Below are positions 1 through 64,000 of a stretch of DNA of 64,000 nucleotides, in pieces. Position 1 is the stretch's first letter, and each line of letters begins with the position of its first letter. The stretch spans positions 42,904,001-42,968,000 of the forward strand of contig JANJGN010000013.1 of assembly GCA_026770705.1 (NCBI GenBank), in the 5' to 3' direction. A program made the position numbers and the translations under genes. The notes beneath the pieces were generated by a model. The model did not search any database, had not been told where the DNA came from, and saw only the letters and a program-made list of their open reading frames with translations. This DNA comes from Isurus oxyrinchus. Its lineage: Eukaryota.

Positions 1-228
1 AGGACAGCCCAAAAGCAGACACAAGAAAGGCTGTAAAGGAATTTTGTGGACAGTGCTATTTCTTTCTGCACTGTGCCCATTTTTTGTTAAACAGGAGCAA
101 GCCAGAGATAAAATTGACCCTGCTATGTTTGTCTACCTAACATAACACTGCACATTAACTCATTGCATGTGATGTTTCTGAAAAAGGGGGTTAGGTGCTA
201 GATAAATGCAAGTCTTTCTTCTTTGCGG

Positions 229-533
229 TGAAACATTAAACCAAGTCTCATCTATGCTCTTCGGTGAGCCTCAAAGATTCCATGGCACTACTTCAAAGAA
301 GAACAAAGGATTTATCCCCAGAGTACTGGTCAACATTTATCAATCATCTTCATAAAACAGATGATCTGGTCATTATCACATTGCTGTAAGTGGGAGCTTG
401 CTGCACACAATTGGCTGCTGCATTTCTTATATTACAATAGTGGCTACATTTCAAAAGTAATCCATTGGCTATATAGTACTTTGGGATGTCCTGTGGTTGT
501 GAAAAGAACTGTATAAATGGAACTCTTCTTTTC
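229..533 (+). mobile_element. Deu-domain SINE (SacSINE1/LF-SINE-like), 3' portion
   Basis: Motifs AAAGATTCCATGGCACTA, ATCTGGTCATTATCACATTGCTG, GGGAGCTTGCTG, TTGGCTGCTGCATTTC, TTTGGGATGTCCTG and a TATAAATG tail match the recalled DeuSINE consensus; related copies recur in the window. Confidence 0.75.
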
Positions 534-1413
534 ATCATATTTTTACATTAGATTTACATAAAATAGCTGCAAGAGGGCAGATTGACCCAATACAATAAAA
601 TCATTGAAATATTTGTGAACAGCTCAGATCTTTTATTTTGTTCTAGTGCAACCATAATTAATCCAAAAATAAAATTGCTTTCAAAGTTCAAAATAGTCAA
701 CTACTTTTAAAATATCTGAATGATAGCAGATCAACTCAAAAAGCTAAGGATCTGCAGAGGGAAAATGCTTCACCTATACCTTTATGTTAAGGGTGTTTAC
801 TGCATATGGGAGACTCTCCATAAAATGCTTGTGACAGATTGTGTACAGTTTTGCAATGGCTGTTTTTCCTGCCAGCTAAATTCCATTTTTATTATGCTTT
901 ATTCTTTGCTCTAACATCTGGATAACATTTGGAAATGTTTGTGATTTTCCACTGTAAAATATCTACTTCATTATTACTGTACAGCTATAGGGATGTAGGT
1001 CTGCTGTGCATAGTTTTAAACATAAAATAAATATAAGGCATTGGATAGCTATAACATGCTACAAGGTAGTAACTCATTGGGCTTCTGTTGGTGTCATTAG
1101 CAGCCAGATTTAAACTTAAGCAGACGTGAAGCACACTTTGCAATATTTTTATTCTTTACACTTAAATCAAAATACTCACATGATGAAGTTCAGAAGTAAT
1201 AAAAATGAACAATGAATGAATGGATGTACAGATTGCATGGAGAGATTAACCTGAAACCTGGCAACTATTATTTTTGTAGCACTCCTCACATATACATAGT
1301 TAGCTGGATGGTAAGGGAAATGGAAAGATCTTGTGAGTCCATCAGAATCATGGTCAAAGAGAAAGGTTTCCAGTAAATTTCTGAACAATGATGGTGATAT
1401 AACAAGATGTAGG

Positions 1414-1456
1414 GATGGGAGTGGGGTGGGTGGGGGGGGCGGGGTGGTGGGGTGGC
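1414..1456 (+). repeat. G-rich low-complexity tract (G-quadruplex-capable)
   Basis: More than four closely spaced G3+ runs. Confidence 0.7.
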
Positions 1457-1559
1457 AGAGAAGCAGGAGTGGGGAACAAGGAGTAATCCAACATTAAAGG
1501 TGAGGTAACAAAAAGTAACCTGGTATCAGAGGAGAGGGAGCACAGAACATGGAGGAACC

Positions 1560-2400
1560 TTGTCCTCTGTGATTTCAGCTTCTATCTCAACTCTTCTTGC
1601 TCCCTTGCCTCTGAGTTAACTGTCCTGTTTTCCTCACAAAGTCTCTCCCCCATATAAACTCTCCTACTTATATTCAAGACTGCCCTCTCGACATTGTCAT
1701 CTTATACTTCCTTGCTACTCACATCATAACCATCACAGATAAGCCAAACTCTGACCATTTCCTTATATCACTCTCTATACATATTCCCCTTCCCCCTCCT
1801 TACCTCATTTCTTACTGTTTCTGCCCCGGGAAAAAAAACTCTCTCTCAAATCCATTACCACTTCACGTTCAAATTCCCAACTATGTAGCCTTTAGCCTAC
1901 AATCCATCATGACATTTCTGCAGCTACTGATCTGCTAAACCACAGCTCCTTCATCATCTTTGTTGCCCTTATCCCCAGTAAAACCATTACGCTTTTTTAT
2001 CTTGTATTCCACTTGATATACCCCTCCATCTCCAATCCCATAAAGTCTAAGAGATAATTGGTTTAACCTGATCTGGCTGGATCGCATAAAGTTCTGTATT
2101 ACTACAACTGCCCACTATTCAAAGATCATCCAGGTAGATAAAGATAACACCCAGATTCTCTTCTCCACTACAAGCCATCTCTTTAAACCATCTTTATCCT
2201 CACCTCAACAGTAAATGCAAGAAGCTCATGACTTCTTTGTTACAAAGATCAAGACCATCTTCAGCTCTGAAGAAGAGTCATACAGACTCAAAACATTAAC
2301 TCTGTCTTTCTCTCCACAGATGCTGTCAGACCTGCTGAGCTTTCCAGCAGTTTTTGTTTTTGTTCAGACGACTATTCTGCTCCCCTCCTCTGTAAGCATC
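1560..2400 (+). mobile_element. Degenerate L2-clade LINE ORF2 fragment
   Basis: Pyrimidine-rich sequence with frameshifted translation fragments such as ILFSTTSHLFKP and DFFVTKIKTI, typical of the L2 endonuclease-RT linker. Confidence 0.55.
2263..2368 (+). mobile_element. Penelope-like terminal fragment with decayed hammerhead motif
   Basis: CTGAAGA-AGAGTC-ATACA-GACTC-AAAAC followed by the terminal sequence (GATGCTGTCAGACCTGCTGAG) also seen near 6170-6250. Confidence 0.8.
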
Positions 2401-3478
2401 TAGAGCACACGCCATACCTATGGAAAGCACTGAGCAACTAACTAAACTAGTAAGTTTTTTTTAGGCCATGGAGACAGTAAAGCAAATGGTTAAGGTCATG
2501 AATATGTATATCTTCGGCTGGCTGAAGAACAGGATAGTGGAGATAAAACTTTATTTCATATATAAATGAGTCAATTAAATTGGCCATTGGATGGAGACAG
2601 TTTATCAAGAAAATTGTGATTAGACATGGAGGGAAATGGAAAATAAACAATTGTACCATCAGGAAGGAAAACTTGTAAACATTGCAAGAGACAACTTGGC
2701 AAGGGCCAGAAGTAATGACTGTGCAAAGGGAGGAAAATGGGAGTCAACACTTTTTTCAACAACATTGTATTTAGCAGTTATAAACTTGGATTTACAGAAG
2801 TTGTGAACAGAAATAAAGTTGGCCTGGGCTGTTCCAGACTGATTAAGTTGTCACGTGTGATAGCCAAACTTTTTATGAGCAATGGCAGAATGACAGAATG
2901 GTGAGAATGATCCATGACATCAGTTACTTATCCAGCACAGTCAAAAGAGGCAAGAAAGTGAAAGCAGCAGTTGGATCAGGGAAGACTGAACTGCAGGGAC
3001 AAATTTTAACCTGACCCTTCCATTGAGAAACTAAGCAGGTCAGGTGCAACCCTGGTGTTACACCTCATCTGAATAGAGAGTGTTATTGGTTGGGCTGTAA
3101 AACCGGCATTACACCCCATCCTGTGGGTTTCCTGCTCAGTGAATTAAGTTATATTACCACTATACCATCAACCAAGAAGGAACTGCTGTAATTAAGTGGG
3201 ATTTTGTATAAGGTATTCTGCAAGAAGCATGAAGGTATACAGATGACAGACTGGAAAAGACCATCAAACTGATCATTCAGCAATGTTGCTCCATAGTAAT
3301 GCAAGTTTACCCAGAAGAATTAAGCAGGAAGGTGACAGATGCAACATAAGAGTTAGAATAAGACTGGAAGAAACTGAATTGCTGACATGTCAGATGGACA
3401 ACATGTTTGCAGCCACAACAAAAACAGAATTACCTGGAAAAACTCAGCAGGTCTGGCAGCATTGGCGGAGAAGAAAAG

Positions 3479-3517
3479 AGTTGACGGTTCGAGTCCTCAT
3501 GACCCTTCGACAGAACT
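3479..3517 (-). ncRNA. Minimal type I hammerhead-like motif (CUGUCGA core, GAAA box mutated)
   Basis: Reverse complement AGTT-CTGTCGA-AGGGTC-ATGAG-GACTC-GAAC-CGTC-AACT. Confidence 0.55.
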
Positions 3518-3903
3518 TGAGTTCGAGTCCAAGAAAGAGTTGAAATATAAGCTGGTTTAAGGTGTGTGGGGGGAGCAGAGAGAGAGAGAGAGAGAAGTGG
3601 AGGGGGGGTGTGGTTGTAGGGACAAACAAGCTGTGACAGAAGCAGATCATCAAAAGATGTCAACAACAATAGAACAAAAGAACACATAGGTGTTAAAGTT
3701 GGTGATATTATCTAAACGAATGTGCTAATTAAGAATGGATGGTAGGGCACTCAAGGTATAGCTCTAGTGGGGGTGGAGGGAGCATAAAAGATTTTAAAAT
3801 ATTTAAAAATAATGGAAATAGGTGGGAAAAGAAAAATCTATATAATTTATTGGAAAAAAAAGGAAGGGGAAAACAGAAAGGGGGTGGGGATGGAGGAGGG
3901 AGC

Positions 3904-4813
3904 TCAAGACCTAAAGTTGTTGAATTCAATATTCAGTCTGGAAGGCTGTAAAGTGCCTAGTCGGAACATGAGGTGTTGTTCCTCCAGTTTGCGTTGGGCT
4001 TCACTGGAACAATGCAACAAGCCAAGGACAGACATGTGGGCAAGAGAGCAGGGTGGAGTGTTAAAATGGCAAGCGACAGGGAGGTTTGGGTCATTCTTGC
4101 GGACAGACCGCAGGTGTTCTGCAAAGCGGTTGCCCAGTTTACGTTTGGTCTCTCCAATGTAGAGGAGACCACATTGGGAGCAACGAATGCAGTAGACTAA
4201 GTTGGGGGAAATGCAAGTGAAATGCTACTTCACTTGAAAGGAGTGTTTGGGCCCTTGGACGGTGAGGAGAGAGGAAGTGAAGGGGCAGGTGTTGCATCTT
4301 TTGCGTGGGCATGGGGTGGTGCCATAGGAGGGGGTTGAGGAGTAGGGGGTGATGGAGGAGTGGACCAGGGTGTCCCGGAGGGAGCGATCCCTACGGAATG
4401 CCGATAAGGGGGGTGAAGGGAAGATGTGTTTGGTGGTGGCATCTTGCTGGAGTTGGCGGAAATGGCGGAGGATGATCCTTTGAATGCGGAGGCTGGTGGG
4501 GTGATAAGTGAGGACAAGGGGGACCCTATCATGTTTCTGGAAGGGAGGAGAAGGCATGAGGGCGGATGCGTGGGAGATGGGCCGGACACGGTTGAGGGCC
4601 CTGTCAACGACCGTGGGTGGAAAACCTCGGTTAAGGAAGAAGGAGGACATGTCAGAGGAATTTTTTTTGAAGGTAGCATCATTGGAACAGATGCGACGGA
4701 GGCGAAGGAACTGAGAGAATGGGATGGAGTCCTTACAGGAAGCGGGGTGTGAGGAGCTGTAGTCGAGGTAGCTGTGGGAGTCGGTGGGTTTGTAATGGAT
4801 ATTGGTGGACAGT
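3904..4813 (-). pseudogene. Penelope-like RT C-terminus, Cys-rich linker and GIY-YIG endonuclease (one in-frame stop)
   Basis: Translates YKPTDSHSYL...PFSQFLRLRRICS...AFRRDRSLRDTLV...CPRKRCNTC...NLVYCIRCSQCGLLYIGETKR...RFAEH; stop at 4225-4227. Confidence 0.9.
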
Positions 4814-4825
4814 CACCAATTGGAA

Positions 4826-5689
4826 TTTTGCTTCCAATCTCCACCCCTCCATCATTTTCACATGGTCCATCTCTGACACTTCCCCTTCCTTCCTTGACCT
4901 CTCTGTCTCAATCTCTGGTGATAGACTGTCCACCAATATCCATTACAAACCCACCGACTCCCACAGCTACCTCGACTACAGCTCCTCACACCCCGCTTCC
5001 TGTAAGGACTCCATCCCATTCTCTCAGTTCCTTCGCCTCCGTCGCATCTGTTCCAATGATGCTACCTTCAAAAACAGTTCCTCTGACATGTCCTCCAATG
5101 ATGCTACCTTCAAAAACAGTTCCTCTGACTGTCCACCAAACTCCAGCATGATGCCACCACCAAACACATCTTCCCTTCACCCCCCCTATCGGCATTCTGT
5201 AGGGATCGCTCCCTCCGGGACACCCTGGTCCACTCCTCCATCACCCCCTACTCCTCAACCCCCTCCTATGGCACCACCCCATGCCCACGCAAAAGATGCA
5301 ACACCTGCCCCTTCACTTCCTCTCTCCTCACCGTCCAAGGACCCAAACATTCCTTTCAAGTGAAGCAGCATTTCACTTGCATTTCCCCCAACTTAGTCTA
5401 CTGCATTCGTTGCTCCCAATGTGGTCACCTCTACATTGGAGAGACCAAACGTAAACTGGGCAACCGCTTTGCAGAACACCTGCGGTCTGTCCGCAAGAAT
5501 GACCCAAACCTCCCTGTCGCTTGCCATTTTAACACTCCACCCTGCTCTCTTGCCCACATGTCTGTCCTTGGCTTGCTGCATTGTTCCAGTGAAGCCCAAC
5601 GCAAACTGGAGGAACAACACCTCATCTTCTGACTAGGCACCTTACAGCCTTCCGGACTGAATATTGAATTCAACAACTTTAGGTCATGA
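4826..5689 (+). pseudogene. Second copy of the Penelope-like RT/GIY-YIG region, internally rearranged
   Basis: FLDLSV...YKPTDSHSYL; a short tandem duplication and a ~190-bp deletion near 5130; NLVYCIRCSQCGHLYIGET; premature TGA at 5630. Confidence 0.88.
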
Positions 5690-5986
5690 GCTCCCTCCTC
5701 CATCCCCACCCCCTTTCTGTTTCCCCCTTCCTTTTTTTTCCAATAAATCATATAGATTTTTCTTTTCCCACCTATTTCCATTATTTTTAAATATTTTAAA
5801 ATCTTTTATGCTCTCCCCACCCCACTAGAGCTATACCTTGAGTGCCCTACCATCCATTCTTAATTAGCACATTCGTTTAGATATTATCACCAACTTTAAC
5901 ACCTATGTGTTCTTTTGTTCTATTGTTGTTGACATCTTTTGATGATCTGCTTCTATCACTGCTTGTTTGTCCATACAATCACACGC

Positions 5987-6014
5987 ACCCCCCACCCCCC
6001 CCACCTCCCCCCCC

Positions 6015-6072
<58 letters not shown>
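5987..6072 (+). repeat. Poly-C run followed by (CA)n microsatellite
   Basis: Directly visible. Confidence 0.95.
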
Positions 6073-6075
<3 letters not shown>

Positions 6076-6117
6076 TAAACCAGCTTATATTTCAACTCTT
6101 TCTTGGACTTGAACTCA

Positions 6118-6156
6118 AGTTCTGTCGAAAGGTCATGAGGACTCGAAACGTCAACT
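6118..6156 (+). ncRNA. Minimal type I hammerhead ribozyme-like motif (variant CUGUCGA core)
   Basis: AGTT-CTGTCGA-AAGGTC-ATGAG-GACTC-GAAA-CGTC-AACT: stem I AGTT/AACT, stem II, GAAA box, palindromic ACGT mini-stem III, GUC cleavage triplet. Confidence 0.65.
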
Positions 6157-7009
6157 CTTTTCTTCTCCGCCGATGCTGCCAGACCTGCTGAGTTATTCCA
6201 GGTAATTCTGTTTTTGTTTTGGATTTCCAGCATCCGCAGTTTTTTTGTTTTTATGTTTGCAGCCAGTAAGGGCTTACCTTTAGTACTGACCTCGTCAGTA
6301 GAAGAGCCGAGTCATAGTTGATGATCAACAGTAAAGCCATTAAGAATTGAGATTTCAGGAGGGCCAAAGTAGATTTGACTTAATCTAACAAAAAGTTGAG
6401 ATGTTGTCAAGAGCTGTCAACATTATGAGTGCCATAGAGGTTGGGCATTAGCTAGATGAGATTAGCTGCACTATGAAACTGTTTTGTCATAAATATCTCT
6501 TAATACCTAGAGCACACTGACAGAGTGTGAGGAGTAAAAGCAGAGAAAATGAATTGGATGAAGAGATAAGAAACAAAATTGATAAGATAAGAAAGAATTG
6601 TAACACTGAGGTGTGTCATTATGAGAAAGTGTGAGATGTGGGGCATGAAGAAGTGAAAAAGTTAAAAATAAAATGATCTACCAACCTCCTGTAATACTGA
6701 ACTGCCCTGTGAGACTTAGCAGTTTCAATGAGAGCTATGAAATGAATCTCACTGGTAGTCCTGCAGGAAACCAATCAGATGTGTGGGAAAGTCTGTCTTT
6801 GTTACTAGGGCAGGAAGAGATCCAAACATATGTTAATGGTCGAGAGAAGGGCTTCAAGTGAAGTCCAGAATGTTTGCTGTAGTAACTCATAATGAGATAC
6901 ATGCTGTAGAAGCTGACAGCTCAGAACACTGTTGGCAGTGTGAATGACAATAGGACTCACTGGGACTGACAATCCCTCACTTAAGTGAGTTGCAATTAAT
7001 GCCACCAGG

Positions 7010-7300
7010 AATAAAAGACTTGCATTTAACACAAGTTCAGGATGTTCGAAGGCACTTCACAACCAATGTACTTATGAAAACTGTTGTACTGTAGGAAGTG
7101 TAACAGCCAGGTCTCACAAGCAGCAATGTGGTAATGAGCACATAATCTATTTTTAATAATTTTGTTTGAGGAGAAAATGTTGCATAGTACCTTGAAATTT
7201 CTCATGTCTGGCTGAGAGGGCAGGAGGACATACCTTTGACAGTGCAGCTCTCCCTCAGTATTGCACTGGAATGTCAGTCTGGATGAAGGTGCTCAAGTCC
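7010..7300 (-). mobile_element. Deu-domain SINE, decayed
   Basis: Reverse-complement similarity to 229-533 (AAAGACTTGCATTT, CTCACAAGCAGCAATGTG) plus GTGCTCAAGTCCCTGGA, shared with the 57565-58015 copy. Confidence 0.65.
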
Positions 7301-7649
7301 CTGGAAAAAGCATTTTCCAGCTTTACCTATTTTCCAAATAAACTTCTCCAAGTCACAGGAAAACGCTCCCAAGAATCTTACACCTTCCAAATTGAACCAG
7401 CTAGTGATTTGGAGGAAGAGCCAGATTGTTCTCATCTGTTTTTACATATAACTCCTATTGATTGTCGGCTTCCAGGAAACCAGGGTTAAGGCACAAAAAC
7501 TAACTGAGCAATTTTAACCTCACCTACCCATTGGTAAATTGATGAATTTGGGCATAACTCTGGATTTTCATCCAGCTTGATTTTATACTCCATTGACTTT
7601 GGTTAGACAGTAATATTGGGTGGAATGTAAAACCAGCATTCCCTTTCAT

Positions 7650-8030
7650 TTTCTCTTGTCGTATCCCTCCATTACCTCATCTCGTCCTATCTCTATAACC
7701 TCCTTCTGTATTAAAAGACCTGCACTCCTCCAATTTGGAACTCTTACGCATCCCAGATTTTAATCTCTCCACCTTTGCCTGCCAAGCTTCAGCTTGGTTT
7801 AGACCCTAAGCTCTGGAATTCCCTCCTTAAACTTCTCTGACTTGCTTCCTCTTTGCCCTCCTTTAAGATACTGATTAAAAGATACCTCTGACCAAATTTT
7901 GGTCATCTGCCCTAATATTCCCTTATGTAGATCTATGTTAAATTTTGTTTCATAACCCATCCCCTGAAGAGGCTTGGGATGTTTTATTATGTTAAAGGTG
8001 CTATATATAATCAATTGTTGTTATTGTTGT
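7650..8030 (+). mobile_element. L2-clade LINE 3' end
   Basis: CTCTGGAATTCCCTCC (LWNSL), CCTTTAAGATACTG, and 3' tail GGTGCTATATATAAT followed by (TTG)n. Confidence 0.65.
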
Positions 8031-9631
8031 ATATGTCTCAATATCTAAGTAATGTGCCTTAATATCCTGGTTTGCTAATTCTTGATTTGAACTTTAGAAT
8101 TGTTTTAAGTTTCGTATTATTATTTATATGGAAGAATAGAGAAAGGTTTTCTATCCTTTTGGATATTTTATATATCTGACAATAATGGGCCAAGTGATAT
8201 GATTTAATAAAGAAAAAATTTCACCAAAAATTTGCATGCTCTAGAGAGATGACTGATACTCCGCTTTGCGGGAAGCAAGTCCCTTTATTAAAATTATAGC
8301 ATTGTTGGATTAATTGCATCCTGTGCTCACAGAAGAATATGTAATTATTTTAGGGGTTAATGCAATTTGTTGGCTACATTATATAACAGTAAAATGGATT
8401 TCTTCATAATTCAAAGAGTTAGGATTTATATGTCACTAATGCCTGACATTTGAACCTGCCTTAGTTATGAGTTTTGTCTGCTCGCAGCCAGGATACTTGG
8501 TAGAATGATTCATCCCTATGGTTTCTGCATACATGTGAGTTCAGCTTACCCATGCGTCTCTCCATTTCTGACATTTGTGCAGTGGTCCAAGCTTTGGAGC
8601 TCAATTGTTGCCCACCTTGTTTGAAGAAGCTGTGTGAGTTAAGAAGGAGCTTGATTTTAGCTCACTCAGATTTGAGTCACTTCATCAAAGTTAAAATTAA
8701 GCCCAAGCAATTGTGACATGTTGTGCATCGGAGGAGAAGAGACATTAGTAAAAATGAAGCAGATATCAAATTAAATTCAAATTCATACACATCGATCTTA
8801 ACTTGAACTGAAAGGGGGACAGTGGATGTGGAAAACCGTCCAGGCCTTGGTGGTATTAGGCCAAAGTGATTTGAACTCCTGGGCTGCATCTACATATCCC
8901 CCAGTCATTTCTGATGACAGGAGGCCAATGCTGAGGACTACAGATATGGTAAGTTGCAGAGTGTGAGTTTCAACAGGGCCTCATGCTCCAGGATGGATTC
9001 GGGGAATCCAGAGGAGCAGGGATCTAAACATCTGTTGCGACGGCCAGAGGGAGACCTCTGCTCCTCCAGATTCCACAAGGAAAATAAACAAAAGTTAAAA
9101 AAACATTCTTTCTTCTGCCCCAGCTCCACGTCATGTATACTGTTCATCAGGTGAGAAGCCCGCAATGCCTGTCATGTTCTAATTTAAATGGCATTTGACT
9201 TTCGATGATACTTTCAGGGGATGTTGTACATATTTGATGAAGGACCCCTTTGATTTCCAACAGGTGTCCCTGTCACCTGCTCAGAAAAGCAAATTAAAAT
9301 CGAAGACTGGGAAAGAGACAGGACCATTGGCAGATGAGTCCACCAGATGAGTTTAAGGGCAGAATTTTCCCAGAATTGCACTAAATGCGTAGTGGATGGG
9401 TAAAATGGAGTCCTACCCGCCGACAAAAATGGCGGTTTTTCACGACTTATCACCCCGAACCCGCCTCATTATTTATTCATTCACATGAAACACGCCATTT
9501 CCATGGTGAGCAGGCTTTCATTCACCCGCCCGCTATCACTGCAATGTTGCATCACGCCGGCCGCCATCTTTAAAAGGCAGCTGCCAGCAAAGCGCTCATC
9601 ACCACCAGCTCACTACCGCTGCCTGGGAGAC

Positions 9632-11289
9632 ATGACTAGCAAAGGAAAAAAGACTGCAGCCCCCCACTTCAATGACGGGTCCCTCGAGCGACTGCTGGAT
9701 GTAGTGGAGGCTGCTGGGATGCGCTTTACCCCTGCTCTGGCCACAGGATGGGCAGCAAAGTCACCAGCCTGGCTTGGGAGGGGGTGGCAGTGGTGGTCAA
9801 TGCAAATGTCCTGCAGAGGAGGACAGCCACCCAGTGCAGCAAAAGGATGAATGAGCTCTTTTGTTCCGCCAGGGTAAGTCACTCTTCTCATCATCCCCAA
9901 CTCACACAGTCACAAACCCATCACACATCCACAGGGCTCACACTCACTGCCCGTGAAAGGGACATCACCATTCACTCTTTCACATACACCATCAATGTCC
10001 TCATCCCATCCATGGGGCCACTCACCACCCACACAGGCCAGGCATATTTATCATCTGGCCCGGCAAGCATCCCAATACACTGTCCCCATCTCTATCCATG
10101 CTGAACAAACTGGCTCACAACAGGAGGGAAAGGTTGCAGACAGGTGTAGGGATTCAGGAGATCAAAGTCTGACAGAATTCGAAAATAGAGCCATCTAGCT
10201 GGTTGATGACCGGTCCTGTGTTGACGGTGAGGTCAGCGCTGCTCTACCAAGTGAGGAACCAGCAATGCAACATCCATCAGACAACCATGCCATGAGTGAT
10301 GTGTCCTGTTTCACAGGCCACTGCCATGCACTAATTATCTCCCCTTGCTTTCACAGGCACATCTGCCAAATAGCCGACAGAATCCATGGCCCAGGGCCTC
10401 CCATCAAGCCCCGAAGAAACCTCCGAAGAGGAACCTGAAGGCACCCTCCCTGAAGACCTGACACAGCGCTCACCCACATCCTCCAGCGCAGAGACACACA
10501 CCTTGGTGGGACCTAGCTTTAGAGTAGCCTCGGGATCACAATCTGGTGAGCACATCACACTTTCTGATCCACAGCAGGCAGAGGCAGAGACTTCCCAGGT
10601 CACCAGGACTCAGAGGACTGTTGGAAGCCAGAATGTTGCTGAGTCCAAGTCAGATGACAAGCCTCTGGACTCGGTCATGTCACAGTTGCTGGAGCTGCAA
10701 AGGCAAGCTCAGGAACAACAGGAAGGGATATCCGCTGCACTCCTCAGATTGCAAAGCACGATGGAGGACTCCGTCCATCTTCAGGCTGAGGTGATAGCGC
10801 TGGCATTGCAACGCACTGAGGTCAGCACTGGCAGGATGACAGCTGCTATGGAGACCTTGGTCCAGGACGTCACTCCTGCACTGCTGGTTGGCATCCAACA
10901 GTGTGTTCATGAGAGGGGTGCTGGGCAGCTTGATCTCACTCCAGCTACCCCATCTGCTCACAGAATCAGCCAGGGGCCCTTGGGCACCCATAGGGAGGAA
11001 GATCAGCAGGTGCACGTTCCAGACAATCCATCCGGGTGACCCTGGGAATGACTGGCCCATCTGACTCCCTGTGACCTCAGGAGCTGCAGCTTCACAGGCC
11101 CAGGAGGGTGCCACTGCCACACAGCAGGACCCCAAAAACAGGTCGGGGCCCACAAACTCTCGGCCCTCCAGAGGATGCCCACCAATGTCATCACAGACAG
11201 GACATCACAGTCAGCAGACTGCCTCCACCTCTGCTGAGGATATCTGGGGAGCACCAAGACATAGCAGCAGGGTCAGGAAAGTTAGGTAA
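9632..11289 (+). pseudogene. Harbinger Myb/SANT-like DNA-binding protein, three exons, disrupted
   Basis: MTSKGKKTAAPHFND..LERLLD..AWEGVAVVVNA..RRTATQCSKRMNEL; donor GTAAGT at 9874; acceptor TTTCACAG at 10356; acidic/coiled-coil last exon. Confidence 0.82.
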
Positions 11290-11842
11290 AGGTAGTTGCA
11301 CAGCCTGACCACGGGTGTTGATCACTTTTACATACTGTTCAATATTGTCAATAAACTCCTAAGAATGTTTCCCTGCCTATGGCTCCTTGTTCTGAAGAGC
11401 AGTGTTCCTGTCACTCAGATGTGAAACCTTTCTGCACAAGATAAAAGGCAGGTGTCTCAGTCCAGGGCCTCTTCCCTGGGCTCTGTGCAGCCTTCAGACC
11501 ACATTGATGGTCCCTGGAAACGTTACTGATGCCTGCACCTCGGCGATGCTGGCCATTGCTGCCAGAATGTAGTGGGCAGATGCCACAGAGTTCTCTCAAT
11601 CCCTCTGTGTGCTCTCAGCACCTTTAAGGTGGGGCTGGCCACCATCACACCAATGACCAGTGATGCTGTGCACCAGATCCTGAAGAGCTGAGGTGCTGAA
11701 GGCGAACACAGCATCAAATGTATCTAAAGTTTCATGGCTGAGTCTCTGAGATGGCCCTGATCACAGAGCGCAAGTAAGCTGCCCTCGACCAGACAGGAAT
11801 CAGACATTCTCAGAGATTATGTGAAGATCTATGGAGTGTCCT

Positions 11843-13084
11843 CCCTGCATGTTGTCATCATCCTCCACAAATCTGGCAGCTATGAGGGCTTCCCGAGCAC
11901 GCCTGCCTCATCTAGCCAGCGCAAGAGCCTCATCCCCATCATTGTCACCACCGATGGCCCCCTTACCTTCATCCCCGTCAGCATCCTCCTCATGGGAGGA
12001 GATGTGCAGCTCCTCCATCTCCTCCTCAGCCAGCTCCTCTCCCTGTTGCACTGCCAGGTTGTAAGGGGCACAGCAGATGATGATGATGCGTGATACCCTC
12101 TGCGGACTGTAGTGCAGGGCTCCACCAGACTGGTCCAGGCACCAGAACTGCATCTTCAGCATCCTGATGGTCTGCCCCACCAAGTTGTGAGCTGCTGCAT
12201 GAGCCTCATTATAGCACCGCTCTGCTGCAGTCTGAGGCCTCGGCACTGGTGTCATCAGCCATGGCCTCTGTGGGTAGCCCTTGTCCCCAAGGAGACAACC
12301 CTACAGCCTCTGTGGACCCTGGAAGACTGCAGGGATCTGTGACTGATTCAGGATGTAGGCATCATGCACACTCCCTAGAAACCATGCGCACACCTGCAGG
12401 ATTCATTTCTGATAGTCACATACCAGCTGCACATTCAGGAAGTGGAAGCCATTTTGGTTGATGAAATCTACCGAGTGTAGCAATGGAGACCTGAGCGCCA
12501 CATGGGTGCAGGCAATCACACCTTGCGTCTTGGGAATCCCGAGATCAGGGCGAATCCCTAACATCCTGGCCGTCCCGGTCCCGGGCGAAATGCACAAAGT
12601 TGTGTGCTATGGTGAAGGTGGCATTCATGATCTCATGGATGAATTTGTGAGTGGCGGATTGTGAAATCCCACAGAGGTCACGCATGGAGCTCTGAAAAGA
12701 GCCATTGGCATAGAAATTGAGCACCATGGTCACTTTCACAGCCAATGGCAGCAGATGCCCTCCATGTCCCCTTGGCACCAAGTCCTGCAGTAAGTGGTAG
12801 ATGTGAGCCACCAGGTCCCTAGACATGCGCAGTCATCAGCAACACTGGTTCTCAGTCATCTGCAGGAATGGCAGACGATGTCTATAGACCCAGGGCATCG
12901 CTTGGCGCTGACCAGCCGCAGCTCGCTGTTGCCCCTGGGCAGTATGTGCAGGATCTCCTGCTGCCCCTTCTTCACGAGGTTGCTGCTCCTGCCTTTGTGT
13001 AGCCAGGAGCCTCAGTCACTCTCTCCTCTGTCTTCCACGGTCTCTGTAGGCCATCAGGCGTAAAGCTAGGTCACCAGGATCCAT
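11843..13084 (-). pseudogene. Harbinger DDE transposase (HARBI1-like), frameshifted
   Basis: LNFYANGSFQ..GDLCGISQS-like motif, IACTHVALRSP (from IDCTH), [52 protein letters not shown]. Confidence 0.9.
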
Positions 13085-14285
13085 GATTCTGACGTGGTCC
13101 GCCTGCAGCATGAAAGCGAGAGAGACGTGTTTATCATGGCTGTGCTTAGCGCCTTTCCTGGCCTAGTATGACTGCCTCTTAATGCTTCCCGGAGAGTGCT
13201 GGTCACCCCTCGGATGGTCAGAGATGAGCGCGCTGCATGGCTGCCCTGTCAGCCTACGTCACGGTGGACACTGGTCCAAACCAGGATGCTGAGATTGCAA
13301 GGGGCTGTGAGCTCCTCCAGCAGCAACTGTTATGTGACCAGCACTGGCGAGGAGATCGCACAACATGTGCAGTCCTACTGATCTGCGGTCCAATAAAGTG
13401 GTGGTGGACTCGAAGTCTGCCTGGGGGTTAGGGCTAGTGGTGGGGGCTAAGGAATGGAGCACTTGGTGGCCCTTTGATGCACCTGCATTGCATGGGTGGA
13501 CAGGTTAAGAGTCCAAACCCAATCATATAACTGTGGCTGTGCTTGATCTGTCTAAGTTGCAGAGGCATGGTCAGTTGATACAGGCATCCCTAATGCGTGG
13601 CCACTTCCCCTACCCCAGCCCCCTGCCCCACCCTCCCCTATTGCCTTGTGCAGGATGCACCGACAGCAGTCGCCTCCGAGGATGGCTAGCACTTGCCCCT
13701 GGACACCACCCCCTCCCTCAGCAGTTGCCTCCAGAGCTAAGCATTAGTTGCCCCCGACCCCACCGGTGCCCCTGAGACCTGCATTCAATGGGCGAGCTGT
13801 GGAGAACGCTGCTGATCACTCACCTCAGTTCCCCCAAAGTGAAGGCCGCCAAGTGCACATCGCCTGCGCGCTGTTGTAAAACACATCGGCGTCCATTACC
13901 ACCACCATGGACAGATGATATGGCAGGGTTCCAGAGCCTGGTGAGATGGCCTTTTAATTATATGCTAACGTATTACAATTATCTCCCCACTGACCGATGA
14001 TGGGAAACATGGCCCGCCATTGGCCGAGCGGATGATCGCGACCTGCCTTCACACTGTCATGAAGCAGATTGCGCCATATTTTCCGCGTGCGCCACCTATC
14101 ATGCCGGCTGCCAGCGGGCTGGAAATTTCCGCCCTAACTGTCTGTCCACCTCTTTCTGTAAAGAGGATAATGGTGGTTATTCTGTCAATCCCCTAATTTT
14201 TATTGTTAGGTCTTCACAGGCTGGGGATTGCAATCTTTTTTATCAAGTGGCAATTGTGGTTTTACACTAAGGCTATTATCTTATT

Positions 14286-14501
14286 TGGCAGCATCGGCGG
14301 AGAAGAAAAGAGTTGATGTTTCGAGTCCTCATGACCCTTCGACAGAACTGTTCGACAGTTCTGTCGAAGGGTCATGAGGACTCGAAAGGTCAACTCTTTT
14401 CTTCTCCGCCGATGCTGCCAGACCTGCTGAGTTTTTCCAGGTAATTCTGTTTTTGTTTTTGTTTTGGATTTCCAGCATCCGCAGTTTTTTTGTTTTTATA
14501 T
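14286..14501. mobile_element. Short fold-back Penelope terminal insertion with two inverted hammerhead motifs
   Basis: Palindrome 14286-14420 (66-bp arms, 2 mismatches, 3-nt loop); TSD CTATTAT(C/T)TTATT at 14273-14285 and 14502-14514. Confidence 0.9.
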
Positions 14502-14514
14502 CTATTATTTTATT

Positions 14515-14655
14515 TTGCTGTCATCTTCAAACTTAGCTATAATACCTTTTATTCCTGAATCCAAGTCATTAGTATAGATTGTAAATAGCTGGGGCCCAAG
14601 GACCAAACACTGTGACACCCCACTAGTTATAGCTTGCCATCCAGAAAAAGAACCA
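14515..14655 (-). mobile_element. CR1 LINE RT fragment
   Basis: GSFSGWQAITSGVSQCLVLGPQLFTIYTNDLDSG..AKFEDDSK. Confidence 0.85.
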
Positions 14656-14684
14656 TATATTAAATAATATATTATAGCATTGGC

Positions 14685-16135
14685 TATAACATTCCAAAAT
14701 TCTCTGGATTCTGGCAAGGTTCCAGTGGATTGGAAAAATGCTAATATAATGCCCTTTTTCAAAAAGGGGGGGGGAGGCAGAAAGTAGGAAACTATAGACC
14801 AGTTAGTTTGGGAAATTGTTGGAATCCATAATTAAGGAAGTAGTAATGGGGCATTTGGAAAGTCAAAATGCAATCCATCAGAGTCAGCATGGTTTCATGA
14901 AGAGTAAATCATGTTTGACTAATTTGTGAGAGTTCTTTGAAGATGTGACAAGCAAAGTGGATAATGGGGATCCTGTAGATGTAGTATATCTGGACTTCCA
15001 GAAGGCTTTTGATAAGGTGCTGCACAAAAGATTAATACACAAGATAAGATCACACGGAGTTAGTGGTAATACATTAGCTTGGATAGAGGATTGGCTAGCC
15101 AACAGAAAGCAGAGAGTTGGGATAAATGGCTCTTTTTCTGAATGGCAAGTTGGAACTAGTGGGGGGCCACAGGGTTCGGTCCTTGGGCCCCAACTATTTA
15201 CAATCTATATTAATGATTGGATTCAGGGATAGAGGGTACCATAGCTAAATTTGCAGATGACACCGAAGTAGGTGGGAAAGCAATGAAGAAATAAGAAATT
15301 TACAAATGGATATGGACAGGTTACGTGAATGGGCCAAAATTTGGCAGATGGAGTTTAACCTGGATAAGTGTGAGGTTATCCATTTTGATCTGAAGAATAA
15401 CAAAGCAACTTCTTATTTAAATTGAGAGAAACTTCAGAATGCATCAGTGCAGAGGGATCTGGGTGTTCTCATGCATGAAGTGCTGAAAGCTAGTATACAG
15501 GTACAGCAGGTAATAAGGAAGGCAAATGGAATTTTGGCATTATTTGCTAAAGGAATAGTATATAAAAATAGAGGAGAGTTGTTGCAACTGTACAAGGCAT
15601 TGGTGAGACCGCATCAGGAGTACTGTGCAAAGTTTTGGTCCCCTTACTTGAGGAAGGATGTAGTTGCATTGGAGGCATTTCAGAGGAAGTTCACTAGATT
15701 AATTCCAGAGATGCGGGGCTTGTCTTATGAGGAGAGATTGAGCAGTGTAGGCCTATACTAGCTAGAGTTTAGAAGGATGACAGGAGATCTAATTGAGATA
15801 TATAATATGCTGAAGGGGATAGACAAAGTAGACGTGGAGTGGATGTTTCCCCTTGTGGGGCATTCTAGAACGAGAAGCCATAGTTTTAGGCTAAATCAGA
15901 GATGTGGAGGAATTACTTTTCTCAAAGGGACGTGAATCTGTGGAATTCACTACCTCAGACTGCAGTGGATGCCGGGATGCTGAATAAATTTAAGGAGGGG
16001 ATAGATTATGGGGAGAGGACGGGAAATTGGAGTTGAGGCCAAAATTAGATCAGCCATGATCATATTGAATGGTGGGGCAGGCTTGAGGGACTGAATTGCC
16101 TACACCTGCTCCTAGTTCTTAGGTTCTTATGTTCT
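14685..16135 (+). mobile_element. CR1 LINE, 5'-truncated ORF2 and 3' UTR
   Basis: VPVDWKNAN, QHGFMKSKSCLTNL, VYLDFQKAFDKV, GPQGSVLGPQLFTIYIND, KFADDT, LYKALVRPH; TTCTTATG-like octamer tail. Confidence 0.93.
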
Positions 16136-17549
16136 ATATTAATGCATCATAAGGCAGCCCTAATTGGAAACAATAACTTGTGCCTTATCCACTTTTACAT
16201 GCAAGGGCAAAACCACTAACCTCTTGACTTTAAGGAACTAAGGGCATGACATCCAACAGCATTTTTTGAAGATGGTAAAATCATAAGCTTCATCAGAAGT
16301 TATTTATAATGAAGAGTAAGTCATGTTCCCAACCTAATGGACAAATGGAGGCAGGAGAGGAGGGGTGCAGAGACCACAATAAACTAACAATGCAAACTCT
16401 TTTCTGAAATTATTAATTAAATATGGACCAAACGTATTGTTCAAATTATTATGAGACTTATTATGGGTCCAAGAATCAAATAACATCTGCTTTTTCAATG
16501 ATAAATTTCATTAAAAGTAGTCCCTAATAATAATATAAAATTAGTAACATGCAAAGCAGAAATATAATACAGAAAATATCTGTAATGCTTTTTAAGTTTT
16601 TCCAGATGCAACTTCAGATATTGCACAAATTCTCATTACCCTGTCTCACATTTTCAAAATGCACGCTTTTTTTTAAGAAAGCTGGAACGACAGCAAGGGC
16701 CTATTGTGCAACTTCTGCTTCCAATGTCGGCTGTTGGCTACGAAGCCGAGGAACCAAGATCTCAGGGACCCAACCTTTAAAAGACCAACGATGCAGAAAC
16801 ATAGATGTGCAATCAGTAGAGACAGTCCCCCTGCATGTGGTGTAGGTGATGGAGAATTTGGAGAAAACACAACTCGCGCCTACAAGGCGATGCAGGAGCG
16901 ATCTAGTCGATCTGGTCTAATAGCATAATGGCATAGGTCATTCTGATGAAGTATTTGTGTCATCTATCTGGCAGTACAAAATGAAGGAGATAACCCCAGT
17001 TTTGACATTCAATCAGTATATTAATCTGATGATGCATCAGCACACTTATTTAAATATTGCTGACTTGGGGGTGCTGGTTTGTGCATTGAGTCAGCACACT
17101 TAAGTTTTTCACTTCTGGCAGTTGAATTAGAATCAAACCCAGACAGTGGGTTGAAAGTCCACCCTATCATTCCTGGCTCTAGGAGACGATAAGTTTCTAA
17201 AGCGTCAAACCACTTCCAACTGTATATGCATCCACAGCATAAAACTGCTCATATTCCCGCATAAATTAGCATGAAAATGGCAATTTACTTCAATTCACAG
17301 GAACGTTGACATTGTGCGGAGTGCTGTAATAGATTAAACAATAGTGAGCAATTTAAAAGAAGCATTAGTCTGAACTCAGCCGTGTCGTGCCTAATATGAA
17401 AATGCTCCAAGTTAACACCAAATATCAAAGATGGAAAGTGCTTGTGAATCCTGCTGTTCTCCCACTAGGCTGAGGACTAAACTTCATCAAAGTGTCTACC
17501 TTTCTGAAAAGCCTTGTTTTCAGAATAGTGTAACTATTTCTCAATAATG

Positions 17550-18142
17550 AAGCTGAATTTTCCCAGTTGGAACGTGATCCCGATGTCAGGGACCAGGAAG
17601 TGGCCATACGAGATGTCAATTGAAATCTTCCCAGTGGCGGCCAATTAAGGAGCCGCCTCTAGGAACCCCATGCAATTGAGGATGGTGGGCAGACCGAGGA
17701 AGCAGGAGGCCCAATACAAGGATGTGCAGCTTTAGCTGACTGGTAGCCCCACTGGGGGAAGTTGGGCACAACTGAAGTAGGCAGGAAACCATGAGGGTGC
17801 CTCAAAATTGAGGCACTCTCTGCAGCATGGGAAAAAGAATTAAATATCCTGCATAAGGATATGCCACAGCTGTCAGGCCATCTATGTGGAGGGGGAGCCG
17901 TTCCACAGAATATGGCTTGTGGCCATGGCTGCGACTACCGTATCCCAGCAGGTCCATGATGCAGTGATCAAGTGGAAGCACTGATAGGCTCCCAGCCTAC
18001 CCCTGGGAGGCCACCTCCAAGCTGCAGCCAATCTCCCAACTCATCCTTAGTGGGACATGGCCCTTAGTTGGGTAATTAGTTACCCGCTGCTGCTGAAGAG
18101 CTCCAGAACTTCGTCTAGCATGGGGCTGGGAAAATTCAGTCC
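17550..18142. mobile_element. Non-autonomous Harbinger-type element (MITE)
   Basis: Inverted termini CTGAATTTTCCCAG / CTGGGAAAATTCAG with a 3-bp ATG duplication. Confidence 0.7.
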
Positions 18143-19441
18143 ATGACGGCCAAATATTTCAAATCAGGCACAAGCTTGTAACTTCCTCCTGAAACAAATG
18201 AAAATGTTGTCAATATATGTTCTATATGGGGGAAGATACAACTTGCAAAAGGACTGAGCACCTTACAAGTCAATCGCTGGGCAGAATTTTCTATGTTCAC
18301 TGACGTCAGGCATGAGCGCACAATATGGTGGCAAGGCCAAAAATTGGTTTCACATCATCATGAAACACTTTTGTAACCATCCACTCTGCCGGTCAATGGT
18401 GGGCAGCGTTTCCTGCTGCCGGACATTGGGAAGTTCATTGTAATATAACTGCATATAATTATAGGCCCAGCTCGCTGGAATCGGCCCCCCACAATGGATC
18501 ATCCGAGCACGTCTGTGTTTCATAACAGCATATATAAGGCTTGTACTGACGAGCTGCATGTCGAGGGGAATTCAGATGTCAGTACACAGTAACAGTGCAC
18601 AGTGCTCGCCTCTTGGACTCAAGGTTGAGGCACCATGCATTCAGGCGAAGGAACAGGCAGGTTGGCTAGCTGACAGTGCGGTGCCGGGGCAAAGATCTGT
18701 CCCATGGTTGAGGTGAGCTGGGTGAGGGGTGGGTAGCAAGTGGCAAGGGCTGCCCTGTGGTTGATGGTAGTGCACAAGGAGGTGCAGGGGGCAGGGAGGG
18801 AAGTGGCCATGCATTAAGGAAACCTTATATAAACTGACTAGTCCTCCGCAGCTGAGACAGTTCAGGCACAGCCACATTGACATGCTTGGAGTCAGGTCTC
18901 TAGCTTATCTGCCCACTCAAACAACGCCGAGGCCTAGCAGTGCCACCAAATGCTCCAAAGCTCTTCACCCCTCAGGCACAGACTGTAAATTAATAAGCAC
19001 TTTAGTGGACTGCAGAACAATTGGATGATTGCGCACGTTGTACAATTTCCTTGCGAAATCTGGCCATGGAGCAGACACTGGTGGTGGCGCTCACAGCTGC
19101 TTGCAATGTCATCATTCTGGTTTGGACCAGTCTCCCCCATGATTCAAGCTAACAGTGCAGCCTTGCAGCACGGGTTAGGAGAATACCTGCGCCTGAGCTG
19201 AGAGCACAGTATGCAATCTAATGGGCAAAACTGCCGCCAATCTGTCAGGTGAAGTGGGGCCGATGTGGGTGGAGTTTCAGGCAACCATGCAGCGCACTAA
19301 ACTCTGGCCATCCAAGTGGTGGCCAGCACTCTCCAGGATGCGCTAAGGGGCCTTCACACTTAACCAAGACAGGTTCTTAGGAGACCCAAGCTAACCCATG
19401 CATCTCTGTCTTTCATCCTGCAGGAGGAGTACATCAGGAGC

Positions 19442-20613
19442 ATGGATCCTGGTGAACTAGCTGTATGCCTTGTGGCATACAGAGAGCAGAGATGAAGCAG
19501 AAGAAAGTGCAGAGGTACCTGGCTGGGCAGAGGGAGGAGAAGCACCCTCAGGAACAAGGGGCGGCTGGGCTCCCACATGCACCGCTGGACAGCCACAGGG
19601 AGCCATCGCTGGTTGTCGTCTAGCTAGGCCCAGGGTCTATAGACGCCACCTTTCATTCCTGCAGGTGACCAAGTACCAGTGTCAATGCAGACTGTGCATG
19701 TCTAGGGAATTGGTCGGTCATATCTGCCACCATGGAGGGCATCCACTCCAGTGGCTGTAAAAGTGACCATGACGCTCAATTTTTGTGCCAGTGGCTCCTT
19801 TCAGTGCTCCACAGGTGACCTCTGTGGGATATCACAAGCCTTCACCCACAAGTGCATCCATGAGGTCACAGACGCCACCTTCATGTTGGCGCACAACTTT
19901 GTGCATATCGTCTGGGACCAGGAAAGCCAGGATGTAAGGATGCTGCGATTTGCCATTGGTGGAGGATGCCACTGACTGCATTCATGTGGTGCTCAAATCT
20001 CCATGGCAACAAACGGTCAACTATGTCAACCACAAGGAATTCCATTTGCTGAATTTGCAGCTAGTGTGCGACTAGCACAAACATGTCCTGCAGGTCTGCA
20101 CAGGGTTTCCAGGGAGAGTCCACAACTCCTACATTCTCAGTAGGTGTCAGATCCCTGATGTATTCCGGGTCCACAGCAGCTGCAGGGTTGGCTTCTCGGG
20201 GATGTGGCTGACAACATCTGTGCGGCAGCCTCAGACTGCAGCAAAGAGAAGGTGCAACAGCTTATGCTGCAACTCACACCTTGGTGGAAGAAACCATCGA
20301 GATGCTGAAAATGAGGTTACGGTGCCTGGACCGGTTTGATGGAGCCCTGTAAAACTGTCCACAGAGGGTGCCACACATCGTTGTCGCCTGCTGTGCCCTT
20401 TACAACCTGATGCTGCAACAGGGAGGGGAGCTGGCTGAGATGGGGATGGAGAAGATGCACATCTCCTCTAATTAGGAAGACAGGGACGACAGTGAGAGGG
20501 TCCTCAAAAGCAAGGATGACGGTGATGAGTCCATCACACTGGCCAGATGAGGGAGGTGATCTCGGGAGGCCCTCATTGCTGCTAGATTCATGGAAGATGA
20601 TGACGACATGTAG
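19442..20613 (+). pseudogene. Harbinger DDE transposase, disrupted
   Basis: MDPGEL start; VAVKVTMTLNFCASGSFQCSTGDLCGISQAFTHKCIHEVTDA; many frameshifts and deletions. Confidence 0.88.
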
Positions 20614-21329
20614 TGAGGAGGCACCACAGATCCTCACATTGCATCTATGAATATTTGCCTCTAGTCTGGCTGATGGCAGTGCATGTATCCCCTGTGTTAA
20701 GGCTCCTGTCATGGATACGCAGTGGAGGCCCTAATAGCCACAGGAGTATGATGATGACATACAGTGAGGACACTCCATAGATCTTCACATTGCTTCTGTG
20801 AATGTCTAACTCCTGTCTGTCTGAGGGCAGTTTGCTTGCGCTCTGATCAGGGTCATATCATAGAGATGCATTCATGAAACTTTAAAAGCATTTGATCTTT
20901 TGTCCGCCTTCAGCACATGACACCTTCAGGAGCACCGTGTCACTGGTCACAGATGCTGAAGAGATGGGGGCCAGTCCCACCTTAAAGGTGCTGAGAGCAC
21001 ACAGAGAGAACAATGGAACTCTGTGACCCCTGCCCACTACATTCTGGCAGCAATGACATGCACCACCGAGGTGCAGGCATCAGTGATGTGTCCAGCAAGC
21101 GTGAGGCTGGACCGTCACTTTGGTCTGAAGGTTACATACTACACAGGGAAGAGGCCCTGGACAGAGACACCTGCCTTTATCTAATGCAGGAACCAAGGTT
21201 TCACATGAGTGACACAAGCACTACTCATCAGAACAAGGAGGCATAGGCAAGGAGACACTCTTGGAAATTTATTTACAATAGGGAGCATTTTGTACATGTC
21301 ATTAATAACTGTGCCCAGGCCATTCAACT

Positions 21330-22993
21330 ACGTCTCTTAACCTTCCTAACCCTGCTGCTATGTCTTGGTGCTCCCCTGATATCCACAAAGGGGATGGAGG
21401 CAGCCTGCTGACTGCTACACCCTGTCTGTGATGACCTTGAAGGGGGTCCTCTAGAAGGCCGAGACCTGGGTCCTGCTGTGTGGCAGTGGCACCCTCCTCA
21501 GCCTGTGGCGTTGGAGCTGTTGGGGTCACAGGAAGAGGGGACTTGGATGGGCCAGACACTCTCGGAGTCACCTGGGCAGATGGCCCCGGGGTGTGCACTT
21601 GCTGATCCTACTCCCTATGAGAGCCCAAGGGTCCCAGCTGACTCTTTGCAAAGAAGGGAAAGCTGGAGTAAGATCGAGCTGCCCTGCGACCCTCTCACAT
21701 TGACAGTGTTGGAGGCCAACAATGGCTTCAGCGATCGAGTTCAGCCGGCACAGTAGTGCAGGACTGATGTCTTGGACCAAGGTCTCCATGGCGGCAGCCA
21801 TCCTAACAGTGCTAACTTCGTGGCATGCCTGTGCTATCACCTCAGACTGAAAGCAGATGGACTCCTCCATTGTGCCTTGCAATCTGAGGAGAGCATTGGA
21901 CATCTTTCTGATGTTCCCGAGCTTGAATTTGAAAATCCAGCAACTGAGGAATGACCGAATCTAGAGATTCCTCATCTGACTCAGTTTCAGCAGATTTCTG
22001 GCCTCCAGCACTCCTCCGTGCTGGAAACCTGGGAAGTCCCTGCCGCCGCTGCTATGGACCAGACTGTGCAATGTGCTCACCAGATTGTGACTCCAAGGCT
22101 ACTCCAGAGCTAGGTCCCACTGAGGTGTGTGTCATTGCGCTGGTGGAGGGTGTGGGTTAGTGCTGTGTCAAGCATTCAATTGGGGCTTCAGCAGATTCTC
22201 TTCCGAGTTGTCTTCGGAGTTTGAGTCAATGACCTCGGTTGTGGACTCTCTCGGCTGTTTCTCAGATGTGCTTGCCAAAGCAAGGAGAGATAATTAGTGC
22301 ATGGGAGTGGCCTGTGAAAGAGGACACATCACCCATAGCATGGTTGTCTGATGGATGTTTCACTGCTGGACCCTCACTTGGTAGAGCATCGGCAACCTCA
22401 CCATCTGCTCAGGAATGGTCCAGATCTTCACCAACTAGCTGTATGACTCAATTTTCAAAGTTCATGAGGACCTTGATTTCTGACATTCCTCCACCGGTCT
22501 GCGACCTCTCTCTTTTGTTGTGTGCCGGCTTGTCCTGCATGAAGATAGATGGAGAGATTGTAAGCAGGACACATGCCAGGCCAGATGATAAGTATGCCTG
22601 GCATTTGTGGGTGGTGAGTGGTGCCATGGATGGGATGAGGACCATGAAGATGTGTTTGAGAGAGTGAATGGTGATGTCCCTTGAACTGGTAGTGAGTGAG
22701 ACCCCTGTGGATATGTGATAGGTTTGTGAGTGTATGAGTTGAGAGTGATGAGGAGTGACTTATCTTGGTGGAACAGAGGAGATCATTCATCCTCTTTCAG
22801 CACTGGGTTGTTGTTCTCTATTGAAGTGCATTGGCGCTGACCACCATTACCACCACCTCCCAAGCTGGATTGGTGACGTTGCTGCCCCTCCTGCAGCCAG
22901 AGGAGAGGGTAGAGGACATCACCGCAGCCTGCGTGGCATTCAAAAGGCATCACTGAATCTGGGGGCTGCAGTCTTCTTACCTTTCAGGGCCAT
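21330..22993 (-). pseudogene. Harbinger Myb/SANT-like gene, disrupted
   Basis: MALKGKKTAAPRFSDA exon 1; DKPAHNKRERSQTGGGMSEIKVL exon 2; last exon similar to 10357-11289. Confidence 0.85.
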
Positions 22994-23410
22994 GTCTTCT
23001 GTGCAGTAGTCCTGGGCTGGAAGCACCAGAGAGGTGTGAGCATGGCTGCATTCTAAACATGGCGCCTGGCATGAGGAAGCAGCGAGATGACAGCATGGCG
23101 GGTGAATGAAAGCCCACCCACCATCAAAATGGTGTCTTTCCCAGAAATGTATGATTAATGGGGCGTGTCTGGGATGATGCAGTGTGAAAAACCCACCACT
23201 GTGGCTTGCGGGTAAATATTTCATTTCCAGCCCGCTACCACACTGAGTGCAAATCTGGGACAATTCTGCCCACTGACCTGGAAGAGCTTCAGGCCAAATT
23301 TATTCAAATAGTTAATCCACACAAGGAAACCAAAGCAAAGGTTTTATTAAGTAAATAAAAATAAAAACCAGCCGTGGACCTGGTTAATGTCTTAACAAGT
23401 GCCTCAGGCC

Positions 23411-23908
23411 AAACTCTGTCAGTAGTTTCTACAGATCAGTTTAAGCTGTTGGTAAATACACAAAGAAGCCTACTCTGGACTCCACATTACAACTACTCCA
23501 CAGAAATTTTTATTTTTACTGTGGGACATTAGTTAATATTTTATCTTACTCCCCTTCTACAAGTAAATATAAAATTTGTGATTTGTGATTTCAAATAAAA
23601 TGGCAGCTTCATGCACTGGTTCAGCGGAAGGAGTCTGCCCAATGTATCCATGCTACATAGTGCTAATTAGCTTCACCTTCACAGCAGCAAGTATTCCCTG
23701 TAGCAACTTAACTGACCCTTATTGTACACAAAGGAACTTGCTACCCCAATTTAACACAACACACTGTATATAGCAGTTGTGACTTTGGTAATAGATATTT
23801 CTATTACATCATCTGAAAATACTATATAGTTTCATGAGATACCAGCATCAGTGGCAAGATCAGCATTTGTTTCCCATCCCTAATTGCCCTTGGGTGGGTT
23901 TTGGTTAT
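23411..23908 (+). repeat. Local direct duplication, copy A
   Basis: Aligns end to end with 25093-25593; core 23658-23772 is identical. Confidence 0.95.
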
Positions 23909-24408
23909 AACAAGGTTCAAAATGTTAATGAGAAAAGATTATATTAATGAAAAAATAATGCTTCGATAATGACTAGTTTCAAAAGCTGTAACTTGTGAGA
24001 AGAGTGGGGCTGAATTTTAGTCGGATGTCTGAAGTCACCTCCCACCCACCACCCCACCATACACCATCCACCACCCCCCTCCACCCCGGAGCCAAAAGCG
24101 AGAAGCGACCCTACTTCGGCTGGCAGTGGGACCCGGGAAGATATGAACTGGCAGTGGCCTATTAAGTAGCCACTGCTGAGGCTGCCATCCACTTAAGGAC
24201 AGCAGCCTGCCCTGTCCGCCCCACCCCAATGTTACTCCATTGCTAACAAAGGACCATTTACATTTTTTTAATGAGGAGGTCAATAACCTGCAATATGTGT
24301 GAAAAGGGGATATTCACTGAATGAACTCATTACCACCAATATGAGGGCCAATATCACGAAAGGACTATAGCTATGTGGCTATAATGTTCATGCTATCATG
24401 GAGTCAGT

Positions 24409-25043
24409 GGGCTTGATTTTATATCCACAAACCAGGTGGGCCACTCCCCCTGCGCAAACATAATATAGGGTGTGATGACATCAGGTCGGGTCATTCTGAA
24501 ATAACTAATTAACCAGCTATTGAGCATGTTAACCACCCAATGGTCGGAAACTTTTCATTGCCCACAGCATTTTACAGGCATTGGCCATGAAAATGTTTGG
24601 GAGTGTTTTTTGGCAGCCAGGATGGGGTGGCACAAGGGCAGAATAAAAGGCCTTCCCCGGGACCTTGGCTGAATGTAGCAGCAGGTTCTGGCAGTGGAGG
24701 TGAGAGTGTCTCTGCGGTTTCTTTTAAACACATTTTTGAGGTTTTATTGAGCTTTCAATAAAAAGTGATGAGATATTCAGAGGGGGTCTTTAAACCTGTA
24801 GCTGTGACCTACTTCTTGTTCATGGCATTAGGTCTCTGCTTCATGACATCAAGTCTATGATTCCACTTTGATGTGGAGCCACCCCCCCTCACACCTCTAA
24901 TTAGCCTTCGTCCCACTGGACGGCCTCCAATTGGCCATCTGACGCTTGATTGGATGAGCCGAGATGGTGAGGGGAGGAGCAAGTGAGCCATTCAGTATCC
25001 ATTCTGCCTCCCTCACCCTGCCGAGAAACGTAAAACCCAGCCC
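24409..25043. mobile_element. Non-autonomous Harbinger-type element
   Basis: Termini GGGCTTGATTTTA / TAAAACCCAGCCC; flanks AGT/AAT. Confidence 0.6.
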
Positions 25044-25092
25044 AATGTTTCTGAATGACTTTCAATGTTGATTTAACCCAAACTGATGATGG

Positions 25093-25593
25093 AAGCTCTG
25101 TCAACAATTTCTACAGATCAGTTTAATTGTTGGTAAATAAGCAAAGAAGTCCACTCTGAACTTCACATCACAACTGCTCCATAGGACTTTCTATTTTTAC
25201 TGCGGGACATTAACTAATACTTTATCTTACTCCCCTTCTACAAGGAAAAATAAAATTTGTGATTTGTGATTTCAAATAAAATGGCAGCTCCATGCACTGG
25301 TCCAGCGGAAGGAGTCTGCCCAATATATCCATGCTACGTAGTGCTAATTAGCTTCACCTTCACAGCAGCAAGTATTCCCTGTAGCAACTTAACTGACCCT
25401 TATTGTACACAAAGGAACTTGCTACCCCAATTTAACACAACACACTGTATATAACAGTTGTGACTTTGGTAATAGATATTTCCATTACATCATCTGAAAA
25501 TACTTACTATATTCTTTCATGAGATACGAGAATCGGTGGCAAGGCCAGCATTTGTTCCCATCCCTAATTTCCCTTGGGTGGGTTTTAGTTATA
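25093..25593 (+). repeat. Local direct duplication, copy B
   Basis: Aligns with 23411-23908; core 25339-25453 is identical. Confidence 0.95.
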
Positions 25594-26529
25594 CCTGTGC
25601 TTTAAATGAAGAAGCCTATCAGAAGGGTGAAAGACTTTCCATCATCAACCAGGTGGAAATGGTTGAATATCATGACTATAATAACAAGATAGGCTTTTAG
25701 AAAGTGTGAATAATTTGAGATCAATACCTGTCCATCTTCTCAGCCAGGTGAGATTGACAGCCTTTCCACATGGCACTTTGTATTGGCAAAAGCGTTTTCA
25801 TCTCATGACTGGAGACGGCTATCATAGTACAAGTTTTGAAAATGTATGTAATGCTTTACAAATACCCAAATATATATTCTTCCAAAATTGAAATATACAC
25901 AGATAAAGCCAATGCCCTTCTCTGAACTTTACTTTCCTTGTTTGTTCTAATGACTAATATGCTCTTCTACTCTTCACCTACTGCTTTGAAACAATTTACT
26001 GCTCTAACTCGTACTCCAAAGGATCTCACAACTTTGAAACCATTTATTCAGTATTTCAGCCCTGTTGCAAGCTTCTAGCTTTAAACCCCAAGCTTGGAAG
26101 AACTTAATCACTGGTTGCTGATTTACTTCATCCTCTATTTTATTCTTTTCAAACTTGGCCGTGCGTTGTATTCTAGTCTTAGTTTCTCAATAATAAAGCT
26201 ACTGCAGCCTTTAAACGTAATGCTTACACATGATATGGGATGTCTGTTACTCTATTTCAGGCAGTCATACTTCTAAATAGATTACAGATGTGATAAAATA
26301 TTATTTGAATGCCAAAAATACAACCAATGTTGGAAGCCCCAGATGGTCTGAAGGGTCTATCATAAATTAAATAATAATGTGACTTTGAGATGAGTTGGAT
26401 GTTAACCATCATAATCGCAGTCTAAAACAAACTGTGGTTTTGCCAGTAACGACACTGGTATCTATTTTTTTCAGCATTCAAGGCAGCATTCACATATAGG
26501 CTGAGTTTTCTTTATGCAGAGTTGAAGAG

Positions 26530-27560
26530 ATCAAGAGTGGCTTGCAAATCTGGTGCAGACTGGGCAATGACACTTCAGCCATCCTCAAACTGTTGATCAC
26601 GTATACGTATGATGGTCAGTTTTGTGTTGGCATGGAGGTGTTAAATATTTTTCCATGTAGACAGTATTTAATACTGACATCAGGGGACAGTTGTTTGATG
26701 AGGTAAATAAGCACTGTCAGATAGATTGTAAATAGTATAGGGGCTATCACATAGCCTAGCTTGACCCTAGTCCGTATTTCCAAGACATTTGTTTCAAATC
26801 TCCCACTCAAGACATATCAGCATACCACGTCACTCAAAAGGCCACCATTGACAAGGAGATCCAACACTCAATCAGCTTCGCCAGTTCAGCCTCCTACAAA
26901 CGACAACAGAAAGTGTTTGACAAAAAAGACCTCCGCAAGTGAACAAAAGTATACAGAATAATTGTCGTCACCACATTCCTATGCTGCAGTGAGGCCTAGA
27001 CTGTGTATCAGTGACACATAAAAACGCTAGAGAAATTCCATCAGCAGTGCCTCCACCACATTCTTGGATCCAATGGGAGGACCATCAAACAATTGCAAAT
27101 GTCCTCCTTGAAGCCAGCTCCACAAGTGTTCAGACAAAACTCCTGCAAAATAAACTTTGATGGGCTAGACACCATGTCCTGATGGTTGAAAACCATCTCC
27201 CCAAACTGATCCTTTTTTGCTTATCTCTCAAATGGCCTACGTTTCAGAGGAGGACAAAGAAAATGCTTCAAAGATACTCGGAAGCTGTCCTTGAAATGCA
27301 GCAGCATTGATATCAATGACTGGGAAGAGCTTGCTATTTAGTCATTCAGAATGGTGGCAAATTGTCCATCAACTTCATCACATTTTGAGCTACAACATCT
27401 TCATAATGAGGCAGAACGACAGTAGAGAAGGGAAGAAAAGGAAACGAATCCTGCACTCTGTATCCCACTACTTTTTGGGATGTCCTGCCCCATGTGACCA
27501 AAGTTCTACAGGTTGAGAATTGGCCTCTTAAGGCATGTGAAGACCCATGGCAAAAGCTAC
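26530..27560. mobile_element. RTE-clade LINE remnant with inverted 5' segment
   Basis: Minus ~26530-26815 encodes RTRVKLGYVIAPILFTIYL (RT motif); plus part encodes LEKFHQQCLHHIL, LPKLIL, GGQRKCFKDT, IDINDWEELA. Confidence 0.78.
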
Positions 27561-29257
27561 CAATTCTGAGTAGAATATTATGCTCAAATCAAAAGGCAAT
27601 ATGATGATAACAATGTTTTCCCTAATTGCATCTCTGGGACAGTTACTAACATTTGCATTATAGCTTTTTAAAAATATTTTCACTCCTTAATATGGAAGCT
27701 TCAGAACCTGTTGACTAAAACTGTATAAATGAGTAGTTTGATTTTATTTAAGGGGCTTGTTTTGCAATGTCCCTTTTCATAATAGTCTAAAGTAGTAGCA
27801 TGACCATATTATTGCTGCAATATGCTCAAATTCTATTCCTTAAGAGATTTGAAAGAAAACAATTGCATATTACTCTTTGATAAATGGAATTTAGCTCCTC
27901 TCAAATGCAGAGATTTTGATTAAATTTTAAATTAGAATTCTATCTGGCATACATAGAAATTTATTTTGCAAGTTAAGTGAGATGAAGAATTCCTTATGTA
28001 CTCTTTCATGGCTTTGGAAGTCATCATTTAAATGCTTCTTACGCGTCTTGAAGAAAGGGGAATGCTCATTTTTCATAAGCCCAATTAATTAACACTGACA
28101 CTAAAACTATTATAAAACAGTTAAGAGGTGAGGAATATTTTTGGACACACATTGGCAAATGTCCGAAGAGTAAGGATTTGTTGATCCAATGGATTCTTTG
28201 TAAAGTGGGATGTTGAAGGGTGAGATGGAGACACTGACCTCTGTGAAAGATTTAAGTACAAATCACCCATTCCTAGCTATTTAGTGACGACAAATCACAC
28301 CAGCATCTGAAAGTAACAGGACAGAAATGCTTGTGGTTATGAAGTGCATGTCAGTGATGTAAACTTATGAAGATGATGCTTTCAATGTTTGCACTAACTG
28401 TCCTTAACTTAATGGGACCTTACTTAGCTTTTTGCCTATGCATTAGAAAAGTCGTGTACTTTTTAAAATTGATGATTTCCAGTCAAAAATTCTTTTTCAC
28501 ATTCAAAGCTGCACATCAAAATGATATGACATTTGTATATGTAATTTTACTTTCTGTCAAACTCAAATATTTATTGATTGGGATATGTCAGCAATAATTC
28601 ACTTGTAGTTGACTGTCAATTATAAATAGGCTGTATTTGTTCTCAAATCATTGTTTGTCTAGTTTGGGGTATATTTAGTTTTCAGGAGAATTGGCAGTGT
28701 GCTGACCACAGTATCAACAAATGTGGAGAACATGGAAAATCCCAGCCCCATTAATAAGGCCCTTTTTTGTGCTAAACTTAAATATATTTACATTAAATTG
28801 CTGCATTACTGTGACTATTTTTCAAGTACAGGCCCGGAGAGGAATGGCTAATCATGGTGTTCTGCAGTTTCAGAGCATTGTCTGTAGTATTTTTAATGGT
28901 GCTGGATCATACTTGACATTAATGAGCAACAATCACTGTTTTGAAGGACTTGGCTCTCCTAGGATAAGAATCTCCCCCCAATTCTGTTATGTCTGTTTTC
29001 AATAAAATAGGGTGCAGATGCCCAATGTTTTGAATGTATGTCACAGGACCAAAGCATTAGCAACACGTTTTTTTCAAATAAAGTTGTTATGGTATCACAT
29101 GACATGACCAAAATATAAGTGATTTGGATACCTTTCCTCCTAAAAGGTAAAATTATCCCGTGACCACATTAAAGTGACTTATGTCACTTTATCTCAGTAC
29201 AGATAAATTTGAGCTCCATATTTCAATGACTTTAGTTTGAGTCCCATCTAACATAAT

Positions 29258-30078
29258 AGGCTGAATTTTACGCCTCGTGGGCAGGTGCACGCCCGACCCG
29301 AATGGACATAAAATAACACAAGATGACGTCAGGCGAGGGTCCCGATGTCATCCCATACGCGACCAATCATCAGATCGGCGGACGTGCTCAGATGTCAGTG
29401 CCGCATTCGTCCACAATTAAAAGGCCACTTAAGGCCATTAAAAAGTCAATTGATCTCTCTTTACATTGCCTGCACGATTTTGTGCTCATTGCATAGGCCA
29501 AATGGGCAGGCGAGCAGCCTACTTTTAACAAAACCTCATCCAAGGATGGGATAAAAAGGGTTAGCAGCATTGCCAGTATGAGTAGTGAGGAGTATAGGAG
29601 ATAGTTTGCTGCTGGTTGCATATTTGAACTTGATTGCTATATCTTTGTTCTGAGCTTCAGTCTTAGCATTTCTAGGCTTCATTTCAGGACTCATTGGTGT
29701 CTCCAAGGCCCCCAGAGAATTTTGATTGTGTGGACCCTCCCAGGTATCAGACAGCCTTCTGTAACCCTGGTAAAGGGGATTGTGGCCTTTGCTGGAGGCA
29801 CCTCCCCTGAGGAGGAAGAGAGGGGCAGAAGGGAGAGGAGGCCAGGTGTACCAATGCAGCTTCCAGGGGAGTGACCTGTGGGAGGAGAGGTGCAGGCACA
29901 AGGGGACCAGTGCCAGCAGGTAGTCCAAGGTGTAAGGGGCTGCTATCTTGCTGCCAGGGTTTTCAGGCAGCAATGCAGCTACCTCAATATGTCCAAGGTA
30001 CAAGCCGAAGGAGTCTCCCCCTCTCCAGGGAGATTGACCCCCATTTCTCAGATGATTGAGTCTGAACTCAGCAACTAA
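29258..30078 (+). mobile_element. Second Harbinger family: left terminus and transposase N-terminus, truncated
   Basis: Terminus (A)GGCTGAATTTTAC; translation ARVFRQQCSYLNMSKVQ..RRSLPLSRE..LTPISQMIESELSN; subterminal region related to 45715-46357. Confidence 0.72.
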
Positions 30079-30470
30079 CTCAATGGGGTTTTCAGCACGT
30101 CTGAGACATCCAGTGCTTTTCCTTCTTCTAGTTCCTTGTGCTTCAGTGTCAGATTTACATTTTCCAATCTCATTTCTGTCTTTTCTTTCTCCATCTGCAA
30201 CAGAACTTTGTCCTTGTCCTTCATTTTGGTTTCACTGTTAGCCAGGTCTGTCTCCAGTGAAGTCTTAACTTGTTTCAATTCTGTAATTGTGCTACTCATG
30301 GCTTTGTTATCCACTTGCAGCTTGCAAAGTTCTATGTCTTTTCCTTTCAATGCCTCCTCATTTTCATTCAACTGGTTATTCAGCTCTTTAGTCTTTTTCT
30401 TGTAGCTCTCAGCTGCCTCCTGGAATATGGAACATTGCTGAGTCTTCTCTGCCAACTGGTTCTTCAGTTT

Positions 30471-30682
30471 CAAAAACAGAAAATGCTGGAAAAACTCAGC
30501 ATGTCTAGCAGCATATGTGGCGAGAGAAACTGCGTTAACGTTTTGAGTCTGTATGACTCATATAGAGTCAAAACATTAACCCTGTTTTTGTCTCCACATA
30601 TGCTGCTAGACCTGCTGAGTTTTTCCAGCATTTTCTGTTTTTGTTTCAGATTTCCAGCATCTGCAGTATTTTGCTTTTATCT
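30471..30682. mobile_element. Short fold-back Penelope terminal insertion inside the UACA-like fragment
   Basis: Inverted arms centred near 30557; TSD TGGTTCTT(CA/TG)GTTT at 30457-30470 and 30683-30696. Confidence 0.85.
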
Positions 30683-31668
30683 TGGTTCTTTGGTTTGTTC
30701 AAAGTGACGTTAAATTCATATTGCTTCTCTTGGTAATTTTTAAGAGGCACAAACTTCGACCTGAGGGGCTTTTGTGGTGTGTGAAGGTCTTTCAACACGT
30801 TTTCCTGTTCTTTGCAAGGCTCGCTTGCTATATAATGAGTTTTTATATAATTTAGCAGTCTCCATGAGTTTCTCCTGCTGTTCTTGCATGCTGCTGTTTA
30901 AGACAGCCTCAGTTTCTTCATGTCGCTCAATGGTTACATTCCTTTTGCATTTGATCTTGAAGAACAATCAGTTGTTCTTTCAGCTATTTATCTTCTTGTT
31001 GACCTCTTGCCAACCCAGTCTGGGCTTCAGTACATCATTTTGTTGCTACTGATAGTTCCATCACAGCTTATTCTCAATGTCCTTTTAGCTCCTCATGTTT
31101 TCCATGACTACATATTGATTCTTCAGGGTCACAACTTCTTTGTGTGCCTTTTCTGCCTGCTGTTTCACCTGGCTGTCTATCTGGTTGAGTTTCCTAATTT
31201 CTGCTTTGATTTGTCACCTGTGGAATTGGGGGTCATGATTTCCTCCTTGTATCTTTGTGTTGTTTGAAAAAATTTGTTTGTTCAGATCTTGAACAGCTTG
31301 AAGGCTTCAGTTTATTGTGCATTTTCAAAAGTATATACTCAGCTTGAATCTTGCACTTCAAACCTTCCAGTTCAGCTCTGATGCAAACATTTTCCTGTAG
31401 AAAAGTTTTATTTACATTTTGCACATTTTGCTTCTGTTGAGTATCCTCAGATAGCTCTCCTTCATTCACAACCAGCTACTCACTCCACACTGCCATCTGC
31501 TGCTGCAGTTTACATACTGTGTCAGTGTTTTCAAAAAACTCTATCTTTAAGTGTTTTGGCTGCTTCTCAGCCATTTCTTTCTTCTGCACTAAAATCTTTG
31601 GCTCGTGCATTTCATTGCACTGACATGGTCGGCAACCATCTTGTGATTTACTTCAATATTATCTCCCC

Positions 31669-31740
31669 CCTCTCTGGAGTTTGCTGCTGCCCCCTCACAG
31701 GAGTTTTTTGTTGCCCTTACTCTGGGGTCTTTAGTTGCCC
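31669..31740 (-). repeat. 24-bp tandem repeat x3 (GQLKTPE*/GQQKTPVR/GQQQTPER)
   Basis: Three imperfect in-frame units visible on the minus strand. Confidence 0.75.
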
Positions 31741-33304
31741 ATGGCGCTTTATTGGGAGTGTGTGAAGTCTTCTTCTAGGGCCTGCGCTCTCCACAATTTG
31801 GAGTTTAAAATATCTGTCAAAACCTTTCAAACATTGTTGAGCATTGACCTATACTTTGGCTGTGGCGTACTTCACCTGCAAATGGGCCAAACACAAATAA
31901 AAACTCGTCAACTTGTACTTTTTCTGATTCCTGATTTAATCTTGTAATTCTCCTGTCAACTAAAAATTATTTTCTCCAAGGCTCCCACTCTTGGGTCTGG
32001 ATTAGTAATTTCCTTAGCCAAAATGCATTTAACTCTTCTAGTTTTCTGTCCATGGCTGTTCTTTTGTAGTAGTAGTTGCAGCTTTAAATGCGTTTGCTCC
32101 TTTAAGGCAGTGACTACTTTTTTTCACTTCAGCTGTCTGCAGCTGTTGGTCCTTTCTCTGTGTGATTTTCCTGTGCTTTTTTGGGTTCAACAGGATCCCC
32201 GTGATCATGGCCTTTTGTTTAAATTTAAAGCCACAGCACTTCTGTTCGCTCTGCTTGCCATGAAGGGGATTTTTTTTTTTTTTTTTTACTTGCAGCTGCC
32301 TCTTTTTTTGCTCTGCATGTTCTTCTTTTTAACTTTTTTTAAAGTTCAGTGCAGCAGAGCCACCACATGCTATGGTGCTGCTGTAGGCCCCCTTCTCCAG
32401 CTCTCTTTCAGCTGCTTTCTGGGTGCTTAGCCCCAGGGACTGCTGCCTCTTCTACAACATAAATACAGCTTCTTATTTTGCAATTTTGCTCAGCTGTTTT
32501 GTGATCTGACCAGGTTTCCTTCACTATGGATCATTCAGGGCCTTGCAATGGAATTCCATTCACTCTGGCAGATTCCTCAACTTCCAAGCCTGTAGTAAAG
32601 CTTCTTCAACTGTTTCTTCAATTTTTCTTCTCGTCAGGCTCTCTAATCAAGCTTCAAATGCTGTTGGTTTTTCATATCTTGGGATTCTGTTCTGGGTTCA
32701 TCAGTTAAATGTTACTTTTAATACCACCGCTGATTACCATGTGATATTATGGATTCATTTGGCGTCTCATTGATGAGATCTTGAGAATTGTATGTTTAAA
32801 CATGAACCATTTATTAGTCATCCTTAAAAATGTACAGATCTCAGTTATTGCCATGCATGGTACAGTTTCCATGCTGGCTCCTTCTAGACTGTTCTATGAG
32901 CCCATTACCATGTGACTCTACACATCATTTTGTGGGTAGTGATATTCTCCAGTCCCACTTTATTCCTTGCTCTGCTGAGGACCTTTACATTACAATGGCA
33001 TGCAGGCACACACAACATGAAAGGGTGACTCTCAGCCACAGTGAAAGAGCTGAACAGGAGCAGCTCTTCCAGCCTAAAATCACTGATTTTATTGGGAACA
33101 GCAACTTTGTGCAACATCTCTCAAATATCTTGGATTCCATTAGGGGTAATCTCACCTCATTGCCTGTGAGACTCCCTGAAGTGTGTGCATTCTAAAATTG
33201 GTTGTACCTCTGAGGAGGGGGTGCAGGTCACTTCAGCAGTCCCAGTGATAGGTGCAGAACTCTAACAGCCCCTGACTTCTCCACAGCCATGTACAAGACC
33301 CATA

Positions 33305-34418
33305 GGGTGGAATTTTCTATGCACACTGGTGTCGGGCGTCATGGTGGCTGTGAGCAAACAATATGATGGGAAGGCCAGAAATCAGTTTCATGACATCGTG
33401 AACCTAGTTTGCAATCATCCACTCCACCTGTTAATGGCGGGCTGCATTTCCCCCCACTGCACATTGGGAACTTCATTATACTACATCTGCATATCATCCC
33501 CCATACTGGATCATCTGGACACATCAGCAGACGTGTTTCACAACTGTATATAAGCGACGTGCATCTGGTGAGCTGCACTTCACTTGGGACTTTGAGGTTT
33601 GTTTGCCAACTTGCTTCGGGCAGCACTCACAGTCATCAGCACCAGGCTTCTCTGACAATACCATATCAGTTTTAGGGGTTTCGCGGGCAGGTCTCTATTT
33701 ACAAGACCAGCAGTAAGGCAGGGGTGGCTTTTCAATGGCTGTAGGGCTAGTGCTTGCTTGGAAAGGGGAGAGAAATGGCCTCAGGCAAGGAAATAGGCTG
33801 CAGGGCTGGGGCATTATTGGGGAAGGGGGGTGTCCCAGGGTGTGTGTGGGGACACATGTGATATGTGCAAGTGACCTCTAGAGGGTGAGGGCTGAGGAGG
33901 CAGTCGCCAGAGGGGATGAGGCCAGATGGAGATGTTAGGGTGTGTGTGAGAGAGTGAATGATGATGTCCCTTGAGCTGGCTGAGCTTCCAGTGAATGTGT
34001 GATGGGCTTGTAAGTGTGTGAATTTAGAGTGATGAAATGGTTGCCTTACCCCAGTGGCACAGATGAGATCATTCACCCTCTTTCTGCATTAGATGGCGAA
34101 CATCTGTGTAGCGTTGACACTGACCACCATTGTCACTACCTCCCAAGCCAGAGTGGTGACACTGATGGGCCTCCTGTGGCCAGACTGGAGGTACAGGACA
34201 TCATGGCGGGTTCCAACGGTGTCCAGAAGGTATCCCAGGGATGCATCACTGAAGCGGGTGGCTGCAGTTTTCTTGCCTTTCGGGGCCATGTCTTCTGTGC
34301 AGCATTCCTGGGCTGGAAACACTGAGAGGTGTGCATGCGGCTGCACTTTAAATATGGCACCCGGCGTGAGGAAGCAGTAAGGCGATGGCGTGACGGGTGA
34401 ATCGGAGGCTGCCCACCA
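33305..34418. mobile_element. Internally deleted Harbinger (copy 3): transposase-side terminus joined to Myb exon 1
   Basis: Starts GGGTGGAATTTTCTATG, similar to 18279 onward; minus-strand MAPKGKKTAATRFSDASL from 34289; transposase ORF absent. Confidence 0.82.
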
Positions 34419-34929
34419 GTGAAATTACACCAGCTGCTGTGGTGGGATTTGAACCTATGTCCACAGGGCATTCGCCTGGGCCTCTAGATTACTGGCTGTT
34501 AATCCTTTTCATTGACAATTCAATTGAAATTTTATTGGCAGATTGCAATTCTGTATTATGGGGCTTATTTTCCGCTGGTTCTCAATTGCAAAACATGCTG
34601 GCATGTCGAGATAGAGGATCAGCCATGATCATATTGAATGGTGGAGCAGGCTCAAAGGGCCTAATGACCAACTCCTGCTCCTATTTTCTATGTTTCTACC
34701 TCTGGTTTACATTCATATCTGCTGTTTGGTAAATATTAGCATATGGAGGAAAATGTACACCTCTGCCCCCTACCATTGATAACCTCCCATAGCATACAAT
34801 TTTATTCGCTGTACTAGCACTGTTGCAAACTAAATTAAACTTCTTTGACATGCTTAACTCAGCAGTGTTAATTAATTTGAATGAAGCCAGTGTAACCAAA
34901 ATTATAATATTCCATCTTTTTGTAATGTA

Positions 34930-35785
34930 ATAATGGGGACAGTATGAATTGCTGGAAAAGGACATAGATAGGCTAGCAAGATGGGCAGACAAGTGGCAGA
35001 TGGAATTCAATACAGAGAAATGTGAAGGTGGTGCATTTTGGCAGAACGGATGGGAGAAGCAGTAGAGACTTATTGCAACAACTCTAAAGAGTGAGCAGAA
35101 GCAGAGGGACCTGGGTGCATGTGCATTGAACTTTTGAAGAAGAAAGGACATATTGAGAGAATAGTTAGCAAAGCACATGGGATCCTGGGCTTTATAAATA
35201 GGGATATTGAGTAGAAAAGCAGGGAAGTTATACTGAACATTTACAAAGCTCTGGTAAGGCCCCAACTGGAGTTTTGCATCCAATTCTGGTCACCACACTT
35301 TAGAAAAGATGTGAAGGACCTCAAGAGGGTGCAGAGGACATTTACTACAATGGTTCCAGGGATGGAGTGGTTTTAGTTACAAGGTTAGGTTGCAAAGGTT
35401 GGGGTTGTTCTCCTTGGAGCAAAGTAGATTCACGGGAGATTTGATAGAGATGTACAAGATTACGACCGGTTTAAGGTAGACAAGGAAAAGCTCTTCCTAT
35501 TAGCTGATTGTAAAAGGGCTAGGGGACACAGACTAAGATTTTGGGCAGAAGTTGCAGGGGAAATGTGAGGAATAACTTTTTTTATGCAGCAAGTGGTGAT
35601 GACCTGGAACTCACAGCGCATGAGAGTGGTGGAAGCAGAAATAATCAATGAGTTCAAAAAGTTCAATAAACTTGCAGAGCATTGGGGATCAAATAGGGGA
35701 GTGGGACTGACTGAATTGCTCTGCAGGGAGCTGGCATGGAATCAATAGGCTGAATAACCTCTTTCTGTGTCATAAGTTACTCTAC
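34930..35785 (+). mobile_element. CR1 LINE 3' fragment
   Basis: DIDRLARWADKWQMEFNTEKCE, QRDLG, YKALVRPQLEFCIQFWSPHFRKDV. Confidence 0.88.
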
Positions 35786-35919
35786 AAGTGGAATCTTATG
35801 CTCTTGCTGGTGGCGAGCTTGGAGGAGGGAAGGGCATTTATTAGAACTGAGGAGGAGAAACTCGTCTCCACAGATACATGAAACTGGAGTTCAGCATTGT
35901 TATTTTCTTCCAATATTCT

Positions 35920-36135
35920 CTTTTACCTGACTAATATCCTCAACCAATATCACTAAAACAAATTACCTGATCATTATTCTCATTGCTGTTTTGCAGCTTA
36001 CTGCACGCAGACTGGTTGTTGTGTTTCCCTACATTACAACCGTTACTCCACAACAGAAACATTTCATTAACTATAAACATGTTGAAATTTCCTGAGATTA
36101 TGAAAGGCACCATATGAATGTAAGGTCTAACTTTA
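35920..36135 (+). mobile_element. Deu-domain SINE 3' fragment
   Basis: ATCCTCAACCAATATCACTAAAACAAATTACCTGATCATTATTCTCATTGCTG and TTTCCTACATTACAAC-like motifs. Confidence 0.65.
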
Positions 36136-36802
36136 CTTTGAGGAGAAATTGTTCTGCAGCATGCTGAAACTTGGCCTAACAAGAGGATCCAGACTCGAGT
36201 ATGGACCACCTCATGATGAATTATCTGGTCAGCATCATCGCCACATGCCTCTTAAGGTATGAGTAGCTGCAGGGAAGGTAAGTCACCCTACAGGTTATAT
36301 ATTTTATGGTGGGTCAAACATCTTCATAAATGTTTTGAATGCACATCTGCAAATATTAGTGGAGCTTTTATCTATGAAAAGAAATTCATCTGGATAATGG
36401 AGACTAACAGGCTGACATTGGTTTATAAGTAGGTAACAGATTGAAAGCAGCACTCTACATAATTTGGGCCCATACACACAAATGTGCAAGGAAGAGATCA
36501 AGTAAGTCATTAACCTACATGTCTATAAATGTTCACCAATAACATATGAACTTGAGTTATGCTGAGAATTTGGAGAAATCAGTAAACTGATGTTTATTAA
36601 AATTGTTGGCAACTATTTTTGATAAAATACCACAGTGTTGCTAATGATGTGTATCTAGCTCAATGTGGTTTTAATTCACAACAGTGCTTTTGGCACATTT
36701 ACTGAGCTGAGAATTTTGTATTTTGGGTTGTTTTGGTGGTGACCATTTGTTGGGATTTGGAATCCTGACCACACATAAGTAAACGCAAAAGCATCAATAT
36801 GT

Positions 36803-37010
36803 TCTTTTTATTCATTTATGGGATGTGGGTGTTGCTGGCTAGGCAATCGTTTATTGCCCACCCCTAATTGACCCTGAGAAGGTGGTGGTGAGCTGCTTTC
36901 TTGAACCACTGCAATCCATGTGGTGTAGCTATACCCACAGTGCTATTAGGGAGGGAGTTCCAGGATTTTGACCCAGCAATAGTGAAGAACGGCGATATAT
37001 TTCCAAATTA
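36803..37010 (-). mobile_element. Non-LTR retrotransposon 3' end (clade not resolved)
   Basis: Minus strand encodes AGSKSWNSLPNSTVGIATPHGLQWFKKAAHHHLL then an AATAAA tail; related pieces at 48645-48840, 51155-51415 and 38170-38310. Confidence 0.65.
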
Positions 37011-40000
37011 CTCCATGACAGAAGCATCTCTGATGTGACTAATATCAACAACATACATGTATGCACACTATTAGTGTGCATGTAACATTCACCTACTAGT
37101 TAAAATAGAAAATGATTAATCTTGATAACAGATTTCACAACTGCAAGTGCAGACATTCCTCTTTTCATGAAGCTTCATAACAAATCAATTTGCGGAAAGA
37201 CTAGTGAAACAATGGAGAAAATGGCAATAATTATTCATTGACCCTCGTGAATTCACATTTCTTACAGCTATTGTTTAAGAATGAGGTGTGCTGTAGCAAT
37301 TTTAGCAAATCTGATAGAAATTTGAAAAACAGACTTTGCATATGTTTTTTTTATGAGGGGTATCAGGCCCATTGTATTACAGAAAGTAGCTATTAAGCAA
37401 GATGTACTTCAAATGCATGGACTCGTATAAAGGTTCTGATGAAGGAGGCTGTAGAATTGAAATGTTTACAAGCTGAAGCATGATGTAGAGATTCTGTTGA
37501 AAAGCATAGACTTGTTCATCTTTTGGCTCGAGAAGCTACAGTCAAATTAAAATTATATCTAATACAAAAACAATAGAGCGAAGGATGTGCACACCTTGGA
37601 AAAAGAATATTGAGACAATTGGAAGCGCTATAAATTAAACTACATACTCAATCATTTACCTATGCTGAAATGCAGCTCTAAAGTACATTCATTGGAAAAC
37701 TGCATGATTTGGTAGTTTCATATATTTTGCAAAATTGCAGCAGTTTACTCATGCTGTATGTTGTCACAAATTCTTTTGCAACCTTTAACATAATGCAGAT
37801 ACAGTTTACACATGCTGCATGTAATGGAAATATTTGAAAGCAACTATAATAAAAGAGATGTATAAATGTCAACATTGATAGTTGATAAAGAAGTCATCGG
37901 AAAATTTAAGTGCGGCCATTAAAATATATTTTTATAGCTATTTATCACAATTTAGCTGTTTCTAGCCTACACTCCAAAACACTGAGTTGGGGTAGAGATC
38001 ACTGGATAGATAGGATCATGTTGAGATCAATTAAAGCTCCACCACAGGAAATTAGAAAAACAGTAAAACATTGATTTACTTGTCTGCAGGGATGGAGTTT
38101 AGAGCCGATCTTGGATTTTTCCTGAAGCTGAATATGTACTGGCTGATGCACATCATCATTTCAAAGTTAGGCCAGTGGGTGACTTGGAGGGAAACATGCA
38201 GGTGGTTGTGTTCCCTTGGGGCTGCCTCCCTTGCTCTTCTAGCTGGTAGAAGTTTAGATGGTGCTGTTGAAGAAGCAAGTGCTGCAATGTATCTTATGGT
38301 GCATACTGCTGTGCTTGTCTCTAGTTATTTGACATGCGTTATTGAGGAATTAAACTTAAATAATTGTTTAATCAATTAAACATTCAACATAAATTGCTCC
38401 ATTACTAAGTTATCATCAGTTTGGCACCCTATTGATCAGTACACCAGAGGAACTTCTGATCTTCTTCAAACGATGCCATAGGATTTTTTACATTGCTGAA
38501 AAGGCTGGTGGGTCTTCAGGTTTTCAAGTCACCTGAAACTGTTGCATTCTGCTGTGTTGAAGCATCATCCCAAATGATGTATGTGGCAAATAAACTGGCA
38601 TATTCAAGAGATCACTATAGATCTCTGGAGTAGTGCTCTGTTTTTGAACACAGTCAGCGATTCTGACACAAATTGTGCCCAAAATTGCACCTGTCCTGAG
38701 AAGTGTTTTTTGCACTCAAACTCATTTGCATATCAACGAATGGAAAATCTACCACAAACTAGCACATTGCGGAGATTTTTTAAAATGTATTTTCCATGAA
38801 TGTGTGTGTGTATATATATGTGTTAAAACGTATTCTCTGATGGATATTTGCGAGTGGTAAGTTGGTAAAATTTGCTTAATACACCTAAAAATGAGTTTCT
38901 CATAAAAATGAACATTTAAAATGACTGTGTCACCATGAACCAAATATATTAAGGGAGATGGGGCAAAGGTGGATATATACAGTTGCTTTGCAGGTCAGCC
39001 ATGATCTCACTGAATGATGGAACAAGCTTGAGGACCTAAATGGCCTATTGGTGTTTCTATGTTCTTAACCTGATTTTAAATTACTGAAAATGGCTTTTAA
39101 AAAACATCCAAACATTTTTTTTAGTTAGATTGGGGTACAGTAACAAGTGCCTTAGCGAATTTTTAAAAAGTACTTCAGATCCTTTCACGACGTACTTATT
39201 AGTGTCCTAATGCCAAAAAGCTTCAGTTTAATTTTGGACAAAGGCCTGCAAATGACTACAATTAGTGGAAACTCCCAATGGTGATTAATTCACCCTGAGG
39301 ATGTGGCCAGGTTTGTCAGTATGCTGGCTTCGGGCAAGATACTTTTAAAACTAGCACAAAAGATCACAAAAGCTCAAGTTGTGCTGAGCACAATTTGCTC
39401 TTAAATTCTACCATCTTTTAGACTGTTTTTTTGCTATTGGGCTAACTGCACTGAAAAAATCCAACCAGGTGGAAACTCAGGGTCACGATCATTGTTTCAA
39501 AGCTCAGTATAATTGAGATAAAATCAGATACTTCTTGAGAAGGAACTCAAGTACTTTAGCATCTGAAAGAGGGAAGACAACTTCATGTTCAGGGTAATGC
39601 CCTTCATTAGAATATTCTCGTCATAATTTTGTTCCAAAAAATGACTTGTTATTTGCTGCCTTATCTTCAATTATCAGGTAGCAAACTAGTAACTATGGTC
39701 TTTTGGAAGGGAATATGTGGGATTTCTAAACAGCCCCCGGATAAAATGCCTGGTGAAGGAAGTTCAGAAGTAAAGAAACCCTCTAACTCATTCAATGGGC
39801 AGGGTTTTCTTGCATGCTTTGGGACCAGTGCTTCGGGGTTTCTAAACCCCACTGGTGATTAACTCCACACTGGAGGAGCTAATTTCTTGGAGATGGCCTC
39901 CTAATAGGCCACCCCTGCATATGCTTTCCTGTTAATGGTCCTGATGCTACTGGTCGAATTATGAGGTTTACAGCTATAGAGTCTTGGCAGTCCCACTGAA

Positions 40001-41775
40001 AGAGATGGGCACTCTTAAAGCAGGAGAGGGTGTTTTAAAATGAAGACCCCTTGAAGGCATAACAATAATTAAATATTTAGAGGGGAAAAGATGGCAGGCT
40101 CCTGGAATTGGAGAAGAAGCCCCTCCATTTGGATCATTGAGGCCACAAGGGGATGCCTTTATCCAAGGCCCCCTCTTATGGCTCCGATGGCCCCTCAGAT
40201 TGCTACAGGGAAGCACCTCCATGGAGCTGGCAGCCTTCTTATGTGGCCATGCCACAAAATTACCCCTAATTAAATATTGAAATTGCCTGCCTGCCTCTGC
40301 ACGGCAAACGGGCAATCCGCCTCTCAGGCCACCTTTGGGAAACTTCCCTAGCAGCAAGAACATGTGGAGAGCTGTCCCGATGAGGCTCCGCCCTATTTTC
40401 TCAGTTGTACCACTTCCACCCCTGCCACTATGGGTTTGGGAAACTGTAGCCCAATAATCCATTAACTAAACCAAGAAGTCTGCAACACTTAAGGGCGTGG
40501 TTGATAATTGACCAGTTTCAGTAATGAAAAAGTATGCTGGAGGTTGAGATTCTGAAAACTCAGCTCCAGATAACCTTGCAAGTCAACAGATAGGATGGTC
40601 CTAGCTGGATTGGCAGTGAGAAGTTTACCAGTGCTTTGTAGGGACAAATTGCAGGTATCAACTATTTGAACTCCAGTAGTGCCCTTGTGCACACTTGAGT
40701 CCTTAAACTTTCACAATGCCATCCTGCCCCTAAATTGTCTGATTTTAGGTAAACCGGTGTTGTTGTTATGAGCAGAGAATGTGCACTCCACACTGAATAA
40801 AAAAGAATGCTACATATAGATTTCTATTTAACTTGTTCAGAATATTGAGGTATGGATTTTGTGTGTTTCAGATATTTCAGCAAAACACAATCGTGTTACT
40901 TTTCCAGAAAGGTTTGCTCTCTTAACTGGTTACATTTGGGCTCTGTATTGTATGTTATCACATTTAGAATGGTCACTTTATTTCCCAAAAACTATCACCA
41001 TTTCTTAATTTTCAGTTGATTTATTACAATTGGAGTGAAAATTGGCTTGACCAATTTTTTACTATTGACAGAACCATGAGCAGAAATTATTATGCCATAG
41101 CAGTCAACATGTGCATGTTGAAGTTACAAGTTTCTAAAATCCTCTTCCGATGTTATAAATAGAATGGCAATGGAATTGACTAAACATCATTTAGTTCATT
41201 AATTGAAGTTGCTGTTACAATCGCAGGGGTCACTGCAATCATTGCACACTTAACGGGTCAGCCAATTAAAGTCAACCTCTGGAGACCCAGGTTCGTATCC
41301 CATGGCAGATAAAAATCTAAAAATTCAGCCCAAACTGGAGTGAAGGGGATAAAGTTTTTGCCAAACTCAACAGCAATGAATGCTGTCCTTGGTCATTGTT
41401 ATATCCTTTCAGATGAGGATTAGAAAGTAAAGGAATTTGTAGAGAAGCTGATTGCCATTTATTTCAGTTAAAGGAATTCCTTGGGTCAAGGTGAATAATA
41501 ACTGGCTAATAGCAAGTCACTCATAATCACCCATCGAAACAACCTATAGAAAAATTACATCTACTTTTATATTGAAAAATCATGACCAGACTATGTATAG
41601 AAACCTCTCCTCCATTTAATCAGTGATTGTAATTGAAAAACTTTGATGCACCCTATCAGCAAGCGCCTCGAAATACCATTTACTTCTGCAACTTAATGCC
41701 ACTTATAGAAGACAGCAATCAAGTAGACAACTTGTTGTACTGTTGGTGTAGTCAAGGTATTCTTCCTATTTCTTT

Positions 41776-42540
41776 AAAATTGAACCATTTGATTGAATGT
41801 AATTGGTGTTAGAAATATTGATAATTCAATCATATTTAGTAGATGATCACAGCTTTGGCAGAGAGATCGTGTTCCCCAGTTTCTATGTATTGACTGAGAG
41901 TAAACAGCATCAAACTAAGTTGAAAACTGAAAGTGTCCTTAAGTTGGTTCATTTTTATTCATAAACTATAAAATCTTAGACCAGTTCTAGCCTGTTTGTA
42001 TCAGACTCGTTCCATGGCATCACATGAGTACAGGAAGAAAAAATGTTTCAGTCTATCCCTGGAACGCTCTTTTTGCTAGTAATTGCCATAATTCTAATCA
42101 TGGCAAGCAGTACCCACTTATCAAAACACCAGAATTTTAATTTAAAAAAGGCAGTTGCCTTGGATTCATTAGTGAATATGACAAATTACATTCAGTTTTT
42201 TCATGGTGAAGGATGTGCTGCTGCAATTATGGTATCTTTGTGGCACAGTACACATCTGATTCCATTCCTGCTCATTTTTATTTTAAATTTTTTAATGAAG
42301 CACCTCCAATCCCTAAAAGTTTAATATTGACAGAATCCAATCCTTTGTAGACTAGTGGTGGGGTACACAATTAATTCAAAATAAGAAAATGCAGTTTAGT
42401 CTTTATCAATCAGTGGAGGAGCTCTAGATAGATTTTCATATTGTTGTACAAAATTAAACCATTGATTGAATGTAATTAGTGTTAGAAATATTGATAATTT
42501 TCTATCATGTTTAGTAGTTGATCACAGCTTTGGCAGAGAG
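41776..42540 (+). repeat. ~90-bp direct repeat pair (41776-41865 and 42451-42540)
   Basis: Both contain TTGATTGAATGTAATT.GTGTTAGAAATATTGATAATT...TGATCACAGCTTTGGCAGAGAG. Confidence 0.9.
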
Positions 42541-43304
42541 GCATAAAACCACACAACCATCGAACCACAGAAAAGTTAATAGAAAATAGAGAAAAACAAG
42601 CATTGCAGAGTGGCTGCTCTTTACAGAAACTGCCTGATTTTCACCTTAGTGGTTTCTAGATGTGCTGAATGGCAGTTTTACATCTGGGCAATAAGTTGAA
42701 TCCATTGTGACTTTTGCCAGAGTAGCTTAAGGATGATACCTATATTCCTTAACAGTCAAATGATGAAAGTACATCTAATCACATAAGCCTGCCTGCACTT
42801 GTTTCTAACTAATGTCTAAAAAAGGAACCAATTTTCCATTTTAGGCACCAACTTTCAAATGGGTTGTACAATTTAATTGCAAAGAAGAAATCTTCCACTT
42901 GCCTTTTTAGCTATTAGCATTTTTATCCATATTTCTTATTCAGCATTCCATTTTTAGAAGTGTTAAGGAAAATAGGAAATGAGTTAGTGTGTCTAAATTA
43001 CATCTTTCTTTTGAGAATCAACTGGATGAAACTTGCTTTTTGTCTCAGTGTTTCGTATTTAAGATTTCTAGCTAGCTCTAACAATTTCAGAGTGGCTGTG
43101 TAAAATAAGGACCTGCAGCAATTAATACTGCATGCTGAAGGATAATTACATTCTTAGCAGCAAACTATTGTGGTCATATTTTTACATATATCATAAGTGC
43201 CACACAACCTCTTAATTTGAGTTAATCCTGCAGATAGTCAGCCTAACTCATTCTATTCATTCTGAAATTACTTAATACCTTGATCTTACCATTTAGTATC
43301 TGTG

Positions 43305-43758
43305 AACAAAACTACCTGGAAAAACTCAGCAGGCCTGACAGTGGAGAGGGATACAGTTGATGTTTCGAGTCCGTATGACCCTTCATCAGAACTAAGACAT
43401 ATAGAAATGAGATGAGATATAAGCTGGTAGAAGGGGATGGGACTGGAGAGCTCGATAGGGGGCCAGTGATAAGTGGAGGCCAAGAAGAGACTGTCAAAGA
43501 TGTCATAGACAAAAGGACAAAGGGGTGTTGATGGTGGTGATATTATCTAAAGGATGTGCTAATGGGGACATTAAGGGAAGCAAGCTAGTGGCAGATAGCC
43601 CTAGTGCGGGTGGGGTAGGGGGAAGGGATTGAAATTGGCTAAAAGGTGGAGATGAACTGTATCCCTCAACTGTATCCATCTCTGCTGATGCTGTGAGACT
43701 TGCTGAGTTTTTCCAGGTTTTTGTTCTAGATTTCCAACATCCACAGTATTTTGCTTTT
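43305..43758. mobile_element. Penelope terminal insertion (inverted plus direct segments)
   Basis: Minus segment ~43305-43654, plus terminal segment to 43758; degenerate TSD ATT(T/C)AGTATCT(G/A)TG at 43291-43304 and 43759-43772. Confidence 0.85.
43355..43393 (-). ncRNA. Minimal type I hammerhead ribozyme motif with canonical CUGAUGA core
   Basis: Reverse complement AGTT-CTGATGA-AGGGTC-ATACG-GACTC-GAAA-CATC-AACT; the only departure is a CpG-type change in mini-stem III. Confidence 0.75.
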
Positions 43759-45187
43759 ATTCAGTATCTATGTCCTGTTCAGAGCTGATTTTCCTAAAGC
43801 ATTGCAGTATTTATTTATGTGCAAAATAATTAAACAGAATGAGAATAATGATTAAAAACAAGGTACAGTGGAACTATGAAGACCAATGTACAGTTTGAGT
43901 TGGAATCATTGGAATGATCCGGTAATACACACAGTAAAAATATTAATGAACTTTTGCTCAATCTGTTTTGTTGCTGGGTGAGAAGAATTTTGCAATGATC
44001 TATTTTGCAGCTTTTTCTTTCTGTGATTCAATTTCTTCAAAAGATTGAGAGAATCAATGCAGAACAAAATGTGAGTGTCACTTTTGAAGAAACAACTTTG
44101 TTTGGGCTTCCCTTTGTTCATTTGCTCTGAAGTTATGAACTGAAATGCATTGATGGAAACGGCACATTTTCAGGGTATTCATAATTGAGGTGAGTGAAGT
44201 TTTTAAATCACTGAATCCATTCAGAAGTTTACAGCTTTGAAGATTTTCATGCAAAGTTGTCATATTTGGACAAGATATCATGGGCCTCATATGGTAATTC
44301 ACAGGGCTTGTCGTGGGATGTTGCACTGTGGCAAATTATTTATCCCGTTACAACTGTTATCATTATCAGTTCTTGACAAAATATTCCCTGTCAGGGAATA
44401 TCTCACTAACTGGCATCAGCTGTAGGAATAATTCCCCAGCCCTTCCAAAAATAAAACAAATTCAATCCCACTATATGAACATACGAAAACCTTTTGACAT
44501 GAGTAAAAACATACTTGACCCTGCTTTGCAGGACATCCCAGATTTCCACATTCATCTTTTTCAAGCTCTTGTGTTATCTTGTGTAACATTCCAACAATAA
44601 AATGGATCGGTAGAATTTTTTGAAAGTGAAATGCATCGTCCATCAAAAAGAGAAATTCTTTGATGAGCTTGTCAAACAACTCATGTTTCTTCAGAATGTT
44701 TAACATTTATTTGTTGATCTTAGGACTGTTTATATGCACACATCACATGTGTAGAACAAGAGACTACATCCATGTTATCATGAAGCTGGCTACAGCCCAA
44801 AGACTGCTTCTCTCATTCTCTGTTTTGTATATTTGACATGATGGTTGCTGTACTGCTCAAGCTGGAGGTGGGGGTGGGTAGGGGTGTGGAGGACGTTGAG
44901 AGGGATGTTAGGGAAAGGTTGTTCTCTGTTGAGTATCCTAGGCAGATTTGGATAGTGGTGATGGATTAATATTCTGGATACCTATGGGAAAGAAATTTTA
45001 AGTAGCATCTTAAAGGAGACAATCGCCATCCGAAGAGGTTGGATACAGTATGGAGGAAGTGGCTTTGATAGAATAAGTGATCTTACATCATTCCCATATT
45101 ATCTTGCATTCTTTTCATAGGAGCTTGTGCTATGCTGTTGGAAGCTGTATCAGAATCACTAGTAAATTGCTGAAGTTTGCATATAAT

Positions 45188-45443
45188 GGGCAGAATTTAA
45201 TTGTTGCAACAGGGGTCTCACCCATCGGCTGAAGAGCTGGCGGGAACATCACATCACCCCCGCTGGTAAAGGCCCGCACTATTAAGCACCCATCAGGCTG
45301 TTGACAAGCCTCCCTGCCCCAGACCTAATTAGGTGGAAGTTGAAAGGCGGCAGGTTCACCACCCTGCACCCTCCTGCCTGATTAAATGCTCCCTGCCTCC
45401 AAATTTTCTGTTGGGGGGTGTGGGGGAGCATTAAATTCTGCCC
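45188..45443. mobile_element. Harbinger/Tourist-like MITE
   Basis: Perfect 14-bp TIR GGGCAGAATTTAAT / ATTAAATTCTGCCC with AAT TSD. Confidence 0.88.
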
Positions 45444-45714
45444 AATTCGTTACACTTTTTTTTTAAGAGATAAAATGTTATCATTTTGTAGTGTTTTAAT
45501 GACCTTTCATTTCAACCTTGATAGCTGATACTTTTTCAAATTTAAAATCATCCCCATGACATTTTCCTCCCTAGTAAATTTTTGAAATTATATTTTGTAG
45601 TATAGGCTCTTTTCACAAAGCATTTGTGCTTTATAGCATTGGCCTTTTTTTGTTGGATCCATCCTATGCTTTGTTTTTGTGCAACACAGGTCTGTCTACA
45701 ACATTGCATATCGA

Positions 45715-46357
45715 TCCAGCAATCGGCTGCATGCCGCCATTTTACATGGGCGGGCCAATTAAGGCCTGCCCAGTGTGACGTGCACCTGAAAGCGCTGAGC
45801 ACTCCCTGTGCAAGTGGGGGGAGGAGGGAGAGTTGGGGCTTACTCTCGTTCGTGCGCATGCACATGAAAAAGCACAGAAATCTCCCTGAGGCACGGTGCT
45901 GCCTCAGGGAGATTAACTTAAGTTTTAAACGTGGAAAAAATTCAAAAAATAAAATTATTTAGACCTGTCCCCTCATGTGACAGTGTCACATGAGCTGGGA
46001 CATGTTAAAAAATTTTCATTAAAAATTTATATTTAATTAATGAAACCTTCATGAAATCTCATTCCGCCCATGGGTGAGGTTTCATGAAAAATGCGAAGGC
46101 CACCTGGGCTCTATGCCTGCCTGCCAACCTTAAGGTTAGATGGGCAGCTTTCTCAATAGGCTTAATAAGTTCATTAATGGCCTTAACAGGTCTTTGACAG
46201 TTCGACGGGAGCACAGCCGATTCTGCTGCGTGCCAGCCAAATGAAACATCAGAATGATACGCAGCGACATCAGGATGCACGCCCGATTTTACCGCGTGTC
46301 ATTTTATATGTCAGCATGCGGGGCCTGCCCCCACTCACCGAACGGAAGATTCTGCCC
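45715..46357 (-). mobile_element. Non-autonomous Harbinger-type element, one terminus retained
   Basis: Ends GGAAGATTCTGCCC; subterminal similarity to 29258-29560. Confidence 0.65.
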
Positions 46358-46989
46358 ATGGTCTTGTTGATGTCATAAAAGTTGCAGTTGTGATGTCCCT
46401 CCAATTTAAACAAGGATGTCATTTTCTTGTGGGTTTCACATCTAATTTTTTTGTCCTTTGTCAATGTTTTGCATGGTACAATAGATGAGGTTGAGGCGAC
46501 CTGACAGTAAATTAAAGCCACACAAATGTTTAGTTGAGCTCACTCAAAAATTTTGCTTGGAAGTTCATTCAATTTAGGGCGTATCATGTGGTCTGTCGAG
46601 ATTTGTACCATGCTCTTTTGTAACTCTGATTTTTCTGAACACTCTTTCAGTTACTTATGTGACCTCTCCCCTCAGAATTAAATGATTCAAAAAAGGATTT
46701 GTTCTACAACAATAGCTTAGAAAGTGTCACCATCCAATTTCACACTCATCATGAACCATTCTCCAATATTTAATTTGTTCTTCCCCACTATCATGCTTGT
46801 ACAACAGTGCGCTGCAATGTTGTACCAGCTTCCATCCATTTTTAATTCCAACAGTACCTGTGATTACCTGGTGGATGCAGCAAATCCACAAGGATGTGAT
46901 CAGAATTCCTTCACACCATCCAAAGGCAGTATGAGCATAAGATCCACACAGAAGGCTTTTTAAAGGCAACTGAGCAAAGTTTCAAAGAA

Positions 46990-47100
46990 ATCCACGTGGG
47001 GTAGAACGTGGGTCATGAGGACTCGAAACGTCAACTCTTTTCTTCTCCGCCGATGCTGCCAGACCTGCTGAGTTTTTCCAGGTAATTCTGTTTTTGTTTT
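46990..47100 (+). mobile_element. Very short, young Penelope terminal insertion
   Basis: Near-identical to 6131-6220; perfect 14-bp TSD AAAGTTTCAAAGAA at 46976-46989 and 47101-47114. Confidence 0.92.
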
Positions 47101-48184
47101 AAAGTTTCAAAGAATATTGCCCTGCCTTACTGGGAAAAATAAAATTTGGTGGTAAAACTAGCTGAAATGTTATTCTTCAAGGTCGGTGCCCATTTATTTT
47201 GTGATAGAAGTAATCAAGCTTAGGTTTGTAATTAGCCCACAGAATGTAATTACAGTCACAATTCAACACATCCTGTCTCCCTACCTCTGCTGTGTCAGTG
47301 CTGCTCATATTTTATTTTTCCTGCTGTGAAAAGAATAACTAAAGAGATGTCTCCTATGAAGGCCCACTGCGGCTATTTGATTTGATGTATAAGGAATTCT
47401 TCAGATAAACACTGCCCAAAGAGAAAACATTATCAGTATAGAGAAGGGGTAGTCCAAAAAGAAAAATGCAGCGGACAATCTTCCTTAAATTGCACTGCAT
47501 ATTTACCTAGTAAAATGGATTGGAAACTCAGTTTCAATCAATATGATTTATGAGCTCAGTGATTTGTTGGATGTTGTACATGAACCAGAAGATGTGCTAT
47601 CTGACAAAAATTGCTTAATTGAATATCCTGCCTTGACTGGCCTTCTACATCTCATCTCACTCATGCCTAGCCAGGAAGCTGCTTTTACTTATACCAATTG
47701 ACTTTAGGCTTTAATTGGCTCGTGTTAAACTGGATTATCCAATGGTATCTATAACTATTACTGCAAACATTGTCAAAAATATTTCTTACTCTATTAATGA
47801 ATATTTTAAAACAAATTAAACAAGCAAAGAGCAAAAATTTGTTGCATTTTAAGGTCTTATTTTTATTCAACTATCTCACTTGTGGTAGGAAAAGCTTTTT
47901 TATGAAGTTTGTCCTTGACATTAAAGAATTCAGTCCTGTGCCTCAAGGAATTCCAATATTTTATGGAAAGATTACTTTCCTACATACACAGGAAGGAAAA
48001 TAAAAGCTGCTGGTATGAAAGGAAGAGAGGATTGTAGGAAAATAAAGAGACTGTGGAGAAGTATATTAGTCCTGAAATTATGCCAGTAGAGGTATTTGTC
48101 TGAAATGTATTTCACCTCTTTTGTACTGAAGGCATTAAACCATTTATTTTAAAACTGATTAACGGCCCTGTTGAAATAGCAGAA

Positions 48185-48420
48185 GCAACATCAACAACAA
48201 CAATTTGTATTTATATAGTGCCATTAACATAATAAAATATTCCAAGGCTCTTCACACAGACATTATAAAACAAAATATTACACTAAGCCACATAAGAAGA
48301 CATTAGGGCAGATGAACAAAAGCTTGTTGTTAGTTTGTTGGGGTGGATGAGACACAGAGGAGAGAGATGGGTAAGGCCATGAAAGGATTTGAAAATAAAG
48401 ATGAGACTTTTAAAATCAAT
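48185..48420 (-). mobile_element. L2-clade LINE 3' end
   Basis: (CAA)n tail and reverse-complement similarity to 7880-8030. Confidence 0.6.
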
Positions 48421-49234
48421 TTTTTCATTTAAAATTTTAGGAAGGCATTTCAGATAAATACAGCAAAAGTCTAGCTGTTAGTTTCAGAAACATATGGAAA
48501 GATCTGATCCTGAACTGGATTAACAGAAATCAAGAATGTTTTGCTGCAATTTTAGATAAATCTTTTCCAATGTGGACATGAGTTTTATCTCTAGTTATCT
48601 TCTTGGAATATTAATGTGTGTATAGAAACAGTAAAGCAGCTTTTTAATTCATTCATGGGATGTGGGCATCGCTGGAAAGGCCAGCATTTATTGCCCATTC
48701 TTAATCACCCTTAAGAGGGTGGTGGTGAATTTCCTTCTTAAGTTGCTGTAGGTAGACCCACAATACTGTTAGGGAGAAAGTTCCAGGATTTTGCCTCAGT
48801 CATGATCAAGGAAAAGCAAAATATTTCCAAGTCAGGAAGATACTGTGCAAGAATCAGCAAACATCCTAACCTTATAATATATACCACTGTGCCACCACCT
48901 CTCAAAGGTCCATTCTGTCAGTAGGTATACGCATGAATGGTGGTGGACGAGTCTGGGACTTTGGCTGTAAGGTATGGTACGACGACTATGACGATTTCAA
49001 GCAATTGCTTCACTAGTCTTTGGGACATCATACCAAATTTTAACACAAGGTCCCAACATTTGCAAGGTTGAGTTGGCAGGATGTGCCTTTATCATATTCC
49101 CTGCCCAGTTCAATGACAGGTGGTCTGTCCCGTTTCCTTATTTGACTTTTCCATCATGTTTAATACAACTGAGTGGCTTGCTGGGCCATTTTAGGTAACA
49201 GTTAAAAGTCAATCACATTGCTGTGAGTCTGGAG

Positions 49235-50169
49235 TGTTATGACCACATGAGGAGGGGTGAAATGACTCCCCTATTCACCCACTCCAGGTCTGACCATCCC
49301 AGAGTTTTATGTGAATTTAGAGAGGATGTGCTTTGTCAATTCTGCAACAGTCCCACTATTTACGCTTTTAGGTTGTAAAGAATTAGTCAGAAATGTTTTC
49401 TTAGGTTAAACCAAATAACAAGATAAGTTTATTGAAACTTAAAAAAAAACTAGGTAATACATCACACGCATTTGTCTGGACCCACACACATACTAGTACA
49501 GATTGCTGAGTAAGAGGATAGGCTGACAGAATTTTTACAGTTCATGAAAAATAAAATAGAGAAGTATAGAGTTAGCTGTTCCTTGACTAGTGATTCCACG
49601 TTGTGGCCATTTTGTTCGGTTGCCTCCCTGGATGTATGTATGGAGCAGGTTTCTACTGTTTTTTTCCCAGGAGATCTTGGCTCACAGTAGATTTCTCTTC
49701 TCAGGATGGTTACTTTGCAAACCAGGCAGCACTTCCAAGAGATAGAGAGACAGAGAGGGGACACAGCTTCAACAGCATGTGTTTAGTACAACAGTTTCTT
49801 TTGTTCTCTCCTTTGCTTGGTAAAGAATCCTTAAAGTACCATGCTGGCTGTCTATTCCAGAGAAATTCTATTAGTTCATTTCTGCTGCAGTTATTATTTC
49901 AGAACAGGTAATTGCACTATGATGTCTATCTCAGGAACATGTAAAAAGTCTCAGGATGGTGTGAAGCCAACAGGAGATGGGGTCTTTCACACTCCCGGGG
50001 GGGGGTTCAGTGTCTGTTTTTTTCATCCCACTTGGTGAAATGTGAAATTGTGGTTATTGTAGCAATCTGAGCATTTCATCATTTCTTCTAAAGGGATCCA
50101 GTTTTTTTTAATACAGCAAAATAAAGAAAAATGAGACATTACATCTTTACAAATCATATCCTTGTAACA
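49235..50169 (-). mobile_element. Solo LTR (Gypsy/ERV-type)
   Basis: TGTTA...TAACA termini, 4-bp TSD GGAG, minus-strand AATAAA near 49430; interrupts an older repeat. Confidence 0.8.
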
Positions 50170-50589
50170 GGAGTCATATGTAAACCAGACTGGATAAGGA
50201 CAGCTAATCTCCTTTGCTGAAGAATATTATTGCTTGTTAATAATGGTCATTATTACTGAGACAAGCTTTTATTTTCAAATTCATTGAATTAATTTAATTT
50301 AAACTCTCCAAGTTGCCATATTGGGATTTTAACTCATCCAGATCAGTAGCCCCAGTTTCTAGGCTACCAGTCCAATAACATTCCATTATGTTATCACTCC
50401 CTTATAGTGCTTACCAATACATTAGTTGCTCACTACAAGCAGCTAATTAGGAATGCAGATGTGACTAATTGCATTTTAAGTAAAAATTGGGCAATGGACA
50501 CAATTATTGGGCATGTGATCACAATACTTATATTTGCACGCTTACACATGTACACTTTAACATACAAATTAGAAGCAGGAGTAGGTCAT

Positions 50590-51150
50590 TCAGACATCTT
50601 AAATGGGAGACCCCTGATTTTTAAACTGTGTCCCCTAGCTCTAGTCTCTCCCACAATGGGAAACATCCTGTCATCAGCATCCACCCAGCCAATTCCCTTG
50701 AGGTTCTTATATGTTTCAGTAAGATCACCTCTCATTCTTCTAAACTCCTATTGATAAAGACCCAGCTTGCCTAACCTTTCCTCATATGGTAACCCCTTCA
50801 TCCCAGGAATTAGTCAAGTGAACACTCTCTGAACTGCTTCTATTTCTATTATATCTTTCAAGGAGGCCAAAAACTGTACACAGTATTCCAGATATGGTCT
50901 CACCAATGCCCTGTACAATTGAAACATAGCTTCCCTACTTGTATAATGAAAACAAAAGTGCTGGAAATGCTCAGCAGGTCTGGCAGCATCTTTGGAGAGA
51001 GAAACAGAGTTAAAGTTTCGAGTCCAAAATGACTCTTCCTCAGAACCTACATATTTCATACATTTACATTTCACTCCCTTTTACTAAATGACAGCATTCC
51101 ATTTGCCTTCATTACCGCTTGCTGTACCCACATACTAACTTTTTGTGATT
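50590..51150 (-). mobile_element. CR1 LINE fragment interrupted by a Penelope terminal piece (~50945-51046)
   Basis: REAMFQLYRALVRPYLEYCVQF; the insert reads GTT-CTGAGGA-AGAGTC-ATTTTG-GACTC-GAAA on the minus strand. Confidence 0.82.
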
Positions 51151-51664
51151 CATGGCAGATGGTGGAATTTGAATTCAATAAAAAAAATCTGGAATTAAAA
51201 GTCTAATGTTGACCATGAAACCATTGCCGATTGTTGTAAAAACCCATCTGGTTCACCAATGTCATTTAGAGAACGAAATCTGCCGCCTTTACCTGGTCTG
51301 GCCTACATATGACTCCAGACCCACAGCATTGTGGTTGGCTCTTAAATGCCAAGGGCAATTAGAGATGGATAATAAATGCCAGCGACACACACATCCCACA
51401 AATGAATTTTTAAAAATACCCAGATCCCAAAGTTGGCCAGGGCATTGAAAGAAATTCTCCACTCTTCTTCAAATACTGCCAGGAGACATTTTAAGTCCAT
51501 CTGAAGTCAGAAGACAGAGCCTCATACTTAAAACCTCACCCGAAAGATGACATTGTTGTTAATGCAGAACAAAGTGTCAGCTTGGATTATGTACTAAATT
51601 TCTGAATTGAGATGTGAACCCACAAACTTCTGAGTCAGAGGCAAGCAAGCCATTTGTAAATCGT

Positions 51665-51860
51665 TCAGCCTTCTATCCAGCTTCCCTTGTTCCACCCCCC
51701 TTTAAACAGTATATATTTTACCACATTTCTGCTTCCCTTTAATTCTGTTGAAGAGTCATATGGACTCAAAACATTAACTCTGTCTTTCTCTCTACTGATG
51801 CTGTCAGGCCTGCTGAGTTTTTCCAGCATTTTTTGTTTTTGTTTCAGATTTCCAGCACCC
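51665..51860 (+). mobile_element. Penelope terminal fragment with decayed hammerhead (CTGTTGA core)
   Basis: CTGTTGA-AGAGTC-ATATG-GACTC-AAAAC plus the standard terminal sequence. Confidence 0.82.
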
Positions 51861-52402
51861 GCAGTATTTTGCCATTTATAAATCATGTTGAATCATGAAA
51901 GAAATCTGGAAGTGATAGACTCAATGTTGTTTATGTCCGGTCTTTGCAAAGTTATTGTCAGTTGTGTCACACAGTATGGCACAAAAGGTGGAGAGTTGAA
52001 CACAGTAAAGGGTAGGTCAAGGATACCCAGAACCTCTAAACATACCAAATATGAATAATCCTGACTCAATACCTCTCCAGGAAGGAGTCAACAGAAAGTG
52101 CCAAGGAGACCCATAACAAAGGGAGTGGATGTGGGAACACTTGCACTGAGGATATTCTGAAGTGTTTTCGACTGAAGAGAAGTGGCTCAGCTAAATAGGT
52201 TCACCTGCAATTAAGAAACTGAGCTAACTTGGAGGTTAAGAGTAAATAATAGTTATTTTGGGAATGTTTCTGTTTTGATTTTCATTTCCTAATCTTTGTC
52301 CATCTGTTTCTAAAATGTTAAGATGAAGATAAGTTATTTTTTTCAATTGCTGCGTGTGTTTTACTTGCTCGGTTACTGTTTTTTAATTATCTTTTAAAAC
52401 GG

Positions 52403-53299
52403 TGTTATCAAGAGGGAAAACACCAAACTGCAGCGCATGGAAACACTGGCAACATTGTATGTAGAGTGGAACTGTCATCGTGGTCAGCTTGACTAATCAG
52501 AATAAGCCCTCCAAAGCAACAGAAGAAAGAAATCCTAGCCAATACCAAGTAGCTCCATCTGGGCTTGTCATTACAAAGGATGAGCAACATCCAATCATTT
52601 TCTGGTTGGAGAACAGGGCTGGGTACAGCACATCTTATTGTGTTAGTCAATATTCTCAGCAATCACTCTGATGATATCAAACTATCACTCACAACTATTC
52701 AACAATAGACTATAGGCAGTACTAAGATATGCAATGTCCATTAAATCTCTACAAGCATTTCAAACTTTAACCAAGGAGAAAATTGCAAACTTCATAATGA
52801 ATGGTGGTAGAGGTTTGATAAGTAAATTGACAAATCAGTTTGAATTTCGTGTGGGCTCAGAATGCCGTACCAACTTCCAACAGCAAGGTCTGTTCCCTTG
52901 ATTCCTTCTCTTGGTCGACCAGGATGAATCATCTATTGAACCTAAATTTGTCCCACTCTTCAACCAGAGAATGAGTTCCCAATGCAATCCTGCCTGGTGA
53001 CTAACAGAGAACAGCCTTTTCCCCTGTTGCTCACAGCAGCTGCTATTTCCCTGCTTTTCTCTCCAGGACTCCCTCTTTCTCTCTCACGCTCTGTCTCTCT
53101 CCAGGAGCACTGATTCAGTAAGGCTGCACATGGCAAAGCCAGCTACACCTTTCTTTGTGTTCAGGTGGATAACTGGCACTTTAACCCCAAATTTATTACA
53201 TACGGTACGGGTAATATCCTGTTATTACATTTAGCCATTAAACATTTTGTCTTGGCAACATCAAAATGCTTAACCTGTAACAACTAACTGCCTGTGACA
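52403..53299 (-). mobile_element. LTR-like repeat A
   Basis: TGTTA...TGACA termini; ~53005-53185 is similar to ~54790-54960. Confidence 0.5.
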
Positions 53300-54084
53300 G
53301 TCAAAAAATAAAGTTGAGTTTGGATGCGTTCTTAGAATTCCAACTCTCTTGCAAATGAGTGTTTACTACATGTGGCTCCACTTCCATCTCCATTTTCTTT
53401 TTGCGTAGTTTTTCAAGCTTTTCCATGTCCTGGGTTAGAAAATTGTTACTTGGTTTGGTTAACTTTGTTAAGCACAACATTGTCATCAGGGTGTTGACCT
53501 TTTAACATAATCTTTGAACTACCCTGTTTATATTTTAACTCCCCATCTCCATTTTCTTCCATGACTGCAGGTTTTATAATGTCCAAATCTGTAAAGAAAT
53601 TCTCAACCAGCTACATATTTGAATTGTTCTTATCTTGTTTAAAAGCGGGATTAATTTTATCTTTAAATTCATTCCCAAACATTCAGTGTTCTTTTCCAGG
53701 AGATGCAGGTTTAGCACTGCCTCCTTCTATGCACGCAGTTCAATTTTCTGTTTCTAACCCCTTTAGCTGCTTTAAGACCTTCGTTAAGCATATGTTGGTG
53801 ATCAGACAGAAAAAATTGACACACTCCTAGTCCGTTCATGAATACTTTTAAATTCTTTTTGTTTTTCATCTTCCCACTCAGCACGAGCATTGTCCAATTC
53901 TTTTCTGGCAAGAGCAATAGCTTTGTCATTCTGAAGTTTAATTTACATTCAAGTACATAAATCCTTCCCTATAGCTCTATGGTATCATTATTGGCTGTGG
54001 CTGAGTCTTTCGGTTTCAAAGCAATGCTTTCCTTTGTTCCATCATCAGATAGCTGCTGCTATCTGCTTTGACACCTCTTGCTTA
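53300..54084 (-). pseudogene. CEP152: Decayed fragment of centrosomal protein 152 (CEP152/asterless)
   Basis: Frameshifted translation EVSKQIAAAI..IEL*GRIYVLECKL/KLQNDKAIALARKELDNARAEWEDEKQKEF..QFFLSDHQHMLNEGLKAAK..KQKIELRA*KEAVL..FKDKINPAFKQ..LVEN. It is colinear with recalled human CEP152 ([96 protein letters not shown]..LVEN). Confidence 0.75.
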
Positions 54085-55115
54085 TGTTACAATCTGGTTC
54101 GGGACCAGTAACATTTAAAGACAAATACAAATACCTCGTTTGAATCAATAGAACTACACCACAAGATTTGACTTTTTTTTAACAAAACACAAGCTCTACT
54201 GTATATTGAACAAATTAAACAAAACAAATATGATTAAGCTAACACTATAGCTTATACCCACATATACTAGGCCGTTAGGCTTAGTTATTATTTCTTCCTA
54301 GAATTCTCTCATATTACAATATCGTAAAGTTATTTATTTCCATAGGGAAAAGTCAAAACCTCTGGAAGATATTTTGAATTCTTCTCAGCTCCAGTTATTC
54401 TCAGAGGTAAAACTTACATATACCATCTCTTGGATGTGGATGTCTCAGCCCCTTGTTCTGGCTACTTTTCCAATACATTCAAGCTGATCTGGTGGTTGCT
54501 TTCTTTGCCACAGATTCTGTGAAGCCCACTGTAGATTTTTCCACAGGCTTCAAACCATGTGATCTTCCAGCTTCTGATCCAATTCATTTCAAACTGAAAT
54601 TAAGCCTCACCTGCATTCCACATGGTGAATGATGAAGCTAGTTTCTTTTTACTCTGCTTACAGTGCAAGTCTATCTGTCAGTTACTTTGGCTATCTTCAC
54701 TCAATAACCTGCAAGCTGCTCACACCTGGTCCACGCTACAACTACTGAGCTTGGATGACTCTACACCCCTAAAATGGCCTGAACCAGTTTCAGACAACAG
54801 TCTTTTGCCCTGCTGTTCACAGCAGCTGCTGTTTCCCTGTCTCTCTTTCTGGGACTCTCTCTCCCTCTCTCTCTATCCAGGATGTCTGAGTCAGTAAGTC
54901 TGCACACAGTAAAGCCAGTTGCTCCTTTCTATGTGTCCAGGTGTAAAAGCTGGCATTTAAGTTTCAATAGAACTTGAGCTGGCCCCCAACCCCCATGGCA
55001 ACCACATAGGCTTGGCATTGGGCAGAACTATTAGGAGATCACATGCCTCTCTCCACTACTCAATTTTATCTTTAAAAGAGACGGTCTAAAATATAACCAT
55101 TAAATTGTTATGACC
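54085..55115 (-). mobile_element. LTR-like repeat B
   Basis: Begins TGTTAC, ends near TTATGACC; composition resembles the 49235 and 61365 LTRs; shares a segment with repeat A. Confidence 0.5.
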
Positions 55116-57564
55116 GCTGGATATTATAATTAGTTGCTTTTTTGATCTAGCAACCATCGTTCTCTGGTATACGCTCTACTTCCTTAAACCTGCCTCTTTA
55201 ACCAAGCGTTTGGTCAACTAATACCTCCTTCTTTGGCTCCATGTCAATATTTGTTTCAGTATGGTCCTGTGAAGTATTAGTCCAAACTAGAGTTCCACTT
55301 AAAGGTATACATGACCAGTTCCACTTTAAGGTATACAAGACCAGTTCTGATCAGTACCAATCATTTCCCAAGTTTTGCTGGTTTTTCCCCAAAAGGTCTT
55401 ATTATGTTAAAGTCACCATATAAATGAAAGTTGTTGATGTGTATGACAAGTACTTTTATAAATAATCTCACATATTTGTAATGATCTAAACTGGCTATTC
55501 TCATATGGCAGACGCAGAAACTTTGTAAAATGTTTATGAGTCTACAGGCAAACAATTTCTGTTGTGTAGTGCTGCCAAACCAGCAGTGCTTGGAAGCAGC
55601 ACTGAGTGGGGAGTAGGGTCATTCTGAGTCTTTCTCCTTCTATTTTTTTCTGGGTGCATTTGTTAACCTCACCAACTCTGAAGCCATTGCCTCCGTACAC
55701 ACATTAAGAGCCACTGAATGCATGCTTAACACCAGTCAATAATGCGATACCTTGAGTACACTGCATTCAATCCAATTAATCAAAATTATCATTGCAATTA
55801 ACTAAGATAATTCTGTGGAACTCGCTAACACAAGGAGCAGCTAAAGCAAATAGCACGGATATCTTTAAGGGGATGCTCGATGGAGGCATGAACAAGAAAT
55901 GAATCGGAAGTTGTGCTGATAGGGTTAGATGGGGAGGCTTGTGTACAGTGTAAATGCTAACATAAACCATTTGGTCTGAATGGCCTGTTTTGTGCTGTAA
56001 TTTTTATGCAATTCTATGTAATAATCATATCAACTCATTCTAATAGAATAGTGATTTGGTAGATGAGTATTATACTATAAATGCATTTTCAATGAGCGGT
56101 CATTCTTACAATTCAGAGCTTGTGCTAACTAATTTGCAGCTGAGAATTGTTTATTAGCTTAAATGAAAATATTGATATATTATCTGCTCATATATTCTGA
56201 GGTTGTTTAGGGGGGAAAGTGAAAACACTTTATAGGAATTACAGTGTATCTTAGGAGTTCAACTGTCATGTAGCTGGCAAGGGGTGAATAGAAAGATCAA
56301 AGGCACTGCCAAAGCCACAGACATTTCTCTGGAAAGTCAGCCATCATCACCACAGACGGCTCTTCTAGAGAGAAGGCATGAGACAGCCAACAACATTTGT
56401 TTAAAAAAAAAGCCCCCGTGTGAGGGCCTCATGTCTATACCTTGATTAAAAACTTGACTAAAATATGTGACCTGGGCAGAAAAAAGTTTGAAGAGAATTA
56501 CCATTTCACCTCTGACAGCCTGATAGATATGTACCGAAGAGTGCAGCTTAGTGCTTATGTTATCAATTAATAAAAGGTAATTTAGAAGTTTGAGTTGGAA
56601 TGATGTGCCTGTTTTTTGATGTTGTAAAGACAATTCATAATTATGGAATAGCATTTCTTTATCTTAGAGCTGCCTAAACATTTTGCCCTGTAATTATTTT
56701 GCATACAAAGTTAGCTACCGGGATAAATACAGATTTCATTTAATTGAAAAAAAGTTGAATAAGATGAGTGGTTGGCATTAACTAAAGAATGAAACATTCT
56801 ATAAAATATAGATTGTATTTGTCAGTGTCTTCACATGTATGTTAGAATAGCTAAAATAGGTCTGTGCTTAATGCTTTTCTCTTGATCATTAAATCATTGA
56901 TAAGACATTTCCTTTTGTTAGAGGAATAGACTGGACTTAATGGCTATCTGAAACTGTACCTGCACAACATCACTTTGACCAGACTCCCAACATGTTCCTG
57001 TATTAACACCATTATACAAAGATAGTGAAAATTAATGCAGTAAGAAGTAAACTTTTACATGGTGTTTCAACCAAGTAACATTAAAAGTTAAAAGGAAGAT
57101 TCTACAACAGAACATTATTAAACGGTTATTGTTTTGAGTTGTTCAGAAGTAGACTATAAAAGCCACTTTCAGTTATATTATTTTTTCAAAATGTTCACAT
57201 AAAATTTGACTCCTTAGTTTGTTGAGCCATTTATATTTTTGCTTAATATGCAATTTTACATTGTAATTGAAATTTTAAACTTTTAGTGCTGGGCACTTTA
57301 TTTTCCAAGCCATTCTGTTTTGCTTCTGGTGGATTAAACCTTGATCCAATATTTCTCCACATTTTAAATTTAGCTTCTGTTATTATAAATCAAAACAAAA
57401 AAGCCAGCCATTTGGATTGCAGCATTGGCTGGGTTCGGTACACTGAAAGCATGTGCAAATTTGGATCACAATCCCTCTGTTCTGAACTGTTTTGGAGTTT
57501 GAGCTTTCAGTTGGAATCTTTGCGAAATCCTATCACTTGCGGTTCATTTGATGTTTAAGAGAAA

Positions 57565-58015
57565 AAGAAACACTTGCATTTGTATAGTGCTTTTCTTGAC
57601 CAGATGAGGTTGGAAAGAACTTTACAGCCAATGAAGCACTTTTGGAATTTAGTTACTGCTGTAATGTAAAAAGCGCAGCAGCCAATTTGTGTGCAGCAAG
57701 CTCTCACAAACAGCAATGTGATAATGATCAGGAAGTCTGTTTACTTTTCGATGTTGATTGAGGAATAAATATGACCAGGACACCAGGGATGTCTCATCTC
57801 TTCTTCAACATAGTGCCATGGGACCTTTTATGTCCATCTGGGAGGGCAGAAGGGGCCTCGATTTAATGTCTCATCTAAAAGATAGCACCTGTGACAGTGC
57901 AGCACACCCTCAATGCTGCACTGGAGTGTCAGCCTTGATTTTTGTGCTCAAGTTCTGGAGTGGGATTTGATACACAACCCTTTGGCTCAGAGGACAGACT
58001 CCTCCCAACTAAGTC
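57565..58015 (-). mobile_element. Deu-domain SINE, near full length
   Basis: Reverse complement of the 229-533 family, extending to a tRNA-like head (GGGATTTGATACACAACC, B-box-like). Confidence 0.78.
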
Positions 58016-58341
58016 ATGGCTGCCACAGAAAGAGGTCCATTACTGAAGTCACTGAAATGTAAGTTTTCAAGAAACATATAATTAACATAGCAATTAAGCA
58101 GCATGTTCATAGGCTCTTGATCTATTAACTGGAGAAATGACTCGGGCATCAGTGCAATTTAATGCCTTATTTTTACTAGCCAAGCCACTTGGACATAATG
58201 GTAGAATAAGTGATATGCATTATTAAATGTAATTTACATCGGAGATCAGCAATCCAAATTAAGTTTATTTAATCAGAATTTTATTTATGCGTTGAAAGTG
58301 CTGACCTTTTTCGATTTCAGTTGGATACATTTCCTAACTTT

Positions 58342-58469
58342 GGCCGGGATTTTCTGGCCCCATCATGGCAGGACCTGCCGCAGGAGATTCGGCAACCCAG
58401 CTAGAAGTCAATTGACTTTTGACGGGGCCGGACGGTCTGGGAAGTGGACGGGGCTGGAAGATCCTGGCC
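58342..58469. mobile_element. Small MITE
   Basis: Imperfect 20-bp inverted termini GGCCGGGATTTTCTGGCCCC / GGGGCTGGAAGATCCTGGCC with TTT flanks. Confidence 0.7.
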
Positions 58470-59830
58470 TTTGCATTCTGATCTGCCATGAACTTCAGAC
58501 ATTTGGATGGATCCCACTGTGATATTTTTGATTATTTCTATTAATCGTCATATGTAGTACACGTCTAAATTTCTAAAACATGTTCACAGCAGCAGGGAAA
58601 CCCATCAGCAGGACAGTTGGAAAATTGCCCAGGAAGATGGCTGCCCCCATTGGCAGCAAGTATTATGGTGGTCAAGGAGGGGGGGGATCAATATGGCGGG
58701 AAGACCAAAAATCGGTTTCGCATTGTCGTGAAACCAGTTAGCCATTGTCCACTCCACCTGTCAATGGCGGGCCGCCTTTCATGCAGTCCAATGTTGGGAA
58801 TGTAATTTTAATGCATTTGCATCTCATCGTCTTGCCTGCCCACTGGAATCACCCCCCAACGTCGAATTTACCTCCACATTGGCATGACTTCAGAATGATA
58901 TGATACACAACAGCATTTAAAAGGCGTGCACCTGGCGAGCTGAATTTTGACAGGGACTCGGAGGTGAGTGCACAATAACATTGCACAGCGCTCGCGAGGG
59001 TCACCATTCAAAATCAAGGAAGATGCACCGTGAATATAGGCGAGGGCACAGGCAAGTTGCTTTTTCCCAGCTGGCTGACAGTATGATACCAGGGCAAGGG
59101 CTGCATTGTAGTTGGATCAAGGGGGGACAAGGCAGCATGGTCTGATGGTAGTGCACAAGCACATGCGGGTGTGGGGGGGGAAGCATTAAAGAAACCTTGT
59201 ATTAAGTGAGCATTCTTCCACAGCTGAGACAGTTCCCGCACTGCTACGTTGACATGTTTGGAGTCGGGCCTCCAGCTTATCTGCCCACTTAAGTAATGCA
59301 GAGGCATGAAAGTGCAACCAAATGTTGCTGAACCTTTCACATCTCGGGCACAGGCTACAAACTAATTAGCGTTTTAGGGGGCTGCAGAACAATTGGATGT
59401 CTGGGCAAGTTGTACAACCTCCTTGCTAAAGCTGGCCAAGGAACAGTCACTGGTGGAGGCGCTCACAGCCCCTTGCAATGTCATCATCCCAGTTTGGACC
59501 AGTCTCCCCATGGTTCGAGCTAACAGTGCAGCCCTGCACTGTGGGTTAGGAGAATGGCTGTACCTGAGCTGACTGCACAACATCCAGTCCAATGGACGAA
59601 GCTGCCACCAATCTGTCAGGTGGAGTGGGGCGGGAGTGGGCAGTGTTTTAAGCAGCAATGCAGCGCACTAAACTCTGGCCATCCAAGTGGTGGCCACCAC
59701 TCTCTGGCATGCATTAAGGGGCCTTGAGACAGAGCTGGAACCACACACATAATCATGTGAGGTCCCTAGGAGACCACTGCTAACCCTCGTATCTCTATCT
59801 TTCATCCTGTAGGAGGAGTACATCAGGAGC

Positions 59831-61032
59831 ATGGATGACCTAGCAGTATGCCTCATGACTTACAGGGAGCGGAGATGAAGGAGAAGGGAATGACAGAAGT
59901 GCCCAGCTGGGCAGAGGGAGGAGCAGCATCCTCAAGAAGAAAGCGCAGCTGGGGCTCCTACGCATGCCACTGAAGAGTCACAGCAAACCATCACGGGTCG
60001 GCGCCTAGATAGACCCAGTCTCTACAGACAGCGCTTGTCATTCCTGCAGTTGACTGAGAACCAGTCTCACCAAAGACTGCATCTGTCCAGGGAACTGGTC
60101 AGTAACATATGCCATCTACTGCAGGATTTGGTGCCACAGGGACATGGAGGGCATCCAATCTCAGTGGCTATGAAAGTGACCACGGCACTCAATTTTTATG
60201 CCAGTGGCTCCTTCCAGGATTCCACAGATGACCTATGTGGTATCTCGCAAGCTTTCACATAAATGCATCCAGGAGGTCATTTCAGTAAAGGCACACAACT
60301 TTGTGCATTTCACTTGGGATCAGGAAAGCCAGGAAGCAAGAGCACTGGGATTTGCACAGACCTCTGCTTTTCCATAGGTGCATGGTGCCATCGACTGCAT
60401 TCATGTGGTGCATAGATCTCAGTGGAAACAAGAGGTCAACTGCTTCAACTACAAGAACTTCCACTCACTGAAAGTTCAGCTGGTGTGCGACCACCATAAA
60501 TGCATCCTGCAGGTCTGCACACAGTTCCCAGGGAGCATTGATGGCTGCTACATTCTCAGCAGGTCTCAGATCCCTGATATCTTCCAGGGTCAACAGAGGC
60601 TGCAGGGTTGTCTCCTTGGGGACAAGGGCTACCCACAGAGAATGTGGCTGATGACACCTGTGCAGCGGCCTGACTGCAGCAGAGAGAAGATACAATGAGG
60701 CTCATGCTGCAACTCACACTTTGGTGGAGCAAATCATTGGGATGTTGAAAATGATTTTCTGGTGGAGCTCTGCAATACAATCACACATCATCATTGCCTG
60801 CTGCGCCCTTCACAACCTGGCACTGCAAAGGGGGCAGATGCTGCCTGAGGATGAGATGGAGGAGCTGCATATCTCCTCCAATGAGGAGGGCGTCAATGGA
60901 GACGAGGGTGCTGAGGTCCGCAAAGGTGAGGATGATGGTGATGAGGCCATTGTGTTGTCCAGACGAGGCAGGCGTGCTTGGGAGTCCCTCATAGCCACTT
61001 GATTCATAGAGGGTGATGACGACATTCAGTGA
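59831..61032 (+). pseudogene. Harbinger DDE transposase, disrupted
   Basis: [71 protein letters not shown]. Confidence 0.92.
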
Positions 61033-61364
61033 GGACACTCCAAAGATCCTCACATTGCATCCGTGAATGTTTGACTCCAGTCTGGCTGATGGCAGTGCAC
61101 ATACCCTCTGTGATAAGACTCCTGTCATGGAGACGCAGTGGATTCCCATAGTCCCTACATTCCAGGAGAATGATGATGATATACAGTGGGGATACTCCAT
61201 TGACCCTCACATAGTTTATGTGGATTATCTTTCTCCTGTCTGGCTGATAGCAGCTCACTTGCACTCTGTGAACAGAGTCATATCATGAAGATGCAGCGGA
61301 GAAACTTCAACTTCTCCTGATCCTATGGCACCCTTAGTGAGCTGAATTCTTCAGGACCACAGTG

Positions 61365-62655
61365 TGTTATGATTCCAGCTGAGGTTACCCCTGGACGAGA
61401 CTGATCCAGAGTGGAACACAGCTTGGTCGATCCTAACAATTTGTTTGTTTAGAAGCGTGGAGAGTGGCTACTGAACAGTCACAGAAGTCAGCTGATGAGC
61501 TTTTAACAAAAGAATAAAACATTTATTTAACAAGAAAAGATGAACTATATTACAATGTTCCTTCAACTGCAACTATACCTTTACAGATGTAAACAGATTT
61601 GTAAGGATAACACAAGTTACAAAAGCTATCTTATCCTTTAATGTCCACAGTAAGTACACAGTTCATGTACCAATAGGCAAGCTGTGGTCAGACACACAAA
61701 ACTCTGAAACCAAGTGACAGGTGCCACCCCGGACAGATGCTATGGACCCCTCTTCAACTCCCCGCCAGACATTTGTTCCACTGTAAGCCAACCACTGTCA
61801 CTGAACTCCATCTTTCACTCAAGGGTTTCCAATCTCCATTTTCCAAGAGCTCACCTTGGAGTCCTTTCCCTAACCAATGCTTTCTCTCAGACGCCTTCTG
61901 CAAGGGTTCACTTCCAAGGTTTTGAACTCTCCTTCCAATGTTCCTCTTCCCTGGGTCACTGCATGCATTCAAGCTTTCTTCCATGCAATCAGTACACAGT
62001 CAACAGTACACCACCGCTTCACATGCTCATAGCAAAGAGTTAGAAATCTTCAGTTGTCTCTTTTGACCTTCTTGCCTCTTGCAAGCTGTTCTCACTTTAA
62101 ATCTGTTTTCTGTAGCTTTTGTCTCTTTGAATCCGAAGCTTGGAGCTTCTCTCTCTACCTCTCACTCTTAACTTCACTTAACAGGATCTTTTCCAGTTCC
62201 TGCCCTTCCTTTGACTGGAAGGTCTGCTTGGGACTTTCTCCAGTTCCACTCCCCTGGATTTTGGGGTCTTTTCTCTAGCTTAGGACTGGCTATCTGTCCA
62301 CTTTGGTCCAGTCTCTCCTGGCAGCTGTCTTCAAAACCAACTGAACTCAAACGGCTTCCAAAATCAAAACTACTGTTTCTAGTTTCTTTTATGTACCTGT
62401 GGGAGGGACCTGCCTCTCTGGACCCCTGTTGCCAGGCAACAGCCCAGTTTCTCTATTCTTGCTTGTTTAACTTAGCTTAGAGTTGTAAAACTCTCATTAG
62501 AATTGCAGGCACCTTTTAAAGTGAAACTAAAACTCAATCTGACCTTTTCTTAACACAAAGAAATGCAAATCAAACTTAAACTTTAAAGCTAAAGCTCATT
62601 CCTAATGCTCACAAATGCAAATATAATTTATTTAAACTATCTCTACTTCCTAACA
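61365..62655 (-). mobile_element. Solo LTR-like insertion within Harbinger copy 4
   Basis: TGTTA...TAACA termini; the flanks rejoin to match copy 2 at ~20930-21000; no TSD visible. Confidence 0.72.
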
Positions 62656-63032
62656 CCAGGCACAATTGCTGATGAGTTGGGGGTCCAGCTGCATCTCAGA
62701 AGTGCTGAGAGCCCTCAGAGAAAATGATGGAGCTCTGTGCCACCGGCCCAGGACATTCTGGCAGCAATGATAAAGCCCCATCGAGGTGCAGGCATGAATT
62801 ATGTGTCCAGTGACTGTGGAGGTGCACCATCAATGTTCTGGGAAGGTTGCACACAAAGCACAGGGAAGAGACACCTGCCTTTATCTTGTGCAAGAACCAA
62901 GGTTTCACTTCAGACTGACACGGCATTGCTCATCATAACAGGCAGCCATATCCAGGGTGAAACTGTTGGGAATTTACTTACAACAGTTAACATTATGTAC
63001 AAGTGATTAATGCTCATGCCCATGCAGTAAAA

Positions 63033-64000
63033 TTACATTTTCTTGACCGTCCTAACCCTGCTGCTCCATTTTTTTGCTCCCCAGATATCCACAGTGGAGG
63101 TGGAGGCAGCCTGCTGACTGCTACACCCTGTCTGTGATGACGTTGATGGGCATCTTCTGGAGGGCCAAGACCTGGAGGGCCCCAGCCTGCTTTCGGGGTC
63201 CTGCTGTGTTGCAATAGCATCCACCTCAGCCTGTGGAGCTGGAGCTGTTGATGTCACAGGAAGAGGGAATTTGGATGGGCTGGACACTCCTGAAATCACC
63301 TGGGTAGCTGCCCCAGGGTGTGCACCTGCTGACCTTCCTCCCTATGTCTGCCTGAGGGCCCTTGGCTGACTCCTTGAGGAGAAGGGGAAGCTGGAGTGAG
63401 ATCGAGGTGCCTCGCACCCCTCTCATGTTGACATTGTTGGAAGCCAACTATGGCATCAGCGATGGAGTTCAGCCCATGTAGCAGTGCAGGATCAATGTCC
63501 TGGACCAAAGTCTCCATGGCGGCCGCCATGCTACCAGTGTTGACCTTGGTGTATTGGCAAGCTGGCACTACCACCCAGACTGAAGGTGGACAGACTCCCC
63601 CATCGTGCCTTGCAATCTGAGGAGTGCAGTGGACATCCCTTCCTGGTGTTCCTGATCTTGCCTTTGCAGCTCCAGCAACTGTGACATGACCAATTCCAAA
63701 GGCTCGACACCTGACTTGGGCTCAGCAGTTTTCTGGCCTCCAGCGGTCCTCCGAGTGCTGGAAACCTAGGAAGTCCCTGCTGCAGCCTGCTGTGGATCAG
63801 ACTGTGTGATGTGCTCACCAGATTGTAAACTTGAGGCTACTCTAAAGCTAGACCCCACTGAGATGTGTATCTGCACTTGTGGAGGGCGTGGGTGAGCGCT
63901 GTTACTGGTCTGTGATTAGGGTGTCAACAGATTCTTCTTCCGAGGTGTGTTCAGGGCTTTGAGTCAAGGTCCGAGGTTGTGGACCACCTTGGCTTTTTCC
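63033..64000 (-). pseudogene. Harbinger Myb/SANT-like gene, last exon, disrupted
   Basis: MAAAMETLVQDIDPALLHGLNSIADAIVG and ATQQDPESR, homologous to 10357-11289. Confidence 0.85.

Follow-up and report, generated by a model that had tools for sequence, protein, structure and literature searches.

A duplicated non-coding unit downstream of TBX5 in Isurus oxyrinchus with a low-divergence centre and a possible history of constraint and gene conversion

The analysed window, a stretch of 64,000 nucleotides from Isurus oxyrinchus, contains two direct copies of a non-coding unit that share a low-divergence centre. In a comparison with one close species, the centre of copy 1 has accumulated substitutions below the rate of neighbouring neutral DNA, while the rate in copy 2 matches neutral expectation. 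It is likely that copy 1 is under some constraint. In the reading that we tentatively favour, with our confidence about evenly balanced, copy 1 would be a non-coding element of about 230 bp, likely a distal TBX5 enhancer, and copy 2 would stem from an old local duplication, with its middle likely rewritten from copy 1 through gene conversion, and would now be drifting neutrally; here we infer the enhancer activity, its target and the conversion. We graded this and the other readings below by judgement, taking into account the P values and the location in a gene desert.

The two copies are located at 23411-23909 (copy 1) and 25093-25593 (copy 2), with an offset of 1681-1685 and a gap of only 1.2 kb between them, confirming the original prediction of two direct copies of about 500 bp that lie about 1.68 kb apart. 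The alignment has 44 differing columns out of 503, corresponding to 41 events, and the copies are 91% identical. The differences per successive 50 columns number 8, 10, 4, 3, 3, 0, 0, 2, 9 and 5. A previous count of about 22 differences in the first 130 bp or so was reproduced, with 22 difference events.

The first 408 bp of the unit have only two matching places in the 4.98-Gb genome, and these are the two copies. One pattern scan of metagenomes gave 0 matches, which carries no information on vertebrate DNA. A high-copy transposon was rejected as an explanation of the first 410 bp because of these two genome places and the recovery of single contigs at 85% likeness. An assembly artefact was also rejected as the source of the duplication, since contigs from raw data of the same organism (one run) cover the spacer and the ends of both copies without a single difference; the centre is outside their cover. 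The final 70 to 90 bp of each copy are the tail of a very abundant retroposon (23820-23892, partner about 25505-25576): 38 of 40 genome matches cover only query positions 410-500, with extreme contig depth and poly-T loose ends. This tail is common to both copies, indicating that it is older than the duplication. Most of the spacer consists of repeat-derived sequence (24007-25043, approximate limits set by eye), which served as a neutral reference.

Copy 2 is closely bracketed by a 20-nt inverted repeat (25084-25103 / 25628-25647) with 85% identity and 11 nt exact, which may be fortuitous or a relic of the event that produced the copy. In the related species described below, nine extra bases are present at 25649, just behind the right arm of this repeat.

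Several other sequences were observed in the window. A long element is present in several old copies that are 70-76% alike (9357-13632, 18321-23271 and 58689-64000), and one of its frames matches DDE_Tnp_4 (Harbinger-like transposase); the second of these copies ends at 23271, 140 bp before copy 1. An inverted pair at 3413-4454 / 5139-6222 is 92% identical and is accompanied by a GIY-YIG frame at 5129-5632 (Penelope-like); between its arms is a 99% inverted pair at 4642-4814 / 4924-5096. On the minus strand at about 30000-32800, degraded and apparently intron-less coiled-coil-like frames (Filament, E = 1e-4, below the cut-off) are interrupted by a palindromic repeat at 30471-30650, and these frames look like an old processed pseudogene. 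A Pfam search with 40 window frames, comprising 39 of the 97 listed and a 57-codon frame discussed below, gave only transposon domains and one sub-threshold Filament match.

Divergence of the duplicated unit

The original prediction drew attention to a 115-bp core. The identity of 23658-23772 to 25339-25453 over 115 bp was confirmed, but the probability of about 1e-9 attached to it was inflated, as the underlying value of 0.83^115 = 5e-10 takes the worst flank as the rate. When all 41 events were placed at random over the unit (50,000 draws), a run of at least 115 had P = 0.0005. The same test gave P = 0.12 inside the 280-bp centre (8 events) and P = 0.16 inside the 226 bp shared in the related species (5 events). 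The rate heterogeneity between flanks and centre is real. With a probability of 0.12-0.16 for the run within the centre, the 115-bp core is not special there but is the longest gap among five later changes in copy 2. The real feature is the low-divergence centre of about 230 bp and not the core.

For the comparison between species, 24 raw-data runs were found, 20 of them with at least half of the sampled words of 23560-23820 (two organisms, 7 studies), and 7 runs were compared. Organism A is that of this window, and organism B is a related species seen as assembled contigs, in which copy 1 is covered except for 23795-23864. Over the flanks and the spacer, A and B differ at 58 of 2393 positions (2.4%). 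The centre of copy 1 (23569-23794), a candidate constrained, enhancer-like element, has 0 differences in 226 bp. The centre of copy 2 (25250-25475) has 5 in 226, where 5.5 are expected under neutrality, and these are private changes at 25290, 25302, 25325, 25338 and 25454. The left flank of copy 1 itself changed at the neutral rate (3/158).

The rate in the copy 1 centre was lower than that in all flanks (binomial P = 0.004; Fisher P = 0.008), and also when tested against the AT-rich right flank alone (P = 0.014) or on the A-lineage rate only (P = 0.013); these values rest on four to five missing changes and on one comparison species at 2.4% distance. Within the centre alone, 0 versus 5 changes in copy 1 and copy 2 gave P = 0.06. 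For the 115-bp run alone the constraint test has no power (P = 0.06 per copy, with the run ascertained). Part of the stasis of copy 1 may be explained by a low local mutation rate, as the centre contains 1 CpG, compared to 20 and 10 in the reference stretches.

Species B has the copy-1 letter at all five sites of private change in copy 2 (4 of 4 runs of one comparison and one further run), with no alternative contig, and also at three more sites in the left part of copy 2 and at 25095 and 25587. By parsimony, 10 of the 12 changes assigned to the A lineage over the whole unit fall in copy 2 and 2 in copy 1 (P = 0.039). In B the copies appear identical over 226 bp, and one B run has a single shared 226-bp contig (25250-25475) with a depth of 41, less than double that of its neighbours (27.5 and 25.6). 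Site 25454 is firmly G in copy 2 of B, where a copy-2-specific contig starts at 25446 and includes this site; the B letters at the other four centre sites come from collapsed contigs, which can drop a variant.

After removal of A's own changes, the divergence between copies that predates the split of A and B is 29/266 in the flanks and 0/233 in the centre (Fisher P = 9e-9). The left flank (23411-23568) has 24 differences in 158 bp between the copies, 18 of which predate the split by parsimony. The 29 old flank differences indicate that the duplication is several times older than the A/B split, with an identical tract of about 230 bp. The unit has the form expected of a converted duplicate, with an identity island of at least about 200 bp and diverged edges in a duplicate that arose before speciation. 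A minimum conversion tract of about 200 bp of near-identity is given for yeast and rodent cells in the accessible part of PMC3924818, and the length of the centre tract is close to this minimum.

Constraint and conversion may have acted together. Selection would hold the centre of copy 1 still, and the two centres would in consequence diverge more slowly than the flanks. This slowed divergence would keep the centres above the near-identity over about 200 bp on which conversion depends. Selection would remove events that transfer copy 2 sequence into copy 1, while transfer from copy 1 to copy 2 would be harmless, leaving copy 1 as the template. The latest reset of copy 2 in this lineage would have taken place at about the time when A and B separated. 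The reading with the fewest unlikely events is one in which copy 1 is constrained, copy 2 is neutral and conversion connects the two. Gene conversion had been proposed as the neutral alternative to constraint; the identity-island pattern does fit conversion, but constraint and conversion are not alternatives here.

A pattern of decay from the edges is described for converting duplicates, along with the concept of type-C sites, in the sections of PMC2588116 available to us. Such sites, at which paralogues are alike within species and different between species, numbered 0 in the A/B comparison, and neither type of informative site occurs in the centre. Direct proof of conversion would come from type-C sites; their absence lowers its probability, with conversion still likely in our favoured reading. 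By the same result, the pattern that was to count against a functional core, divergence of the core between species while the paralogues stay identical, did not appear in the A/B comparison.

It is possible, but in our view unlikely, that the duplicate is neutral throughout. The centres would then have been equalised by a single conversion tract of about 230 bp at around the A/B split, or by repeated conversion, and the stasis of copy 1 would be attributed to luck and a low local mutation rate. The step-like identity island at about the minimum conversion length is consistent with this, as are the short distance of 1.2 kb and the single CpG in the centre. Furthermore, an unusually long identical run was found in 4 of 28 nearby repeat pairs (264 kb; three of the four in one tandem array), compared to 2 of 91 distant pairs. 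However, a neutral history requires an event in copy 1 with P of about 0.004-0.014, and continuing neutral conversion predicts about 5 type-C sites per 226 bp where none was seen. Within the same region, a tandem array of units of about 150 bp (contig about 42819500-42821570) has a 349-nt identical run amid 80-90% identity, which is likely another homogenised tract.

The absence of type-C sites would be expected if both copies were functional enhancers that had been under selection since the duplication, without conversion, and if copy 2 had been relaxed only in this lineage. Species B has no change in either centre, and the left boundary is somewhat graded, since the pre-split differences fall from 14 over the initial 100 bp to 4 over the following 58 and then to 0. 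This history demands zero change in 233 bp of both copies while the flanks gained 11%, followed by the full neutral rate in one copy, and the centres of B may seem identical through contig collapse. We consider it quite unlikely.

Position near TBX5

A crude exon scan of 264 kb (the window and 100 kb on each side) gave 39 candidates, three of which are T-box exons. One exon is identical to human TBX5 at 39 of 39 residues, with much lower similarity to TBX3, TBX1 or T. The coding exons at the two ends of the gene resemble those of TBX5. The gene is on the minus strand, from a start about 43 kb to a stop about 32 kb beyond the right window end, and its coding exons are apparently intact (contig about 42999800-43011200). 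The unit is located 70-72 kb 3' of the TBX5 stop codon. No other convincing exon was found in the 264 kb by this crude scan, so that a nearer gene or non-coding transcript may remain. Further Tbx5 control elements may lie in several kb-long repeat-free blocks between TBX5 and the window.

On the basis of the crude 264-kb scan, the surroundings of the unit are poor in genes and include the developmental regulator TBX5. Conserved non-coding elements (CNEs) cluster in gene deserts near such developmental genes and are enriched in TAATTA, according to the consulted part of PMC5728398. The copy 1 centre contains this homeodomain-type palindrome at 23664-23669, a weak point since it is present in 15% of unique 281-nt blocks, and the motifs in the centre are in general common by chance in the unique-block comparison. 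The suggestion of a constrained enhancer is supported for copy 1 by 0/226 changes against 2.4% in the flanks and by the site 3' of TBX5, but it does not extend to copy 2, whose changes in this species accumulate as in neutral DNA.

The element cns12sh has a length of about 200 bp, is located downstream of Tbx5 at a distance of about 30 kb in zebrafish and 100 kb in mouse, and is reported to be conserved in jawed vertebrates, as stated in the available text of PMC6034701. By the same account it is active in fin reporters, and mice and zebrafish in which it was deleted had normal limbs and fins. It is also open in bowfin during fin development, as reported in an excerpt of PMC8423624. Comparison by eye of the zebrafish element with the centre gave a match of 12 of 14 letters at 23712-23725, flanked on both sides by some shorter shared words whose order is the same. 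Unrelated unique DNA gave a match of this size in 111 of 300 trials. A match of 10 of 10 letters was seen at 23755-23764 in opposite orientation, and unrelated unique DNA gave the same in 51 of 300 trials. With the mouse element, 13 of 15 letters matched at 23722-23736, as they did for unrelated unique DNA in 45 of 144 trials. One short motif common to the mouse and zebrafish elements had 1 match in the 264 kb, in a repeat on the far side of TBX5, which yielded no better candidate. The centre might be the shark orthologue of a Tbx5 fin/heart enhancer, possibly cns12sh, that was duplicated long ago in one shark lineage, with the master copy under selection, the spare periodically rewritten by one-way conversion and the spare now diverging in this species only; we consider this reading as a whole improbable.

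Predicted RNA and coding features

An imperfect hairpin is predicted on the minus strand at 23684-23744 (partner 25365-25425), with 25 predicted pairs and -21.4 kcal/mol over 71 nt. The original prediction that it folds better on the minus strand was borne out, with -21.4 versus -11.3 kcal/mol. The hand-picked 71 nt had z = -2.14, with 7 of 200 shuffles as good, and the whole core had z = -0.26. The hairpin is absent from the minimum-energy fold of the 281-nt context of copy 2. Among GC-matched unique 115-nt blocks, a hairpin as good was found in 2 of 185 in the window; in the wider region, from whose 839 blocks 450 were sampled, 10 contained one, the threshold being the observed value. The hairpin falls in the top 2% of the local background, a mild point for an RNA.

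A second hairpin of 38 nt is predicted on both strands within the centre (23601-23638 / 25282-25319); two private changes of copy 2 fall inside it without abolishing the fold.

In known miRNA precursors, two arms of about 22 nt each pair to form a hairpin that is about 60 nt long, and a lower stem of about 11 bp and processing motifs are present. A two-arm hairpin of about 60 nt is present here, and the lower stem of about 11 bp and the processing motifs are lacking: the lower stem is reduced to about 4-6 weak pairs, inspection by eye found neither a CNNC nor an apical UGU at the usual places, and a basal UG exists for one cut choice only. A duplicated, lineage-restricted pre-miRNA at 23684-23744 on the minus strand, which is the TBX5-sense strand, is very unlikely. 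The 61-nt length, the 25 pairs and the strand asymmetry would fit, as would the few matched blocks with an equally good hairpin (10/450 and 2/185), although that block threshold was set from the observed value and the MFE index is 0.69. None of the five changes in copy 2 is inside the hairpin, but five random changes spare a 115-bp run with P = 0.16, and the conservation extends over 226 bp, far past the hairpin.

A search of the window, the unit and 150 kb of flanks against Rfam 15 gave no match at the gathering score and nothing on the hairpin at E up to 10; two chance matches were obtained elsewhere, with E = 2.4 and 9.3. An H/ACA or C/D snoRNA found little support, the only match being SNORA41 at 23496-23600 (E = 9.3, 18 bits against a cut-off of 80), with no flanking exons found. 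A Pol III gene was rejected after a check by eye against the box consensus, since the A-box-like stretch at 23617-23627 is not followed by a B box. Of the small-RNA gene in the original prediction, a modest hairpin with 25 pairs was retained, while the absence of Rfam matches, the short lower stem and the lack of any host gene found speak against such a gene. The hairpin is probably not a small-RNA gene, and if copy 1 is constrained as in our favoured reading, it would be incidental. In slowly evolving shark genomes, identity between close duplicates is by itself no evidence for an RNA gene.

The ATG reading frame of 57 codons at 23600-23773 on the plus strand, probably open by chance, is highly implausible as a small protein-coding exon behind the splice-acceptor-like stretch near 23563: it is open in both copies with the stop exchanged (TAG/TAA), but 4 of 4 sense-codon differences alter the amino acid, a comparable frame occurs in 49 of 528 unique 280-nt blocks, and neither a Pfam match nor a homologue among proteins of 31-100 residues was found.

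Relation to known systems

The unit belongs to known kinds. It contains a candidate conserved non-coding element, and the block around this element is a local duplicate that was probably converted. In the literature that our search brought up, part of it in excerpt, no description of a duplicated Tbx5 element in sharks was found. If copy 1 is an enhancer, the unit would be a naturally duplicated Tbx5 control element whose copies form an allelic series of five bases, which could be tested in zebrafish reporters. It would bear on which elements drive Tbx5 in paired fins, since deletion of two proposed ones had no effect, as far as the available text of PMC6034701 states. If the unit is neutral, it is an ordinary conversion island. 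The interest of the unit stems from its TBX5 address and from the ease of testing.

Compared to the vertebrate CNEs of gene deserts, as characterised in the part of PMC5728398 at hand, the copy 1 centre is similar in being non-coding, single-locus and AT-rich (39% GC), with a TAATTA, a position near a T-box gene and a rate below that of its flanks. It differs in that its conservation extends over a neutral distance of only 2.4% and not across classes, and in that it is located inside a local direct duplicate.

The centre resembles cns12sh in its length of about 200 bp and its position 3' of Tbx5 (30 kb in zebrafish, 100 kb in mouse and about 70 kb here). The best sequence matches made by eye are at chance level, and a duplicate of cns12sh is not mentioned in the portions of PMC6034701 consulted.

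The closest parallel to the history proposed here in structure is concerted evolution by interlocus gene conversion, as outlined in the accessible parts of PMC2588116 and PMC3924818, with which the unit shares close duplicates that predate the species split, an identity island of about 230 bp and diverged edges. The unit differs from that system in having no type-C sites and in an asymmetry that appears to run one way, as one copy has stayed the same and the other evolves neutrally.
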